The position numbers and the translations under genes are program-made. Shown here piece by piece: positions 1 to 64,000 of a stretch of 64,000 nt of DNA. Origin of the DNA: Candidatus Woesebacteria bacterium RIFCSPHIGHO2_02_FULL_42_20 (lineage in GTDB: Bacteria > Patescibacteriota > Microgenomatia > UBA8517); NCBI GenBank assembly GCA_001792535.1, contig MGGS01000008.1, positions 11,016 through 75,015 on the forward strand. The letters run 5' to 3'. The number at the start of each line of letters is the position of its first letter. Position 1 is the first letter of the stretch. A model generated the notes under the pieces. The model was not told where the DNA came from, did not search any database, and saw only the letters and a list, made by a program, of their open reading frames with translations.

Positions 1-345
1 GTAAGTGGGGCAACCTTGAATGTTTTAGCTTTGCTAGTTGCGCCGTTTGCCCCCCATCTGGCCGAGGAAGTATGGGTGGAGGTCTTAAACAAAAAATATT
101 CAGTTCACAAAGCTACTTGGCCAAGTTACGACGAGAAGTATTTAAGTACTGATAGTGTGCTTGTCGCCGTTCAGGTAAACGGTAAACTGCGGGGGCAGGT
201 TGCGGTTAAGTTGGATAAAGCTGCCGACGAAAGCTACGTTGTTGCTTTGGCAAAAAGTGACCAAAAAATTTCCAACTGGTTAGCTAAAGGGAAGATTAAA
301 AAGCAGATCTATGTGCCTAGTAAGATATTAAATTTTGTAATCTGA
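1..345 (+). CDS. leuS: Leucyl-tRNA synthetase, C-terminal fragment (gene starts upstream of window)
   Basis: Frame is open from nt 1. The C-terminal region carries the LeuRS signature motif LAPFAPHLAEEVW followed by an anticodon-binding tail. Confidence 0.75.
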   Translation, partial: VSGATLNVLALLVAPFAPHLAEEVWVEVLNKKYSVHKATWPSYDEKYLSTDSVLVAVQVNGKLRGQVAVKLDKAADESYVVALAKSDQKISNWLAKGKIKKQIYVPSKILNFVI

Positions 346-348
346 TAC

Positions 349-930
349 ATGTTGCCCAAGTTCAAGTGGCAGTTACTCATGCTTCTGGTTGGATTAATAC
401 TTATCGGTGGGGGATTTGTTCTAGGAAATTCAAGTTCCGGTTCTCCTAAAGTGGAAATAATCAACGATGAGTCGAGTCTAAATGATCTTGGGGATGTTGT
501 GGTTGAGGTTTCGGGGCAAATTAATAAACCCGGGGTTTATAATCTTTCAGCCGGGTCAAGAGTGGAAGATGTCATAAATGCGGCCGGAGGGCTTACGAGT
601 GAAGCCGATACGGAGTTTGTAGAAAAAAGAATCAATCGGGCAGCGCGCCTTTCAGACGGCCAAAAGATTTACATTCCCTCAGAAGAGGAAAACTCCAAAA
701 TACCAAATTCCCAAAACTCCAATAATGAGATATTAGGTGTCTTGGATAATTTGATAAACATAAATACTGCTAGCCAATCCGAGCTGGAATCTCTATGGGG
801 AATTGGCCCTGTTTACGCCCAAAACATCATTGAACAACGTCCTTACTCATCTGTGGAAGAACTACTTACAAAAAAAATTATTAAGCAAAATGTTTACGAC
901 AGGGTAAAGGATCAGATAAGTGTTTATTAA
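349..930 (+). CDS. comEA: Competence protein ComEA (SLBB + helix-hairpin-helix DNA-binding)
   Basis: N-terminal TM helix, an SLBB-like segment (VVVEVSGQINKPGVYNL...RVEDVINAAGG) and a C-terminal HhH motif (ININTASQSELESLWGIGPVYAQNII). Confidence 0.85.
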   Translation: MLPKFKWQLLMLLVGLILIGGGFVLGNSSSGSPKVEIINDESSLNDLGDVVVEVSGQINKPGVYNLSAGSRVEDVINAAGGLTSEADTEFVEKRINRAARLSDGQKIYIPSEEENSKIPNSQNSNNEILGVLDNLININTASQSELESLWGIGPVYAQNIIEQRPYSSVEELLTKKIIKQNVYDRVKDQISVY

Positions 931-999
931 GCCCTATCTCCTCTTAAGTGTTTTGTTTTATAGTTCGTCGGGTCGGTTAGGTTAGTTGTAGAATAAATC

Positions 1000-2058
1000 A
1001 TGCGATTTGGTTTTTATGCTTTTCTTGTCCTTCTTGTATTGTTTCGAATTTATGTCTCAAGGTCAATTTTCAAAGACGGGGATAAAATCAGAATCACGGA
1101 CAAGGTTGTTAGCGAGCCTCTGTATTTTGACAGTTCCCAGAGAATTATTTTACAAAATTTGAAGATTTATTTGCCTAAATATCCGGTCATAAGCTATGCG
1201 GACAATGTCGTTGTTGAGGGAGTAGTTGACGGAGACAGACTCAAAAATCCCAGGTTAATTGATGTTAAGGAAAACACTGGTTTTCTGTATCAATTTAGGG
1301 GAAAAGTTATCGAAGTGTATCGAAAATCCTTGCCCGAACCGCATAGTTCTTTGGTTGCAGGCATTACATTGGGATCAAAATCTTCCATGCCTCAAGATTT
1401 CTGGGAGGGATTAAGAAAGACCGGGACGCTCCATGTTGTTGTCGCCTCAGGCATGAACGTTACCTTTGTTGCCAAATTTCTAATCGAATCTTTGGTTTTG
1501 TTTATTAATCGCAGGCGAGCAGTGATAGTCGGCCTTCTCGGAGTTTGGGTGTATGCGCTTTTAAGCGGCTTTGACGCGCCGATTGTTCGGGCGTCTGTCA
1601 TGGGGTCGATCGCTTTTGGAGCTGGGGCTTTTGGTAGGCTGAGTTTTGCGATGAACGCCTTATTTTTATCTGCACTTATTATGCTCGTTGCAAAGCCCGA
1701 GTGGTTGGTCGATACTGGCTTCGAGCTTTCTTTCTTGGCGACACTGGGCCTGGTTTTGTTTGAAAGTAAAATACGCTCAAAACTTGATATATTTCCGCGG
1801 ATTTTTAAAGAAAGCTTATCAGCGACGCTTTCGGCTCAAATTGCTGTCAGCCCCCTTCTGCTTTTTGTTTTCGGCTACTTGAACCTACTCAGCCCACTTA
1901 TTAACGTGCTTATTCTTTGGACTGTGCCGGCGATTATGATTATCGGCGCAATTGGCGGAATTGTCGGAGTAATTTTCGAGCCATTGGGACAGATGGTTTT
2001 GATGTTGGCGTATCCGTTGACACTGTGGTTTACATTGATAATTGATCTGTTTAGTTAA
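1000..2058 (+). CDS. comEC: ComEC/Rec2 N-terminal polytopic membrane (competence) domain, separate ORF
   Basis: Multi-TM protein with a ComEC-type competence domain (LHVVVASGMNVTFV, GFDAPIVRASVMG). It is followed immediately by the MBL-domain ORF. Confidence 0.75.
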   Translation: MRFGFYAFLVLLVLFRIYVSRSIFKDGDKIRITDKVVSEPLYFDSSQRIILQNLKIYLPKYPVISYADNVVVEGVVDGDRLKNPRLIDVKENTGFLYQFRGKVIEVYRKSLPEPHSSLVAGITLGSKSSMPQDFWEGLRKTGTLHVVVASGMNVTFVAKFLIESLVLFINRRRAVIVGLLGVWVYALLSGFDAPIVRASVMGSIAFGAGAFGRLSFAMNALFLSALIMLVAKPEWLVDTGFELSFLATLGLVLFESKIRSKLDIFPRIFKESLSATLSAQIAVSPLLLFVFGYLNLLSPLINVLILWTVPAIMIIGAIGGIVGVIFEPLGQMVLMLAYPLTLWFTLIIDLFS

Positions 2059-2085
2059 TTTTCAAAAATTGGTGCTTGAAAATTT

Positions 2086-2985
2086 ATGAAGCCTATCTGG
2101 AAATACTTTTTTGGTTTATTAATACTGGTTACCGTTGTTGTCTGGTTGGCTGTTATCGTTGGGTCGGATAGCAACTTGCATATCATCGCTTGTGACGTCG
2201 GCCAAGGGGACGCGATACTGCTACAAAATGCATCAAGTCAGATTTTGGTAGACGGGGGTCCCGGAAATAAAGTGCTGGATTGCTTGTCCCGCTATATGCC
2301 TTTTTGGGACAGAACTCTGGAGGTGGTGGTAATGACCCATCCACAGAGTGATCACTACGGCGGGCTGATAGAAGTTTTCAGGCGTTACAACGTAGGCATT
2401 TTTCTTGCTCCGAGTGTGGACAATAGCACTCAAGGTTACCAAGTGCTAAAAGATTTAGTAAAGGCCTCTCAGGCTCAAATTGTCAATCCCCAAAGGGGTA
2501 TGAAGATGAGGTTGGGTGAGATACAGTTAGATATACTCAACCCAACTGCTGAACTGCAGGATGAAGAACCGGGTACTGTAGGTAAAAACAGACTCGGAGC
2601 ATTCTCCCCCAAGCGTGACTTGAACGACTTTTCAGTCGTTTTTAATTTGAGCTATGGTAGCTTCGATGCGTTATTTACCGGAGATATTGGTCCTGAGATT
2701 TCAGACCAGATGGCAAAACAGCTTGCCCTGAGCGATAGTCGAAGGGTGGAATATATCAAAGTGCCTCATCACGGAAGTCGCAACGGTTTAACTGGAGAGC
2801 TATTGGATGTTACAAGTCCGGAAGTTGCGGTCATTTCCGTAGGGAAAGATAACACCTACGGGCATCCGCATGAAGAAACACTCAAGATACTAAGAGATGA
2901 AGATATAAAGATATTGAGAACAGACGAGATGGGAAGTGTCGAGGTTGTGACAGATGGCGAGAAATGGTGGGTGGTTGGGAAATAG
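2086..2985 (+). CDS. comEC: ComEC metallo-beta-lactamase domain protein (second half of split comEC)
   Basis: MBL-fold motifs DVGQGDAILLQ, HPQSDHYGG and VPHHGSRNG. It lies 28 bp downstream of the membrane half. Confidence 0.8.
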   Translation: MKPIWKYFFGLLILVTVVVWLAVIVGSDSNLHIIACDVGQGDAILLQNASSQILVDGGPGNKVLDCLSRYMPFWDRTLEVVVMTHPQSDHYGGLIEVFRRYNVGIFLAPSVDNSTQGYQVLKDLVKASQAQIVNPQRGMKMRLGEIQLDILNPTAELQDEEPGTVGKNRLGAFSPKRDLNDFSVVFNLSYGSFDALFTGDIGPEISDQMAKQLALSDSRRVEYIKVPHHGSRNGLTGELLDVTSPEVAVISVGKDNTYGHPHEETLKILRDEDIKILRTDEMGSVEVVTDGEKWWVVGK

Positions 2986-3067
2986 AACCGCAGGTCAGCC
3001 ACCTATAGTCTATTCAAGGGAAATTGTGTATAACATAAATCAGTTTTTGAAGTTCATAAATTATATT

Positions 3068-3448
3068 ATGATAGAAAGAGATCCTGTTTATATTCGTCTT
3101 GCCCGTACGGTGGGTAGAAGGTTGCCGGATATAGAAGCGGCGGCTGGGAGATTTTTGTCAGGAATTAACCCGCTGGGTTGTACCAGGGGTCAGATGCGGG
3201 AACATTTAGATCATACCTACCCAGGTGCCCAGATCGATAGGACCAGCTTCGGCGAGCATTTACTTAGACATAGAAAGAGAAAAGCTTATAATGTTTTTTT
3301 TAGAACAAAGGGCGTTGACCCTGGCCATATACACGGGTTATATGGTAACCCGAGGGTTGAGGGTTACTATGCAGTAATTGACGGAAGCCCGAATACACAA
3401 GGTGAAATCATAAGTGAGGATAGGTTAGTTGATCGCAATCCCATCTAA
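3068..3448 (+). CDS. Hypothetical protein (GC-richer than its neighbours)
   Basis: Open frame with protein-like composition and no recognisable motif. Start chosen at the internal Met because the track start overlaps comEC. Confidence 0.3.
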   Translation: MIERDPVYIRLARTVGRRLPDIEAAAGRFLSGINPLGCTRGQMREHLDHTYPGAQIDRTSFGEHLLRHRKRKAYNVFFRTKGVDPGHIHGLYGNPRVEGYYAVIDGSPNTQGEIISEDRLVDRNPI

Positions 3449-3450
3449 AA

Positions 3451-4410
3451 TTAAATGTAGCGGTTTACAATGCTGTTAACTTTGTCGTGTATGGCGTCTA
3501 AGTTGGGATAGATAAACTCGTCTTGAATGGTTCGGTTGTACCGCTCAATATAAGTGTCAATTTGGGGACATCTGGGGTAAATAAAACAATGGGGAACGCC
3601 GTCTTTTTTCAACTGCTCATCGAATGACCCCAGGTTTTCGCTTCCGTTGTCTGATTGCCAGACTCTGACTTTGCCCGGGTATAGATCTTTAAACCTGTGG
3701 TAAAAATCGGTCATGTTTTGGGAGGTTAACCGTTTGTAATTTAGAGTCAGGGCGAACTTCATTTTGACGTCGATGGCGGAGATGAAATACTCTTTGATCC
3801 CGTCCGTCACCCTCTCTACAGAGTCGGAATTAATGTATCCCCAGTCAATAGGCTTGGGAGAATGCTTTACTCTTAGCCGTTTCTTCTTTTTAACTTGATT
3901 TTGAGCCCATTTGCTGGCCGGGTCGTGGTATGTTTTGCTGGCCTTTTGAAAGAAGAACTTGTTTCTTTTGATGACGTTTACGATGGTGGAAACAGAAATG
4001 GTCGGAATACTTTTTTCCCGACAAAACCGGTCTAAAAATATTTTGATTTTGTCTTTTCCTAACCGAAAATGTTTCTTTCTTTGTTCTCTAATAAACTCAA
4101 CTATTTGAGCTTTGGTTGCCGGCTGTCTGGTTTGGTGGGGGCGGGTGGATTTGGGAACCAGGGACGACAGGCTGCCTTCCCCATTTTTTAGCCTTTGTTT
4201 CCACCTGGAAATAACCTTCCTGTCCACTCCGAAAGCCTGCTTGGTGATGGCTTCGCCGTGAGCATCATAAAAACGGATCATTTCCATACGTTTTTTGGCA
4301 ACTTCACTAGAGTCGAATTTCCTTAGGCTTGGAACCATCCTCATCACCCCCTTAATGCCTGAAATATAACTCCAAAGAGGATATGACTTGGACGAATATT
4401 CCACAACCAT
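3451..4410 (-). mobile_element. IS481/IS3-like DDE transposase (rve integrase core) gene
   Basis: N-terminal HTH region plus an rve core with the characteristic WQSDNGSEN catalytic motif and a downstream D/E. The real start is probably the internal MRMVPSL. Terminal inverted repeats could not be defined by eye. Confidence 0.7.
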
Positions 4411-4438
4411 CTAATGTCGCATATGTATCTTAACTTGT

Positions 4439-5860
4439 TCAGACAGGGCGGTTTAACTCCACAGGTTTTTGAATTTGCACATATGTGCCGTTTTTTGATT
4501 TCAAATCGGTTAGTTGCAGATAGAATCTATCGTCTTTATCCTTTATGAGTTGCACAAATAAATGGTCCCGGCTTACCAAGTTGTTCAAAGAAAGAACTTC
4601 ATTTGACCACCAATTTCGTCCGATGAAAATTCCTTTGTCTTTGGGTGATAACTCTATGAAACCGGGTTTATCGTCTCCCTTTTGAAATACCCTCTCTTGA
4701 ATGAGCATGAATTCTATATAATCAGGGTGATCTTTTTTTAAGTCTGGGTGTTTTTTTAAATTAACTACCCTCAAAACCGTTTTCCAAGGCTTATCTGGGT
4801 TTCCCAGAATTATTTTAATTTCACCATCCTCCAGATCGTATCTTTTGGGTTTGTGGGGCTCGAGGCGTTCTGTCTCAATGGTAGGATTGTCTTCTGCCTT
4901 ATTTTCGGCTACGGCTGCTGGTGGTTCTTCTTCAGGTTTATCTTCGGGAGCATCTACTCTGGCAATAATGACCGAAATGTTGTCAGCACCGCCGTTTTTG
5001 TTGGCTAGATCAACTAGACTATCGCAGGTTTCTTGAGGATCTTCTCCGAGGTTAACCGCCTGCATTGCATCTAAAATGTCTTGTGTATCCGTTATTTCCC
5101 AGAGCCCGTCTGAACAGAGCAAAAAGACATCGCCTTTTGTAGTTTCGATTTGATGAGTTTCGGCGTCCGACTGCATGCCATATGTTCCTCCCAATGCATT
5201 TGCAAGTACGTTTTTACCATCTTCGTCTTTAATATCGTCAATATGGCCGCTTTCTCCAAAGACTTTGTGGGCTACAAATGTTTGATCGAAAGTGACGAAT
5301 AGTTTACCGGCTCGAAGTAAATATGTTCGGCTATCACCAACATTACCGAGTATCGCCTCGCCAGTTTTGCGGTTGATTAGCACACCGGAGTAGGTAGTGC
5401 CCATATCACCAGTCATTTGCTTGTCGGCGTAGCGGATTGCTTGTTGCATGCTCTTTTGGCCAAGTTGGCCTGATTCTGCAACTAGTTGAGCTAGTTTTTC
5501 AGGAACACTTTTGATGGCTAACTCGCTTGCGATTTCACCTGCGAGGTACCCTCCCATTCCGTCTGCGGCTTGGAGTAGAAGCCAATCTTCGATTGTTTTT
5601 GTGTCAACGTTGTCCTCATTGTGGTCGCGGACTTGTCCAATATTTGTTCTTTGCCCGACTGCAAGACTGATTCTTTTGGCTTCAACTTCGTTGGCTACTG
5701 CCGGGCCGACTGAGGGAAGTGCATCAAAAAATGCCACAGCGACCCCTTCCGCTTGTTTCACGGATTCAGGTTCTTTGTTGCTTCCGAATAACTTATTTAA
5801 TCTTTCTCTCATGGTTTTTAAACTATTATTTCCTCTTTGGAATTTTGCAAATACGACCAA
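4439..5860 (-). CDS. PP2C-family Ser/Thr phosphatase fused to a C-terminal FHA domain
   Basis: PP2C motifs ADGMGGYLAGEIAS, FLLCSDGLW and GGADNISVIIARV. After a Pro/Glu-rich linker comes an FHA-like module (GIFIGRN...SRDHLFVQL...GTYV). Confidence 0.75.
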   Translation of the reverse strand: MVVFAKFQRGNNSLKTMRERLNKLFGSNKEPESVKQAEGVAVAFFDALPSVGPAVANEVEAKRISLAVGQRTNIGQVRDHNEDNVDTKTIEDWLLLQAADGMGGYLAGEIASELAIKSVPEKLAQLVAESGQLGQKSMQQAIRYADKQMTGDMGTTYSGVLINRKTGEAILGNVGDSRTYLLRAGKLFVTFDQTFVAHKVFGESGHIDDIKDEDGKNVLANALGGTYGMQSDAETHQIETTKGDVFLLCSDGLWEITDTQDILDAMQAVNLGEDPQETCDSLVDLANKNGGADNISVIIARVDAPEDKPEEEPPAAVAENKAEDNPTIETERLEPHKPKRYDLEDGEIKIILGNPDKPWKTVLRVVNLKKHPDLKKDHPDYIEFMLIQERVFQKGDDKPGFIELSPKDKGIFIGRNWWSNEVLSLNNLVSRDHLFVQLIKDKDDRFYLQLTDLKSKNGTYVQIQKPVELNRPV

Positions 5861-5898
5861 GATTTGATCAAACTTTCAAAATTTCATAGGTACTACTT

Positions 5899-5990
5899 AA
5901 GGCGGGGTGAGGAAGAGGGTTGTATTGAAAAAATGAGGTCACGCGAACGTGACATTTTCAATGTTCAGACTAAATCTGAACTCTCTTCTC
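5899..5990. other. Long near-perfect hairpin (~18-bp outer stem with nested inner inverted repeats)
   Basis: AAGGCGGGGTGAGGAAGAG ... CTCTTCTCACCCCGCCTT flank an inner GTCACGCGAACGTGAC stem and a TTGAAAA/TTTTCAA pair. The structure sits between two minus-strand genes. Confidence 0.5.
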
Positions 5991-6026
5991 ACCCCGCCTT
6001 TATTCCTGAAAGACTCCTTTCCGCCC

Positions 6027-6515
6027 TTACGGTGCCGACGTGCAGGAGGTCCAATCATAGACCTCCGTGAACTCTGGTGATCCGGGGATCACCAGAGTTA
6101 TTTCAGTTATGTCGTAGCCCGGACTCCGGGCTATTTGTAACCAAAAAAATTCGGATGGTGGGTTGACCCAGCGCCCACCCTGGCATCTGCCAGGGGGACA
6201 GGGGATCCACCCCTCGGTGGGCAGCACCCCTTCCAGGGTGCCATTCAGGATCTGAACTTTCAGATCCTGCCCACACAACTCGACGTGGATTCCCACGTCG
6301 ATTCGCTCAACTCCCGGAACGATCCGGTAGCTGTGCACCGACATGAACCCGGGCACGCAAGGTGCTTTGGGCTCATTTTTAGCTATGATCGGGAGCCACG
6401 CGCGTGGCTCCAGTTCTGCAGCTGGCGCTGCGGTTGAGGTTGCCGGGGAGGCGACCACGATGAGGATGAACAATGCGGCCAGCCCGAGGGCGGCCGCTCG
6501 GCGCAAGGTCTTCAT
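6027..6515 (-). CDS. Secreted hypothetical protein (signal peptide), GC-rich and compositionally foreign
   Basis: Start chosen at MKTLRRAAALGLAALFILIVVASPATS with an AGGAG RBS upstream. The region 6050-6660 is markedly GC-rich compared with its flanks. The 3' end of the ORF contains two GC-rich palindromes, so the C-terminus is uncertain. Confidence 0.4.
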   Translation of the reverse strand: MKTLRRAAALGLAALFILIVVASPATSTAAPAAELEPRAWLPIIAKNEPKAPCVPGFMSVHSYRIVPGVERIDVGIHVELCGQDLKVQILNGTLEGVLPTEGWIPCPPGRCQGGRWVNPPSEFFWLQIARSPGYDITEITLVIPGSPEFTEVYDWTSCTSAP

Positions 6516-6881
6516 CTTTTCTCCTTTGAAAGGAAAATAAGGACTCCTGTCCCAGTTAGATAGCGCTTGTTGCGCATCAAACGGGACAAAAGCCCGCGAG
6601 TCGGTGGCGACTTCCTCTCCCTTCATTCAAGGGGTCCCTTCAGCTTTGTCCGCTGAGGCCCAAGGCAGAGATGCCGGGGAATAGACAAAATAATCAATTC
6701 TCAATTATCAATGAATTTATCTACTTTCCAGCATCTCCGCTTTTTGAACAAAGGTAAGAATATTTAATAAGGATTTTTTCAGGAATGTCAAAGTGCTAAA
6801 TAATAAATCTTTTTTACTGTGGCTGTCACAGTTAAAGATGTTATTAGCCCATAGTCTATAGATTAGCCAAACAGTTCGCTT

Positions 6882-6916
6882 GACAGTACTTGACAGAAAT
6901 GATACAATCCTGACAA
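6882..6916 (+). promoter_or_regulatory. Sigma70-like promoter (TTGACA-17 bp-TACAAT)
   Basis: ttgacagtacttgacagaaatgatacaat lies upstream of the + strand gene at 7020, inside an AT-rich region with CAATTATCAAT-type repeats. Confidence 0.4.
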
Positions 6917-7019
6917 TATTGAGTAGTAAACGGACTAACTTTGTGGAATAAATAATGAATACACAATAATTTGGAGGTTAATAATCAATTATCAATAACC
7001 AATTTTCAATAAATGATCA

Positions 7020-7232
7020 ATGAAAAAAGTATCAAATAGTAAATCTAATCTAGAAGAAAGAACTGCAAAATTTGGTGAAAACATAATAGATTTGGTTAGA
7101 AAAATAAAATTAACGTCAGTCAATAAAAGGATAATTGAGCAAGTAGTTGGCTCTGGCGGTTCAACAGGCGCTAATTATTGTGAAGCCACCGAAGCCGAGA
7201 GTCGGCAGGATTTTATCCATAAAATTGTTTAA
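7020..7232 (+). pseudogene. Truncated four-helix-bundle protein (TIGR02436-like, 23S IVS protein family); C-terminal ~45 aa missing
   Basis: Carries the family pattern ...ERT.KF...II.L..KI and SG.STGANY.EA..A.S..DFI.KI, then stops abruptly. The next gene starts 10 bp later. Confidence 0.45.
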
Positions 7233-7241
7233 TTAGCTAAC

Positions 7242-8510
7242 ATGAAACTTAACACCGCTTTTACGGACGACTATATAATGCAGGTTTCAAAGCAAATATT
7301 TGCTCCTGTGACAGTTGGAGAGAGCGTTTTCTGTCGCTGGTTCCCGGGTCACGGAATGACCGTGCGGATGATGCAGATTTTTTCAGACGAGAGTTTTTTG
7401 AAAATAGGCTTTGGGGAAAAGTACGGCAAAACTATCTTGGTCAGGATAGATGCTTCTGACTTTGCGATTGATCCGCTTCATTTGTTTTTTATGTACGTCA
7501 AAAAGAAGCTGGCTGATGAACTGTCTAAATTCAAAATTACTTCGAATGTAAAGGAAGCGAATTTTGCACGGCGCACGCCTCCCACGGTTTTCATTATTCA
7601 GGAAATAGGAAACATGTGTATTAAAGCCGTTGATAAAGGCTTTGATGTTGTTTTTATCATTGAAGTAGGGAATTTCAAATCCAAACTAGAACGAGAACTT
7701 TTTTCCGCCTGGGCGAGAATCGTAGAACGACACTTAGACAAAATCCACACGCACATAAACGGGGAAAACCGGAAATTGCTTGATCGTGGAGCTTTGCCTG
7801 CGGTGCTTATTCAAAGCATGATTACTGTTGCTTTACCTGACAAAAAGGAGTGCGACCACTACGTTAACTATTATGAGAAACTTTGGGCTATGAAGTTGTC
7901 AACCCGACAAATAAATAAAATTTTTGAAGTTTGTGGCCATGACAGTTGGTTAATCAAAGAAGCCCTGAGGGGTATCAAAGACGCCAAATCGGTTAATGAT
8001 CTTGTGGTGGATCCGAATTTGCTGCTCAAAGCGAAAATCCAATATGAACTTTACGGCGATGGCGAGAAAGAAGTGATGGAAACTATGTTTATCAAAGGAA
8101 AAATCCCTAAGTCTATGGAAAAGATTGCACTTGAACTTGAAAATGTGAATTTTTGGGGTAAAGACAGGAAGATAATGCGGATAATTGAGCAGGTTATAGT
8201 ACAGCGCGGAGCGGCAGGGGAGCTAAACATTAATCCAAAGGACGAAAAGTTATATCTTGGGTCAATTGACATCAGTCAAAAGTTATCGCCCATAGAAAAC
8301 AAAATTCTTGCCCATCTTTTTGAAGGAGAGGGGAAAATTGTGGGAAGAGATGCTGTCGCCAAACTTATTTGGGAAAGCCGAATGGAGGATAAATATTCGG
8401 ATTGGGCTATAGATAAAACGATTTCCCGTCTGCGCAAAAAATTGTCGCTTTACACAAATCTTTACACGATTACCACGAAGAAAAAGAAAGGCTTTGTGCT
8501 GGAAGGGTAG
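7242..8510 (+). CDS. Putative transcriptional regulator: large unknown N-terminal domain + C-terminal OmpR/PhoB-type winged-helix DNA-binding domain
   Basis: C-terminus (ENKILAHLFEGEGKIVGRDAVAKLIW...DWAIDKTISRLRKKL...KKKGFVLEG) matches the trans_reg_C pattern. The N-terminal ~320 aa are not a receiver domain and contain a degenerate P-loop-like GEKYGKT. Confidence 0.55.
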   Translation: MKLNTAFTDDYIMQVSKQIFAPVTVGESVFCRWFPGHGMTVRMMQIFSDESFLKIGFGEKYGKTILVRIDASDFAIDPLHLFFMYVKKKLADELSKFKITSNVKEANFARRTPPTVFIIQEIGNMCIKAVDKGFDVVFIIEVGNFKSKLERELFSAWARIVERHLDKIHTHINGENRKLLDRGALPAVLIQSMITVALPDKKECDHYVNYYEKLWAMKLSTRQINKIFEVCGHDSWLIKEALRGIKDAKSVNDLVVDPNLLLKAKIQYELYGDGEKEVMETMFIKGKIPKSMEKIALELENVNFWGKDRKIMRIIEQVIVQRGAAGELNINPKDEKLYLGSIDISQKLSPIENKILAHLFEGEGKIVGRDAVAKLIWESRMEDKYSDWAIDKTISRLRKKLSLYTNLYTITTKKKKGFVLEG

Positions 8511-8542
8511 TAATTTGCGCCTAGACTTCAAAAGAAATACAA

Positions 8543-8770
8543 TTGTGGGTGATGAAGTATAAAAAACAAAAAATTCAAAGCAATTACGCTTTTATTGATA
8601 GCCAGAACCTAAATCTTGGTGTGCGAAGTCAGGGCTGGAAGCTGGATTGGCGTAAATTTCGCCAATACTTGCGAGATAAGCACAAGGTTGGGAAAGCATA
8701 CCTTTTTATTGGCTATAAAACCGGAAAAGGTTTTACTCAAGATTGTTTAAACCTTTTTCGGGTTATGTAG
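8543..8770 (+). pseudogene. NYN/LabA-like domain fragment (N-terminal 75 aa only)
   Basis: YAFIDSQNLNLG...GWKLDWRKFRQYL...KAYLFIGY matches the start of the NYN domain, which is normally 160-200 aa. Confidence 0.45.
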
Positions 8771-8892
8771 TCCAAGTTGACTGGCTTAGAGGAAGCGTAG
8801 AACACAAAATAAAGACTGGCATCAGCGGTCGGTCGAAACCTTAGGCCTATCCAGTCATCGTGATGAATATATATTAACAGCAAGCCGTTTAT

Positions 8893-10569
8893 ATGTTAAA
8901 CAAAGATCAAATAATCAAAAGCCTATCGAAAGCAACGGGTTTGCCGGAAAGCGAAATAAAACTCTATTTTCCCGAGCGGGAAGAGCATGGGGATTACGCG
9001 ACGAACGTCGCGTTCCACCAGTCACCAATCACCAGTCACCAATCACCTTATCAAATTGCCGAAAAGATTATAGAAAAGCTTAAGACGGACAAAGATCTAA
9101 ACAAGATCGTAGATAAAATCGAAGTCGCTGGCCCCGGATTTATCAATTTCTTTCTGTCAAAAGAGGCGTTACTTGATACACTAGTTGATATTAACAATGA
9201 GAAAGATGCATTCGGGAAGTCAGATTTATTAAAGGGAAAAAGAATAATGTTTGAGTTTGGCCAGCCCAACACCCACAAGTTACCACATATAGGCCACTTA
9301 TTTTCTTACATTTATGGCGCCAGTATGACTAACATTTTGGAATTAGCGGGCTCTAAACTTCGCCGAGTGAATTACCAAGGTGATATTGGGCCTCATGTGG
9401 CAAAGTGTCTTTGGGCCTTTGAGAGAGGGAATCCGTCGGTACCAAGTACTTTGGAGGGAAAAGTAAATCTTTTACAAAAGATGTATCAGAAAGGAGCGCA
9501 GGCGTTTGAAAAGGACGAGAAAACAAAAACAGAGATTTTGGAGATTAACAAGAAAATCTATCTGAAAAAAGAACCCTGGTTTAGTCTTTGGCAAAAAACC
9601 AGAGGGTGGAATCTTGAATATTACAAAAAATTTGAGAAGAGATTGGGGGTTTCTTACGACAGGTATTATTTTGAAAGTGAGGTAGAGGAGATGGGGAAGA
9701 AGATAGTTGAGAATAATATTGGCGAGGTTTTTGAAAAAAGCGAAGGAGCACTAATTTTCAAAGGCAGCAAAGTGGGTCTGCATGATAGAGTTTTTGTTAC
9801 AAAATACGGCACCCCGACTTATGAAGCCAAGGACATGTATCTGCAAAAGTTGAAGATGGAGGAGTGGCCTTACGATCTTTTAATAATTACCACGGCGCAC
9901 GAGCAAAATGAATATTTCAAGGTGGTTTTTAAGGCTTTGGGAACATTGGACACTGCCTATAAAGGAAAACTTATGCATATTGGTTTTGGGATGGTGAACC
10001 TTAAAAGCGGCAAAATGAGCTCAAGAACCGGTGAGATTGTAAGTGCAGTAGATTTAGTTGATAAAGTTGTCGAAAAAGTGAGCCAGATAAATAAAGACAA
10101 GAAAATTGCAGAAGCAGTTGGCTTGGGAGCAGTCAAATACTCGTTTTTAAAAAATAATCCTTTACAGGATACAAAATTTGACATTGAAGAAAGCATTGCT
10201 CAGGAGGGAAATAGTGGACCCTACTTGCAATATACACACGCTCGTACACAGAGCGTTTTGCGCAAAGCAAAACCCACCAACCACCAACCACCAATCACCA
10301 ATCACGCGCTTTCAGCGCCTGAACTATCGGTTTTGCGTTTTCTTCCCCGTTTTCCCCAAATCGTTGAAAATGCAGCTAAAACCTACTCACCTAACTTGAT
10401 CTGCAATTACCTCTTTGATCTGGCCCAAAGATATAACAATTTTTATAATTCGAATCGGATACTAGGGGAGAAAAGTGAAAACTTCAGATTGGCATTGACT
10501 TTGGCAGTCGGCCAAATTCTCAAAACCAGCCTTAATCTTTTGGGAATTAAAGCACCTGAAAGGATGTAG
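8893..10569 (+). CDS. argS: Arginyl-tRNA synthetase
   Basis: HIGH motif (PNTHKLPHIGHL), KMSKS-like MSSRTGE, and a C-terminal anticodon-binding DALR-type region. It contains two low-complexity His/Gln/Pro/Thr inserts encoded by heptanucleotide repeats. Confidence 0.9.
   Translation: MLNKDQIIKSLSKATGLPESEIKLYFPEREEHGDYATNVAFHQSPITSHQSPYQIAEKIIEKLKTDKDLNKIVDKIEVAGPGFINFFLSKEALLDTLVDINNEKDAFGKSDLLKGKRIMFEFGQPNTHKLPHIGHLFSYIYGASMTNILELAGSKLRRVNYQGDIGPHVAKCLWAFERGNPSVPSTLEGKVNLLQKMYQKGAQAFEKDEKTKTEILEINKKIYLKKEPWFSLWQKTRGWNLEYYKKFEKRLGVSYDRYYFESEVEEMGKKIVENNIGEVFEKSEGALIFKGSKVGLHDRVFVTKYGTPTYEAKDMYLQKLKMEEWPYDLLIITTAHEQNEYFKVVFKALGTLDTAYKGKLMHIGFGMVNLKSGKMSSRTGEIVSAVDLVDKVVEKVSQINKDKKIAEAVGLGAVKYSFLKNNPLQDTKFDIEESIAQEGNSGPYLQYTHARTQSVLRKAKPTNHQPPITNHALSAPELSVLRFLPRFPQIVENAAKTYSPNLICNYLFDLAQRYNNFYNSNRILGEKSENFRLALTLAVGQILKTSLNLLGIKAPERM
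9016..9047 (+). repeat. Heptanucleotide tandem repeat (TCACCAR)x4 inside argS, encoding HQSPITSHQSPY
   Basis: caccagtcaccaatcaccagtcaccaatcacc, read directly from the sequence. Confidence 0.8.
10274..10305 (+). repeat. Second heptanucleotide tandem repeat (YCACCAA)x4 inside argS, encoding PTNHQPPITNH
   Basis: cccaccaaccaccaaccaccaatcaccaatcac, read directly from the sequence. Confidence 0.8.
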
Positions 10570-10589
10570 TAAGATTCAGCAGACTGTTT

Positions 10590-11060
10590 TAGATGTTGAA
10601 GTACCCGCCGGTTTGGGTTTTGACCATATACCAAAAACAATAAAAGCTCGGTCATCCGGTCCGCTGGTCGAGCCCTCTGGTGGAGGTGGCGCCACTCTTC
10701 TGACTTCTTTCAGGAGGTTTCTGCCATAATTGTCAACTTGAGGTTTGGATTGCCCCCCGGTTTTTGCCGAGAAAGGGAGAGATAGGACACTTTTTGCGGC
10801 TTCTCTTCCTAGGATTCCCAAGCAGCCTGCGCCCAAGGGGCATCTTTGAGCAAGGTCTCCCGTTGCCCTGGCAAGTCCTGCCAATCCGCCTCCATTTTCG
10901 TCAAATACATTTACAAAACGTCCACTGCAGGAAGCGCCGCCTGTTTTTTGCTTCCATGGGCAAGTGTAGGATACAGTCTGGGCAGCCCTTTCCCTATAGG
11001 CATTGACAAGAGCATGAACAGCCTAATTAAATATTTCAGCCATGATGTATTATAACAGCA
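10590..11060. ncRNA. Candidate structured non-coding RNA (GC-rich block between convergent argS and ATPase genes); identity unresolved (RNase P RNA-like?)
   Basis: About 470 bp at >55% GC in an AT-rich genome. Only short, non-protein-like ORFs occur on either strand, and there are many local complementary segments. The minus strand contains GGCGCAGGCTGCTTGGG, which resembles the conserved RNase P GGGUAGGCUGCUUG element, but no P4 pairing could be verified. Confidence 0.25.
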
Positions 11061-11102
11061 TTCAAGAGAACCCCGCTCTCAGTACGGGGAGAATGTCATT
11101 AA

Positions 11103-13604
11103 TTAATCCGTGCTGCTGAACTTGTAATAAATCCGTTTGGCAAACTCCGTGGTTAAAAAATAGACCAGAACCAAGATAAAGACGCTTAGCATAAAGCCCG
11201 TTTCGGGTCTAGCGAACTTGAAGGCCTGCTGGCCAAAAGCAGTAAACGGCAGGGCTATAGTAGCGATCCCTGCGACGAAAGTGAGAAGAATCAGTGTTGC
11301 CGACGGACGGCTTGCTTTCCAAAAGGAAAACTTGGTGCGGATTGAGTAAATGAAGACAAGTTCAGTCAGAATTGAGCCGACAAACCACATTGTCTGGAGA
11401 GTCTCCGGGCTGTACTGCGAAAAGATGGCGAAGAAAATAAAATCAAAGACCGAACTTACCAGGCCTAAAATAGTTGCAATTAGGGCAATGCCTTTGAGGT
11501 CGTATTTATTGGGCACAGTAAGTTCACGAGTATCCACGCTGTCTGTTGCAATGGCAATCATCGGAAAGTCCGAGAGTAAATTGACCAGAAGGATTTGGAC
11601 CGGAAGCATGGGGAGGTAGTTGACTAGAAGAGAGGCAACCGCTACCGCATAGAAATTGCCGAAATTTGAGGCTAAGGTGGCCTGGATGTATTTAGTCGTG
11701 TTGGCAAAGATTTTTCTGCCTTCCTCTATTCCTTCGATTATGACTCGCAAGCTTTTGTGAAGCAAAACGATGTCTGCAGTGTCTTTGGCAATGTCGCTTG
11801 CACCTGACACAATAATGGCTACATTTGCAGCTTTTAATGCCGGTGCGTCGTTAATGCCTTCGCCCAGGAAACCCACCTCGTGGTTTTCTTTTAAAGCCTC
11901 GACGATCCTGTGCTTTTGCGCAGGCGTGACTCTGGCGAATATTGTGTAGCGACCCACCGCCTCATTAAATTGATTAGTGCTTAATTCTTCGAGTTTGTTG
12001 CCTGAGGTGACTTGGCTCTGCGACTTGATAAGGCCTATCGCCAAGCCTACTGTACCTGAAACTTCGCTGCTATCCCCGGTCAAGATTTTGATGGTAAGCC
12101 CTAGTTTTTTTGCATTGGCGATTGCAGCCGCGGCAGTAGGCTTGATCGGGTCGGTGAAGGAAATGACTCCGTCGAATTCCATAGAGTTCTCCTGATCCTC
12201 AATGTCGATCTTGGTTCCCGGAAGCTCTTTGTGAGCGATTGCTATAGTTCTTTTTCCTAAGTTACCTTTTGACGAGACCCAATTTTGATACTTGTTGTCA
12301 GTAAGCTTGCAAAGTTTGAAAATAGTGTCAGGTGCGCCTCGAGAAATAAGCAGATATTTTCCTTTGTACCTGACCAGTAGAGTATTTCTTCTTCGCTCAG
12401 GGTCAAAGGGTATTTCTTTTTCCGTTTTCGGGCAGTTTAACCCCCCAAGGACCTTATTTGCTGCCGATATTATTGCCATGTCAAAAGGGTCGCTACCACT
12501 GCCTCCAGGCTGATTTGAGGCCCAGTAGGCGTACTTCAGGCAATCACTCGATGAGGCGGGATGGATTTCATCCAAAGTGAGTCTGTTTTCAGTCAGGGTA
12601 CCGGTTTTATCCGTGCATAAAACTTCAATGCCGCCCAAGTCTTCTACGCTTGAAAGCCTTTTGACCACAACGTGTTTTTTTGCAAGCCTTAAAGCTCCTC
12701 TTGAAAGGGAAAAAGTGGTAACAAGGGGGAGGGCCTCGGGTATGACGCTGACGGCTAAGGCCACGGAAAAGACTGCAAGCTGGAATTTATCGGTGCCGGT
12801 GCCTTTTATGACCAGATTTATAATGTAAAGAATAACCAAAGTTGCTACAATCAACCTGAGGGTGAATGTTGAAAACTTGGCGATGCCTTTTTCGAAGCTT
12901 CCGGTGTGGGTGGTTTGAGTAGTCAGGCGTTCTATTTCGCCGAATGCAGTGTCTTTGGCTGTCGCAATGACAATTCCGGTGGCGTTTCCATGCATCACGC
13001 TGGTTGCGCTAAAGGCGATATTTTTGGCTTTGACAATTTGATCGACTGCGCCGCTTAATTTTTCGGAGGTTTTGGAAACCCTGTCTGATTCTCCTGTTAA
13101 GATTGACTCATCGATAATCAGGTTGTTGCAGGTAATGATCCTCATGTCAGCGGGGATAATGTCTCCGGGCTCGATTGCGACAATGTCGCCCGGGACCAAC
13201 TTTTCGGCCGGTAGAGATATTAGTTTTTTATCGCGGATTACCATTGAGTGGGCTGTGGTATAAGTGGAGAGAATTTTTACCGCCTGGTGCGATCTGTACT
13301 CCTGGGTGAAACCCAAGAAGGTGTTGATGACTACGAAGCCTATAATTATTACGCTGTCTGCCGTCTCACCCAAGAAAAAAGTAAAAATGGAGGCGATTAT
13401 AAGGACGTAGATAAATGGAGAGGTGAGTTGGCGGATCAAAATGTGGTACCAGTGAATTTCTTTTGCTTTGATTTTATTCAAACCATATTTTTTGAGTCGT
13501 GCCCCGGCTTCTTTGTGGGTAAGTCCGTCTGATGATGAGTGAAGATAGGAAAAAAGTTTTGAGTTGTCTTTCGTAGAGGATGATAAAGCGATACTGTCTT
13601 TCAT
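11103..13604 (-). CDS. Cation-transporting P-type ATPase (P2/P3-type; Mg2+/Ca2+-like)
   Basis: CTDKTGTLTEN phosphorylation motif, TGDS hinge, GDGINDAPALKAANVAI, and ten predicted TM segments. It lies adjacent to mgtE. Confidence 0.9.
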   Translation of the reverse strand: MKDSIALSSSTKDNSKLFSYLHSSSDGLTHKEAGARLKKYGLNKIKAKEIHWYHILIRQLTSPFIYVLIIASIFTFFLGETADSVIIIGFVVINTFLGFTQEYRSHQAVKILSTYTTAHSMVIRDKKLISLPAEKLVPGDIVAIEPGDIIPADMRIITCNNLIIDESILTGESDRVSKTSEKLSGAVDQIVKAKNIAFSATSVMHGNATGIVIATAKDTAFGEIERLTTQTTHTGSFEKGIAKFSTFTLRLIVATLVILYIINLVIKGTGTDKFQLAVFSVALAVSVIPEALPLVTTFSLSRGALRLAKKHVVVKRLSSVEDLGGIEVLCTDKTGTLTENRLTLDEIHPASSSDCLKYAYWASNQPGGSGSDPFDMAIISAANKVLGGLNCPKTEKEIPFDPERRRNTLLVRYKGKYLLISRGAPDTIFKLCKLTDNKYQNWVSSKGNLGKRTIAIAHKELPGTKIDIEDQENSMEFDGVISFTDPIKPTAAAAIANAKKLGLTIKILTGDSSEVSGTVGLAIGLIKSQSQVTSGNKLEELSTNQFNEAVGRYTIFARVTPAQKHRIVEALKENHEVGFLGEGINDAPALKAANVAIIVSGASDIAKDTADIVLLHKSLRVIIEGIEEGRKIFANTTKYIQATLASNFGNFYAVAVASLLVNYLPMLPVQILLVNLLSDFPMIAIATDSVDTRELTVPNKYDLKGIALIATILGLVSSVFDFIFFAIFSQYSPETLQTMWFVGSILTELVFIYSIRTKFSFWKASRPSATLILLTFVAGIATIALPFTAFGQQAFKFARPETGFMLSVFILVLVYFLTTEFAKRIYYKFSSTD

Positions 13605-14587
13605 TTTGAAAGCACTACCGTGGCAACGAGAAAGTAAATGATTAGGCTAACGATATCCTGGATGACGGTTGTAAAAGGACCGCTTCCTGCTGCCGGGTCT
13701 CTCCTGAAACGGGTAAATAGCCACGGGATGATTGTCGCAATTAGGCTGGCGCTGGTGACCCCGATGAACATGGAAATAGCAACGATGATTGATATTTGGT
13801 TATTTTGAAAAATGACAAAAGAAAAGATGGCAACCAAAAAAGACAAAATAAAGGCCAGCATTAATGAAGTTTTGGCTTCTTTGACCAGGTATTTTTTTAT
13901 CTTGACTTTTTCGAATGCCGCGGTTCTTACATAAATCGTTTGAGTTTGTGTTCCTACCGCGTCATTCATATAGACAATGACCGGTATGAAAAATGCTAAG
14001 GCAAGCTCTTTTTGCAGTGTGCCCTCGAAATTGCCGACTATTTTAGTGGCAATCATTCCCCCTATAAGCCCCAGAATCAGCCAAGGGATTCTTTTTGCAA
14101 GCATCTTGGTGATGCTCAATTTGTTGACGTCCAAGTCGGCTTCGTTTGCAATTATGCCGGAAAATCTCATCAAGTCTTCAACGTGCTCTTCGTGCAGGAT
14201 TTTGAGTATCTGCCCTTCATCGATTATACCCAAAAAGACGCCTTCTTGGTTTGTTACGGGAACAGTCTGACAGCCTTTTTGAATAGCGAGGCGGGCTACG
14301 TGATGCTGGTGGGAATGATCTGTAACGCTGTCAAATTTCCTGTCCATAATTTCTTCCAACCTTGACTGCGGGTTGGCAGAAAGAAGTTTTTGAAAGTCAA
14401 CCACGCCGACCAGTTTACCGTTTGAGTTAACCACAAAAACATTTTCACTATTGGGCCAGTCGCTGCGGCTTTCGCGGATAGACTTAATTACATGGGCAAC
14501 TTTGTCCCGCCTGGCAAAAGTGAGTTTGCATGGAACGGTATGCTGGCCTATGGAATGGGTTTTATACTCCGGCTTGTCTTCTGACAT
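13601..14587 (-). CDS. mgtE: Magnesium transporter MgtE (CBS pair + MgtE membrane domain)
   Basis: CBS-like segments followed by a C-terminal 5-TM MgtE domain. It overlaps the ATPase stop by 4 nt. Confidence 0.75.
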   Translation of the reverse strand: MSEDKPEYKTHSIGQHTVPCKLTFARRDKVAHVIKSIRESRSDWPNSENVFVVNSNGKLVGVVDFQKLLSANPQSRLEEIMDRKFDSVTDHSHQHHVARLAIQKGCQTVPVTNQEGVFLGIIDEGQILKILHEEHVEDLMRFSGIIANEADLDVNKLSITKMLAKRIPWLILGLIGGMIATKIVGNFEGTLQKELALAFFIPVIVYMNDAVGTQTQTIYVRTAAFEKVKIKKYLVKEAKTSLMLAFILSFLVAIFSFVIFQNNQISIIVAISMFIGVTSASLIATIIPWLFTRFRRDPAAGSGPFTTVIQDIVSLIIYFLVATVVLSK

Positions 14588-14628
14588 ACAATATCATTGT
14601 AATCCCAATTTTTGCTAAAATACAAAAC

Positions 14629-15903
14629 ATGAGGTATGAAGTTTCCAAATTGGCCAATGGGTTGAGGATGCTGTGTGTGCCCACATCTTCGGTGGAGTCT
14701 GCCACCCTGACTATTTGGGTGAAAACAGGTTCCCGCAACGAAACACGAAAATTAAGCGGCATCAGCCATTTTTTGGAACACATGGCGTTTAAAGGGAGTG
14801 CGCGGCGGCCCTCGGCAAAATTAGTGGCCGAAACAGTTGACGGTATTGGCGGAGAATTTAACGCAAGCACATCGAAAGAGTGGATGAATTTTTACATAAA
14901 ATGTAGAGCCGGAAAGCTGGAGGTAGCATTTGACGTAATAGCGGATATGTTACTCAGCCCGCTTTTGCTGGCCGAAGAAATTGAGCGGGAAAAGGGGGTT
15001 ATCTGTGAGGAAATAGCCATGTATGAGGATACTCCGATGCTAAAAATCGGGGATCTTTTTGAGGAAGTAATGTTTGAAGATCATGCGCTTGGATGGGACA
15101 TCGCCGGAACTAAAGAAACCGTCCGCGGCTTGAAACGAAGTGATCTGGTTCGATATATTAGTAATAGGTATTTTACGCAAAATATGCTTCTTACTGTTTC
15201 GGGAGGTATTGAGCCTGACTCAATTAATAAACTTGCCCGACAATTTTTCCTGGATTTGCCTCCTAGTGGTGTGGCACTTTCCCCAAAGCCTTACTTAAGT
15301 AAACAAACCAAGCCCAGGGTACTGCTTAAAACCAAGAAAAGTGACCAAGCCCATTTTATTTTTGGCTTTCCGGTAGGCGGCAGGGGGGCTCCCGACCGCT
15401 TTGTGTCAGCTGTATTGTCAGCTGTTTTAGGCAAGGGCATGTCTTCGCGGCTTTTTACCGAGATTCGGGAGCGACGTGGACTTGCGTATTCGGTGACGAC
15501 AATTTTGGAAAGATATAGGGAAACAGGCTACGCGGCGGCATACGCGGGAGTGGATTTGACTAAAATTGATGAAGCAATAAAAGTTACCGCGGACCAATTT
15601 TACGGCCTTGCTTCCGGCAAATATAAAATCGAATCCGCGGAACTTACCAAAGCAAAAGAGTACTTAAAAGGGCATTTGGCCCTTTCTTTGGAGGACACGA
15701 AAGACGTGAACTATTTTTTTGGTGAGGATGCGCTTTTTAATTTACCCATTGAAACTCCCGAGTCAATGTTTATCAAAATAGATAAGGTAACAGCAGATGA
15801 AGTAGTTTCACTGGCAAAAAAGATTTTTGTGCCCAACCTTGCGAACGTTGCCGTAATTGGCCCTTTCAAAAGCGAGGATCGTTTTGCTAAACTTCTTGTG
15901 TAA
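14629..15903 (+). CDS. M16-family zinc peptidase (pitrilysin/insulinase-like)
   Basis: Inverted zinc-binding motif HFLEHMAFKG and an EE...E downstream. The internal Met start was chosen to avoid overlap with mgtE. Confidence 0.8.
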   Translation: MRYEVSKLANGLRMLCVPTSSVESATLTIWVKTGSRNETRKLSGISHFLEHMAFKGSARRPSAKLVAETVDGIGGEFNASTSKEWMNFYIKCRAGKLEVAFDVIADMLLSPLLLAEEIEREKGVICEEIAMYEDTPMLKIGDLFEEVMFEDHALGWDIAGTKETVRGLKRSDLVRYISNRYFTQNMLLTVSGGIEPDSINKLARQFFLDLPPSGVALSPKPYLSKQTKPRVLLKTKKSDQAHFIFGFPVGGRGAPDRFVSAVLSAVLGKGMSSRLFTEIRERRGLAYSVTTILERYRETGYAAAYAGVDLTKIDEAIKVTADQFYGLASGKYKIESAELTKAKEYLKGHLALSLEDTKDVNYFFGEDALFNLPIETPESMFIKIDKVTADEVVSLAKKIFVPNLANVAVIGPFKSEDRFAKLLV

Positions 15904-15905
15904 AC

Positions 15906-16487
15906 ATGGAAAGAACAGTCATTTTAATAAAACCTGACGGAGTTCAAAGGGGCTTGATTGGTGAGATTATATCCCGTTTTGAAAAAGTGGGTTTAAAGCT
16001 AATTGCTCTGAAAATGGTTCACGTCGACAAGTCTCATGTCCGAAAGCACTATTCAAGTGATCGCACTGAGTGGTTAAGTCAGATCGGGGAAAAGACTTTA
16101 AAAGCCTACAGGGAGTTTGGCAAAGACCCTGATGAGTTTTTGGGAACAATAAATCCATTGGAAATAGGTAAAATGATAAACCGGTGGAATATTGATTATT
16201 TGACTTCAGGGCCGTTAGTCGCAATTTTACTGGAGGGTAATCACGCCATATCGGTTGTCAGAAAAATGGTTGGATTTACTCACCCCGATTTGGCAGACGC
16301 TGGGACAATCAGAGGAATGTATTCGGTTGATTCAACTGACCTTGCAAACGAGAAGAAAAGAGCCGCCAGAAACTTAGTCCACGCTTCGGGAAATGCAGAG
16401 GAGGCAAAGTTTGAAGAGGAGTTGTGGTTTCATAAAGCGGAAATTCATTCCTACAAACGAAGTGACGAGGAAGCGATGTTAGGATAG
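15906..16487 (+). CDS. ndk: Nucleoside diphosphate kinase, with a ~40-aa internal insertion and C-terminal tail
   Basis: ERTVILIKPDGVQRGLIGEIISRFEKVGLKL, followed by the HASGNAEEAKFEEELWF active-site region. Confidence 0.85.
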   Translation: MERTVILIKPDGVQRGLIGEIISRFEKVGLKLIALKMVHVDKSHVRKHYSSDRTEWLSQIGEKTLKAYREFGKDPDEFLGTINPLEIGKMINRWNIDYLTSGPLVAILLEGNHAISVVRKMVGFTHPDLADAGTIRGMYSVDSTDLANEKKRAARNLVHASGNAEEAKFEEELWFHKAEIHSYKRSDEEAMLG

Positions 16488-17496
16488 TTAATATTACCCA
16501 GTGGCTGACACCGATGGGTTGGACAAAGGCAAAAAGTAGCCATCCAACTAGCCCGATAAAGAGTACGTGATCATGCTTAGCTATTTTTTTGGCCACCATC
16601 ACTAGCCACAATGTAAATGCCGCTAACCCTATCAGGCCTGACCAAATTGCCACATCCAAAAACAGGTTGTGGCTGCGCTCGACAATAAGCTCGTGCAAAG
16701 GCAAGTTGACCCGGGCGAACATTTCGCCAAAAACGACTTCATTTGTCTCGGCCCCGAAACCTAATAAAGGCCTTTCTCTAATTGTTTTAAAGGCCAGTGA
16801 CCAGATAGTAAACCTGCTCTCAAATGCTGAAACGTTTTTTTCGAGGTATGCTCCCAGGATCGATATCAGTACAAATCCAACTCCCGCAAGAGAAACAAGA
16901 TATTTACTGCGAATTAAATTGGTGAAAGTGACAATTGCGAATATAGCTAAGCCTGATCTGGAACCCGTGACAATGATAGCTATGAGGATAATTGGAAGTA
17001 AGACTATCTTGTAACGGCTTTTTTGAACAAAAGTGCTTCCAATTACCAGAAACCCCGCAACTGAATTTGCCTCGCCGATTGTTCCTATTGGGCTTATTAG
17101 TATTACAACCAAAGATTGAATAACGATCGAAATAATGATGGATTTAATCAGTAAGTTTTTTAGTTTTAGGCTGAACCCTTCAATTGTTTTGCCCAGGACA
17201 AAAAGAACCAGAAAAAACAGTATTCCTTGGTGCCGGTAGCTGCTTCCTAAAATTGAGTCAATCGGATGTACACCCATTAGGCTTGAGGCAAGCATAATGA
17301 CTAGCCAGAGTAAAAATGCATAATCAACCTTTTTTAAATTGACTTTTTTACTCCACAAAAAAAGGATCCAAAAGACAAAGAGCAGAACCCCACCAATTAG
17401 AAAGAAGACTATCTTTGGCCCCTCATATGAATTATTTAGAGTCACAAGCGGTAATGTGGCTGACCAAATTATTATTAATCTGAAGATAGTTGACAT
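16309..17496 (-). CDS. O-antigen ligase/Wzy-like polytopic membrane protein
   Basis: Ten or more TM helices and a TGSRSG motif typical of the Wzy_C / O-antigen ligase family. The 3' end overlaps ndk by ~180 nt in convergent orientation. Confidence 0.45.
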   Translation of the reverse strand: MSTIFRLIIIWSATLPLVTLNNSYEGPKIVFFLIGGVLLFVFWILFLWSKKVNLKKVDYAFLLWLVIMLASSLMGVHPIDSILGSSYRHQGILFFLVLFVLGKTIEGFSLKLKNLLIKSIIISIVIQSLVVILISPIGTIGEANSVAGFLVIGSTFVQKSRYKIVLLPIILIAIIVTGSRSGLAIFAIVTFTNLIRSKYLVSLAGVGFVLISILGAYLEKNVSAFESRFTIWSLAFKTIRERPLLGFGAETNEVVFGEMFARVNLPLHELIVERSHNLFLDVAIWSGLIGLAAFTLWLVMVAKKIAKHDHVLFIGLVGWLLFAFVQPIGVSHWVILTILTSLPRHFVCRNEFPLYETTTPLQTLPPLHFPKRGLSFWRLFSSRLQGQLNQPNTFL

Positions 17497-17525
17497 TTGG
17501 ACCTGATGTAATCATATTAATATAA

Positions 17526-19055
17526 GTGAGGAACATAGTTCACATTCAAAAGGGCATGGATTTCAATGACAGGGTTGTGGCACTTTCGGGTACACTGGTG
17601 CTTGTAATCACTCTACCATTGTTACTATTTGCTTTAACGACAAGACAATATTCACTTAAAACGAAAGCTGCGTCAGGTGAGCCAGTGCCGCCCGTAAGTG
17701 GTGCGTTTGGCAAAGCAGCTTCATTTGATGGCTCGACAGCTTATATAAGTCTTAATAACTCGGGGACTTTAAATTCAAATTATGGATTTACAATAGAAAC
17801 CTGGCTAAGAGTGCCGGAGATAACAACCTCAGCGATGTCAGTTTTTAATAAACATATTCCCGCAATTTATAACTACTCCCCTGAGTTATTAGTCTCAAAC
17901 TCAGTCAATCAGGATGGAAGTTACAGAGTGGCTTATCATTTTTCGGTAGCAAATGGTACATATTGTTTAAACACCACTACGTCATACACTGAGACAATTC
18001 CGAAAGATTCATTCTCTATAGTTACTTCGTGGAAGCACGTTGCTGCGGTAATTCAGAATGATGGCAGAAGTGAGTTATTTATTAATGGACAGAAGAAAGG
18101 TGCGTCAACAAGCATAGCAAGTCCGTGTAATGGAGGTGGCAGTGGCGCAGTCGGCGCACGCTTAGGTGGGGATGGCAGCACTTTATATGGCCAATATAAG
18201 GGAGAAATGGATGAGCTGAGGATTTCAAATATCGTACGGTATGACAGTGATTTTTCCATCCCTACAACTCCCTTTGCAAGTGATGCAAATACTATACTTT
18301 TGTACCATTTTGATGGAAATCTTGTTAACTCAGCTAGCCAGGACTATCATGGATTGCCACACGGAGGTTTTACGTATGTAGAAAGTACGGTACCTTCACA
18401 AAATTACTCATTACAATTTGATGGCAGAGATTTTGCGAAATCTGTTGACTTGCCGCTTCTCAGCGAATTTACGGTTGAGGCTTGGGTCAAAAGAGTCAAA
18501 GATACTGGAGATTATGAAGCATTTCTTTCTGATGCTAACGCAAACTATAGCCAAGCTATGTTGACACTTTTTATCGATGGCGGGAACAAGGATTGTGACC
18601 AAGATGAATTTGCATATTACCAGGTTAATGGTGATGATACTCAGTGTTCGGGAATTGTTGCCGATCTTGGCAACTGGCACCATGTAGCGGTTGTCAGGGA
18701 GGCAAGTGGTATTAGAAGAATATTTATTGATGGCAATATGGTGTCCGAGGCACTGAATTCGCCTTCTCCCACAAATAGTAATACACAATTACACTTAGGT
18801 CGTGCAGGAAGATTCAATAGCGAGTACTTTCAAGGTTATGTTGACGACGTGCGAATTTCAAAAGTGGCTCGATATAATGCTGACTTTGTTGCGGTAAGGA
18901 ACTCACTCGAGACGGATACTAATACGCTTTTGCTCTATAAATTTAATGAAGGGAGTGGGCAAGCAGTGGCGGACCTGTCAGGCAATGGAAACAATGCGGT
19001 GCTAGGGAATACTAATGGGGTTGAGAGAGCGGATCCCCAGTGGTCACTAGAGTAA
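17526..19055 (+). CDS. Secreted protein with two concanavalin-A/LamG-like (Laminin_G_3) domains
   Basis: N-terminal TM/signal. Two repeated modules with W.HVA.V......L(F/Y)I(N/D)G and a preceding ETWLRV/EAWVKRV motif. Confidence 0.5.
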   Translation: MRNIVHIQKGMDFNDRVVALSGTLVLVITLPLLLFALTTRQYSLKTKAASGEPVPPVSGAFGKAASFDGSTAYISLNNSGTLNSNYGFTIETWLRVPEITTSAMSVFNKHIPAIYNYSPELLVSNSVNQDGSYRVAYHFSVANGTYCLNTTTSYTETIPKDSFSIVTSWKHVAAVIQNDGRSELFINGQKKGASTSIASPCNGGGSGAVGARLGGDGSTLYGQYKGEMDELRISNIVRYDSDFSIPTTPFASDANTILLYHFDGNLVNSASQDYHGLPHGGFTYVESTVPSQNYSLQFDGRDFAKSVDLPLLSEFTVEAWVKRVKDTGDYEAFLSDANANYSQAMLTLFIDGGNKDCDQDEFAYYQVNGDDTQCSGIVADLGNWHHVAVVREASGIRRIFIDGNMVSEALNSPSPTNSNTQLHLGRAGRFNSEYFQGYVDDVRISKVARYNADFVAVRNSLETDTNTLLLYKFNEGSGQAVADLSGNGNNAVLGNTNGVERADPQWSLE

Positions 19056-19559
19056 TTATATTTTAGACTCCGGATCAACCCAAAGCATCCAGCCCTCTAC
19101 CCATTTCTTTCTGTGAAGATCAAGCGAATCATACCAGTGGTTTCTGAACTTCTTAATGTCCATTTTCCAAATACCGCGGCCTTCCGAAGGGTCTGCAAGG
19201 ACCACTTTTTTATTTTTTTTGTCTACATCAAGAAGTAGGGTATAATGCCCGTCTTCGTCGTCCAGGCCTTCCAGATCGTCCCACCAATTGACAATGATTA
19301 CTTTCCCTTCTTTAAGTCTTTTGGTTAGGTCGGCTATCGTGCCATTACTTTTGAAATTTAAGCTTTTGAAGTACTTTGACAGATATGCATAAATGGCTTG
19401 TTGAGTTACGCCCCACCAAGGCAAAAATACGTCTTTGGCTATTTTTGCCTGTGTTGCCCTTATGCCACCTGCGGCCAAGACCATTTGAATTACTGCCGGG
19501 CCGCACCAGTCGGACTTCTGCTGCCAGCGGAATATTTTTTGCCAATCAGTTTGTTTCAT
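19056..19559 (-). CDS. Peptidase C39-like (papain-fold) domain protein
   Basis: CGPAVIQMVLA cysteine motif and a downstream GHYTLLLDVD...VVLADP His region. It is paralogous to the ORF at 59692..60450. Confidence 0.45.
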   Translation of the reverse strand: MKQTDWQKIFRWQQKSDWCGPAVIQMVLAAGGIRATQAKIAKDVFLPWWGVTQQAIYAYLSKYFKSLNFKSNGTIADLTKRLKEGKVIIVNWWDDLEGLDDEDGHYTLLLDVDKKNKKVVLADPSEGRGIWKMDIKKFRNHWYDSLDLHRKKWVEGWMLWVDPESKI

Positions 19560-19562
19560 ATG

Positions 19563-19635
19563 TCGGAGTGCCCGGATTCGAACCGGGGACCTCTCGCACC
19601 CGAAGCGAGCGCTCTACCAACTGAGCCACACTCCG
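19563..19635 (-). tRNA. tRNA-Pro (anticodon CGG)
   Basis: Reverse complement folds as CGGAGTG/CACTCCG acceptor, GCTC-AGTTGGTA-GAGC D-arm, CTCGC-TTCGGGT-GCGAG anticodon arm and a GGTTCGAATCC T-arm. Discriminator A; CCA not encoded. Confidence 0.85.
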
Positions 19636-19949
19636 CAGACAAAGTATTTTAGCACTAATTGAAGTATGGTGGAGTTAATAATATCACATACCGCACTTTT
19701 TTCTTTTCATAGGCCGCTTTAGGGGAGCAAATCTCTTGGGTTTGGGGATTGAGGGTTATGGGCTTCCTCGGGCTCGGGTGGTTGTAGATTGTCTACTCCT
19801 ATACCGGTCCAGTATCTTTGCAAGAACTGGTTTGTTTCAATTGGGTGCCTGCCCATTAGTTCTGGTGTTCCTGGCATACTTTTCCCTGCAGTATTATACA
19901 ACGCGGGGTCAACCTAAAGGTTATTTTGGTGAATTTTCGATAAGTTTTG

Positions 19950-20400
19950 CCAGTACCCCTGTGTAGCCATTGCGGCCTTTGCCCCACGTCGCCTCGCTGA
20001 AGACAGCAACTTCTAAATATAATAGATCGTCGCCTATATCCCAGGGAGACCCCATAACAATTGCTGTTAATTTGCCTTTATCGGTAAAAACCCCCGAACC
20101 GGCAAAATTATAGGGTTCCTGGGTGGCGACGAATTCTTCTGCTTTTTTAGGAAATCAGGCTATATACACTCCCTGTGGAATTTGTTTATACCCGAACCAA
20201 TGATCAGTCTTGTCCGTGTCTATTTGCAGCTGGCTTGTTGTCAGAAAGTCTCCACCCATGCGTGTTGCCGCCTAAAAAGATGCCGCCCATGATGGCTACT
20301 ATTGAGGCACCCAGAGTCGTGAAAATGTTATCCATTGCCACGCCTACGATGGCATCGCCAATGCGGCCCTTAGGGTTGACATAGAGTGTCTCGAACTATT
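19950..20400 (-). pseudogene. Degraded coding remnants between two tRNA genes
   Basis: Minus-strand frames give protein-like stretches (e.g. ...PYNFAGSGVFTDKGKLTAIVMGSPWDIGDD...; ...IGDAIVGVAMDNIFTTLGASIVAIMGGIFLGG...) broken by stops and frameshifts. Confidence 0.3.
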
Positions 20401-20443
20401 CTTTATTTAATCGGCGGCTCTCGGCGAATTTGAATTTTCCTTT

Positions 20444-20481
20444 GCGGCGCTCGCATCGGGCGGCGGCGTTGCGAGCGCCGC
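20444..20481. other. GC-rich hairpin (12-bp stem) downstream of tRNA-Arg
   Basis: gcggcgctcgca-N14-tgcgagcgccgc. Confidence 0.4.
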
Positions 20482-20507
20482 ACCCAATGATTTTGCCATT
20501 TCCCAAA

Positions 20508-20582
20508 TGGTGCCTCCAGAGGGAGTCGAACCCCCATCTCACCCTTAGGACGGGCTTGCTCTATCCATTGAGCTATGAAGGC
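20508..20582 (-). tRNA. tRNA-Arg (anticodon CCT), CCA encoded
   Basis: Reverse complement: GCCTTCA acceptor, GCTC/GAGC D-stem, anticodon loop GTCCTAA, GGGGG-TTCGACT-CCCTC T-arm, then ACCA. Confidence 0.8.
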
Positions 20583-20610
20583 GTTTCATACAGGAAACCA
20601 TTCTATTCTA

Positions 20611-21777
20611 CTACTTAAGATTCAAAGTATAAAGATTTGGGGCTGTGTCTGTTGCGCCGAGGCTTGTGAGAATCAGAAGTTTAGATGTATTGGAAAATGG
20701 GTATGCGTGGGGCGCGACGTACTGGCCGGAGTAAACAGATTGCCTGTTTGTCCCGTCGTAGTCCGTAATATAAACTTTGTTTGGCTCGGGTATGACCACG
20801 TGACTTGAGGTCGGGAACCAAAAAACGGGTTGGGTAGCCTTAGCTATTTCGAAATTCCGATCTTCTTTGATATCGAAAATATACTTATTACCTATTTTGA
20901 TATCTCTGGTTTGTTTTTGGGTAGAGGAGCCGGGAAGGGGAGGAATTATGCCTTCCGGTAAGCTGTTTTCGCTGACGGCCGTGTAGAGAATCTTATTTTC
21001 ATCCGGAGAAAATGTAATGTTTTGTGTTGCAGATTCGAATACCTGTCTGATTTCGTCCGGCAGTTTGTTCAGTTTAGCTTTAGTTTTTAGAGTCTCGCGT
21101 TGCTGCCAGTCCGCAAGTATTTCTTTTTTTTGCGATGATACATTCACGCGCTGGGCTTGGGGGGTAAATTTGCCCGAGTCGAGCAAAAAAGCACCGGTTT
21201 TTGTGGTAAGCAGTATTTCTCTGCCGTCCGGAGACCAAAGCCAGCTGGATTCGCTCGCGTCACCATCTGTTACTTGCGCCGGTTCGCGGCTAAATCCAAA
21301 CGGAAAAGCGGAAATGTCGGTGACCCATAATCCGCCCGACTCCAAATTTTGCGGATCCACCGATACTGCGTAGGCAACCTTCGTCAGGTCAGTTGAAGCA
21401 ATCGGATTGGATGCACCAGAAAAAGTTATCGCCGAAAGTGAGGCCGCTTGCGGAAAAAGGCTGACTTCAATCTGTGTTACTTCCTCTTTTTTAATTGTCA
21501 GTCTTTTGTTCCAAGTGATTAGACCGTCTTTTTTGATGGTTACGTCATAGGTCCCCGGCGGAAGGGGTATGTTTGCATTAGTGGCTGTTTTGAGGTCACC
21601 GTCGATAAGTATGGCCGCTCCGTTTGGGTCCGAGTTTGCAACCAATATACCGCGCGGCTCAATCGCGGTTGTTTTGGGATTAAATCTGTAGCCACGCGCA
21701 TAGAGCGAAGCCAGTGTGCCTACAGTTCCCACAATAAGAATTGTCAAAACAAAAACGATAACGCGCACTTTGGTCAT
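20611..21777 (-). CDS. Membrane-anchored PEGA-domain + TolB-like beta-propeller repeat protein
   Basis: N-terminal TM helix, a PEGA-like segment (GILVANSDPNGAAILIDG...PGTYDVTIKKDG) and LWSPDG / FSPDENKILYTA propeller-type repeats. Confidence 0.5.
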   Translation of the reverse strand: MTKVRVIVFVLTILIVGTVGTLASLYARGYRFNPKTTAIEPRGILVANSDPNGAAILIDGDLKTATNANIPLPPGTYDVTIKKDGLITWNKRLTIKKEEVTQIEVSLFPQAASLSAITFSGASNPIASTDLTKVAYAVSVDPQNLESGGLWVTDISAFPFGFSREPAQVTDGDASESSWLWSPDGREILLTTKTGAFLLDSGKFTPQAQRVNVSSQKKEILADWQQRETLKTKAKLNKLPDEIRQVFESATQNITFSPDENKILYTAVSENSLPEGIIPPLPGSSTQKQTRDIKIGNKYIFDIKEDRNFEIAKATQPVFWFPTSSHVVIPEPNKVYITDYDGTNRQSVYSGQYVAPHAYPFSNTSKLLILTSLGATDTAPNLYTLNLK

Positions 21778-21851
21778 TTGCCTATTATACCAAAGCCGTG
21801 TTGCTTTCTCTCTTGTTTGGCAAGTTGTAACTAAATATAATAGCTACATAA

Positions 21852-22856
21852 ATGCTTCGAAAACGAATCGCAATCGATCTTGGTACTGCCAATACATTGG
21901 TATGGGTGCAAGGGGAAGGTGTTGTTACCAATGAGCCCACAGTTGTCGCAATTTCGACAGACGATAACAAAGTCGTTGCTGTCGGCGAGGAGGCTAAAAG
22001 AATGCTCGGGCGCACTCCTGAGGCATTGCTCGCCAGTTGCCCAATGAGAGACGGTGTAATTGCGGATTACCAGGTGACCAAAGCCCTGCTTGCTTATTTT
22101 ATCGGTAAGGTTGTCGGTAAAGTTTATTTTTTAAGGCCCGATGTGATGATTTGTGTGCCGGCGGGGTGCACTCAAGTCGAGCGTAGAGCGGCGCTGGACG
22201 CAACATTGGCCGCGGGGGCAGCGCATGCATACTTGATAGAAGAACCGTTGGCGGCGGCAATCGGAGCCGGGATTCCGGTTTCTGCGCCGTCGGGTCACAT
22301 GATTTTGGATATCGGTGGGGGCGCCGCCGAGGCGGCTGTAATTTCTCTTGGTGGCGTTGTCACACATAAAAGCATTCGTGTGGCGGGTAACAAGATCGAC
22401 GAAGCAATCCAGTCGTACTTAAAGAAGAAGCATAATATCATAGTTGGTGACCAGACGTCCGAAGAGATTAAAATAAAGCTGGCTTCAGCTGTGGAACTTG
22501 CCAAGGAAGAGAAAATGGAAATTTCGGGTCGCGACTTGGTGTTTGGTCTTCCGCGCTCAATTCCAGTATCGTCTACAGATATTACCGAAGCGATATCGGG
22601 GATATTATCTCAAATCGTCGGGACAGTGAAAGCTGTTTTGGAAGATACACCGCCGGAACTTGCCGCGGACATTATCGATAAGGGCATTACAATGAGCGGC
22701 GGAACGAGTATGCTTCGGAATTTTGACAAATTGATGACGGAGGAAACAGGTGTCCCGTGCCAAGTTGCCGAGGATGCCCTGTATTGTGTAGTAAAAGGTA
22801 CGGGTGTTGTGATGGAAAACCTTGATCTTTGGAAGCGAAGTGTAACAACTAAATAG
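21852..22856 (+). CDS. mreB: Rod-shape-determining actin homologue MreB
   Basis: IDLGTANTLVWV... and the ATPase phosphate-binding motifs typical of MreB. Confidence 0.9.
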   Translation: MLRKRIAIDLGTANTLVWVQGEGVVTNEPTVVAISTDDNKVVAVGEEAKRMLGRTPEALLASCPMRDGVIADYQVTKALLAYFIGKVVGKVYFLRPDVMICVPAGCTQVERRAALDATLAAGAAHAYLIEEPLAAAIGAGIPVSAPSGHMILDIGGGAAEAAVISLGGVVTHKSIRVAGNKIDEAIQSYLKKKHNIIVGDQTSEEIKIKLASAVELAKEEKMEISGRDLVFGLPRSIPVSSTDITEAISGILSQIVGTVKAVLEDTPPELAADIIDKGITMSGGTSMLRNFDKLMTEETGVPCQVAEDALYCVVKGTGVVMENLDLWKRSVTTK

Positions 22857-23188
22857 CCAGTTGTTAGTTAGTTCACCGCATATAGTAGTTTTGCTCTTTT
22901 TAAAATATTTTGTGGATGGTTTGAGGATAATAGGCGTGCAGCGAGCTTAATATTTTGAAAAAAAATTGTGAACAAATATGTTAGTTAATAATTTTCAGAA
23001 AAATATTTACACCTCCTATAGTTATAGGGTTTGTTTTGGTGAATACTAATTGGATGTCAGAGTTACTATAAGATAATGTTTAAAGGTAGAAAACATACTT
23101 GGCTAACAAGCAATTTAAGCGTAGTAGTAAAACGGTGTCAATGATTTGACCTTGGCATCTTTACGGTTAAAAGTATTAAGTACTAAAA

Positions 23189-24031
23189 ATGCCTGAAACC
23201 TGGAAAGTTCTTAATGTTCGAGTCGATGGCACTCAAAGACAGGAAGTGCTAGATCAAATTCAAGAAAAATTGACTCAAGGCGGAAAGTTTTATATTACTA
23301 CGCCCAACCCGGAGATCGTTTTAAAGGCTTCAAAAGACAGAAAGTTAAAAGACATTATAGGACAGTCTTTAATTGCAATTCCTGACGGGGTGGGCCTGCC
23401 GATAGCTTCAAAGTTTTTAAATATGCAAAAATTTCGCAGCAAAACAATTAGAAAGTTAGTCTATCCCTGCCAACTTTTGCTTTGTGCCGTCATTGGCAGA
23501 GATGGTGTTGTAAGGGGGAGGGAACTAATGCTGGATCTTTTTGACGTAGCGAACAAGGGAAAAAAGAAAGTTTATTTGTTGGGGGCGACGAAAGGGGTGA
23601 ATGCGAAAGCGCTTGACAAATTTGAAAGTGAATATCCGGGCGCAAAAGTTAGGGGTTCGTCCGGGCCGATTATCACTGATATTGCAAAACCACTTGGTAG
23701 ACTTCAGGAGAAAATAAACCGAGATGCTATAAATCAGATAAATAAATTTAGGCCGGATATTCTGATTGTTGCTTTTGGCTGTCCGAAACAGGAGAAGTGG
23801 ATAGCCAAGTGGTTGTCACGTCTTAATGTCAAATGTGCAATGACAGTGGGCGGAGCATTGGATTATTATGCCGGCGTTGCCAAACTACCTCCCAAAGTGT
23901 TATCGAGATTGGGGCTGGAGTGGTTCTGGAGATTGGCCCGCGAACCAAAAAAGAGAATAAAAAGGGTGGTAAACGCAATTTTTATATTTCCATGGACGGT
24001 GTTTAAATTTAAGCTTCAGACTCAGGTTTGA
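23189..24031 (+). CDS. WecB/TagA/CpsF-family glycosyltransferase
   Basis: GLEWFWRLAREPKKRIKR signature and DILIVAFGCPKQEKW. Confidence 0.75.
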   Translation: MPETWKVLNVRVDGTQRQEVLDQIQEKLTQGGKFYITTPNPEIVLKASKDRKLKDIIGQSLIAIPDGVGLPIASKFLNMQKFRSKTIRKLVYPCQLLLCAVIGRDGVVRGRELMLDLFDVANKGKKKVYLLGATKGVNAKALDKFESEYPGAKVRGSSGPIITDIAKPLGRLQEKINRDAINQINKFRPDILIVAFGCPKQEKWIAKWLSRLNVKCAMTVGGALDYYAGVAKLPPKVLSRLGLEWFWRLAREPKKRIKRVVNAIFIFPWTVFKFKLQTQV

Positions 24032-24044
24032 TAAAATACTTATT

Positions 24045-24896
24045 ATGACAATAGAAGTTCATGGGGATTTTCGAAGACTTTTGAACTCTGGCATTGCTGC
24101 TATGAATGGAGGCCATTCGCCGATAGGAGAGTTTGTCGCTGATCCTCCCGACCCCCATACAAAACTATACTCACCCCCCGCTGATGTTCTGGTCCAGAGA
24201 ATGGAAAGTAGTATCGAAGCCGGATTACACAATCTTGATTTGGGAGACAGAAAAAATTGGTTGTATTTTTCTTGGACGAATAAACCTGTGAAAGTCAGAT
24301 ACTTACTTGAAATTGCTATTCCTTTTTCGGATGATTTACGAGATCGGGGTGTTCGGCCAAGACTGGAACTCTATCCGGTTAGCGAGGCTGGCGAATATGT
24401 AAATAGAGTGATCGAAGAGAGTAGAAGGATTAATCGGCCATTAGGTGTGGATGAACAGTTTGGAATTGCTTTGGATTTGGCGGGTGGTTATCCCGTCGCG
24501 GCCTCAGTTGTCGCAATGTTGGGGTCACGGGCTGTCAGCAGGCGGAAGGATGATGGTTTAGGTGAAGAACTTCGGTTTCCCCTGGACACTGTGCTTGCAT
24601 GGAATAACAGTGTTTGCAGGTTCGATACCCGTAATGAGGATCCCGATCCGGGTAATTTATATCACTATTTTTCTGCTCAGGCTGTGGGTATGGCAGCCGT
24701 TGCAAGGGGGCATTTATCCTCGGCTATTGGATCACTTCTTATCAAAAACGGCGCTTTTATAACCAGAGTTGGCCGTGGTATTGTTTCCGGAAAACCGCAC
24801 GGAAGATACCACGACGGGGTAAATAAATTAGGATTTGAAGTAGGATATAGAGTGGTTGAAGAATGCCTTAATCGTAAAAAAGATCTCAGGTTGTAA
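24045..24896 (+). CDS. Hypothetical protein (GC-richer than its neighbours)
   Basis: Long open frame with protein-like composition and no recognised motif. Confidence 0.4.
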   Translation: MTIEVHGDFRRLLNSGIAAMNGGHSPIGEFVADPPDPHTKLYSPPADVLVQRMESSIEAGLHNLDLGDRKNWLYFSWTNKPVKVRYLLEIAIPFSDDLRDRGVRPRLELYPVSEAGEYVNRVIEESRRINRPLGVDEQFGIALDLAGGYPVAASVVAMLGSRAVSRRKDDGLGEELRFPLDTVLAWNNSVCRFDTRNEDPDPGNLYHYFSAQAVGMAAVARGHLSSAIGSLLIKNGAFITRVGRGIVSGKPHGRYHDGVNKLGFEVGYRVVEECLNRKKDLRL

Positions 24897-24918
24897 GTGT
24901 AAGAAGAGATGAGTTTAT

Positions 24919-25149
24919 ATGCCAGAAAGGAATATTAGAGGAGGGTTACAACCGGATGGGGAAACTTATGTAATGCGAATCTCAAGAATGACTCCGGATC
25001 CAAAAACTAAAGATATGGCTTGGCGGCCTCCCGATCCCGGTGATGTGATCGGAAGAGGCTTTAAAGTAGACGAAGTGATTTGGACAAGGGAATTTAAAAG
25101 AAGAGGAAAAACAGAAAGATATTTTGCTGCGAGAGTAAAACCTACTTAG
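24919..25149 (+). CDS. Small hypothetical protein
   Basis: 76-aa ORF. Apart from an 8-nt 3' overlap with 25142..25369, no ORF on the opposite strand covers it. Confidence 0.25.
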   Translation: MPERNIRGGLQPDGETYVMRISRMTPDPKTKDMAWRPPDPGDVIGRGFKVDEVIWTREFKRRGKTERYFAARVKPT

Positions 25150-25369
25150 GAAAAATCCAGCTGGCGAGGTCTTGAGCGCCTGCAACATTTATACCAGCTT
25201 TTCTTGCTTTTTGGGTTGCCTGAGAAAGTAGATTCCCAACAGTCGATATGCTGATGTCACAAGCTTCGGCGATTGCTTGATATGAATTTCCTCTAGCCAA
25301 AAGAAAGAGACATTCTTCTGTCCGATCGCCCACAGTAAACTTTCTGCCACCAATTTCATGTTCTGGCAT
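25142..25369 (-). CDS. LuxR/GerE-family HTH DNA-binding protein (stand-alone)
   Basis: LLARGNSYQAIAEACDISISTVGNLLSQATQKA matches the GerE HTH pattern. Confidence 0.55.
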   Translation of the reverse strand: MPEHEIGGRKFTVGDRTEECLFLLARGNSYQAIAEACDISISTVGNLLSQATQKARKAGINVAGAQDLASWIFPK

Positions 25370-25424
25370 GGTTAGTTTATTTGGAAAAGAATTTTACCAT
25401 AAAATTTGTTAAAATGCTCTCACT

Positions 25425-26462
25425 GTGAAGAAAGAGGATGATAACATCCAAAATCGTAAGAAAGACCATTTAAGAATTGCGACGAGTGATATTTCGCAAA
25501 CCGGCAATCCGGGGTTTGACAAGTACCGCTTTATTCATAACGCACTGCCCGAAATAGATTTTGACTCTATTGATACTTCGACAACTTTTCTGGGTAAGAA
25601 AGTAAACTATCCGTTTTTTATTTCCTGCATGACAGGCGGAGTTAGCCAAGGTAAGCGTATTAATCGTAACTTGGCCGCTGCGGCTCAGACATGGGGTATT
25701 GCCATGGGAGTCGGGAGTCAGCGCGCGGCTATCGAGCACCCTGAATTGGCTGGCCTTTTTACGGCTCGCGAAGTAGCGCCGGACATCCCCTTGATTGCCA
25801 ATGTCGGCTTGGTCCAGCTTAATTATGGTTTCGGAGCAGCCGAATATCAAAAAATAATCGAAATGATAGACGCGGATGCTCTGAGCGTTCATATTAACCC
25901 CATTCAGGAAGTTATCCAGCCCGAAGGCGACCGTAACTGGGCCAATTTGCTGCCGAAATTAAAACAAGTTTTACCCAAATTGTCTAAGCCTGTTATCGCT
26001 AAAGAAGTGGGCTTTGGGCTCTCTAAAAGTGTTATAGAAAGATTATATAAAGTAGGGGTTAGATACTTTGATACTGCAGGCTGGGGAGGGACGAATTGGT
26101 CAGTAGTCGAAGGTATGCGCGGCAAGGCAGATCGCGAATTAGGCAAGCTTTTTGGCGAATGGGGAATACCAACCAGTGAGTCAATAAAGTCAGTGAAATC
26201 AGTAAGTCAATTATTCAGTGACTTAGTGACAATACTTGGTAGCGGAGGAGTAAGAACCGGAATTGATGTAGCAAAGTGTATTGCTTTGGGGTGTGATATG
26301 GTTGGTATCGCTCAACCCTTTGCCAAAGCAGCTTTAATATCGGCTGAGGAAGTGGAGAAGTTAATTGAAAGATTGGCTCTGGAACTAAAAATTGCAATGT
26401 TTGGGGTGGGGGCAAAAACAATTGGCGAGCTTCAAAAGATAAAGTTAGTGGCAGTTGATTAG
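25425..26462 (+). CDS. fni: Isopentenyl-diphosphate delta-isomerase, type 2 (FMN-dependent)
   Basis: RKKDHLRIA, CMTGG, the FMN-binding GSGGVRTG and the ALGCDMVGIAQPF pattern. The frame appears to begin with GTG. It contains a TCAGTGA-type repeat stretch. Confidence 0.8.
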   Translation: MKKEDDNIQNRKKDHLRIATSDISQTGNPGFDKYRFIHNALPEIDFDSIDTSTTFLGKKVNYPFFISCMTGGVSQGKRINRNLAAAAQTWGIAMGVGSQRAAIEHPELAGLFTAREVAPDIPLIANVGLVQLNYGFGAAEYQKIIEMIDADALSVHINPIQEVIQPEGDRNWANLLPKLKQVLPKLSKPVIAKEVGFGLSKSVIERLYKVGVRYFDTAGWGGTNWSVVEGMRGKADRELGKLFGEWGIPTSESIKSVKSVSQLFSDLVTILGSGGVRTGIDVAKCIALGCDMVGIAQPFAKAALISAEEVEKLIERLALELKIAMFGVGAKTIGELQKIKLVAVD

Positions 26463-26507
26463 TGGGTTGTTGTATTTTAAAAATTAAAGTAGTAAATTAA
26501 CATTGAT

Positions 26508-27257
26508 GTGGTTAGCTACCGAGTAGTTAAAAAAGTTATTTTAGGTTCAATTATTACTTCCGCTGTAATAGTTCTTTTTACTTTCGTTTCCAAGCAAACT
26601 ACACTTTCAGGTAGGACAGAAATAATTAATTTGGACGACTCCGTGTTTTCTGAATACACAAGGGGCTATTATTTTACAAATTATGATTTAACCGCTCCCA
26701 AGTATAATCCACCAGAGCATCCTATTTGTGTCGACACTTTGGAAAACGCTGAGTCTATTTACAAGGAATATATAAAGAAATATGACAGTATTGTTAGAGA
26801 AAGACTTGTTTATAATACTAAAGAAACACAAAAGTACTTTGAATTTTCAGATCAAAGGAGTAGCACTCAGGACAACAGTTATATTCAGCCAATGCGTATG
26901 CACAGATGTGATTATTTCTATCCGGATGAATACGGGTTTTACGGTCAGGAAATCTCACTGGACGGAAATATTTCCTCTTCAAAACTCGGCACGTTCAATA
27001 AAAAGAGTTATTCTGAAAACGACGTTAAGGATTTACTTACCTATCTTTGGCTGGCTTACGGACCCGGACCAAGAAATACTGCAAAATTCATCTCTGGCGG
27101 AACAAAAATAGTGCTGGAAATGGAATATCAGGAGGACGTAATGGGAGATTGGGGACTTCCCAATACATTTTCACAAGTCCGCGTTTCATTTGTGTTTAAT
27201 CGTGCTGACAAAAGCATTGTTAAAAATTATCAGACCTTATCAAGCAGGACTTATTAA
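26508..27257 (+). CDS. Membrane-anchored hypothetical protein
   Basis: N-terminal TM helix followed by a Tyr/Asn-rich domain with no recognised motif. Confidence 0.4.
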   Translation: MVSYRVVKKVILGSIITSAVIVLFTFVSKQTTLSGRTEIINLDDSVFSEYTRGYYFTNYDLTAPKYNPPEHPICVDTLENAESIYKEYIKKYDSIVRERLVYNTKETQKYFEFSDQRSSTQDNSYIQPMRMHRCDYFYPDEYGFYGQEISLDGNISSSKLGTFNKKSYSENDVKDLLTYLWLAYGPGPRNTAKFISGGTKIVLEMEYQEDVMGDWGLPNTFSQVRVSFVFNRADKSIVKNYQTLSSRTY

Positions 27258-27342
27258 ACCGAAAGAGAATTTATTTACCAGCTCACGCATCTAACTCCAA
27301 AGTACTATTGAGACAAATTTGACAATAGTTTTCTTAAACCAC

Positions 27343-27549
27343 CTAAAAATAAATGGATGGATTTCTTAAGGCAGGATCCCAGCGCCAGAAACATTTGTCG
27401 TAGCCGCCGCTTGACTCGTTAAATCTGCATTGTCTTAAAATAGAGCTGTTGTTTCCTAAGATGGGAAGTAACCCGATGAGGACAATTATTAGTAGAATAA
27501 GCGCTATCACTGCAACCGCGACCAAGCGTAGGTTTAGCTTTTTTTCCAT
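27343..27549 (-). CDS. Small single-TM hypothetical protein
   Basis: A hydrophobic helix (VAVAVIALILLIIVLIGLLPIL) followed by a Cys/Trp-containing tail. Confidence 0.3.
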   Translation of the reverse strand: MEKKLNLRLVAVAVIALILLIIVLIGLLPILGNNSSILRQCRFNESSGGYDKCFWRWDPALRNPSIYF

Positions 27550-27949
27550 AGACTTATTTTAACTCTTGACATGCAGCCAAGTCCAGATAATGCTTTATTT
27601 AGGGTTAATTTATGTCAAAACCCAATTTGATTTCGCCTAAGCTTTCCCCCCGGCTTCTTATTTTGGCTTTGTTGACAGTTTTTGCGATAGCAATGCCAAT
27701 TCTAATTCGAAGCAGACTATTATTTTCTTCAAAAGCTGCGGTTATAAAAAATCCATCAATGGTAACGAATACCTAATTATTTTTGAATTAACTATCTCCA
27801 AGGGTCCAAAGATCGTCAACTCTTATTCCCTTCTCGTCAAAACCTTTTACCCGGAGTTCTAACTAAGTTTTTTCTACTTTAGCAACGGATAGAGAATTCC
27901 CCACTTTAGTGATACAATTACGAACTATATAATACGTCCACTTAAAACT

Positions 27950-28819
27950 ATGCCGCAAACCGAAAGACGTCAATTTACACATAGAGATGCTTTAAAACTC
28001 GTGGGAACTGCGACATTAGGTTTGATAGCAGGTAAGGTTTTAACGGAAGCCGCAGTACCAGTTATCAGAAGAATTGTAATTACCGAGTTCGAACCCGACA
28101 GCTGTGAAGGTTGTGCCACAGGAGGTAGCTATGAAGAATTAATGAGGGTTTACCCTGGTCTTAGAAATAAACCAGTAAGAATGCAGGAAATATCAACAGG
28201 ATATTCGCAATCGACGGTTTATAATGCAGCAGGAATGAAATTTAACCATCAACAAGCTATAGAGTTAATAGGTTTCTATGAACAACTCGCCATGTCAGGA
28301 ACCCGACTAGACTTAATTACCCCTTCTAAGGAAGCTGCACAATTGACTCTCGAACCTACAAAATTCAAACGGCATACCTTTTTTGTTGTAGAGAGAGCTG
28401 ATGCAATAAACACTCCTAGCGACTACGCTATAGGCCCAGGTGCTGGAGTTCACACATGGTTTAATATTGGCAATGGATCAACCCAAACGACAATTCCGAT
28501 TGACAGAGGCATGCCGGTTGATGACCCTTACGGCATGAAATATAGGACTGCAATTGAAAAAGCGAACGCGATGTTTGCAGTCGGGACTTGTGATGCGGTT
28601 ATAAATCCGTTTGATCCTAATCACGAAACGGATATTGTTTTATATGCATATTTATGCTCAATTATAGGAAGAAGAGTGATATATAGCGACGTAAAAACAC
28701 GTTTCGGAGTTGATACTTTTTTAACCCTAGACCGTTACATTCCAAAATCTGATCCAAATAGATGGGATCGCGTATTTCAAGGTCAGCCAGGCAGAGGTTA
28801 TGTATTTAGCGAAAAATAA
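27950..28819 (+). CDS. Secreted hypothetical protein with a twin-arginine-like signal peptide
   Basis: ERRQFTHRDALKLVGTATLGLIAG resembles a Tat signal (RRxF.K + h-region). The mature part contains a CEGC pair. Confidence 0.5.
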   Translation: MPQTERRQFTHRDALKLVGTATLGLIAGKVLTEAAVPVIRRIVITEFEPDSCEGCATGGSYEELMRVYPGLRNKPVRMQEISTGYSQSTVYNAAGMKFNHQQAIELIGFYEQLAMSGTRLDLITPSKEAAQLTLEPTKFKRHTFFVVERADAINTPSDYAIGPGAGVHTWFNIGNGSTQTTIPIDRGMPVDDPYGMKYRTAIEKANAMFAVGTCDAVINPFDPNHETDIVLYAYLCSIIGRRVIYSDVKTRFGVDTFLTLDRYIPKSDPNRWDRVFQGQPGRGYVFSEK

Positions 28820-29033
28820 TCTTCTTCAACCCGTACACCTTCCGGGTGTCCTAACTCCACGAGTCTTATCATGATGTTTTTTTGCACGACTGTGAGTTTT
28901 TCATCAATATCAAAGTTCTATCTTCTCCTGAACCACAATCCGCTAGTCAAAGTCCCGGGTTAGTTTGTATATCAAGATTAAAGAGCTTATACTTGCCTAT
29001 AATAATATGGTCGACAAATTACCTGAGTCGCCA

Positions 29034-29744
29034 ATGAGTAGAAGACGTTTTGGCATACTGGCTGCGGTGACAGCTGTCGGATTCCTGCCTAGAATAGAAG
29101 TTCCAACACAAGAGTTGCCCCCAATGAGACTGGTAGATGGAATTTACACTTATGCGACTGAAGCCGACCCTATTTCCTCAGATAATGACTACGCAGCTTT
29201 TGTGGCTCACCTTAATCAGGAATTTAAAGCGGGAAGATCTCCGGAAACCGGCGCACCCGCCGAGATGAGGCAAGGTCCATATTATGGCACATTAATTCTT
29301 TATGCAAGAGATGCGGTCGGAATTCAAGAAGGAACGGGAATGACACCTCAGGCATTTTATGCAAACGAGATAAAAGAATTTAATTTAAAATTAGCGCCCG
29401 AATTTCCTTTCGTAATAAGAAGAGCCGTCTGGCTGGATCCGAGTGTCTGGGTCGAAAGGTCTGTTCACACAGGTTATTTATCGGGAGCGCCAGTTTTAGC
29501 CGACAGCGACGGACTCGACGGGGCCTGGTACTCTAAGGTCGGATATTACCCACCCGGCTCATCCTATTACATAAAGCCCGTTGATTGGGGGGACGGACAC
29601 GAAAAAGAACATGTTTGGACACACCTACCTGATAGATTTGCCGTCGGATTTTGGATACCAAGCCCGCAAAATCTAGCTTTGTATTTGCAAAGAGCAGTCT
29701 TGGAACCTTTGGGTAAAATTCCGCCCTGGGTCACACGAGGTTAG
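29034..29744 (+). CDS. Secreted hypothetical protein with a twin-arginine-like signal peptide
   Basis: MSRRRFGILAAVTAVGFLP. Start placed at the internal ATG; the track ORF begins at an upstream TTG. Confidence 0.5.
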   Translation: MSRRRFGILAAVTAVGFLPRIEVPTQELPPMRLVDGIYTYATEADPISSDNDYAAFVAHLNQEFKAGRSPETGAPAEMRQGPYYGTLILYARDAVGIQEGTGMTPQAFYANEIKEFNLKLAPEFPFVIRRAVWLDPSVWVERSVHTGYLSGAPVLADSDGLDGAWYSKVGYYPPGSSYYIKPVDWGDGHEKEHVWTHLPDRFAVGFWIPSPQNLALYLQRAVLEPLGKIPPWVTRG

Positions 29745-29856
29745 AATTTTCAAAGTTGCAAAATTTTGGTAAAATCTGAAGCTAGAAACGTTCGACTCAA
29801 GCTTGGGTAATGAGGAACCTAAGGTTTTTATTTGCACAATAAGGAATAAACTTTAA

Positions 29857-30537
29857 TTGATGCGAGGCCAAAATAAATTAATTGATTTCTTTTTAAGAAG
29901 TCTATCAAAGGTAGATTTACTATTGATTACCTACTTAATATTTCTACTTTTTCTGTCAAATATAAAGTCAATTTATAACTCGATACCTTCAATATTTTCC
30001 GTGTTTATAAATTTCGACTATCTCAGAAATATAGATTCAGCATTCGGCTTTGTAGTTGGTGCCATTCTATTAATTTCCGTTCCGCCTATGTATTTACTGG
30101 GTCTGAGAGCACTGTTATCTAACGACGACATAAATACGCTGGAAATTTTAAGTCCGATGTATCATCTTATATTAATCGTTTTATCCACCATTGTACTATT
30201 CCAAGATTACTTCTCAAAAACTGTACTAATGGAGGGTGTTCTTAAAAATATGGGTGTTTATCTTAGCCTTGCAAATTCCATTTTGTTTCTATTGATTTTG
30301 ATATATTTATCCAACCACAACACCGAAAATTATAAAAAATACATCGAGAAATATTATTTTGAGAGAAATTGGAAATTATTATCATTATTGGGTATGATTA
30401 TACTAACAGTTTTATATTTTATTTTACTCGACGCATTAGGAACCATTAAGTCGGCAGTTACGGCTTACTTTATAACAATATTAGTGGTTGAGATTATAAG
30501 ATCAGTTTTGAGTAAAGTTCCATTTACAAAAAGCTAA
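29857..30537 (+). CDS. Polytopic membrane hypothetical protein, strongly AT-rich compositional outlier
   Basis: Six to seven hydrophobic helices. The 29.75-30.7 kb region is clearly more AT-rich than the flanking genes. Confidence 0.45.
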   Translation: MMRGQNKLIDFFLRSLSKVDLLLITYLIFLLFLSNIKSIYNSIPSIFSVFINFDYLRNIDSAFGFVVGAILLISVPPMYLLGLRALLSNDDINTLEILSPMYHLILIVLSTIVLFQDYFSKTVLMEGVLKNMGVYLSLANSILFLLILIYLSNHNTENYKKYIEKYYFERNWKLLSLLGMIILTVLYFILLDALGTIKSAVTAYFITILVVEIIRSVLSKVPFTKS

Positions 30538-30739
30538 TAAACAAGCAAATCTCGGACTTAGTTAGAATAAAGGGCTGAATTTATTAGAAGCTTCTTTCAA
30601 TTCCTTCATCGCAGCCACGAATTGACTAATTTGCGAGTTCGAAATAAAATAAATTTGGGTCACAAATTATCTGAAAGATCCCAGATTACTTTACAAGCCT
30701 TGACATGAACCCCAATAGTTGCAATGATCAATAGTAAGA

Positions 30740-32833
30740 TTGAAGGACTACATGGGTAGTGTAAATAAGCCTAAAAATTTCCATGATTTTACCGCGCTGT
30801 TGAGTTTGGCGGCTATAGTACTGGCGATTTTTGTGGGGGTAAACGGTTATTTGGTTTCTCCTTCACAAAAAACAGTTATACCAAAAGCAAAAGCTGCTCA
30901 ATCTGCCAAAACTCCATTCAAATTTATGAGTGGCGTGAGTCGGGCTCGTGCACCGGACTTGCGGGTCAATCCTGTACCCCCGGCAACGCGGCAGTATCTG
31001 GAAGGGTTGGCCAGGAATTACGACCTGATATTTCCCTTGAGGGCTACATGGGAGCAGGACGGAACAAAGACATACGCTACATGGGTATACCCGATCCTCA
31101 AAAACCTCAACCCGGATATTTATCTTCAAGAATATGCCAACCCGAGGAACTGGGGAGGAAATGTTTTTGAGCAAGAGGAGATCCCGGAATTGTGGTACTT
31201 GCATGATCCCGTCAGTTCAAACAGGATAGAAGATCGAGTAGTAACTTTTTGGTGGACTATTAATCCCGATGTGAACGCCCATAACGAATGGGTGTATGAC
31301 ATGGGGAATGTAAATTTCAGGAACTTCTTTGCCCAAAAAGTTGTATTTGCCCTCCAACAGGGGTTAGACGGACTGTGGATGGATAACGCAGGACCTCCGT
31401 CAGGTGATGATAAGTATGTTATGCCCATCAAACGCTTTCGGGATGGAGTGGTCATGAACCCGCTAAATCCCCGCACCGGGAAGACATACACCGTACTTGA
31501 ACAATACCAGGAGTATCTGGCAATGGCACAGACGGTGAGAACTGCGGTTGACCAAGCATTTCCCAGCGGATTGTCGAAGAACGGATTGCCAATTCTCCTT
31601 CAACCGAACGTGGGCTCGGGGATAAGTGACTTGGAGTGGAACGTAGTTGAACAATATAAAGCGGTGTTGTCAGAAGGAGGGGGTTGGTTTGCTCATTCAG
31701 ATATGGCCACATATTCACAAGCGCGCTGGAATCGGGATGTGGACACGACAGCGGAGGTAATGCGGCGAAAACTACCGATGGTGTATTTGGGTAAGGCATG
31801 GGGTGATAGCCAACCATGGCCGGGTACCAGCCGGTTGATGTTTGCATACGCAAGCGCTTTGCTGGCAGCCGGTGCTCCCGGAGATCAGTTTTATTTTCGC
31901 CATGCTTCGGGAGAGTATGAAGCATGGCCGGGATTTAATGTAGATATCGGTTATGCTAAAGGAAATTATTTTCAGTGGCCGGGGACAAATAATGTGTTCG
32001 CAAGATGGTTTGATAGAGCATTGGTACTGGTGAATCCATCGGCAACAGCGGAAACGCTGAATCCCGGTTTGACATACCAACCTTTTGTGGATTATTCAGA
32101 CAGAAACGGGGGTGGAGGACTGGACTGGAGGGGATTGGGTGCAGAGACGGCCGCGTCACTGACGATTCGGGGTTACGAGGCGGCGATTTTGGTAACAGAT
32201 CAATCTCCAGTTTTCTTGCCTACTCCTAGGCCAACCGCTCCCGCTACTCCCGCTCCCACTCCAACCCCTCTTAATTATGACTTTGATGTTCAGTGTTTCT
32301 CATACGAACCGGGGAGCTGTACTGCTCCCAATGAAAATGAGCCTTGTCCACCCTGTTGGGAGCGGGAAGGAAGTTGCCCTGGGACTCTTTCAATGGGCCA
32401 ACAGTGCAGAGACTTCCGGTTTACTTGTAGACATATACCCGGTTGTGTAGCTCCTACACCGGAAATCGGAGTAAAAGCCTTTGGAGCACCCAAAGCAACC
32501 TCTCCAGCTTTATATTGTGATGCATCGGGCAATCCTACTACAAACCCAACAGGCCTCCTTTATACCGCACTGGGGTGCATTGATTTTGGAAGCCCGGGTG
32601 GAGTAGGAGTAGCAATAACTATGCTTAGAGCGGGAGCATCGATAGTAGGCGGAATTGCCTTCCTTCTCATCATCTTTGGCGGATTTAAAGTAATGACTTC
32701 ACAAAACGATCCCGAACGCCTGCAGTCAGGCAAAAATGTAATATCTGCGGCCGTCATCGGCTTAGCCTTCGTCCTCTTTTCAGTCATCATCCTTAAAGTA
32801 ATTGGAGTAGATGTGCTTGGATTGGGGTTATAA
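30740..32833 (+). CDS. Large surface protein: N-terminal TM anchor, ~450-aa putative (beta/alpha)-barrel polysaccharide-hydrolase-like domain, Pro/Thr linker, Cys-rich module, C-terminal two-helix membrane tail (conjugative/T4SS-pilin-like)
   Basis: GLDGLWMDNAGPP-type segment, PTPRPTAPATPAPTPTP linker, a 12-Cys block (CFSYEPGSCTAPNENEPCPPCWEREGSCPG...) and a terminal two-helix hydrophobic tail. Domain assignments are tentative. Confidence 0.55.
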   Translation: MKDYMGSVNKPKNFHDFTALLSLAAIVLAIFVGVNGYLVSPSQKTVIPKAKAAQSAKTPFKFMSGVSRARAPDLRVNPVPPATRQYLEGLARNYDLIFPLRATWEQDGTKTYATWVYPILKNLNPDIYLQEYANPRNWGGNVFEQEEIPELWYLHDPVSSNRIEDRVVTFWWTINPDVNAHNEWVYDMGNVNFRNFFAQKVVFALQQGLDGLWMDNAGPPSGDDKYVMPIKRFRDGVVMNPLNPRTGKTYTVLEQYQEYLAMAQTVRTAVDQAFPSGLSKNGLPILLQPNVGSGISDLEWNVVEQYKAVLSEGGGWFAHSDMATYSQARWNRDVDTTAEVMRRKLPMVYLGKAWGDSQPWPGTSRLMFAYASALLAAGAPGDQFYFRHASGEYEAWPGFNVDIGYAKGNYFQWPGTNNVFARWFDRALVLVNPSATAETLNPGLTYQPFVDYSDRNGGGGLDWRGLGAETAASLTIRGYEAAILVTDQSPVFLPTPRPTAPATPAPTPTPLNYDFDVQCFSYEPGSCTAPNENEPCPPCWEREGSCPGTLSMGQQCRDFRFTCRHIPGCVAPTPEIGVKAFGAPKATSPALYCDASGNPTTNPTGLLYTALGCIDFGSPGGVGVAITMLRAGASIVGGIAFLLIIFGGFKVMTSQNDPERLQSGKNVISAAVIGLAFVLFSVIILKVIGVDVLGLGL

Positions 32834-33970
32834 CTAAACGTCCCTTTCAACCATATATTGGGCAACGCCGTCGAGGTAGTTAATTGCCTCTTTGTTCCAG
32901 CCCTTTTTGAGCATGTCAGGAATTGCTTTTTGGGCGCGCCTGGCCCAGGATCTTGAAATGTCTCGAGAATAATCAAGTGACCCTGTATCTTTGACAATTT
33001 TTCTGGCCTCCCCGGCCTCGCTTTCGGTTAAATCACGTTTACCCCAAATTTCTTTCAATCTTTTTACCTGGGCGGGTGAACCGTTTTTCAAAGCCTTAAT
33101 GATTAACAGAGTCATTTTTCCTTGGCGGAGATCCGAGTGGGCGGGTTTACCTGTTTTAACGGGGTCACCATAAAGCCCCAAAATATCGTCTTGTAGTTGA
33201 AATGCAATACCACCCGGAATTGCATATTTTGTAAGTATTTTAAGGTCGTTCCCGCTTGCCCCTGAGAGGATTGCGCCAATATGAAGCGGATTTTCATAGG
33301 TATATATTGCGGTCTTGGCCAAATGCAGATCAAAAATGTCCTTTTCTTGTGCTTGGCCTCCGGCTTCCAAAGTTACGTCGAATGCCTGCCCCAACCCCGT
33401 ATTGACAAGTCCTTGAAGGAGTCTGTTTAAGGCAGCAAGTTTCCGGTTTTCCGGGAAGTTGACTTCTCCCAAGATTTGGTGCCCAGCCAAAAGAGCAACG
33501 TCTCCGATGTTAAGTGCCATGCTTTCGCCATAGTGGAGGGGGGCGAATCTATATTTCCTGTCTTGGTGAATTTTTTTGTAATACTCATGGGTTGTGGGTT
33601 TCCCGCGGCGGGTGTCGTCTTGGTCCATAAAATCGTCGTGCATTAGTAGAGCAGTGTGTACTAGTTCAATACACATAGATGCTTTTAAAAGATCTTCTTC
33701 CTTGTCATTTTTAAAAAGTCTGTAACCGTAGTAAACAAATGAGCCCCGAATGCGCTTTGCGGGTCGGAGGTTGTGTTCTTTAATGTGCTTCCAAACATGG
33801 ATTGATAAGTCTCTCTCTTTTTTACTAACCCCAAATGAATTTTTGATTTCGGCGTCGAAGTAACTTTCAAGTTCTTTTTCGATCTTGGTAACAAAGTTTA
33901 TGAGAGTTTCTTTAGCGCGAAGCGCTTTCTCACTTTTGGTTTTGTTGACGACTTGCTCGATTGTGCTCAT
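32834..33970 (-). CDS. Trans-polyprenyl diphosphate synthase (IspA/IspB/GGPPS family)
   Basis: First Asp-rich motif LLMHDDFMDQDDTRRGKPT and second motif LQDDILG...GK, with a conserved Lys/Arg. Confidence 0.85.
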   Translation of the reverse strand: MSTIEQVVNKTKSEKALRAKETLINFVTKIEKELESYFDAEIKNSFGVSKKERDLSIHVWKHIKEHNLRPAKRIRGSFVYYGYRLFKNDKEEDLLKASMCIELVHTALLMHDDFMDQDDTRRGKPTTHEYYKKIHQDRKYRFAPLHYGESMALNIGDVALLAGHQILGEVNFPENRKLAALNRLLQGLVNTGLGQAFDVTLEAGGQAQEKDIFDLHLAKTAIYTYENPLHIGAILSGASGNDLKILTKYAIPGGIAFQLQDDILGLYGDPVKTGKPAHSDLRQGKMTLLIIKALKNGSPAQVKRLKEIWGKRDLTESEAGEARKIVKDTGSLDYSRDISRSWARRAQKAIPDMLKKGWNKEAINYLDGVAQYMVERDV

Positions 33971-34005
33971 GAGGATTAAATTATTCCATAGTCCACTTTC
34001 GCGTA

Positions 34006-34404
34006 TCAGTGAATTAGAAGGTTTCTAAGTTTTGGTGCTTTTTGAAATCGATTGGCCAGGTCTTTTGTGATTATTTCCTCTTTTCCCAATAGGGCCACAA
34101 CGTCAACTGCACTATCTCGCCCGGGAAGTTCCAAGGCCGATGCAATATTCATTGCGATATCAGTACATATTTCAACGGCGGTGTGAAGTCTGTGATTGAC
34201 CAGGTGCTGAATATCGCGGCTTGTTTCGATTTGATTTAGACTACTTTTGTCTAAACATAAAACTCCAATGTCGATGTCACTTTTAGATGACTGGGTCCCT
34301 TTGGAGTAGGAACCAAAAATATAGGCTGCGACAGCATAAGACTCTTTGGCCAGTAAAGTTTCTATCTGTTTAATAACTTTGTGATCAAGCTTAAATTTCA
34401 TCAA
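34006..34404 (-). pseudogene. Chimeric MNT-HepT fusion remnant (N-terminal nucleotidyltransferase antitoxin half + C-terminal half of HepT toxin truncated in the Rx4HxY motif)
   Basis: N-terminal YIFGSYSKGTQSSKSDIDIGVL is the NTase motif. The C-terminal HTAVEICTDIAMNIASAL...RNLLIH aligns with the HepT at 43177 (LQVAIESCIDMVTMVIAAL...GLRNVLVHECVD) but ends before the catalytic Tyr. Confidence 0.55.
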
Positions 34405-34463
34405 TTTAGTATATCATATCAATTGTTTAGTATTGCGCTTTTCTGTTATACTTTTGATACTTA

Positions 34464-35759
34464 GTGATGAAGAAATTTAAAAAAGATCTCTCGCTTCCAA
34501 AGGGAACTGTTATTCCCAATCACATCTCAATCATTTGTGATGGCAATGGCCGCTGGGCCAGATCCCGTGGTCTTCCGGTTGCCCGGGGCCACGAAGCCGG
34601 CGCAAAGGCCCTAAAAGAATTGGTACGCAACTGTAGAGACTTGGGAGTGCACACATTGACTTTGTGGGGTTTCTCGACCGAAAACTGGGGCCGTCCCGAA
34701 GACGAGGTTATACAAATTATGAAACTGGTCAAAAGAACCATAGAGGAGACTTTGGATGAAGCTAAAAAAGAAGGCGTACGGTTCATACATCTGGGTAGAA
34801 AGGACAGAATACCAAAGGAACTATTAAATCTTATAACCAAAGCTGAGAATGAAACCAGAAATAACTCGAGATATGTTTTTAATTTGGCACTTGATTATGG
34901 TGGGCATGACGAGATATTGAGGGCCATCAGGAAGTTAGTTGAAGACGGTGTCAAACCAAAAGATATTGATGAGCAAAAATTCTTGAAATATCTGGATACC
35001 GGTGATCAACCCTATCCTTACCCCGATCTTTATATCAGGACTTCAGGGGAACTGAGAACTAGCGGGTTTTTAATTTGGCAAAGCGCATATTCAGAATTTT
35101 ACTTCGAGCAGGACCACCTTCCTGATATCAATATTGATAAACTCAAAGCAGCTATTCTTGATTATTCAAGACGCCGACGACGGTTCGGTAAAAAAGATAA
35201 AGCTATTAGTTTTAAGTTCGACCCTTCAATGGTGGCAAAATTGGAACTTGGTTGGCGGCACGCCCTAGCCATGGGGGAAGGGGATAGATTCAGAGACCTT
35301 GTGGTCCGTTATGTGAGTGAGCACTACGGGCTTTCCAAAGAATTGGCAAAAGTGGCCGGCAAAGCGCTCGCCAAAGCGATTTTGTATGGTGAAAATAAGG
35401 AGTGGGACGAGGCAAAGCGGGCGCTTAAGGGTTTGTATGAAATAGTCAAAAAGACTTTGGGTTTGGCATTTGAACCGGATTTGGTCGCTTCCCTAGAAGT
35501 AAATCTCTGGCGAGTCAATGGCAATGCCAGTGAAACTCAGGAAGGTTTGATGATCGAGGAGCAATACAAACAGCTTTATGCCGAAACATATAGAATTTCC
35601 AATTACCAAATAAGCAAAGCCGCGCACTTAGCAGCATTAGCCACTGCCGAGAGGGACCTTGCCATTAAAGAAACAGGTCTAAAGGCAGAACTTCATTGGG
35701 CCAAATCACAGGATTATACCGAGCGCTTCTATAGAGCTTTGAAGGAGAGAATAGCCTAA
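34464..35759 (+). CDS. uppS: Undecaprenyl-diphosphate synthase (cis-prenyltransferase) with a ~190-aa C-terminal extension of unknown function
   Basis: HISIICDGNGRWA, WGFSTENWGRP and the RTSGE..R.SGFLIWQSAYSEFYF pattern identify UppS. UppS is normally ~250 aa; this ORF is 431 aa with a helical C-terminal domain. Confidence 0.85.
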   Translation: MMKKFKKDLSLPKGTVIPNHISIICDGNGRWARSRGLPVARGHEAGAKALKELVRNCRDLGVHTLTLWGFSTENWGRPEDEVIQIMKLVKRTIEETLDEAKKEGVRFIHLGRKDRIPKELLNLITKAENETRNNSRYVFNLALDYGGHDEILRAIRKLVEDGVKPKDIDEQKFLKYLDTGDQPYPYPDLYIRTSGELRTSGFLIWQSAYSEFYFEQDHLPDINIDKLKAAILDYSRRRRRFGKKDKAISFKFDPSMVAKLELGWRHALAMGEGDRFRDLVVRYVSEHYGLSKELAKVAGKALAKAILYGENKEWDEAKRALKGLYEIVKKTLGLAFEPDLVASLEVNLWRVNGNASETQEGLMIEEQYKQLYAETYRISNYQISKAAHLAALATAERDLAIKETGLKAELHWAKSQDYTERFYRALKERIA

Positions 35760-35773
35760 GCTCAAATTTTTTT

Positions 35774-35808
35774 GCATGTTGACATAACATGCAACACTTT
35801 GTTATCTT
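35774..35808 (+). promoter_or_regulatory. Promoter (TTGACA-18-TATCTT) overlapping a 19-bp palindrome GCATGTTGACATAACATGC, upstream of an Xis-like HTH gene
   Basis: Both the promoter hexamers and the palindrome are read directly from the sequence. Confidence 0.4.
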
Positions 35809-35873
35809 GTGACTGACTAAAGTAAGCCTTTAGCTTCAAGCGTATAACAAAGGTGGTCTAAGTACCAATTAGT

Positions 35874-36083
35874 ATGGCAAATAAGAAAGATCTAAAACTG
35901 GAAAATCTCCCTGATCTTCTCACTGTCCGCGAAGTTGCAGAGTTATTGCGGGTTTCTCCTCTTACCATCAAGCGTTGGGGCAAGCGCGGTAAACTTCCGG
36001 CAATTAGGATTAACTCCCGGGGGGATCGGCGCTACAAAAAAGAGGCGGTGCTGTGGCTTCTGGGGATGCAGAGCAAGGACTAG
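35874..36083 (+). CDS. Excisionase/MerR-like helix-turn-helix DNA-binding protein
   Basis: LLTVREVAELLRVSPLTIKRWGKRGKLPAIRIN...RRYKKEAVLWL matches the HTH_17 / Xis-family pattern. Confidence 0.55.
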   Translation: MANKKDLKLENLPDLLTVREVAELLRVSPLTIKRWGKRGKLPAIRINSRGDRRYKKEAVLWLLGMQSKD

Positions 36084-36145
36084 ACAGGTAACTACCAGTC
36101 TGTAGTATAATTACCCTTAATTTCTGTTGATTTCCTGGCATTACT

Positions 36146-37054
36146 ATGTTGAAAAAGATTGGATTGTTGTTTGCTGCGGTTTTAACCATAAATTCGCTCT
36201 TCGCGGTCAAACCGCAGTTTGTTCACGCGGCTAGTGCCTTGCCAACTATTTCGTCATCACCCTCTCCCATTCCGTCGCCCCAACCTACTTCCGTACCGAC
36301 TCCGGTGCTCAGAGCTGATTTAACCCAAAAGTCCGAAGAAACCTCAGGGCACTTAGAGAGGCTTTTGGAAGAACAAGTTTTGGGTCCTGTCTGGCCGGTA
36401 AATCCTCTCAAATACGCTATTCGTGCATCAATTGCCTCGGGTGTACCGGCAAATACAATAGTTTTACTTTTGCTTTTGCCGGTAATTGCCTTTGTCATTG
36501 CCGCCTCTCGGCACATTGTGGGGCTTCGGGGTTTCGGTATATTTCTTCCCGCGGCTCTGTCTGTTGTGTTTGTGGCTTTGGGGCCGATTATCGGTATAGG
36601 TTTATTTTTATTAATTGTTCTTTTGTCTACGACCACTCGGTTAGCTCTAAGAAAGTTTAAAATTCAGCTTCAGTACCTTCCCCGAATGGCTCTTATTCTC
36701 TGGTCGGTGGTTGTGGGAGTGTTGGGAATGCTTTTCTTGTCCCCTTTCCTGGGCGGCTTTGTTTTTGGAAACATTTCAATCTTTCCGGTTTTAATTCTTG
36801 CCCTTTTGGCCGAAGACTTTACCAAGACCCAAATAGGCAAGAGTGCCAAGACAGCTATAAACTTAACAACCGAGACTCTGATTTTGGCCCTTATGTCCTA
36901 TATCTTATTGACTTTAAAGACGATACAGGAATTTGCACTTCTTAATCCTGAAGTACTTCTGCTTTTAACTGCCGCAGGTGACGTACTTTTGGGCCGGTAT
37001 ATTGGACTTAGACTTAGAGAACTTTGGCGGTTTCGAAAGCTTTTTAAAAATTAA
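36146..37054 (+). CDS. Seven-TM membrane protein (signal peptide + Pro/Ser-rich spacer + 7 helices), first gene of the ATP-grasp operon
   Basis: N-terminal signal, a PSPIPSPQPTSVPTP stretch, then seven hydrophobic helices. It lies 6 bp upstream of the first ATP-grasp gene. Confidence 0.5.
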   Translation: MLKKIGLLFAAVLTINSLFAVKPQFVHAASALPTISSSPSPIPSPQPTSVPTPVLRADLTQKSEETSGHLERLLEEQVLGPVWPVNPLKYAIRASIASGVPANTIVLLLLLPVIAFVIAASRHIVGLRGFGIFLPAALSVVFVALGPIIGIGLFLLIVLLSTTTRLALRKFKIQLQYLPRMALILWSVVVGVLGMLFLSPFLGGFVFGNISIFPVLILALLAEDFTKTQIGKSAKTAINLTTETLILALMSYILLTLKTIQEFALLNPEVLLLLTAAGDVLLGRYIGLRLRELWRFRKLFKN

Positions 37055-37060
37055 CGTTTT

Positions 37061-38398
37061 ATGAAGGTTTCATCGGTACTAGGTCTAAATGCCAGGACTA
37101 AACTTTTTTCTTACCCTTATAATTCTAAAAAAGGCAAAAGAATCGCAAGGTCGAAGATATCGACATATAGAGTATTGAAAAAAGCACAGATTCCCACTCC
37201 CGCAATTTTTAAAAGGTTTAGGACTACTCATGATGTTTATGATTTTAATTGGGATAGTCTTCCGGCATCATTTGCTGTAAAACCAAGCCGCGGCCTTGGC
37301 GGCGAGGGGATAATCGTTGTCAAAAAAAGAGCAAAGGAGCTTGGATTTTGGATAACCATCCAGAAAAAAAGAATTGGAGTTGGTGACCTTAAGCTTCACG
37401 TAATGGACATTTTGGAGGGTGCGTATAGCCTTGGAAATTACCCGGACGTGGCTTTTATTCAGGAGTTCGTCGACCGGCACAATGCATTCAGGAAATATAG
37501 CTTTAGGGGTACTCCTGATATCAGGATAATTGTCTTTAATAAAGTGCCTGTCATGGCAATGTTGCGCCTTCCAACAAAAGAATCCGGTGGCCGGGCTAAT
37601 CTACACCAGGGAGCGCTGGGACTCGGAGTGGATATTACGACAGGGATTACCACAAAAGCCGTATACAACAGTAATCTTATAAGGTATAAGCCGGGAACTG
37701 AAAGGAAGCTTAACGGAATAAAGATTCCTCAATGGGAGGAGATTTTGAAAATTGCCGTTTCCTGTCAGGAAGTTTCCAGTCTGGGCTATTTGGGGGTGGA
37801 TATCGTACTTCACCCCGAAAAAGGCCCCATGGTACTGGAGCTCAATTCCCAGCCGGGGTTGCAGATTCAGCTTGCGAATATGGCGGGATTAAAAAAAAGG
37901 CTGGAGAGAGTTGAAGACTTGCATGTAAGGGACGTCGAACACGGGGTAAATATTGGTAAGGCTTTGTTTGGCGAGAGATTTGCCGGCAGAGTCAAAAAAG
38001 ATAAAGAAGTTAAAAAAATAAGCGTTTGGGAAGAAATAACGCTGGTTTCGGATACGGGTAAGAAAGTAAGAGTACTTGCCAAAGTCGACACGGGTGCCTG
38101 GAGGACGTCGATAGATAAAGAGTTAGCAGCAAAACTTGGTATTCTTAAGAAAGAGAACATCCTCTGGATGAGGAAAATACGTACTTCATTGGGTGTTGTA
38201 GAAAGGCCGGTTATTAACTTAAAGTACTATCTATCGGGTACAAAAATTTCGACAATTGCAAGTATATCGAATAGAACCAAGATGAGGGCGCCTATTATCA
38301 TAGGTAGAAGGGATATCCAAGGTTTTTTGGTTGTTCCGGGTATTGAAGACAAACCACATCATTGGGTTCCGCCGAAGTGGAATGCTACCATCAACTAA
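37061..38398 (+). CDS. RimK-like ATP-grasp ligase (alpha-L-glutamate-ligase-related, TIGR02291-like) fused to a C-terminal retropepsin-like putative zinc/aspartyl protease domain (PF05618-like)
   Basis: ATP-grasp segments FAVKPSRGLGGEGIIVV, IQEF, LGYLGVDIVLHPEKGPMVLELNSQPGL. The C-terminal ~130 aa (VLAKVDTGAWRTSIDKELAAKLGI...IIIGRRDI) resemble the RimK-associated clan-AA protease domain. Confidence 0.65.
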   Translation: MKVSSVLGLNARTKLFSYPYNSKKGKRIARSKISTYRVLKKAQIPTPAIFKRFRTTHDVYDFNWDSLPASFAVKPSRGLGGEGIIVVKKRAKELGFWITIQKKRIGVGDLKLHVMDILEGAYSLGNYPDVAFIQEFVDRHNAFRKYSFRGTPDIRIIVFNKVPVMAMLRLPTKESGGRANLHQGALGLGVDITTGITTKAVYNSNLIRYKPGTERKLNGIKIPQWEEILKIAVSCQEVSSLGYLGVDIVLHPEKGPMVLELNSQPGLQIQLANMAGLKKRLERVEDLHVRDVEHGVNIGKALFGERFAGRVKKDKEVKKISVWEEITLVSDTGKKVRVLAKVDTGAWRTSIDKELAAKLGILKKENILWMRKIRTSLGVVERPVINLKYYLSGTKISTIASISNRTKMRAPIIIGRRDIQGFLVVPGIEDKPHHWVPPKWNATIN

Positions 38399-38400
38399 AA

Positions 38401-39309
38401 ATGGCAAAAATATTAATACTTACTTCAAAATTAACTGATACGAAGAAATCGTTTGTAAATTTGGTCAAGCAAAACTTTCAAGATGAACAAACTGAAATCT
38501 CGATCGAGGAAATCAGCACTATTTGTTTAAGCTTAAGTAAAAATGAAATCTCTTTTAAAGTATCGGGGGTTGATATTTGCAGATATGACTTAGTTTTTTT
38601 GAGGGGTATAACAAGCAGAAATATTTTTATTGCTACGACTGTAGCGATGGTGTTAGAAAAACTTGGTATAAAATATTTCGACACACTTTACAGTGAAGCG
38701 GGTCCGCATAGAAGTAAACTTGGTTCACTTGTCAAACTTGTTGGAAGTACAATTTGTATACCTAAAACGCTTTATTTTGCCGACAAAAATTATACAAAAC
38801 ACTATAGGGAAATTTCATGCGGGCTCGGTAGTCCGTTTGTTGCCAAAGAAATGTCTCTTCAAAAGGGAAAAGGGGTACATCGGATTTATTGTTTGAAAGA
38901 TCTAAGGACTTTACCGGCTCAAACGAAGAGGGGTAGTGAAAATGAATACTTTTTTCAGAAGTTCATAGAGAAGGACCATGAATACAGAATTTTGGTTTTA
39001 GGCAAAAAAATTGGAGTTTGGGAAGAGAAAATTTCCGCAAGTAAAGATGAATTTAGAAATAATATTGCCTTGGGTGCTAGAGAAATTTTTTTAAACGTTA
39101 AAGACATCCCTTCCAAATTGGAAACGCTAGCTATAAACGCAGCAGATTCTTTGGGAATTCAAGTTGCCGGAGTAGATGTGATAGTGGATGTCCACGGAAA
39201 GTATTTTGTATTGGAAGTAAACAGAGGTCCTGGATTAACGTACGACGAATCGGTTTCACCTGAATTTAAGGCAATAGCCGAATTTTTGGAAAAAGAATGT
39301 CGAAAATAG
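38401..39309 (+). CDS. RimK-family ATP-grasp ligase (paralog 2)
   Basis: ATP-grasp pattern: FVAKEMSLQKGKGVHRI, HEYRILVLGKKIGVWEEKIS...NIALGAREIFLN, GIQVAGVDVIVDVHGKYFVLEVNRGPGL. Confidence 0.6.
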   Translation: MAKILILTSKLTDTKKSFVNLVKQNFQDEQTEISIEEISTICLSLSKNEISFKVSGVDICRYDLVFLRGITSRNIFIATTVAMVLEKLGIKYFDTLYSEAGPHRSKLGSLVKLVGSTICIPKTLYFADKNYTKHYREISCGLGSPFVAKEMSLQKGKGVHRIYCLKDLRTLPAQTKRGSENEYFFQKFIEKDHEYRILVLGKKIGVWEEKISASKDEFRNNIALGAREIFLNVKDIPSKLETLAINAADSLGIQVAGVDVIVDVHGKYFVLEVNRGPGLTYDESVSPEFKAIAEFLEKECRK

Positions 39310-40232
39310 GAATTGCTTTTTCAAATAACACGGACACGGATCCTTTTATCCGGTTGGGCAAAAAAAGGTCTGTTTATGAAGATCTTATAATGAAATGTGT
39401 TGTAAAGAGCCTTAGTTGTGTTGTGGTTACAACAAGGACCTATAAAGGAAACGCACTTTTCAAAGGGTTTTGGGAATTTATAGGAGAAGGGCATTTGAAA
39501 TTCCGGGATAAGCTAATCAAATTAGACTTAGTTTATGACAGGTCGGCAAGCAAGTTTTTTCCCGCCAAATCTGATACGCTCCGGGTTGTGGACAATTACG
39601 ACTTCAAAAGATTGTCGTGCGACAAATGGCTGGTATACAAAGAAATAGGCGAGTATATGCCGAAAACTTATTGGATTGGTAGACAAATTAATCTCATGAA
39701 AGTATTGCCTGAAGTAAGAACCGATTTTATAGTTTTAAAACCTAATAACGGGTTGAAGGGTCTTGGAATATTTATCGGATCCAAAGTAGATTCGTTGAAA
39801 TTTGATTTTTTAGAAAAGAGACCTCTTTATATTGCTCAAGAATTTGTAGACACCAAGAAGGGTATTGAAGGGATTGTCAGCGGTTTTCATGATTTGCGGA
39901 TGGTTGTAATTAATCAAAAAATCGTCTGGTCCCATGTCCGGACCCCCTCTCAAGGAAATTTGAAAGCTAATGTAGCCCAAGGAGGCAGAATAATGGAAGT
40001 GGATACAGAAATCCTTCCGGAAAAGATTAAACAAGTTACTCAAAAAATTGCAAAAGAGCTGTATACGAGATATGATAACCCATTATTCAGCGTAGATTTC
40101 GGGGTGGACGCAAATGGTAAGGCCTTTGTTTTTGAAATTAACGACCAAGTCGGTTTCCCAAAGCCTGGTATGAGAGCTAAAGATTTATTTTTGGATGAAA
40201 TGATTGTGAATTTTAAATCTAAAATAAAATGA
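39297..40232 (+). CDS. ATP-grasp ligase (paralog 3)
   Basis: FIVLKPNNGLKGLGIFI, DLRMVVINQKIVWSHVRTPSQGNLKANVAQGGRIMEV, LFSVDFGVDANGKAFVFEINDQVGFP. Overlaps the previous gene by 13 nt. Confidence 0.6.
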   Translation: MSKIGIAFSNNTDTDPFIRLGKKRSVYEDLIMKCVVKSLSCVVVTTRTYKGNALFKGFWEFIGEGHLKFRDKLIKLDLVYDRSASKFFPAKSDTLRVVDNYDFKRLSCDKWLVYKEIGEYMPKTYWIGRQINLMKVLPEVRTDFIVLKPNNGLKGLGIFIGSKVDSLKFDFLEKRPLYIAQEFVDTKKGIEGIVSGFHDLRMVVINQKIVWSHVRTPSQGNLKANVAQGGRIMEVDTEILPEKIKQVTQKIAKELYTRYDNPLFSVDFGVDANGKAFVFEINDQVGFPKPGMRAKDLFLDEMIVNFKSKIK

Positions 40233-41125
40233 AAATCATTGATTTTATAGTATTTACAGGTGGTCCAAGAGCATATGCCCCAAACAGGCTCAGGAAAGAA
40301 GCTAAAAAAAATAACATAATTTTTCGTGCTTATCTTTATAAATATTTAAACATCAAACTAAATGGAGCTCCCCAAAACTATATTTTTTCGTATAAGGGCA
40401 GAGAACTTCCTCCAGCCAAGGGTGTCTTTTTGCGTGCCCTGGGGGAAATGGCGGAGTATAATCCTTATAAATATTTCCTAATAGATTGGTTCGAATCAAA
40501 AAGTGCAAAGGTGATTAATTCGGCATCTTTTAAAAAGTGGCCGTCGTTAGATAAAACATCACAACATTTGGTGTATTTAAAAAACGATATTCCTTTCATT
40601 AATTCAGCTGTCTTCGGCTCCCAGGAATCTGCCACTGCGTGGGCAAACCCAAGTAGGTTTCCGTTTATTGTTAAAAGTAATGTTGGAAGTTGCGGCACCG
40701 AAGTTTATAAAATAAAAAGCAGACGCGCCTTGAAAAGGCTACTAAAACCTTTCAATAAAAGGACAGTCAAGGGATTGCTTTTTCAGGAATTTTTGCCCGG
40801 TGGTGAAGACCTTAGAGTAATTGTATTAAATGGCAAGGTACTTGGTGCAATGAAAAGAATTGCGAGTAAAGGCAACTACCTGACTAACTATTCGCGGGGC
40901 GGAAGCGTTGAAAATTATGATTTAACAGGGGATGCTAGCGCTTCGAAAATTGCACTAAAAGTAACCGATACATTTTCTCTGGATTATTGTGGGGTGGATT
41001 TGATGAGGGGAAAAGACGGGGGCTGGAAAGTTTTGGAAGTTAATAGGGCTTGTCAGTTTGAAGGTTTTGAAAAAGCAACCGGAGTGAATGTGGCAAAGAA
41101 AGTTTTGGAATTTGCCGTCGGTTAA
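40229..41125 (+). CDS. RimK-family ATP-grasp ligase (paralog 4)
   Basis: FPFIVKSNVGSCGTEVYKI, DLRVIVLNGKVLGAMKRIASKGNYLTNYSRGGS, YCGVDLMRGKDGGWKVLEVNRACQFEGF. Overlaps the previous gene by 4 nt. Confidence 0.65.
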   Translation: MKIIDFIVFTGGPRAYAPNRLRKEAKKNNIIFRAYLYKYLNIKLNGAPQNYIFSYKGRELPPAKGVFLRALGEMAEYNPYKYFLIDWFESKSAKVINSASFKKWPSLDKTSQHLVYLKNDIPFINSAVFGSQESATAWANPSRFPFIVKSNVGSCGTEVYKIKSRRALKRLLKPFNKRTVKGLLFQEFLPGGEDLRVIVLNGKVLGAMKRIASKGNYLTNYSRGGSVENYDLTGDASASKIALKVTDTFSLDYCGVDLMRGKDGGWKVLEVNRACQFEGFEKATGVNVAKKVLEFAVG

Positions 41126-41366
41126 TAATCTTCTTGGATAAAAAATCCGCCCCGTAATTAGCTAGTAGTAGTTGAATTCAATTGTTTCACTTAAAGCTGC
41201 AAGAACAAGCTCGTGCTTGAAGGACGCAACCGATTTATTATTGAGTCTAGCTTTTCTATACAGTTCTTGGAGATCTTCTTCTGGAAAAATTTCAGTAGCC
41301 GTCTTATCTGGAAGGGAATTGATGTAACTATCGCCGACATGTATCAAACCTCGCCGGTATAATTCA

Positions 41367-41396
41367 GGGACTTGAGTGCATCGATGCACTCAAGTC
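41367..41396. repeat. Perfect 30-bp palindrome GGACTTGAGTGCATCGATGCACTCAAGTCC
   Basis: Read directly. It lies in the intergenic region between the ATP-grasp operon and rplL. Confidence 0.9.
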
Positions 41397-41643
41397 CGAA
41401 GCCCAACGACCAGGATTATTTTCTATTCAGGAGATGTTACCCGGATGGAAAGTGGCCGGACCGTTCAGGATATCGCACTCAGAAAGGGCGTGATGGCCGT
41501 GCTACAAAAGGGCAGGGGTCTTGGAGTCCTGATCAATATTGTTAAGCAGGCCTTAGGCCTGCTGTAGTTTCTCTTTCTTGTCCCAACCCGTCAGGGGTTA
41601 TATTTAGAAGTGTCTTTCTATATTATTTAACCCCTGACAATTT

Positions 41644-42102
41644 TTACTTCAGCTCGACTGTGGCACCTGCCGCTTTAAGCTTATCCGCAGCGGATTTCGC
41701 ATCCTCGGCCTTAGCGTCTTTCAAAATTTCTACCGGAACCTGTTCCGTCATGTCTTTAGCCTCTTTAAGACCCCAGTTCTGATTGACTTCCCGGAGTGCT
41801 TTAATAACCGCGATTTTATTGGCTCCTGCAGCTGTCATGACAACAGTCTGATTTGCACCCGCGGCGGACTCAGGTGCGCTAGGGGTTTCACCCGCTGCCG
41901 CGCCTTGCCCCGCTGGTGCCGCGACAGCGGCAACTTGTGGGGTCACTCCCAATTTATCCTGGAGAGCCTCGACTAATTCGGACAATTCCAAAACAGTAAG
42001 TTTGCTTACTTCGTCTACCAGTTTTTCGACTTTGCTTGATAGTTTTTTAGATCCTGCATGCGCAGGCATGTCTTTCTTTGGTTCGTCTGCCATAGATTTC
42101 AC
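41644..42102 (-). CDS. rplL: 50S ribosomal protein L7/L12 (with N-terminal extension and long Ala/Gly hinge)
   Basis: LTVLELSELVEALQDKLGV, and a C-terminal KIAVIKALREV...GLKEAKDM...AAGATVELK. Confidence 0.85.
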   Translation of the reverse strand: MKSMADEPKKDMPAHAGSKKLSSKVEKLVDEVSKLTVLELSELVEALQDKLGVTPQVAAVAAPAGQGAAAGETPSAPESAAGANQTVVMTAAGANKIAVIKALREVNQNWGLKEAKDMTEQVPVEILKDAKAEDAKSAADKLKAAGATVELK

Positions 42103-42638
42103 CCCCTTTTACCGGCTTCACTTAATACAAAAATTAGCTTTTGCATATTTGCATTTAACACACTTACTAATCCGTATTCTGGTGCCATCAAGTTTCCAAG
42201 CACCTGGCCTAATAAGACATCTTTTCCCGGAAGAGTTGAAATTTTAACCAAACTTTCGCTGTCTTGGAATTTTCCCTCAATCACTCCGACTTTAAACTTC
42301 GGAAGCGGTTCGCCGGTTACACTGACGGATTCCTTAGCGAATTTACCCAATATCTGGATAGGGGAGACCGGGTCGGTGCCCGACGTGATAACTGCTGTCT
42401 GGCCGGTCAAAACTGTGTCTGCTAAAGTCTCTTTTGGAAGTTTGGCATCCTCTGCAGCCAATTTAAACAAAGTATTTTTGACAACAAGCATTTTGGAGTT
42501 GCTTTCTTTAAACCTTTTTTTAAGGTCCTGCTGGGCCTTGACGGTCAGCCCCGAAAAGTCAACCAACACGACCGACTTAGCGTTTGCTAATTCATCGCTT
42601 AATTTCTTGACAAAAACCGGTTTGTCTTTCTTGTTCAT
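42099..42638 (-). CDS. rplJ: 50S ribosomal protein L10
   Basis: KSVVLVDFSGLTVKAQQDLKKRFKE... Start placed at MNKKDKPVF. Overlaps rplL by 4 nt. Confidence 0.85.
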   Translation of the reverse strand: MNKKDKPVFVKKLSDELANAKSVVLVDFSGLTVKAQQDLKKRFKESNSKMLVVKNTLFKLAAEDAKLPKETLADTVLTGQTAVITSGTDPVSPIQILGKFAKESVSVTGEPLPKFKVGVIEGKFQDSESLVKISTLPGKDVLLGQVLGNLMAPEYGLVSVLNANMQKLIFVLSEAGKRG

Positions 42639-42722
42639 AAAAAACCAAAAAACGCGCTTCGAGGCGCGTAAAAATATCTGCCTCGGCAAGACTTATTTTT
42701 ATGCTTGCTGTCTTAGGACAAA

Positions 42723-43217
42723 ATGAATTATATAGTCAAATTAATGTGTAATCAAGACATGAAATTAACCGGGGAACAGAGGCAAAAATTTGACCGTTTC
42801 GTTCGCAAAATCTATCCGTGTGTAATTGCGGTTTATCTGCATGGCTCTCGGGTTAAAGGATATTCTATTTCAACAAGCGATACGGATGTTGCCGTTGTGG
42901 TTGATAAAAAGCATGACATTCTAAGGAGAGAGCTCGAAATGATGTCTGAAGTGGGAAGTAATTTACCATTTTCCAATTCCGACGTGAGAGTCGTGGACGA
43001 AAGTAGCTCAAAAATTTTTTTGCGGAGTATAATCAAAGACTCCAGCGTTCTATATAAAAGAAGTGAGTTAGACAGGATTCGCTTTGAAGTTGGGGCTATG
43101 AGCAAGTTTTACGACCAAGGGTACATACGCGAGATTTATAAGTATTTTTTATATAAACAGATTAAGGAGGATAAATATGATCGTGGACAAAGTGACCTTA
43201 ACCAGGCTCTTGGATAA
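42723..43217 (+). CDS. MNT-type nucleotidyltransferase (antitoxin of HepT/MNT module)
   Basis: LHGSRVKGYSISTSDTDVAVVV is the GS...D.D NTase motif. Confidence 0.65.
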   Translation: MNYIVKLMCNQDMKLTGEQRQKFDRFVRKIYPCVIAVYLHGSRVKGYSISTSDTDVAVVVDKKHDILRRELEMMSEVGSNLPFSNSDVRVVDESSSKIFLRSIIKDSSVLYKRSELDRIRFEVGAMSKFYDQGYIREIYKYFLYKQIKEDKYDRGQSDLNQALG

Positions 43218-43602
43218 ACTTAAGCATAAACTGGCCAAGCTCGAGACAATGGAATTTGGCCTGGATGAAATTCGAGAGGACGAAGATATACAGGGTTTGG
43301 TAGATAGAAGGCTGCAGGTTGCTATTGAATCTTGTATTGATATGGTGACCATGGTTATCGCTGCGCTTTCGCTTAAGCGGCAAGACGAAGCTGCAGATGT
43401 TTTTCGCGAATTAGCACGTGCTAATATTATCTCAAAGAAACTAAGCGAAAAATTAGTAGACGCTTGTGGTTTGCGTAACGTTTTGGTTCATGAATGCGTC
43501 GACGTCGATTACAATGTTGTCTACAAGACTAAAAATGAGGATTTAGATAATTTGCGAGAGTTTGCAAAAGCGGTATCAAAGCTACTCGAAAAGGATAAAT
43601 GA
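43177..43602 (+). CDS. HepT-like (DUF86) toxin, RNase
   Basis: GLRNVLVHECVDVDYNVVY is the Rx4HxY motif. The 5' end overlaps the MNT gene. Confidence 0.75.
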   Translation: MIVDKVTLTRLLDKLKHKLAKLETMEFGLDEIREDEDIQGLVDRRLQVAIESCIDMVTMVIAALSLKRQDEAADVFRELARANIISKKLSEKLVDACGLRNVLVHECVDVDYNVVYKTKNEDLDNLREFAKAVSKLLEKDK

Positions 43603-43648
43603 AGGCTGGTCAGTTGCAAGGATGAAATATAAAGTATAGAATAACGAC

Positions 43649-44128
43649 ATGGTAGATATGGTTGGTGAAGCATTACCTCAGGTTGAGCAGGCACCCCGCG
43701 TTGGTTTGGCGGAAAGAGCTGTTGGATTGGGCGGACCAGTCGCGGACAGAGCTTCGAAGGTCTGGGATGCTGTTATAAAAGGTGGGAGAGCTGCATTAGA
43801 CGAATTAATTGAAGCACCTCTTAGAGCTAAAGTGGGGTTGTCAGTCGTGCTTGCTGAAACAACTAATCTTATTTTAGCTAAAGCCGCTTTTGCCGAAGGC
43901 CTAAGCGGACAGGTTTTAGAGCAAGCTAAAGATTTGGCTCAAATGCAGGACGCAGTGATATTGGCAGGTGCGTTGGTGGGCGGTTTGATAGGTGGTGGTA
44001 TTGGCTCGGTGGCAGGCAAAGGCAAGTCTGGTTTTGCATTAGGAGCCGTTGCAGGAGCGGGTTTAGCAGCTGCAGCACGCGATGGAATGCCGATTATTAT
44101 TGATACAGCTAAAAGGATGGGGGGATAA
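43649..44128 (+). CDS. Hypothetical Gly/Ala-rich (glycine-zipper-like) protein, GC-rich
   Basis: AGALVGGLIGGGIGSVAGKGKSGFALGAVAGAGLAAAA. The region 43.6-46.3 kb has higher GC than the flanks. Confidence 0.35.
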   Translation: MVDMVGEALPQVEQAPRVGLAERAVGLGGPVADRASKVWDAVIKGGRAALDELIEAPLRAKVGLSVVLAETTNLILAKAAFAEGLSGQVLEQAKDLAQMQDAVILAGALVGGLIGGGIGSVAGKGKSGFALGAVAGAGLAAAARDGMPIIIDTAKRMGG

Positions 44129-44133
44129 AGACT

Positions 44134-44442
44134 ATGAATAAAGTAGCCGATGTTGTTTCAAAATTTAGTTTCAAAAAGAAAGAGGCCGGTTATTCTCAAG
44201 AAGAAATAGATAAAACAATTTTTATTGCTGCCAACGTTACAATGGAGCGAGTAATCAATAGTTTGCAAGATCAAAAGAGCGGAATTACAGATAAGGTGAA
44301 AGACTTAGGTAAAAGCGTTTTGGGAGATCCTAAAAACGATGCAAAATGGCAGGAAGCGCAAGCTTTAGTTGTTAATGACAAAGGCGAAAGTCTTGAAACT
44401 GTAATTGCAGGCGAACTTGAGGATTTTTTGGGGAAGCTCTGA
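44134..44442 (+). CDS. Hypothetical protein
   Basis: 102-aa ORF lying 6 bp after the previous gene. Confidence 0.3.
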   Translation: MNKVADVVSKFSFKKKEAGYSQEEIDKTIFIAANVTMERVINSLQDQKSGITDKVKDLGKSVLGDPKNDAKWQEAQALVVNDKGESLETVIAGELEDFLGKL

Positions 44443-44445
44443 AGT

Positions 44446-45477
44446 TTACTTTCTAGTCAATCTTCCCACTATACTGGTTGGCTGAAGTCTTCGTTCAATA
44501 GTTTGCTTTGTTTCTAGTGGAATACCTAGCCTTTCTCGAACATCGGTTGGTAAGGGAACATCAAGCGTTCCAGCCGAAGGCTCCGTAGAAAACACAGTCC
44601 TTGATTGATACAGCTGACCTTCTTCTTTTGGGTCAATAACCGGCCTGAGTATAACTTGGCCATCCCATTTAGCCTTCTTGTCATTAGCATCACGCATGCT
44701 GACAGTTGTGGCCTCGTATACTTTCATATTGTCGGCGCCGTTTGGCCCTGTGCCGATTGCGACTACTGAACTAGCTTTGACATCATCTGTATTGAAAAAT
44801 ATTGGAACATCTCTACCGGTAAATTTACCTACCCCTTTAAATATTATTGGCGTGCCGTCTTTTGTTACAGCCTCCATGGTGAGGTTTTCTCTTCTGGCTT
44901 CTGGACTGATTACGTTTGCAGCACCTCTTGCTTCGGCATCTTCAGCGACTTGGCGTAAGCCAGGCGGCAGGGAAGCTTTTTGCGCTTCCCATTGGGCGTG
45001 AAGTTCAGCTTCTATTCTTTGTTGTTCAGTTCTGGCAGTCTTACCGGCCTGAAGTGAAGTGTTGACTGTTATTGCTCGACGAGCTGTGGCATGCCTTCTT
45101 GCGAAGTCTAGTACGCCTTTGTCGGTTGGTTCCACAGAAGCCCCAGCCGCAGCTTCCGTTCCGTAAGTTTGGATATTTTGGCTAAGGTTTTGTTCAAGCA
45201 TTTGTATTCGTTCTTCTTCTGTCACGTTTTGTGGAGTTCTCCAGCCCTTTACGTATTGAAGTCTTTGCGCCAGAGAACCACGTTCAGCCGCGGTTTTAGC
45301 TCGAAGAGCTGTTGGTGTTCCCTCATAAGCCATTCTCAATTTTGCGACGGGCTGCCTTAAAAAGACAATCTTTACAGGAGCTTCTACTAACGCCCCGCCG
45401 GGCTGTCTTATTTCTGTGGCAACCGGCACGGCAGCGTTGCCCCCTAGTTCCACTGGTGTTTCTCCGGGTCCGCTCAT
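44446..45477 (-). CDS. Hypothetical protein (343 aa), GC-rich
   Basis: Long ORF. Its start overlaps the upstream 180-aa ORF by 4 nt. Confidence 0.4.
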   Translation of the reverse strand: MSGPGETPVELGGNAAVPVATEIRQPGGALVEAPVKIVFLRQPVAKLRMAYEGTPTALRAKTAAERGSLAQRLQYVKGWRTPQNVTEEERIQMLEQNLSQNIQTYGTEAAAGASVEPTDKGVLDFARRHATARRAITVNTSLQAGKTARTEQQRIEAELHAQWEAQKASLPPGLRQVAEDAEARGAANVISPEARRENLTMEAVTKDGTPIIFKGVGKFTGRDVPIFFNTDDVKASSVVAIGTGPNGADNMKVYEATTVSMRDANDKKAKWDGQVILRPVIDPKEEGQLYQSRTVFSTEPSAGTLDVPLPTDVRERLGIPLETKQTIERRLQPTSIVGRLTRK

Positions 45478-46016
45478 TGTTCTATAGATACCAAATTGGG
45501 TACGCTAGTCAAATTCACTAAGTCTTCGGGAATACCTATGGCCACCAGCTCAATTTCTTTTTCATTGGGGTTCTCAGTTGGTTTTAAATCAAAAGAAAAA
45601 GCAAGTGCTTGGCCTTCGGTGTCCTTTAGTTGTTCGAATGCGGTGTTAAGCTTAAGCTCAAAAGCTTCAACTCCCTGTTTGTCTAGCGGACTAGTTAGCA
45701 TCTCCAAGCCGGTTTTGAGAACTAAAAGCGCGCTATCGTAGTCGTCAGTCGCAAAGAAATATTCTTTGGTCAGCTCACTAAAAACAGCCTGGGCACCAGC
45801 TTTTGTTTGGGTTGCCAAATTTGGCTCGTAAAGAAGGTCACTTAATGTTCGTGCGCGTTCAATCGGATCAAAATTTGGGTGGGGGTTCTCAATTTTTCCC
45901 TGAAGTTGTTTGACCCTTTTTACGACTCGGCCAACAAACGGCTCGGCTTCCTTTTGATTAGCGCTTTCTATTCGATATACCTCTATTCCAAAGCTTTTAC
46001 GCATTTCAGGTGTCAT
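45474..46016 (-). CDS. Hypothetical protein (180 aa)
   Basis: Forms a translationally coupled pair with the 343-aa ORF. Confidence 0.4.
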   Translation of the reverse strand: MTPEMRKSFGIEVYRIESANQKEAEPFVGRVVKRVKQLQGKIENPHPNFDPIERARTLSDLLYEPNLATQTKAGAQAVFSELTKEYFFATDDYDSALLVLKTGLEMLTSPLDKQGVEAFELKLNTAFEQLKDTEGQALAFSFDLKPTENPNEKEIELVAIGIPEDLVNLTSVPNLVSIEQ

Positions 46017-46439
46017 ACAAGTTGAAAACTATTATATACTATAAATCGTAGGTCTATCTAGGAGGTGATTATATGATACATGGTCCAGAGGAAATAGAAG
46101 TTTTGTCTCCACTCGATGAATTTTTAGAGTCGTTGAGCGAGGAAGATGCAGCGGATGTCAATGAAGCCGTTTTAGGAGCCAGAGGGCGCGGTGTATCGGA
46201 TAAGGAGATATTTGCTGCCCTGACTGGGGAAGTTGAAGCTGGTAGATCTCCCGTAGGCGAGCCGGAACCAACCGCTTAGTTTAATTTCTCAAGTACTATT
46301 TTGTAGTCCGCGCTTAATATGTGATAGTTTATATCAATTGTCTTTCCCACAATACAATAACTTCAAGAGTTTTTGGGCCTAAAGGCTCTTATTGTGTCGG
46401 CTTGGCTGGAGGATATTGGGCTGCCTGTTGCTCTTCGGT

Positions 46440-46690
46440 TGCGGTCCCGTATAATCGCTCATGTAGTTTTTTAGCAGAATTGAACTGCCAGTTGACGCGA
46501 GCTTAATAAGATTGCTGCATATAGCACGTCTTGGCCGTTTTTTCACCCGATTTGCGAATCAGGTCGACCTTGACGGAAGCGCGCTCGAGAGCATTAAACA
46601 CTTCATTCTTTTAGGTAGCTGTTTTGTAGTTGGCTCAGGCGCGCCCGAATTTTCAGTCATTGACGTATTTTAGCAGACTAAGTCTCTTGC
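46440..46690. repeat. Degenerate, internally deleted direct-repeat copy of the 5' region of gene 50779..51303 (partner at ~50950..51300)
   Basis: Shared blocks: gagcttaataagattgctgcatat(a/g)gcacgtcttggccgtttt; ttcacccgatttgcgaatcaggtcgaccttgacggaagcgcgctcgag; gttttgtagttggctcag; cattga(c/t)a(t/c)attttagca. All are in the same orientation. Confidence 0.8.
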
Positions 46691-46755
46691 AGAATTTTGG
46701 CACTTTCTACTTCAAGTAGTCTTGCAAAGTCAGTGAGTGAGTCATGATAAGACTC

Positions 46756-48276
46756 TTACTTTTTGTCAACTCTGCTAATCAAATCAGCCATAGATCGATC
46801 TTTGGCAGCCTTTAAGTATTCGATTTCTCTAGACCAAATATCTACACTGCAAACCGATACATCTTCATAACCAGATTCTTTAAGGATATTGCCAACTCTG
46901 TCTATTTGTTCATCACCATGAACAATTACTCTTCTAAGCGATCCATGAAGGGAAGTTGGTACGTATTTAACAACATTTTGTTGGTGTTTAAAAGTGGGCA
47001 TGTGTCTGTCGGCAATTTCTATGATCAGTGGGCGAGCTCGAATATTTTTTACTCTTTCCCCTGGGTTCATAGCATAAAGAACAAAATTATAAAGATCGTT
47101 TGGGTCGTCTTTGTGAAGACTTACAGATTGTAAATATGTACCTTTGGAGTAAGTGGCTTTTCTTGGTATAAGTCGGCCACTTTTTAATATTTTATCAAGT
47201 AGACCAAAAAAAGTAAGGTATCCTTCTTCAATTTCAGCGTGATCTAATTTTCTAAAAATTCCACCCCTACCAATATTATGCTGGTATCTTTTTAATCCAC
47301 CTTCAGCTTCTAGTAACTGCATTTGTAGGCTATCAGCGATTTGTTCATCGCCGTTTTCCCTCGCTAGTTCGACAGCGTGCTTAATAATATCCATATCTGA
47401 AGGTAAGATGGGTTCACCATCAGTAACTACCCCTTTTTGATAGCCTTGTTTCCTTAGCCTTAACACTGCAAGTTGAGTGGGTGTCATGTTGGCAATACTA
47501 TTAAGATCTGTATTTTCTAACCACTCTTGCTCTGATTTGTATTTCAAACATATTTCTGCAAGGTCTATTACGGATAAACCTCTTATGTCTGCTATCTGGC
47601 CTATCGAGTGTTGATTCTCAACTAAGCGTTCAGTTACACCGTCTTCTTCCAGTGCTGTGAAAACTCTGTTTAGCCTTTCTTTTGTTGTAGCAATTTGGTC
47701 CGGAGACATCTGTTGCGCCTGATCGTTGATCGTATCTATTCGTTTGGCTGTCTTAGTATCTATAAAATGCATGTTTATTTTTTGAGCGAACGCTCCACTT
47801 TCGTCATAGATATGGATACCAATATCTGGATGCCTTAAGTATCGGCTTAAGCCAAAAGCGTCTAATAAAGGGTTGGAATAATTTTGCTGTATTACTACAC
47901 CTTCAACTCGTGCAACTTGGCCTTCGGCGAGTACATCATTAGCAAAAAACGCCTCGATTCTATCTTGTGACTTTTCTGGCACAACTGCAATAAATGGGGC
48001 TATGCCTGCAATCCACTCTTCAATCTTTACTATGTTGCTTGGTGGGAGTTCTTGATTTTTATCAATTCTAGGTCTGTGGAATCTGGTGTAGATATTAGGA
48101 TTATTTGTAACAAAAACATGCTGCTCGTCATGAATGAAAGGTAAAAGCATTAACCTTTTAGTTTCAAGACCCAATCTCGAAAGGGCTTCATCTGCACCTA
48201 ACCTAGCTTCCTCTGGTATAATTTCAGCACTAACAGCATCCGTAAGTTCTGATACTTCTGTGTTTATCTCAACCAT
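46756..48276 (-). CDS. Hypothetical 506-aa protein, translationally coupled downstream of the HepT/MNT pair
   Basis: Long ORF with no recognisable motif. Its start overlaps the HepT stop by 8 nt. Confidence 0.5.
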   Translation of the reverse strand: MVEINTEVSELTDAVSAEIIPEEARLGADEALSRLGLETKRLMLLPFIHDEQHVFVTNNPNIYTRFHRPRIDKNQELPPSNIVKIEEWIAGIAPFIAVVPEKSQDRIEAFFANDVLAEGQVARVEGVVIQQNYSNPLLDAFGLSRYLRHPDIGIHIYDESGAFAQKINMHFIDTKTAKRIDTINDQAQQMSPDQIATTKERLNRVFTALEEDGVTERLVENQHSIGQIADIRGLSVIDLAEICLKYKSEQEWLENTDLNSIANMTPTQLAVLRLRKQGYQKGVVTDGEPILPSDMDIIKHAVELARENGDEQIADSLQMQLLEAEGGLKRYQHNIGRGGIFRKLDHAEIEEGYLTFFGLLDKILKSGRLIPRKATYSKGTYLQSVSLHKDDPNDLYNFVLYAMNPGERVKNIRARPLIIEIADRHMPTFKHQQNVVKYVPTSLHGSLRRVIVHGDEQIDRVGNILKESGYEDVSVCSVDIWSREIEYLKAAKDRSMADLISRVDKK

Positions 48277-48706
48277 GGCAACTAGTATATATTTTCTTAA
48301 GCACAGACTTTAGATACTTGGGGACTTGGGTTAAGGCCATTTCGATTGATTCATAAATTTTCTTGGGATCAATTTCATCATATTCGTGCGCGAGTGCGTT
48401 ACGTAGGCCACCAGATTTTGCCAGTTCATTTGCGAGTTTTTCTGATACTATTCCTCGCTTTCCAAGCTCAGTAAACGATTGTGTGTAGTTGTTAGGTACA
48501 AACCCACATCGCTCGCTTAAGAGGTGATAATTAATATCAATCATTTTTCCCACAATTCGCTCCAGAAGTCTTTCAATAATAAGTTGTGATGTGGCGCTTT
48601 TTAAGTACTGTTTGTAGCTCTTCGGCTGATTTTTTGCCAAAATGGCCAGGTCGACTTCGATTAGCTTTGCTTTTCTAGTAATGATTTGGATATCAACCGG
48701 CGACAT
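48269..48706 (-). CDS. HepT-like (DUF86) toxin
   Basis: GGLRNALAHEYDEIDPKKIY is the Rx4HxY motif. Confidence 0.8.
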   Translation of the reverse strand: MSPVDIQIITRKAKLIEVDLAILAKNQPKSYKQYLKSATSQLIIERLLERIVGKMIDINYHLLSERCGFVPNNYTQSFTELGKRGIVSEKLANELAKSGGLRNALAHEYDEIDPKKIYESIEMALTQVPKYLKSVLKKIYTSCHG

Positions 48707-49094
48707 ATTTATTCAGATTTGTGAGAGTTACTTTTTTCTCCATTTCGAGATAGGGTAGATAATTGTTATATTTCTTGAATGCAGTCAGTTTTAAACTTGT
48801 GTAAATTTTCCCGCTTCCTGAGATAAGTTTGCTTTCAGTGGTAACTGTGAACAACAACAAGGGGTCAGCGTTGGCTAAGTTCGTAATATCCAGTTTGTCT
48901 GCCGGTTTAATGACCTTTCCCAGATCCGTATATAAGTTAAGCAGATCAAAACTGACGCCCGGCTTTGGTAATACTGCAATGTCTATATCACTGGCTGAGT
49001 GGGTTTTGCCACTAACTTGGGATCCATGCAGAAGTATAAGCACGAGATTATACTTTTTGCGGATTTTATCAATAGCCGACTTGTTTAACTTCAC
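48693..49094 (-). CDS. MNT-type nucleotidyltransferase antitoxin
   Basis: LLHGSQVSGKTHSASDIDIAVL. Overlaps the HepT gene by 14 nt. Confidence 0.75.
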   Translation of the reverse strand: MKLNKSAIDKIRKKYNLVLILLHGSQVSGKTHSASDIDIAVLPKPGVSFDLLNLYTDLGKVIKPADKLDITNLANADPLLLFTVTTESKLISGSGKIYTSLKLTAFKKYNNYLPYLEMEKKVTLTNLNKYVAG

Positions 49095-49326
49095 ACTCCG
49101 ATTATAGCATTTTTGTTTACTGGACAGAGTCAGGATTTTGCCTGTGAGGGGGTGATTAATATGCCAGGAGAATCAGGAGCAGATTTCCCAGGGACAGGTG
49201 TGAGTGTTGATCGGCATGGTGGACAGGGTAAACTCTGAGCATCATCCGTTATTGGCAACTATATTCTTTGGCGGGTGTTGACAAAACTTGCCGTTTCGAT
49301 TACTGTAGAAATGAGGTAGTATTTCT

Positions 49327-49917
49327 ATGAAGAAAATCGAAATGGTGTGGCGGGAGTTGCTTTATTGGAGTATTGAAAAAGGCGAGCGCGTTTTTGTCCA
49401 AAAGGATTTGGCGGCTAAGTTTAATTTTTCCACAAGCACCATTTTTCAAGCTTTAAAGCCGACACGGGCTATGGGTGCAGCACGGGTAACCGGTAGAAAC
49501 TTTACGCTTGAAGATCCTGAAAAGCTTCTTTATTATTGGGCAAGTGTTCGCAACCTCGCCAATGACACAATTTTTGAGGGTCGGGTGGATTTACCTCTAC
49601 TGGAGATTGAAGGCATGATGCCTGCTTTAAGTATCTTTGCCGGCTATAGTACTGCTCGGTTCATATTAAAAGAAGCTCCGGCTGATTACGATAAAGTTTT
49701 TGTCTACGCAAAGAGCAAGGAAGATCTTGCTTCACGATTTGATTTTGTTGAAGGTAAACCCAATTTGTATATCCTTAAGTCTGATCCTTTTATCAGCAGT
49801 TATGGAGGTAAAACTACATTAGCCCAGACATTTGTTGATATCTGGAATTTAAATGATTGGTATGCCAAAGAATTTACACAAGCATTGAAAGACAGAATCG
49901 ATGACCTATTACACTGA
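49327..49917 (+). CDS. Winged-HTH protein, putative AbiEi-like antitoxin/regulator
   Basis: N-terminal wHTH-like segment ELLYWSIEKGERVFVQKDLAAKFNFSTSTIFQALK followed by an unknown C-terminal domain. Confidence 0.4.
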   Translation: MKKIEMVWRELLYWSIEKGERVFVQKDLAAKFNFSTSTIFQALKPTRAMGAARVTGRNFTLEDPEKLLYYWASVRNLANDTIFEGRVDLPLLEIEGMMPALSIFAGYSTARFILKEAPADYDKVFVYAKSKEDLASRFDFVEGKPNLYILKSDPFISSYGGKTTLAQTFVDIWNLNDWYAKEFTQALKDRIDDLLH

Positions 49918-50512
49918 TATTATCACCGGCAAAAGTTGGGAACTACTAAAAAAGCTTAAAAAAAGCTATGAGTTTATCCTGATTGGAGGCTGGGCAGTTT
50001 ATCTTTACACCCGGGTATTAAAATCAAAAGATATTGATGTTGTGGTCGAGTATGAGCAATTGGAAAGGTTAAAGCAGGAGTTTGAGCTAAGTAAAAATGA
50101 ACGGCTGAAAAAATATGAAGCAAGAGTGGAGGAATTGCAAATTGACATATACCTTCCTTTTTACTCCAATCCTGGTATCCCTGCTGAAAAGATTGAAGAA
50201 TATACAGTATTGGTAGAAGGTTTTCGTCTGCCGGCTGTTGAATTACTTGCAATATTAAAGCAAAAAGCCTTTGTAGAGCGGGTAAGGAGTACTAAAGGCA
50301 GGAAAGATTTGGTAGATTTGGTTTCGTTATTCAGATTGCCCGGATTTAAGTGGTCCAAATATAAAGCGATGGTGGAAAAATACCAACTAACCGAGCAAGC
50401 TCAAAAAGTTTCTGGGCTAATTGATGAAACCAAAGAAATAAATGAACTTGATTTAAATGTCCATAAATTTTTAAGGATAAAAAAACAATTCGGGTTTTTT
50501 AAAGTGGACTGA
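49901..50512 (+). CDS. Nucleotidyltransferase-fold protein, putative AbiEii-like toxin
   Basis: ILIGGWAVYLYTRVLKSKDIDVVVE (GG...DID NTase motif). Overlaps the upstream wHTH gene by 17 nt. Confidence 0.4.
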   Translation: MTYYTDIITGKSWELLKKLKKSYEFILIGGWAVYLYTRVLKSKDIDVVVEYEQLERLKQEFELSKNERLKKYEARVEELQIDIYLPFYSNPGIPAEKIEEYTVLVEGFRLPAVELLAILKQKAFVERVRSTKGRKDLVDLVSLFRLPGFKWSKYKAMVEKYQLTEQAQKVSGLIDETKEINELDLNVHKFLRIKKQFGFFKVD

Positions 50513-50778
50513 AAGTGAGTTACTGACCTGAATTATTTGTGCCCCACTTGGTTTAAGGTTTCTCCGAGAACTTTATTAGATATTTGTATCTACTTTCGTC
50601 AACGTCCTTCGAGGCTACGGCGAGTTCATCAGGCACACCGTTTGGAAATCCGGAGTCGACTGCCAAAAAACTGAAGTGGTGTAACCCTGTTTTTTGGCCG
50701 GGTATCGGATTCCAGTTATCAATAACCCCTATTTCCCCATAGGGTAAAGGATTATCGGTTGGTATGACAATGATACCC

Positions 50779-51303
50779 TCAGTCCTTGATGTTTTCCGGC
50801 TCGGTTAGACCTGAAATAAAATCAGAAAATGGCTCTCCCGTATTGTAAGGCTCAGCTGGCAGTCCTATCTGTTCCGGTTTCAAAGATCTGGTTACCCTGT
50901 TTCCACCTGAGTCGGTAAGCGAAAGGTTGAACTGTTCACCAAGTGTAAGCATTTGTTTTAGAACAGCCAGTTGATGCGAGCTTAATAAGATTGCTGCATA
51001 TGGCACGTCTTGGCCGTTTTCGGTTACTGTCGCGGTCCCGCTTTGTAGTTTTTCGACCTCTTTTTCACCCGATTTGCGAATCAGGTCGACCTTGACGGAA
51101 GCGCGCTCGAGTGCAGCAAATACTTCATTTAGTGGATTTGACTCTGTGGTTGGGGTTGGTTCGTCTTGCGACCTTAAGCCATAAAAACCCTCTTTTAGGT
51201 AGATGTTTTGTAGTTGGCTCAGATGCGGCCGAGTTTTCTGCCATTGATACATTTTAGCAAAGATCCTTATTCCTTTATCAAGGGAGAATGAGATTGTTAC
51301 CAA
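50779..51303 (-). CDS. Hypothetical protein (174 aa); its 5' third is the source of the repeat copy at 46.4-46.7 kb
   Basis: ORF with no recognisable motif. Overlaps the upstream 454-aa gene by 7 nt. Confidence 0.4.
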   Translation of the reverse strand: MVTISFSLDKGIRIFAKMYQWQKTRPHLSQLQNIYLKEGFYGLRSQDEPTPTTESNPLNEVFAALERASVKVDLIRKSGEKEVEKLQSGTATVTENGQDVPYAAILLSSHQLAVLKQMLTLGEQFNLSLTDSGGNRVTRSLKPEQIGLPAEPYNTGEPFSDFISGLTEPENIKD

Positions 51304-52661
51304 CTGACTCCGCCTTCTTTATCATAATCCTTTCTGGTCAACCCTGAATTTATTGTCAAATATGAAGGAAGCTCTCTGGCAAGAGAGACAGCTTCTTTAA
51401 TTGCTTTCTTATTCCAGCCACAATCTTTCAAAATTGTTCTGATGTTTTCGATTATAATATTAAAAAGATTCGGGCCGGCCAAAGCCCGCACAAACGCTTG
51501 CCCAAAATAATTTTCCGCATATTTTTGTCCTTGTAACCACCTAACCAATTTTGCCCAATCTTCCGGAAGTTCCGGTCTTTTGATTAAATTTTCCAGAGGC
51601 TCATTTGCCCGCGCCCACTCATAGATAATCGGTTTTAGTATTCTTAATTCTTTAAGTTGTTCTGTTATCGATAAACCTCGATCCGCTGGAGCTGAGTAAA
51701 CTACACGTACTTGATCAGTCAACCTTATATCTTTTCCCATTAAACCACTTGTAACAATGTCGAAACTGACATCTTCGACTTGGAGGCCGCCATCCATAAT
51801 TGCGGTTTGAGCTGCCAACGCGTCTCGGCCAGCTGATAATGTGCCGCCTCCTGGGGACCACTTTGCTCCGGGCGAGTAGGTGTGTAAATTGGCAGTAGCC
51901 CTAACTAAACCCGCAATCTTTTTGTCTGGCAAAATATATCCATTTTCATCCATCACAACCGGTTCCAGTTTTGCTCCGACTGCAAAACACCCGGTTGCTT
52001 CGGCAATTTCCATCATTCGCAACAGTCCGTTACCTGTAAAGTTATCACCTTGTTTACCGGTGTATAACCTATTGTCAGCGCCAGGAGTCAGATAATATTT
52101 GTGTACGGTGTTTTCTCGTTTAGCAGAATCAACAAAGGCTTGGAAACCAGTTCTGAGGGCATTGGCAGTTCCAGAGTTAACGTCAACGTCTTCTTGATGA
52201 ATAAAGAAGAAATTAATAGTGCTCTTTCTAAGTTCAGCTAGATTTGCTTCTTGTGTGTATTGTGAATCCGTGTATAGTCTTCCACCCTTTTCGTAGAGAT
52301 TAACAGTAGTTGCAGCTTCAACTTGAAAGTCGTTTGCAAACTGTTGATCAGCTTCGTCACCGCCACGGTTAAGAACAATTGCGATATCTGCTCCGTCAAT
52401 TTTTTCTTTATCAACACACTCTTTAATTTGGCGGTTAAGTATGGGCAATCCTGTCTGAAGAAGGTGAGAAGCTCTCCTCGCCGGGATAATAACTGCAAGT
52501 CTGTTATTATCGGCATCGGGTAGTGTCTCTTTGTACTTTCGGATGTTATCTAACAGCCCAAGTGCTTTTTCACTCGGGAGCGGATGTTCTTTCTGGGAAT
52601 AGTCTCGAACAGGCGTTATATCAAGTCTAGGCGGTATTGTTTGAGGCTCGAAATCTGTCAT
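51297..52661 (-). CDS. Hypothetical 454-aa protein
   Basis: Long ORF. AVIIPARRAS near the N-terminus is vaguely glycosyltransferase-like, but this is not verified. Confidence 0.4.
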   Translation of the reverse strand: MTDFEPQTIPPRLDITPVRDYSQKEHPLPSEKALGLLDNIRKYKETLPDADNNRLAVIIPARRASHLLQTGLPILNRQIKECVDKEKIDGADIAIVLNRGGDEADQQFANDFQVEAATTVNLYEKGGRLYTDSQYTQEANLAELRKSTINFFFIHQEDVDVNSGTANALRTGFQAFVDSAKRENTVHKYYLTPGADNRLYTGKQGDNFTGNGLLRMMEIAEATGCFAVGAKLEPVVMDENGYILPDKKIAGLVRATANLHTYSPGAKWSPGGGTLSAGRDALAAQTAIMDGGLQVEDVSFDIVTSGLMGKDIRLTDQVRVVYSAPADRGLSITEQLKELRILKPIIYEWARANEPLENLIKRPELPEDWAKLVRWLQGQKYAENYFGQAFVRALAGPNLFNIIIENIRTILKDCGWNKKAIKEAVSLARELPSYLTINSGLTRKDYDKEGGVSW

Positions 52662-52667
52662 TAACTA

Positions 52668-54176
52668 ATGATATCAAAGATTGACAAGGAAACACTTGTA
52701 GTACTACTATTAATATGTAATACAGTGAAACAGACCAAGATACTATTCTTCTTTTTATTAGCTTTTCTTTTTGTTTTTGCTGTTCCCGTTTTTGCCCAAC
52801 TGCCGCCAGACAGCCAAGGCCGTGCCGTAAATGATGTTGTAACTGAGTCGATAATACCCCCGTATCCATATCCAACATCCGTACCTTCCGGTAATCCGAT
52901 TTTCGGTCAGGATCACTCCTACTCTGTCGTCATGCGGGGTAACGGGGAAGCGGTTGTGACCTTGAAAGTTACCTTCAGCAACGTAACGACCTCGAGCATG
53001 AATAAGGTTTACCTGCGCGTGCCTAAGGTTGAGCCAAGGGAAGTCATGGTCTATCAGATTTATAAACCTGAATTTTGCCTTCGATATCTCCCAAATGTTT
53101 TGACACCCGAGCTTCCGGTAGACTATTACTACAACTACTACAACAACCTTAACTGTGAACAGTGGAGTAGTCCTGACTATTTCGGCGGTTACCTTGGGGA
53201 CGCTACTTTTTACAAAGCCAGAACCGATTATAGCGGTGACACATTAACAGTTTATCTGCCCAAGTCCGTGCGGCCCGATGGGTCCGGTTCGTTTTTTGTC
53301 TATTATCGGGCTTTTGGCTATGCGAAGAAAAACATCGTCGGGGCCTACAATTACACGTTTGAAACTCTTAAGGCTAATGAGTCGATTCGAAGCATGACTG
53401 TCGGGATAAGCGTGGACTCGGACCTTTTCCTTAAAGACGCCAAGGGCGGAGTCAACTACAGATTTGAAGAGGCAAGTCTCGCGCCTTTGTCCGACGCGGC
53501 ATACGGAGTGGAGCTAAGGAACCCAAAGGTGACAAGTTTTGTGAGTCAGATAGGGAGTGGTACGGTGACAAAGACAGCCTCAAATCTGGCCGCCCTGGAG
53601 TCTTATTCGGTCAAAGGCGTATATGCCGACAGACAAATTAAGCTCTATGGCAAGGAAATCTTGTGGGGGTTGCTGGTAGTGGTGCTATTTCTGGCTGGTT
53701 TTGTTTTCTTTGTCCGCGCAGTTTACAGGAGATTGCAATTACGGAGAGCCAATGTTGAGGCGGCTGCACAAGCGGCGAAACCGAGTGCTAAAGCGGGTGT
53801 CGGTAAAGCCGGTATGTTGACGGGCCAGGATTATGTCAAAACGGGGTTGGTTGTGGCAGTCGTTACCTTTTTCTCACCGCTACTTATGATGGCTTATACT
53901 TTTGCTCTGGTTCTCCTGACTACCTCGAGTAATTTCATTTACTTTGGCAGCAATTATTTGGGGCCGATACTTTTTATAATCATTTTGATTTTGTCGATAG
54001 CCGTCTACGGGGTGTTGCTCTTTTTCCCGGCTTTATATGTCGGGCTAAAGCGTGGGCTTCATTGGGCATTGGCGACTTTTTTGATGACTGTTTTCTGGAC
54101 AGCTTTTTGTGTTCTGATAATAGTAGTCATGATATCGGTCTTCAATTATAATCCTCGTGGACCATATCTTTATTAG
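52668..54176 (+). CDS. Surface/membrane protein: N-terminal signal-anchor, ~330-aa extracellular domain, C-terminal 5-6 TM helices
   Basis: Hydrophobic N-terminus (ILFFFLLAFLFVFAVPVFA), a Tyr/Asn-rich ectodomain and a long C-terminal hydrophobic block. Confidence 0.45.
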   Translation: MISKIDKETLVVLLLICNTVKQTKILFFFLLAFLFVFAVPVFAQLPPDSQGRAVNDVVTESIIPPYPYPTSVPSGNPIFGQDHSYSVVMRGNGEAVVTLKVTFSNVTTSSMNKVYLRVPKVEPREVMVYQIYKPEFCLRYLPNVLTPELPVDYYYNYYNNLNCEQWSSPDYFGGYLGDATFYKARTDYSGDTLTVYLPKSVRPDGSGSFFVYYRAFGYAKKNIVGAYNYTFETLKANESIRSMTVGISVDSDLFLKDAKGGVNYRFEEASLAPLSDAAYGVELRNPKVTSFVSQIGSGTVTKTASNLAALESYSVKGVYADRQIKLYGKEILWGLLVVVLFLAGFVFFVRAVYRRLQLRRANVEAAAQAAKPSAKAGVGKAGMLTGQDYVKTGLVVAVVTFFSPLLMMAYTFALVLLTTSSNFIYFGSNYLGPILFIIILILSIAVYGVLLFFPALYVGLKRGLHWALATFLMTVFWTAFCVLIIVVMISVFNYNPRGPYLY

Positions 54177-54991
54177 GAAAGAGCAAGTTTGACCGAAGGG
54201 CTCATTGTCGAGCAAATGTAAGCTTTTATTATTTGTTTGCTAGTTAGCGTTTCCAGGATCGCGGTAATGTTTTCGTCCAGTTCTTTCTTCTGCATGGAAA
54301 GTTTCCCAACAGTTGTGTGGATGATGGGCGCTGATTTTTCAGTTTTTAAAGTAATTGAGTTGGCTGAAAATTTGCTGATTTCTTTTTCGTTTTTGATTAG
54401 CGTCCCGTTTTTGGGATTTGGCATCAAACCCCTTGGACCCAAAAGTTTTGCAAACGGGACCAATTTTGGCATCATGTCGCCCGTTGCTAAAAGTACATCA
54501 AAATCTATCCTTCCGTCTTTAAGTTTTTTTATTGTTTCGTCCCCGGCAACCTCAACCCTTTTTACTTTGCCGGTAGAGTGGGGCAGTGTGATGTTTGCGC
54601 TTAAGTTATCCTTCCGCACAACTAGGTGAAGTTCGACAGTTGAATCAAATTTAGAATAGGAAATTTCTTTTAAAAGAGCGACCGCGTCATCTAATTTATA
54701 AAGTCTGGCAGGATCCACTTTAGATTTGGAGTCCTTGTATTTTTTGCTTCTGACTTTTAGCCTTGTTTTACGTTTTTTGGCTTCCTCGTTTCCCGAAGTT
54801 TGCTCGGAGTGGAGTTCGCTTTCTGGCGGCAAGTCGGACTGTACGGCAACTACCCGTTGTCCGCCTTTAAGGCCCGGAATGTGTACTTTGGTGGCTTTCT
54901 CTTCTTTTGCTTTTTTTCGTTTTTCATAAAGCTCTTTGCCGGAAAGTTTTTCCTCAACGCCGGCAACAAAAGCTGTCTTAGTTTTACCCAT
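54173..54991 (-). CDS. rplA: 50S ribosomal protein L1 with ~80-aa Lys-rich N-terminal extension
   Basis: The core matches L1 (KYKDSKSKVDPARLYKLDDAVALLKE..., GDMMPKLVPFAKLLGPRGLMPNPKNGT). The frame stays open for ~80 codons upstream and overlaps the rplK stop by 8 nt. Confidence 0.8.
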   Translation of the reverse strand: MGKTKTAFVAGVEEKLSGKELYEKRKKAKEEKATKVHIPGLKGGQRVVAVQSDLPPESELHSEQTSGNEEAKKRKTRLKVRSKKYKDSKSKVDPARLYKLDDAVALLKEISYSKFDSTVELHLVVRKDNLSANITLPHSTGKVKRVEVAGDETIKKLKDGRIDFDVLLATGDMMPKLVPFAKLLGPRGLMPNPKNGTLIKNEKEISKFSANSITLKTEKSAPIIHTTVGKLSMQKKELDENITAILETLTSKQIIKAYICSTMSPSVKLALS

Positions 54992-55409
54992 TGATTTTTA
55001 CTCCCATCGACCTGGCAGTCCCGATAACAATTTTGAGTGCGGCTTCCACGTTGTCGGTGTTAAGATCGCGCATTTTTTCTTTAGCGATTTCTTCCGCCTG
55101 GGAAACGGAAAGAGTTCCCGCAATATCCCGGTTCGGTACTCCGGAACCTTTTTGAATACCCAGCTTCTTTTTGATCATATCGGCGACCGGGGCAAGCTTT
55201 ATCTCAAAATCGAAGCTTCTGTCTTCGTAAATAGTTATGACAGCAGGGACTGTGTTCCCTTTCATGTCCTTTGTCTTGTCGTTATAGGCCTTGACAAAAT
55301 CCATGATTGCCACGCCGTGCTGACCCAAGGCAGGTCCCAGAGGCTGCGCCGGAGTGGCTTCGCCCGCAGGAAGGTTAATTTTAAGAACTGTTTTAACTTT
55401 TTTTGCCAT
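54984..55409 (-). CDS. rplK: 50S ribosomal protein L11
   Basis: MAKKVKTVLKINLPAGEATPAQPLGPALGQHGVAIMDFVKAYN. Confidence 0.9.
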   Translation of the reverse strand: MAKKVKTVLKINLPAGEATPAQPLGPALGQHGVAIMDFVKAYNDKTKDMKGNTVPAVITIYEDRSFDFEIKLAPVADMIKKKLGIQKGSGVPNRDIAGTLSVSQAEEIAKEKMRDLNTDNVEAALKIVIGTARSMGVKING

Positions 55410-55424
55410 TTTATTAATAAAAAT

Positions 55425-56045
55425 TTAAACCTTTTGAATTTGCAAGAAATCAAGTTCCACCGGCGTTTCTCGGCCAAAGATACTTACCAATACTTTGATC
55501 CTGCCTTTCTCTTCGTCAATTTCGTGAATAGAACCCAAAAAATCAGCGAAAGGCCCGTCAGTAATTTTAACCGCTTCGCCGACACTGAATTTAGTTTTAA
55601 ATCTTGGCGCAGGAGCGGAGACAAACTTTTGAATATTTTTCACTTCTTCAATTGAAAGCGGCGTAGGTTTATTGCTGGATCCGACGAAGCCTGTTATCCC
55701 TGGCGTTGTTCGCACGGCGAGCCATGTCGGGTCGTCCAATTCCATTTTGATTAACATATAGCCCGGAAATATTTTTTCTTTGACTGTCGACTTTTTTCCG
55801 GAGCGGATGACTACTCTGTCTTGTGTCGGGATTAATACTTCAAGCACTTTGCTGACCAGATTCATGGTCTCTACCCGCTGGCGCAGTGTCTCGGCGATTC
55901 TTGCCTCGTGGCCGCTGGTTGTGTGGACCACAAACCATTTTGCGTTTTTGTTTTGCTCGTCGCTTATTTTGATGTGCCCCGGAATTTTTTTGGACCCAGT
56001 GCCGCGCTCCGATACTCCGGAATCATGTATTTGTGTATTGTCCAT
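55425..56045 (-). CDS. nusG: Transcription termination/antitermination factor NusG (N-terminal ~30-aa extension)
   Basis: KWFVVHTTSGHE NGN domain and a C-terminal KOW (FSVGEAVKITDGPFADFLGSIHEID). Confidence 0.85.
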   Translation of the reverse strand: MDNTQIHDSGVSERGTGSKKIPGHIKISDEQNKNAKWFVVHTTSGHEARIAETLRQRVETMNLVSKVLEVLIPTQDRVVIRSGKKSTVKEKIFPGYMLIKMELDDPTWLAVRTTPGITGFVGSSNKPTPLSIEEVKNIQKFVSAPAPRFKTKFSVGEAVKITDGPFADFLGSIHEIDEEKGRIKVLVSIFGRETPVELDFLQIQKV

Positions 56046-56046
56046 G

Positions 56047-56250
56047 TTATTTGTAGATGATTAATTCTAATAGTTTTGTGAACAGGTAGTCCAGCCCTCC
56101 TAAGTAAAGCCCTACAATAAGAGAAACAGCTACCACAATGAGTGTGAGTTTTGTTACCTCATCTCGGGTTGGCCACGTGACTTTTGAAATCTCACTTTTT
56201 ACCTCCGACAGGAAGCCTAGGGTGTTTTTTATCGGGTGACTTGGTTTCAC
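56047..56250 (-). CDS. secE: Preprotein translocase subunit SecE
   Basis: FLSEVKSEISKVTWPTRDEV, a single TM helix, and its position upstream of nusG. Confidence 0.75.
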   Translation of the reverse strand: MKPSHPIKNTLGFLSEVKSEISKVTWPTRDEVTKLTLIVVAVSLIVGLYLGGLDYLFTKLLELIIYK

Positions 56251-56291
56251 AAGTTAAAATTGTAGCGTTCTTTGCTAAAATATTCAAGTAA

Positions 56292-56939
56292 ATGCACTTA
56301 ACTGGTTATAAATTTGAAAATACATTCTGGCGGAAAGGTTTATCGGTTGCCGGTGCGGATGAAGTAGGGAGGGGAAGCTTTGCCGGGCCCGTGGTTGCCT
56401 CCGCCGTTGCTTTTGCTCCGCATTCCTGTTATCGAGCTTCTTTGCTCAAACAAAAAATACGAATTGATGACTCTAAAAAATTATCAGTAGGCCAGCGAGA
56501 ATGTGCCGACAGTTGGATAAAAGCCAGTTGTATTGGTTATGGCATTGGAGTGGGCAGTGTCGGACTAATTAACCGTGCGGGAATAGTCAAAGCGACAAAT
56601 TTCGCCTTTCGTTCGGCAATTAAAAAGTTTACAATTTCATGCATGTTGAGTATAGATTATTTACTCATAGATGGGTTTTATGTCCCAAATGTAGCTAATA
56701 TTAGAAAGTCTAAACAAATACCTATAATAAGAGGAGATGCTAAAAGTATGACTATAGCAGCTGCGTCAATTATTGCCAAAGTTTATCGCGATAGTTTAAT
56801 GGTTGCATTAAATGAAGAGCACCCTGAATACTTTTGGTACCACAATAAAGGCTATGGTACAGTGGATCATATTAAATCACTAGAGAGGTTCGGGCCGACT
56901 AAGCATCATAGAAAATTATTTATTAGAAATTATATTTAA
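56292..56939 (+). CDS. rnhB: Ribonuclease HII
   Basis: GADEVGRGSFAGPVVASAV plus downstream DDSKKL and DAKS motifs. Confidence 0.85.
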   Translation: MHLTGYKFENTFWRKGLSVAGADEVGRGSFAGPVVASAVAFAPHSCYRASLLKQKIRIDDSKKLSVGQRECADSWIKASCIGYGIGVGSVGLINRAGIVKATNFAFRSAIKKFTISCMLSIDYLLIDGFYVPNVANIRKSKQIPIIRGDAKSMTIAAASIIAKVYRDSLMVALNEEHPEYFWYHNKGYGTVDHIKSLERFGPTKHHRKLFIRNYI

Positions 56940-57130
56940 TAATTTCTTTTTTTCTCCAACTCGCGAAGGTGCTCTATTTTATATTTTTTCTCTTTGCGTC
57001 GCTCCGAGGGACTTTTGTAGCGCTCCCTTTCTCTATAGTCAATCAAAACTTTCTCCGACAAGACTTTTTTCTTGAAGCGAGCAATTAGTTTGTCTTCCGA
57101 CTCTCCCTTGAGTCGTTTGACGACTACCAT
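56936..57130 (-). CDS. rpsU: 30S ribosomal protein S21
   Basis: MVVVKRLKGESEDKLIARFKKKV...YKSPSERRKEKK. Confidence 0.8.
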   Translation of the reverse strand: MVVVKRLKGESEDKLIARFKKKVLSEKVLIDYRERERYKSPSERRKEKKYKIEHLRELEKKRNY

Positions 57131-57246
57131 GAATAATCGCCCCCTTCCTAGAGGTTCTTATGAGACATGACAAGCGGCTTATATTCATAAAATCACCATC
57201 CGCAAGTATTCTAACAAAATCTTTACAAAAGTGCTAGACTACTTTC

Positions 57247-58506
57247 ATGCCTGAAAGCCTATATAAAAATGCCGTTTCTCAACTGAAAGAAGTAGCTAAG
57301 TTACTAAAGCTTTCCAAAAAAGAGGTTGACTACCTTTCAAAGCCCGAGCGTTTCCACAAAAATACTCTTCGGGTGAAAATGGATAACGGAGCAATTAGAC
57401 AATTTAAAGCTTTCAGGTCGCAACACAACAGCGCCCGTGGGCCATATAAAGGTGGGATAAGATTTCACCCTCAAGTTTCCCAAGACGAAGTAATGGCCTT
57501 GTCGATGTGGATGAGCTGGAAGACGGCCGTTGTCGGTATTCCCTATGGTGGTGGAAAAGGCGGAGTTGTCGTTGACCCCGGGGAATTGTCAGTTGGGGAG
57601 CTCGAAAGGTTATCCCGAACATACGCCGGCTGGGCGGGAAAGTTTATCGGTCCGTGGACTGACGTGCCGGCGCCGGATGTAAATACAGACAGTCAGGTTA
57701 TGGCATGGATGGTAGACGAGATAGAAAAAACCCAAACTTCCAAAACTCAAAAACTCCAAGTGAACCCGCGGGCAACATTTACCGGTAAGCCTCTGGAAAT
57801 AGGCGGGTCACAGGGTAGGGAAGAAGCAACCGGCTTGGGCGGCTTTTATACATTGGAAAAGTTGACTCATCACTCTTCACTCGTCACTCGTAACTCTACT
57901 ATCGCTGTTCAGGGGATTGGCAATGTCGGTTACTGGTTTGCGAAGTTTGTAAGTGACGGGGGCTATAAAGTCGTGGCAATCTCCGACTCCAAGGGCGGAG
58001 TTTACAATCCGAAGGGAATAGATTTAGAGAAAGTTATGGAACACAAAAAAAAGACAGGGTCAGTTTTGGGTTTGTATCATGAACTGACTAACCAGGAACT
58101 AATAACTCTAAACGTAGATGTCTTGGTTCCTGCCGCACTAGAAAATGTTATCACTGGTGAAAACGCCAAGGATGTCAAAGCAAAAGTAATTATCGAGTTG
58201 GCAAATGGTCCTGTCGCACCCAAAGCAGATGAAATACTTTTGAGAAGAAAAATTTTGTCGGTTCCGGATGTATTGGCAAATGCAGGCGGGGTAACAGTTT
58301 CTTACTTTGAATGGGTGCAAAATCTATCGGGCTATTACTGGGAAAAGCAGGAAGTCTTTGAAAAATTAAAAATTATTATGGATAGGGCATTTGCCGAAAT
58401 GTGGCATGTTCATTTAGATAAGCCACGATTGTCCCTTCGTATGTGCGCTTACATTAATGCAGTCTCCAAAGTTGTTTCTGTAATGCGGGTTTTGGGGAGA
58501 ATTTAG
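57247..58506 (+). CDS. gdhA: Glutamate dehydrogenase (Glu/Leu/Phe/Val dehydrogenase family)
   Basis: GPYKGGIRFHPQVSQDEV...WKTAVVGIPYGGGKGGV, and the Rossmann segment QGIGNVGYW. Confidence 0.9.
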   Translation: MPESLYKNAVSQLKEVAKLLKLSKKEVDYLSKPERFHKNTLRVKMDNGAIRQFKAFRSQHNSARGPYKGGIRFHPQVSQDEVMALSMWMSWKTAVVGIPYGGGKGGVVVDPGELSVGELERLSRTYAGWAGKFIGPWTDVPAPDVNTDSQVMAWMVDEIEKTQTSKTQKLQVNPRATFTGKPLEIGGSQGREEATGLGGFYTLEKLTHHSSLVTRNSTIAVQGIGNVGYWFAKFVSDGGYKVVAISDSKGGVYNPKGIDLEKVMEHKKKTGSVLGLYHELTNQELITLNVDVLVPAALENVITGENAKDVKAKVIIELANGPVAPKADEILLRRKILSVPDVLANAGGVTVSYFEWVQNLSGYYWEKQEVFEKLKIIMDRAFAEMWHVHLDKPRLSLRMCAYINAVSKVVSVMRVLGRI

Positions 58507-58825
58507 TTATCATGAGCGTTTGTCTTTGTTGACAAACTCATCCTTTGGCACCTATTTGTCTATTCGACTGGCCGAAGCTGCAGTAATTGAATGATTATTG
58601 ACTTCTGGTGGTAAATGGGATTGTCGGTATTCCAGGATCATCTTTAGGGAAGCGTGGACACGAAATTAAAATCACAACCGCTTCCCGTAGCGATTGCTTC
58701 AATAGCTAACGTGCAATAAGCGAAGGTGGCTCTGTTATCGCTTACCACAGCGACTCCCAGATACCTGTAATCTTTTTTTACACGATCGTCAATTTGTATT
58801 TCAGCTGACATAGTAAGAAGCTATT

Positions 58826-59164
58826 TTAGTAGAGGAGGCGCGATATGTCAAAAAGAGTGGAGATGGTTCCTAAACCGAAAAGTAAGTCTAGTGTAAAAAT
58901 TACAATAATGACTGCGAGATTTGCTTTTAGATAAGTGGAATTTTTTTGTAAAAACAATCCGTAGGGGATTTGAAGTGTGGCAAATAGTAAAAATAAAAAC
59001 TTATTTAAATACAGCGCTATTAAAGTAAAAACAATTCCGTTTATGATGAGCAGGGTCGGGAGCCAGCTCCAATAGCGCTTGTCGCGGACCATCAATACCC
59101 AAGCAGCGGGGGCAAAAAGCCAGAGCAGGATTATGACCAGAGCGTGTTTTTTCTTTGTGTCCAT
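58826..59164 (-). CDS. Small three-TM hypothetical membrane protein
   Basis: Three hydrophobic helices. Its start overlaps the 5' end of the track ORF for the SET gene. Confidence 0.3.
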   Translation of the reverse strand: MDTKKKHALVIILLWLFAPAAWVLMVRDKRYWSWLPTLLIINGIVFTLIALYLNKFLFLLFATLQIPYGLFLQKNSTYLKANLAVIIVIFTLDLLFGLGTISTLFDISRLLY

Positions 59165-59191
59165 ATATGTATTATGTATTATAATATAAAT

Positions 59192-59695
59192 ATGCTTAAT
59201 CCTGACGTAACGGTTAGCAAAAGTGAATTAGAGGGAATCGGTTTAATTGCGGCTCGTGACATTCCGGTGGGAGCTGTTATTTGGAAAATGGAGCCGGATA
59301 CAATTCAGTTGACCCCCGACAAGATATCAACAGTACGGAGCGAGTATCACAAGTTCATCCATCACTACAAAGACAGGTTTATTTTTGTCCAGGATGACAG
59401 GATGTACATCAACCACAGCTGCGACCCCAACACTTGGTGGGCAGATGACGAAACCTTAATTGCAAAACGCAATATCAAAGCGGATGAAGAAGTTACTTAT
59501 GATTATGCGACTACCGAAATTACGGAAGAAACAATGCACAAGTTTGCCTGCAATTGCGGGGCAGCGAATTGTCGCGGTTCAGTTACCCCAGGCGACTTTA
59601 AAGATCCCGACTTCCAAAAAGAACACGAAGGCCACTTGCCCAGCTGGACGGTTGCCGCTATTGCGGCAAGTAAAACCGGAAATATACTAAGTTAA
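59192..59695 (+). CDS. SET-domain protein (putative lysine methyltransferase) with Cys-rich post-SET
   Basis: ELEGIGLIAARDIPVGAVI, the NHSCDPN motif, DEEVTYDY, and FACNCGAANCRG. Confidence 0.75.
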   Translation: MLNPDVTVSKSELEGIGLIAARDIPVGAVIWKMEPDTIQLTPDKISTVRSEYHKFIHHYKDRFIFVQDDRMYINHSCDPNTWWADDETLIAKRNIKADEEVTYDYATTEITEETMHKFACNCGAANCRGSVTPGDFKDPDFQKEHEGHLPSWTVAAIAASKTGNILS

Positions 59696-60450
59696 AACCT
59701 CAAAGTTCCCTGTTTTAGTTTTGAAGTGTCCAGTTTTGGCTCGATGACCATCATCCACCCACCCCTTCTTTTAAGTGCAAAATCAAGTTCTTGCTCATTA
59801 ATTCTTTCCAATGCAAGGTAGGGATCGCGGATGATATATTCATCCCTGTCTTTGCCGGAAACTATAATTACGTGGCGGTAATCTTCTTTGGGGTTTTTGT
59901 AAAAGTCTTGGCCCCATACGCTAATGATAACGGGTATTTTTTTTTGCAGAAAGCCGTCAATGGTTTCTAAATTTGGTATTTCAAAAATATATTTTCCGCC
60001 GTCTTTAACGTATAACAGCTGTTTTGAAATCTCGCGTTTAACACCAAAAGACTTGCTTTCCTTTCGTAGTGTTGCAAGAGAAGCTAAAAGCGATTTGGTG
60101 CTTTTATGCAGCGACTCAACGGTTTCAATATTCCAAAAATGCCAATCATAGTGATAAATGACTGCTTTGTAGCCCTTTTTTAAAGCTAGCCTCCCGAGAT
60201 CTGAAAAGTATGCTCCAAAGAGGCCTGAATGTTTTTTGTAAACGTGCAGCTTTCTCCATACTTCGTCTCTGGTAATTTTGTCGCCAAAAAATTTGACAAC
60301 CATTAAGGCACAGCACCGCAGGCAGTCGTCACTTTTTGGGTCTTGGCGAATAAGCGGAATGTAGAGCATTTGCCCCAAGTATAGCAGATGTATTATACTG
60401 GTGCTTAGTGGTGGATATCGTAATACTATCTTCTTGTTGCTGTAAACCAA
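59692..60450 (-). CDS. Peptidase C39-like (papain-fold) domain protein, paralog of 19056..19559
   Basis: DCLRCCALMVV Cys motif and a later YRHVIIVSG...YIIRDP His region. The 3' end overlaps the SET gene stop by 4 nt (convergent). Confidence 0.45.
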   Translation of the reverse strand: MVYSNKKIVLRYPPLSTSIIHLLYLGQMLYIPLIRQDPKSDDCLRCCALMVVKFFGDKITRDEVWRKLHVYKKHSGLFGAYFSDLGRLALKKGYKAVIYHYDWHFWNIETVESLHKSTKSLLASLATLRKESKSFGVKREISKQLLYVKDGGKYIFEIPNLETIDGFLQKKIPVIISVWGQDFYKNPKEDYRHVIIVSGKDRDEYIIRDPYLALERINEQELDFALKRRGGWMMVIEPKLDTSKLKQGTLRF

Positions 60451-60556
60451 ACGCTAATTGGTTTACAGATTAGTGTCTTCTAACCTCAAACTTTCGCCAA
60501 GAAAATAGCAATTTGTAAATCAATGAGCCAGAGGCTCATGAAGGAGGTGATACAAA

Positions 60557-60787
60557 TTGGCTAACCAGATTAAAACTTTCTACTTTAAAAGGGCCGAATA
60601 TTTTGTCGGCGACGCTAACGGCAGCGAAATTTTGCTAAAAATTGATTATAAAAATAAAAAATATGAATTGGAAAACAAAGGCAAGAAAAATGGAATTTTG
60701 GTTCGGGAAGCTAAAAAAATCGGAAAGAGTTTAATCAAACGAAAGCATGGAATGAATTTTGTGGATAGGGTTATTGGCAAAGGTTGA
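60557..60787 (+). CDS. Small basic hypothetical protein
   Basis: 76-aa ORF preceded by GGAGG 8 nt upstream. Confidence 0.3.
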   Translation: MANQIKTFYFKRAEYFVGDANGSEILLKIDYKNKKYELENKGKKNGILVREAKKIGKSLIKRKHGMNFVDRVIGKG

Positions 60788-60829
60788 ATTGTTAAAATTT
60801 TAGTGCTAGGATTGCGCCAAGGTAAAAAA

Positions 60830-61585
60830 ATGACCAAGTTAAAAAGCATTTTTATACCTGCCGCTTTTCTAGCCACCCTTTCTTTTTTGGCATTTGTAAA
60901 TTTGAGTAGTGCGGTTGAAGTTAAACCTTTACCGGTAACTGTTTCGGTATGCATTGTCGGGGGTTGCTCGGGGGAGCTGTGTGTCGATGAAACCCGCGGG
61001 CCAATGGAGAGCATTTGCCTGTATCGTGAAGAGTATTCTTGTTTGAAATATGCCAAATGTGAAGTGCAATCAACGGGTGTTTGCGGCTGGACTTACGGGC
61101 TTGAATATACATTGTGTGTCGGCGGTGGGCCGGTAAAAACTCCTGACATAACACCACATATTAGCCCGACAATAAAGCCTGAACCCACTGAGGTACCAGT
61201 TTCACCAATTTGCGGTAATAACATTTGCGAACCAGGTGAGGCAGACTATGATAACTGTCCAATATGCGAGCCGGGTCGGCCGTGTCCGATGAGACCGTGC
61301 GTTCTGTTAGAAGGCAGCTGTCCGGCTGATTGTCTGGCCAAACCAACACCGACTTTCTATGCGACACCTGTACCCAGGTCGTCGGTAATTCCCATCCCTA
61401 GCCCGAAACCATCAGCCAGTCCTTTGTCAACAATCTTGCCGGTACCTGGTTATTTTCCTTTGCCGACGGTAAGCCCTGATTGGCCAGGGAATCAGGAACC
61501 ATTACTTAAAAAACATTTTCAATTTAATTGGAAAATGCTTTTCAGGAAAATTAAATTTAATTTTGGTTATTTCCAATTTGATTAA
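60830..61585 (+). CDS. Secreted Cys-rich hypothetical protein (signal peptide + ~20 Cys + Pro-rich tail)
   Basis: MTKLKSIFIPAAFLATLSFLAFVNLSSA signal, then CGNNICEPGEADYDNCPICEPGRPCP-type Cys spacing. Confidence 0.4.
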   Translation: MTKLKSIFIPAAFLATLSFLAFVNLSSAVEVKPLPVTVSVCIVGGCSGELCVDETRGPMESICLYREEYSCLKYAKCEVQSTGVCGWTYGLEYTLCVGGGPVKTPDITPHISPTIKPEPTEVPVSPICGNNICEPGEADYDNCPICEPGRPCPMRPCVLLEGSCPADCLAKPTPTFYATPVPRSSVIPIPSPKPSASPLSTILPVPGYFPLPTVSPDWPGNQEPLLKKHFQFNWKMLFRKIKFNFGYFQFD

Positions 61586-62055
61586 TGTCTAAAAAGTCCT
61601 TTTTCTTGGGTTTAATTATCGGAGTTTTAGTCGGTGGTTTAATAGGCTATATCGAAGCCGGTGTTGGCCAAACAATTAACCTTAAAACAATGGCCGTTGT
61701 CGTCAATAAGTCAGGTGAGCAAACGACTTTGTCAGCCCGCTATGGCAGCCCGAAAGCGGCCAAGGACGGGGCAAAATTTGTATCGGTTAATTTGACTTTG
61801 GCAAACACGACTACCAGTGAGTTTACCTTCCGACCCGACGAAAACATCAGGTTGGTGGATAGTATTGGCAGGGAATACGAAACTTATTCCGATTCCATTG
61901 GTGCAGTTGACGATTATTTAAACTACAAGGATTTATCTCCGTCGATTGATGTTTCAGGAAGTTTGATTTTCGAAATTCCGGAAGACGCAACCAGCTATTA
62001 TTTATTGATCGCTAAAGAGCAAAGCAAAGAGATTTATAAAGTTTCTCTGATATAA
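61585..62055 (+). CDS. DUF4352-like membrane-anchored protein
   Basis: N-terminal TM helix, then the FVSVNLTLANTT...F.L.DS.GREYE...GSLIFEIPEDA pattern. Confidence 0.5.
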   Translation: MSKKSFFLGLIIGVLVGGLIGYIEAGVGQTINLKTMAVVVNKSGEQTTLSARYGSPKAAKDGAKFVSVNLTLANTTTSEFTFRPDENIRLVDSIGREYETYSDSIGAVDDYLNYKDLSPSIDVSGSLIFEIPEDATSYYLLIAKEQSKEIYKVSLI

Positions 62056-62063
62056 TCTGCTTC

Positions 62064-62825
62064 ATGCTCGGGCCGGAAAGGCTGGGAACGGCGAATTTAC
62101 TTACTGAAAGTTTTACAAGAAGAGGCGTTGTTGTCTTTTTCTGCGACGTCGACGACACGTTAGTCGATACTTCTTGGCTTTATAAAATATTCATGAGCGA
62201 ATATGCCAGCTATATCGCAAGGCTAAACGGAAAGATAGATTCCGAGGTTGTGCGGGAAACAATGGGAAACGCGATTAGAGGTTTAAGAAGCACTTTTCGT
62301 GTTCATCCGACGATTCTGAAAGAGTCAGCCCGACTTGCTGCTTTACAATACGGAGTCGATTTTTACAGCGATAAATCAGTTAGCCAAGTTTCGCGGCTGA
62401 TGGACCTGTATACTAGCGCGCCACCGGCTTTCGATGGTGTATTGGAAGCAATGGAAGTTATTCACGCGTCTGGGGTTAGGATAATTGCCATGAGTCACTC
62501 TCCAGAAGACTGGACAGAAAAGAAGCTTGCGCAAAATGGTCTTTTAAAGTTTTTTAATGAGATTTATGGAGTAGACACGACCAAGTTTAAAGACGGCCCT
62601 GCATGGCGCTATGTTTTTGGGAAATACCAAATTGATCCAGCACACGCGATGATTGTTGGGGACAGTTGGGCCACAGACGTGAAGCCCGCTCTTGAAAACC
62701 AGGTCTTACCTCAAAATATTATTCGAGTAATGACAGACTATACTCACGCGAACATCGGGCGAATTGATGGCATACAGGAAGTAAAATATTTTCGCGATGT
62801 TCCCGGCGCGATTGTTTCGGGGTAG
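62064..62825 (+). CDS. HAD-superfamily hydrolase
   Basis: FFCDVDDTLVDT (motif I DxDxT) and a C-terminal VGDSWATD (motif IV). Confidence 0.6.
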   Translation: MLGPERLGTANLLTESFTRRGVVVFFCDVDDTLVDTSWLYKIFMSEYASYIARLNGKIDSEVVRETMGNAIRGLRSTFRVHPTILKESARLAALQYGVDFYSDKSVSQVSRLMDLYTSAPPAFDGVLEAMEVIHASGVRIIAMSHSPEDWTEKKLAQNGLLKFFNEIYGVDTTKFKDGPAWRYVFGKYQIDPAHAMIVGDSWATDVKPALENQVLPQNIIRVMTDYTHANIGRIDGIQEVKYFRDVPGAIVSG

Positions 62826-63113
62826 AATTAAAACCCGTTTTGTCTTGCCTTCTTTATTTGTCTCCTGTGCTCAATTAAAAATCCGACTACTATCCAGAAG
62901 ACGATAAGCAGAGTAAATGTTATTTGCCATGAGGCTGGCGATATTTTTTTACCGATAATATTGTAGATAATATTAACCGACATAAAGCCCCCGGCGAAAG
63001 TTATCAGAAATATTGTTGATAAATAATCGAAATTTTTTTAATATTTTTTATATTGTTCGTATCTAATGATCAATAACTTCTTAAACACTTTGTAGTATTA
63101 TAACAGTTAAATT

Positions 63114-64000
63114 ATGACAGAAAGAGACAAGATTGAGTTTTCTGATTTGAGGCCAACTTTGCGAGATAAAGTCGCTACTGTGAGGTTATTTATTGGCTCA
63201 ACTGTGGATGGTTTAGTAGCTTTTGATACTAATAAAATTGCCGGAGATATGGACAAGGATATCAGACACAGGGTTGCTTATGCCTTAATACCTCATATTT
63301 GGAGAAACCTTGCAGGGATAGATAGACGCAGATTTATTAACTCTCCGCTATATGAATTATTTGCTAATAGTTACAGGTTGGTCTGCTTCTACGACGATTT
63401 GTGTGATGAAAGAGATGGAGGTGTGCCATTGCCAACAAAAGATGAACTTGCATCAAGTGAATATGCTCGCCAGCTTCTTTGCAGCGTTGTAAATATAGTT
63501 CATAGACAGCTAAAAACTCCCGCTTGTGAGCGTATTAAATTCATTGGTAATTTGGCACATTTTCGAAGACAGGAATATGAATGGCTGCAGGAGTTTGAAC
63601 CTGGTGATCGTGACTGGAAAACTTTTTCATTTGATGAGGTTGTAGGGTATAAGGAGTTAACTGGTAGTTTAAATGCGCGAATTGCATCTGAAGTTTGTGG
63701 TTTACCTTTTTCTGAAGTACCGCAACAAAAAAAAATATTTATTGAAGAATCAATGGTGAATGCATTATTGCTTATGCAAATTGCAGATGATGTTAGAGAC
63801 TGGAGAGAAGATGTAAGATTCGGTAATTTAAACTATTTCACTTCTGCTGCAGTTGGGACAGGTGAGCTTGGTCGGTTACTTGGAAATACTGATAAGTTAC
63901 CACCGAGATCAGTGGCACCTGAGTCAATGGAAATGTGTGACCGAGTAGCAGTGGGTTATCTTCAAAAGATTCCAAGTGAGTATAGAGGTTTGAAAGGAGT
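63114..64000 (+). CDS. Isoprenoid-synthase-fold protein with two DDxxD motifs (polyprenyl synthase/terpene synthase-like), 3' end beyond window
   Basis: The manually translated frame is open from the ATG at 63114 to the window end. It contains FYDDLCDE and, ~125 aa later, QIADDVRDWRED. Confidence 0.4.
   Translation, partial: MTERDKIEFSDLRPTLRDKVATVRLFIGSTVDGLVAFDTNKIAGDMDKDIRHRVAYALIPHIWRNLAGIDRRRFINSPLYELFANSYRLVCFYDDLCDERDGGVPLPTKDELASSEYARQLLCSVVNIVHRQLKTPACERIKFIGNLAHFRRQEYEWLQEFEPGDRDWKTFSFDEVVGYKELTGSLNARIASEVCGLPFSEVPQQKKIFIEESMVNALLLMQIADDVRDWREDVRFGNLNYFTSAAVGTGELGRLLGNTDKLPPRSVAPESMEMCDRVAVGYLQKIPSEYRGLKG

Follow-up and report, generated by a model that had tools for sequence, protein, structure and literature searches.

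The interval from 46311 to 46675 is probably what is left of a second, now eroded copy of the adjacent p174...MntA-HepT(-p506) segment. It was analysed within a window of 64,000 nucleotides (the whole stretch of DNA under study) from a Candidatus Woesebacteria (CPR) genome. The feature is an ordinary duplication/recombination scar beside a toxin-antitoxin (TA) cassette rather than the ends of a mobile element, and the remnant has no coding function. The features concerned, in window coordinates, are the following.

46311..46353, minus strand: psi-HepT relic, 36 of 43 nt identical to HepT1 48514-48556 (codons 51-64, IVGKMIDINYHLLS)
46354..46481: gap of 128 nt between psi-HepT and psi-p174, without significant match to the unit
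46482..46675, minus strand: copy A (psi-p174), non-coding, matching p174 codons 16-38, 59-81 and 95-114
46676..46755: spacer of 80 nt from the p506 stop codon to copy A
46756..48276, minus strand: p506, from a rare uncharacterised family, its start overlapping the HepT1 stop by 8 nt
48269..48706, minus strand: HepT1, NF047751 at 99.1 bits (cut-off 60), Rx4H motif RNALAH
48693..49094, minus strand: MntA1, NF047752 at 61.5 bits (cut-off 60), GSx10DxD motif GSQVSGKTHSASDID
49327..49917, plus strand: 196-aa protein with a weak HTH match, overlapping the next gene by 17 nt
49901..50512, plus strand: 203-aa DUF6036 nucleotidyltransferase, AbiEii below cut-off
50779..51303, minus strand: p174, of 174 aa when begun at TTG and 157 aa when begun at the ATG at 51252
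50961..51259, minus strand: copy B, codons 16-114 of the ORFan gene p174, in the intact 5' part of its coding sequence
51297..52661, minus strand: p454, upstream of p174
42723..54172: lineage-specific island of ~11.4 kb, bounded by the rplJ leader and the rplA stop codon

Three collinear, same-strand blocks link copy A (194 bp) to copy B (299 bp); a repeat search, blastn of the region against the 64-kb window and a MAFFT alignment agree on them.

46482-46541 against 50961-51020: block 1, 57/60 identical
46542-46607 against 51064-51129: block 2, 62/66 identical
46608-46675 against 51192-51259: block 3, 58/68 identical

Identity over all blocks together is 91.2% (177/194), and the copies are distinguished by 17 differing sites and two indels. 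The initial annotation had described sequence blocks recurring in the same order and orientation; all three methods bear this out, and each of the three strings it quoted lies within the repeat. The self-blastn it had proposed as a check, run against the 64-kb window, returned E-values of 1.3e-27 and 2.7e-17 for the repeat; the similarity is not confined to less than 30 bp, and low complexity was ruled out. Its estimate of about 250 bp for each copy gives way to the 194 and 299 bp found here, and the "several" internal deletions it saw in the first copy number two, the segments absent from copy A being 43 bp (51021-51063) and 62 bp (51130-51191) of copy B. Short microhomology lies at the edges of both deletions in copy A (TTTT at the 43-bp and T at the 62-bp deletion). 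The longest perfect tracts shared by the two copies measure 51, 26, 19 and 18 nt.

The two copies differ in what they encode. Copy B was correctly placed in the 5' coding region of the gene at 50779..51303. This gene, p174, has a codon usage resembling coding sequence, and its sole database match is p174 itself. In psi-p174, by comparison, the ATG is mutated to ATA, an in-frame TGA follows four codons on, and the 62-bp and 43-bp deletions each shift the frame, so that an intact frame is absent; the proposal of a non-coding, decayed partial paralog therefore holds. Homology to a nearby intact gene and destruction of the frame while the parent stays intact, two of the marks of a segmental-duplication relic, are both present. 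Copy B starts 7 nt before the alternative ATG at 51252, and the similarity stops abruptly at that point, which implies that copy A never had the p174 ribosome-binding site. On the copy A side, similarity breaks off sharply at 46675/46676, and this position is the duplication junction.

A further relic, which did not figure in the initial annotation, lies beyond psi-p174. The 43-nt psi-HepT match to HepT1 has a blastn E-value of 5.5e-7 and an alignment score of 51, against shuffle maxima of 31 and 35. It lies ~128-129 nt beyond psi-p174 and keeps the strand and the order relative to it that are seen in the intact unit. Decay of a copy of the entire unit predicts such a relic, and duplication of an insertion target does not; because of it we read the scar as a decayed duplicate of the cassette unit, and as more than a duplicated target. 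More than one gene of the unit is thus represented, in the same order and orientation, with moderate support since 43 nt is short. Within the gap between the relics, weak similarity was found between 46421-46441 and HepT1 48608-48628 (17/21), and between 46441-46478 and the start of copy A, the latter at a score reached by 2/500 shuffles. The shortness of psi-HepT and the 128 nt between the relics that match nothing count against the duplication model.

Between the copies lie the 506-aa gene, the HepT/MNT pair and a second gene pair, as originally listed. HepT1 and MntA1 overlap by 14 nt and exceed both the Pfam and the NCBIfam cut-offs. With their equivalog scores, Rx4H and GSx10DxD motifs and adjacent, overlapping genes they resemble described type VII HepT/MntA systems, and from these features HepT1 is predicted to be a type VII toxin (RNase) and MntA1 its adenylyltransferase antitoxin. 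The third gene here, p506, has no place in the described two-gene system; it follows HepT1 in translational coupling, which draws attention to this uncharacterised protein family. The repeat, for its part, is no component of a type VII system. The label "AbiE-like" for the other pair needs qualifying. The pair is similar to AbiE (AbiEi/AbiEii, type IV TA/abortive infection) in its two-gene layout, in which a nucleotidyltransferase gene overlaps the gene for a small HTH-like protein before it, but the 203-aa protein scores 16.6 bits against AbiEii (PF08843), below the 22.5-bit cut-off, with DUF6036 as its best family match, and neither an AbiEi domain (Pfam) nor a PADLOC match was found.

These relations suggest a sequence of events that begins with copying of a minus-strand segment that opens at the p174 start codon, takes in the AbiE-like pair and MntA-HepT, and closes with p506. 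Segmental duplication would have set a second unit directly after p506, at the junction described above, either as a tandem duplication by unequal exchange or through homologous re-insertion of a circularised copy, which would give the same topology. The redundant unit would have lacked a promoter and ribosome-binding site of its own and would have carried a second toxin gene. One deletion of ~2.3 kb may then have run from about codon 114 of p174 to about codon 50 of HepT, and another of ~1.8 kb from about HepT codon 65 to the unit end, with the two small deletions (43 and 62 bp) and loss of the start codon as further steps. We infer, accordingly in this order, that the whole unit was duplicated and that erosion came afterwards. 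Segmental-duplication pseudogene remnants in bacteria are reportedly eroded by deletional bias (for example Mira, Ochman and Moran 2001). The scar resembles such remnants in being a same-strand, collinear partial copy of neighbouring genes, with a lost start codon, frameshifts, microhomology deletions and no recombinase. It differs from them in the small part that is left (~240 of an expected ~4580 nt) and in its uneven divergence. Mismatches amount to 9/37 nt beside the start codon and 8/157 elsewhere (Fisher p = 0.001), and psi-HepT differs from HepT1 at 7/43 sites, a pattern that departs from the uniform divergence expected of a single event followed by neutral decay. The duplication model therefore needs later gene conversion of the central part; otherwise the relic predates the intact unit or is of foreign origin relative to it.

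The last of these possibilities can be framed as an explanation in its own right, which we regard as rather unlikely: a resident p174-like gene and HepT module at 46.3-46.7 kb would predate the cassette, with the relic as the old allele, and a diverged homologous cassette (p174, AbiE-like pair, MntA-HepT, p506) from another strain or element would have entered just upstream by homology-facilitated or Campbell-type recombination, after which the redundant resident genes decayed. Divergence is 5% in mid-repeat and 16-24% both beside the start codon and in psi-HepT, which fits a mosaic where older homology is joined by a converted or recombined patch; the G+C content of the cassette (0.395) is slightly below that of the island (0.424) and the window (0.427); and in other genomes the homologues of p454 (41-45% identity) have unrelated surroundings without a p174-like neighbour, which indicates that the neighbourhood was rearranged. 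Single-crossover integration would also double a gene-internal homology at both sides of the insert, as seen here, and recombination between the arms would give a circle and an empty site, both of which junction types occur in short contigs. The present case differs from it: a circular donor is not known, one of the arms has decayed strongly, and such integration does not require a HepT relic. Moreover, for p174 and p506, a search of 5.8 billion proteins turned up neither a donor nor another allele outside this population, a strain arranged as the ancestor presumably was did not come to light, and the same later deletions would be needed as under segmental duplication, plus an import event. 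The public data contain no ancestral empty site by which delivery of the cassette from outside could be told from duplication in place. Since the duplicated gene is an ORFan, the event is undatable against relatives; relatives of p174 and p506 with retrievable genomic context are absent, and hence no outgroup locus dates or orients it.

Of the origin first proposed, a footprint of duplication/recombination or of site-specific insertion, the former agrees with the homology and broken frames, while the latter finds no recombinase and faces long, indel-bearing coding arms. It is accordingly very unlikely that a mobile cassette was inserted site-specifically, with the repeats as its attL/attR-like ends. 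The arrangement does recall the attachment sites of integrase-borne islands and prophages, in that direct repeats surround a 4.3-kb accessory block of defence/TA-type genes inside a larger island, and contigs with cassette-less and circle-type junctions exist. Yet no integrase, transposase or other recombinase is encoded in or beside the cassette or elsewhere in the island, by searches with Pfam, PHROGs, NCBIfam and PADLOC; the arms are 194 and 299 bp long, 91% identical, degenerate by indels, coding, beginning at a start codon and not placed at a tRNA or gene 3' end; and the HepT relic is left unexplained. A transposon or IS insertion was rejected, as there is no transposase, an inverted-repeat search found no terminal inverted repeats at the cassette ends, and the repeat measures hundreds of bp compared with a target duplication of 2-14 bp. 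The junction contigs themselves came from a search of other contigs, six short ones of which carry A/B hybrid junctions of both reciprocal types, L113 and L027, the only ones without the cassette, being exact B-left/A-right hybrids. Their crossovers fall in two different perfect tracts.

46539..46589, equal to 51061-51111: 51-nt tract, crossover interval of hybrid contigs L029-L032 and L113
46497..46522, equal to 50976-51001: 26-nt tract, crossover interval of contig L027

These varying crossover points indicate homology-dependent exchange or assembly chimeras instead of a short identical core with a fixed crossover site. The hybrids are either real recombinants or chimeras assembled through the 51-nt identical tract, and the cassette-less ones must derive from a two-copy state or be assembly artefacts. 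With such perfect tracts, the arms are plausible substrates for RecA-type recombination that could delete or amplify the cassette. It is considerably more doubtful, and in our judgement improbable, that they are live substrates by which the cassette loops out as a circle or amplifies without a recombinase of its own, with a Woesebacteria phage (contig L027) bearing the p174 5' module and the downstream relic; if true, CPR host and phage would have an integrase-free route to exchange, lose or capture a defence cassette by homology alone. Should the hybrid junctions be real at the read level, they would document that, in an uncultured lineage, homology drives both the loss and the amplification of a defence cassette. 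The scar also carries a warning, in that the 51-nt identical tract can yield hybrid contigs in metagenome assemblies.

Assembly error might likewise be suspected of the repeat or the two-copy arrangement as a whole, given these short hybrids and contigs that break in or near the repeat (L013 starts at window position 46568 and L028 at 51006). This is extremely unlikely, because several assemblers recovered the arrangement at 100% identity from many independent samples, on contigs that reach 88-107 kb, and the differing sites and indels between the copies mark two distinct loci. A role for copy A as a functional non-coding element regulating p506 or p174, for instance as a 3'-UTR or as a p174-derived small RNA or decoy, is very unlikely. 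Being on the p506 strand and 80 nt past the stop codon of that gene, copy A is probably co-transcribed with p506, and its sequence is invariant (100% identity) across the contigs of the population. This conservation is uninformative, since the whole covered region is 99.97-100% identical as well; a direct repeat gives transcripts of the two copies that are not complementary, Rfam had no match at the copy A region, promoter and terminator scans were at or near background, and frameshifts, a lost start and deletions are the pattern of neutral decay.

Taken alone, the scar is routine: a TA/defence block was duplicated or re-inserted and its spare copy trimmed by deletions. It marks a dynamic island that splits the normally contiguous rplKA-rplJL ribosomal protein cluster, separating rplA from rplJ. 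That the cassette is one part of this ~11.4-kb island had been missed. The island contains both copies, the cassette, p454, a second MntA/HepT pair (42723-43602) and several ORFans; in the nearest relative found (L017), rplA and rplJ are adjacent and the whole island is absent. The two-copy arrangement is fixed in the population, with all long contigs alike: 16 contigs drawn from many samples agree at 99.97-100% wherever they cover 42000-55000, and every contig shown among the longest ones carrying p68 has the same arrangement. Elsewhere in the window, the ORF at 34006-34404 is a MntA::HepT fusion whose catalytic motif is interrupted by a stop (RNLLIH*), which indicates that HepT/MntA modules have undergone deletional decay more than once in this genome.

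The initial annotation described degenerate direct repeats bracketing a small gene cassette, and this is borne out by repeat detection, by a blastn search of positions 46001-46800 against the window (E = 1.3e-27 and 2.7e-17) and by MAFFT alignment, all of which resolve the similarity into three collinear blocks on the same strand:

46482-46541 against 50961-51020: block 1, 57 of 60 positions identical
46542-46607 against 51064-51129: block 2, 62 of 66 positions identical
46608-46675 against 51192-51259: block 3, 58 of 68 positions identical

Overall identity between the 194-bp copy A and the 299-bp copy B is 177/194 (91.2%), the longest perfect tracts measuring 51, 26, 19 and 18 nt. Segments of 43 bp (51021-51063) and 62 bp (51130-51191) in copy B are absent from copy A, where the deletion junctions carry microhomologies of TTTT and T. 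The similarity ends sharply at 46675/46676 and at 51259/51260.

Copy B corresponds to codons 16-114 of the open-reading frame p174 (50779..51303, minus strand) and extends to 7 nt upstream of the alternative ATG at 51252, where several annotations place the start of a 157-aa product. The p174 protein is an ORFan, its sole match in a word-indexed search of 5.8 billion proteins being itself, and nothing was found for it in PDB, Pfam, NCBIfam, PHROGs or PADLOC; in codon usage it looks like a coding sequence and is comparable with HepT1. On the minus strand, copy A retains p174 residues 16-38, 59-81 and 95-114 in shifting frames, with ATA in place of ATG at its start and a TGA four codons later. 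The proposal that the repeat is the footprint of a duplication or recombination that left a decayed partial paralog thus agrees with the alignment, copy B being an intact reading frame and copy A a pseudogene fragment. A seeming third context for the 5′ module of p174 (database protein P0018 from SRR3990170; window 51120-51176) was rejected as a fold-back chimera, the tail being p174's 5′ region in reverse complement.

The genes that lie between the two copies are as follows:

46756-48276, minus strand: p506, overlapping the HepT1 stop by 8 nt
48269-48706, minus strand: HepT1, NCBIfam NF047751 at 99.1 bits (cut-off 60), with an Rx4H motif
48693-49094, minus strand: MntA1, NF047752 at 61.5 bits (cut-off 60), with a GSx10DxD motif and a 14-nt overlap with HepT1
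49327-49917, plus strand: HTH-like gene with a weak HTH hit
49901-50512, plus strand: DUF6036 nucleotidyltransferase, AbiEii at 16.6 bits (cut-off 22.5), no PADLOC hit

HepT1 and MntA1 are a bona fide type VII toxin-antitoxin (TA) pair by the NCBIfam models, so that the TA half of the original "TA/Abi" label stands; the AbiE-like half applies only loosely, given the sub-cut-off AbiEii score and the lack of a PADLOC hit. Because p506 overlaps the HepT1 stop by 8 nt, MntA1, HepT1 and p506 appear to form one operon, with p506 translationally coupled to HepT1. Paralogy across the island that holds the cassette (42723-54172) is confined to the MntA1/MntA2 and HepT1/HepT2 pairs, at 27-48% identity. 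Elsewhere in the window, a third type VII module at 34006-34404 (minus strand) has collapsed into a single reading frame that joins the N-terminal part of MntA (Polbeta, residues 12-68) to HepT (residues 54-132) and has a stop codon within the catalytic motif (RNLLIH*); this is a further case of TA decay through internal deletion in the same genome. A database protein from SRR3989304 (P0003; window ~48084-48481) is an in-frame HepT1(1-75)::p506(65-) fusion, 96% identical in its p506 part, with CCTAAcAaCTACAC / CCTAAtAtCTACAC as the microhomology at the join. It may represent a diverged strain that has lost the catalytic half of HepT; its source is read-level, and it could be a chimera.

A second relic, overlooked initially, starts 129 nt past copy A on the same strand. 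Positions 46311-46353 match HepT1 at 48514-48556 in 36 of 43 positions (residues IVGKMIDINYHLLS; blastn E = 5.5e-7), with a Smith-Waterman score of 51 (shuffled sequences reached at most 31 and 35), and no other HepT gene within the window matches them. On the minus strand the intact unit runs p174, the AbiE-like pair (on the opposite strand), MntA, HepT and p506, and the relics run p174 fragment then HepT fragment, in the same order and orientation, so the best reading of the scar is that the unit itself was copied and the copy decayed. The 128-nt gap between the relics and the 80-nt spacer that separates the p506 stop codon from copy A yielded no match above shuffled sequence except a marginal one at 46441-46478 (TCTGCTAAAAAACTACATGAGCG...), just past the end of copy A and weakly similar to the beginning of copy A (TCTGCTAAAATACGTCAATGACTG...), with a score reached by just 2 of 500 shuffles. 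It may mark a second point at which the p174 5′ end starts anew, in a still more decayed form; the 8-mer TGCTAAAA, which it has in common with the repeat starts, shows no enrichment in the window.

The scar was probably produced by segmental duplication of the p174-to-p506 unit. Such an event would have placed a second copy after p506, either in tandem or through re-insertion of a circular copy, which would be topologically equivalent, and the spare copy, without a ribosome-binding site, would then have shrunk through two large deletions and two small ones. The fused MntA::HepT frame at 34006-34404 is a further instance of deletional decay in such modules. The main difficulty for a duplication is the uneven divergence of the two copies, with nine mismatches in the 37 nt beside the start codon and eight in the other 157 nt (Fisher p = 0.001), and seven in the 43-nt HepT relic. 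This needs either a later gene conversion affecting the central part or the main rival, in which the relic descends from a p174-HepT locus that was there first and a homologous, diverged cassette integrated next to it. We regard that history, which accommodates the unevenness, as possible, if on balance unlikely. Site-specific insertion, which the initial annotation had offered as an option, is very improbable: the feature fails the tests that define att sites and transposon ends, and no integrase, transposase or other recombinase domain occurs in any cassette or island protein. A functional RNA element is poorly supported and as improbable as site-specific insertion. We prefer duplication followed by erosion; the feature behaves as a pseudogene relic derived from duplication and also qualifies as one. 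It adds one more example to a known kind and will not surprise a specialist; more interesting are peripheral matters, namely the split rplKA/rplJL cluster, possible live recombination between the repeat arms, a phage-linked contig and the uncharacterised p506 family.

The genomes behind the window are those of Candidatus Woesebacteria (CPR) from the Rifle aquifer (e.g., GCA_001793165.1 and ACD_52C00032), and contigs from this population were retrieved by exact-protein look-ups of p174, p454 (the gene upstream of p174, 51297..52661, minus strand), p180 and p68. Sixteen contigs from many samples and assemblers were 99.97-100% identical to the window over the covered parts of 42000-55000, and an assembly artefact is the least probable of the explanations weighed, being likewise poorly supported. 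The longest p68-bearing contigs showed the standard gene order in all loci returned, and no strain variant or empty site came out of the four look-ups, the p174, p454 and p180 loci matching the window at the identity given above and the p68 loci in gene order. Scans with a 30-mer of the repeat in metagenomes and a 42-mer in IMG/VR gave no hits.

Six short contigs are hybrids of copies A and B, and both reciprocal junctions are present among them. In four of them (L029-L032; 1.0-1.6 kb, from four assemblies) the sequence leads from the 3′ end of p506 into the 5′ part of copy A, switches to copy B inside the 51-nt identical tract and then reads on through the C-terminal region of p174 to the DUF6036 gene, which is the junction type of a circle or tandem array. 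The fifth, L113 (902 bp), has the deletion-type junction: from p454 and copy B it passes across the 51-nt tract to copy A and on to the relic and p68, as an exact B-left/A-right hybrid. L029-L032 and L113 together represent five assemblies. Just left of the 51-nt tract the two copies are told apart at 46590, 46594, 46595 and 46599 (against 51112-51121), and on its right by whether the 43-bp segment is present. The sixth, L027 (6.1 kb), also has a deletion-type junction, with its crossover in the 26-nt tract, its left side identical to copy B and its right side differing by one mismatch from the sequence downstream of copy A. Neither cassette-less contig can be the ancestral empty site, since both are B-left/A-right hybrids, copy A itself is 9% diverged, and their crossover points differ. 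The hybrids are either recent homologous recombinants (from excision, deletion or amplification) or low-coverage de Bruijn-graph chimeras; the k-mer coverage of L031 is 1.05. The data sets from which the hybrids derive are runs SRR1658465 and SRR1658344, BioSample SAMN03202998, assemblies ERZ27254803 and ERZ4902915, and JGI 3300009285.

Contig L027 (1-6114; JGI 3300009285, Ga0103680_10012314) also bears phage packaging genes (HNH, portal-like, TerL and TerS-like), the closest IMG/VR relative of its TerL being 45% identical. Beyond these genes and a further 336 nt it is 100% identical to window 51335->50976 (the p454 tail and the 5′ part of p174) and continues into 46497->46190 (the relic and p68); in a small reading frame, MTRKDYIIIAEVLKNFKQYDKEGGVSW, the conserved tail at the C-terminus of p454 is used again. 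In the phage part the G+C content is 42.2%, near the host value. This contig could be a prophage-host junction, a phage with captured host DNA or a chimeric contig.

The ~11.4-kb island at 42723-54172 occupies precisely the interval from the rplA stop codon to the conserved rplJ leader and splits the usual rplK-rplA-rplJ-rplL cluster. A genome-collection scan with L1 gave one useful relative (L1 58% identical), the nearest retrieved, in which rplJ directly follows rplA at a distance of 163 nt and the rplJ leader sequence is conserved. Synteny is kept through RNase HII, nusG, rplK and rplA on one side and through rplJ, rplL, RimK-type ATP-grasp genes and a 7TM transglutaminase-like gene on the other, so that the repeat and cassette form one part of a lineage-specific island. 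Its contents include two HepT/MntA pairs (the second at 42723-43602), the DUF6036 pair and about eight ORFans. Downstream of rplJL, a cluster at 36146-41125, encoding the 7TM transglutaminase-like protein and four RimK/ATP-grasp ligases, is conserved in the same relative. The island gene p454 belongs to a small conserved family with homologues 41-45% identical and conserved up to the final Trp; three of the four fetched loci adjoin copper-related (HMA/DsbD_2/cupredoxin) and PAP2 genes, the fourth has a different neighborhood, and the ribosomal protein cluster and a p174-like neighbor are absent from all four.

No Pfam, NCBIfam, PADLOC, PHROGs or PDB sequence hit was obtained for p506; the word-indexed search returned only itself and the partial fusion P0003. 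Only 12 relatives, 27-45% identical, were found among 1.84 billion representative proteins; the metagenome collection scan gave no hits for the family, and IMG/VR searches for relatives with p506, p343 or the p506 alignment gave none. Single-sequence AlphaFold prediction was useless (pLDDT 37), and an eight-sequence alignment gave a model with pLDDT 81.4 and pTM 0.83. Foldseek found no significant fold match for this model (best PDB hit TUT7, E = 0.019) and nothing in BFVD; similarities to Tpt1 (probability 0.91, target-normalised TM-score 0.49) and DarT (target-normalised TM-score 0.37-0.42) are weak. Residues invariant in the eight-sequence alignment include H333, N334, R337, T375, G379, Y381 and K430, and E407 is invariant in a four-sequence subset only.
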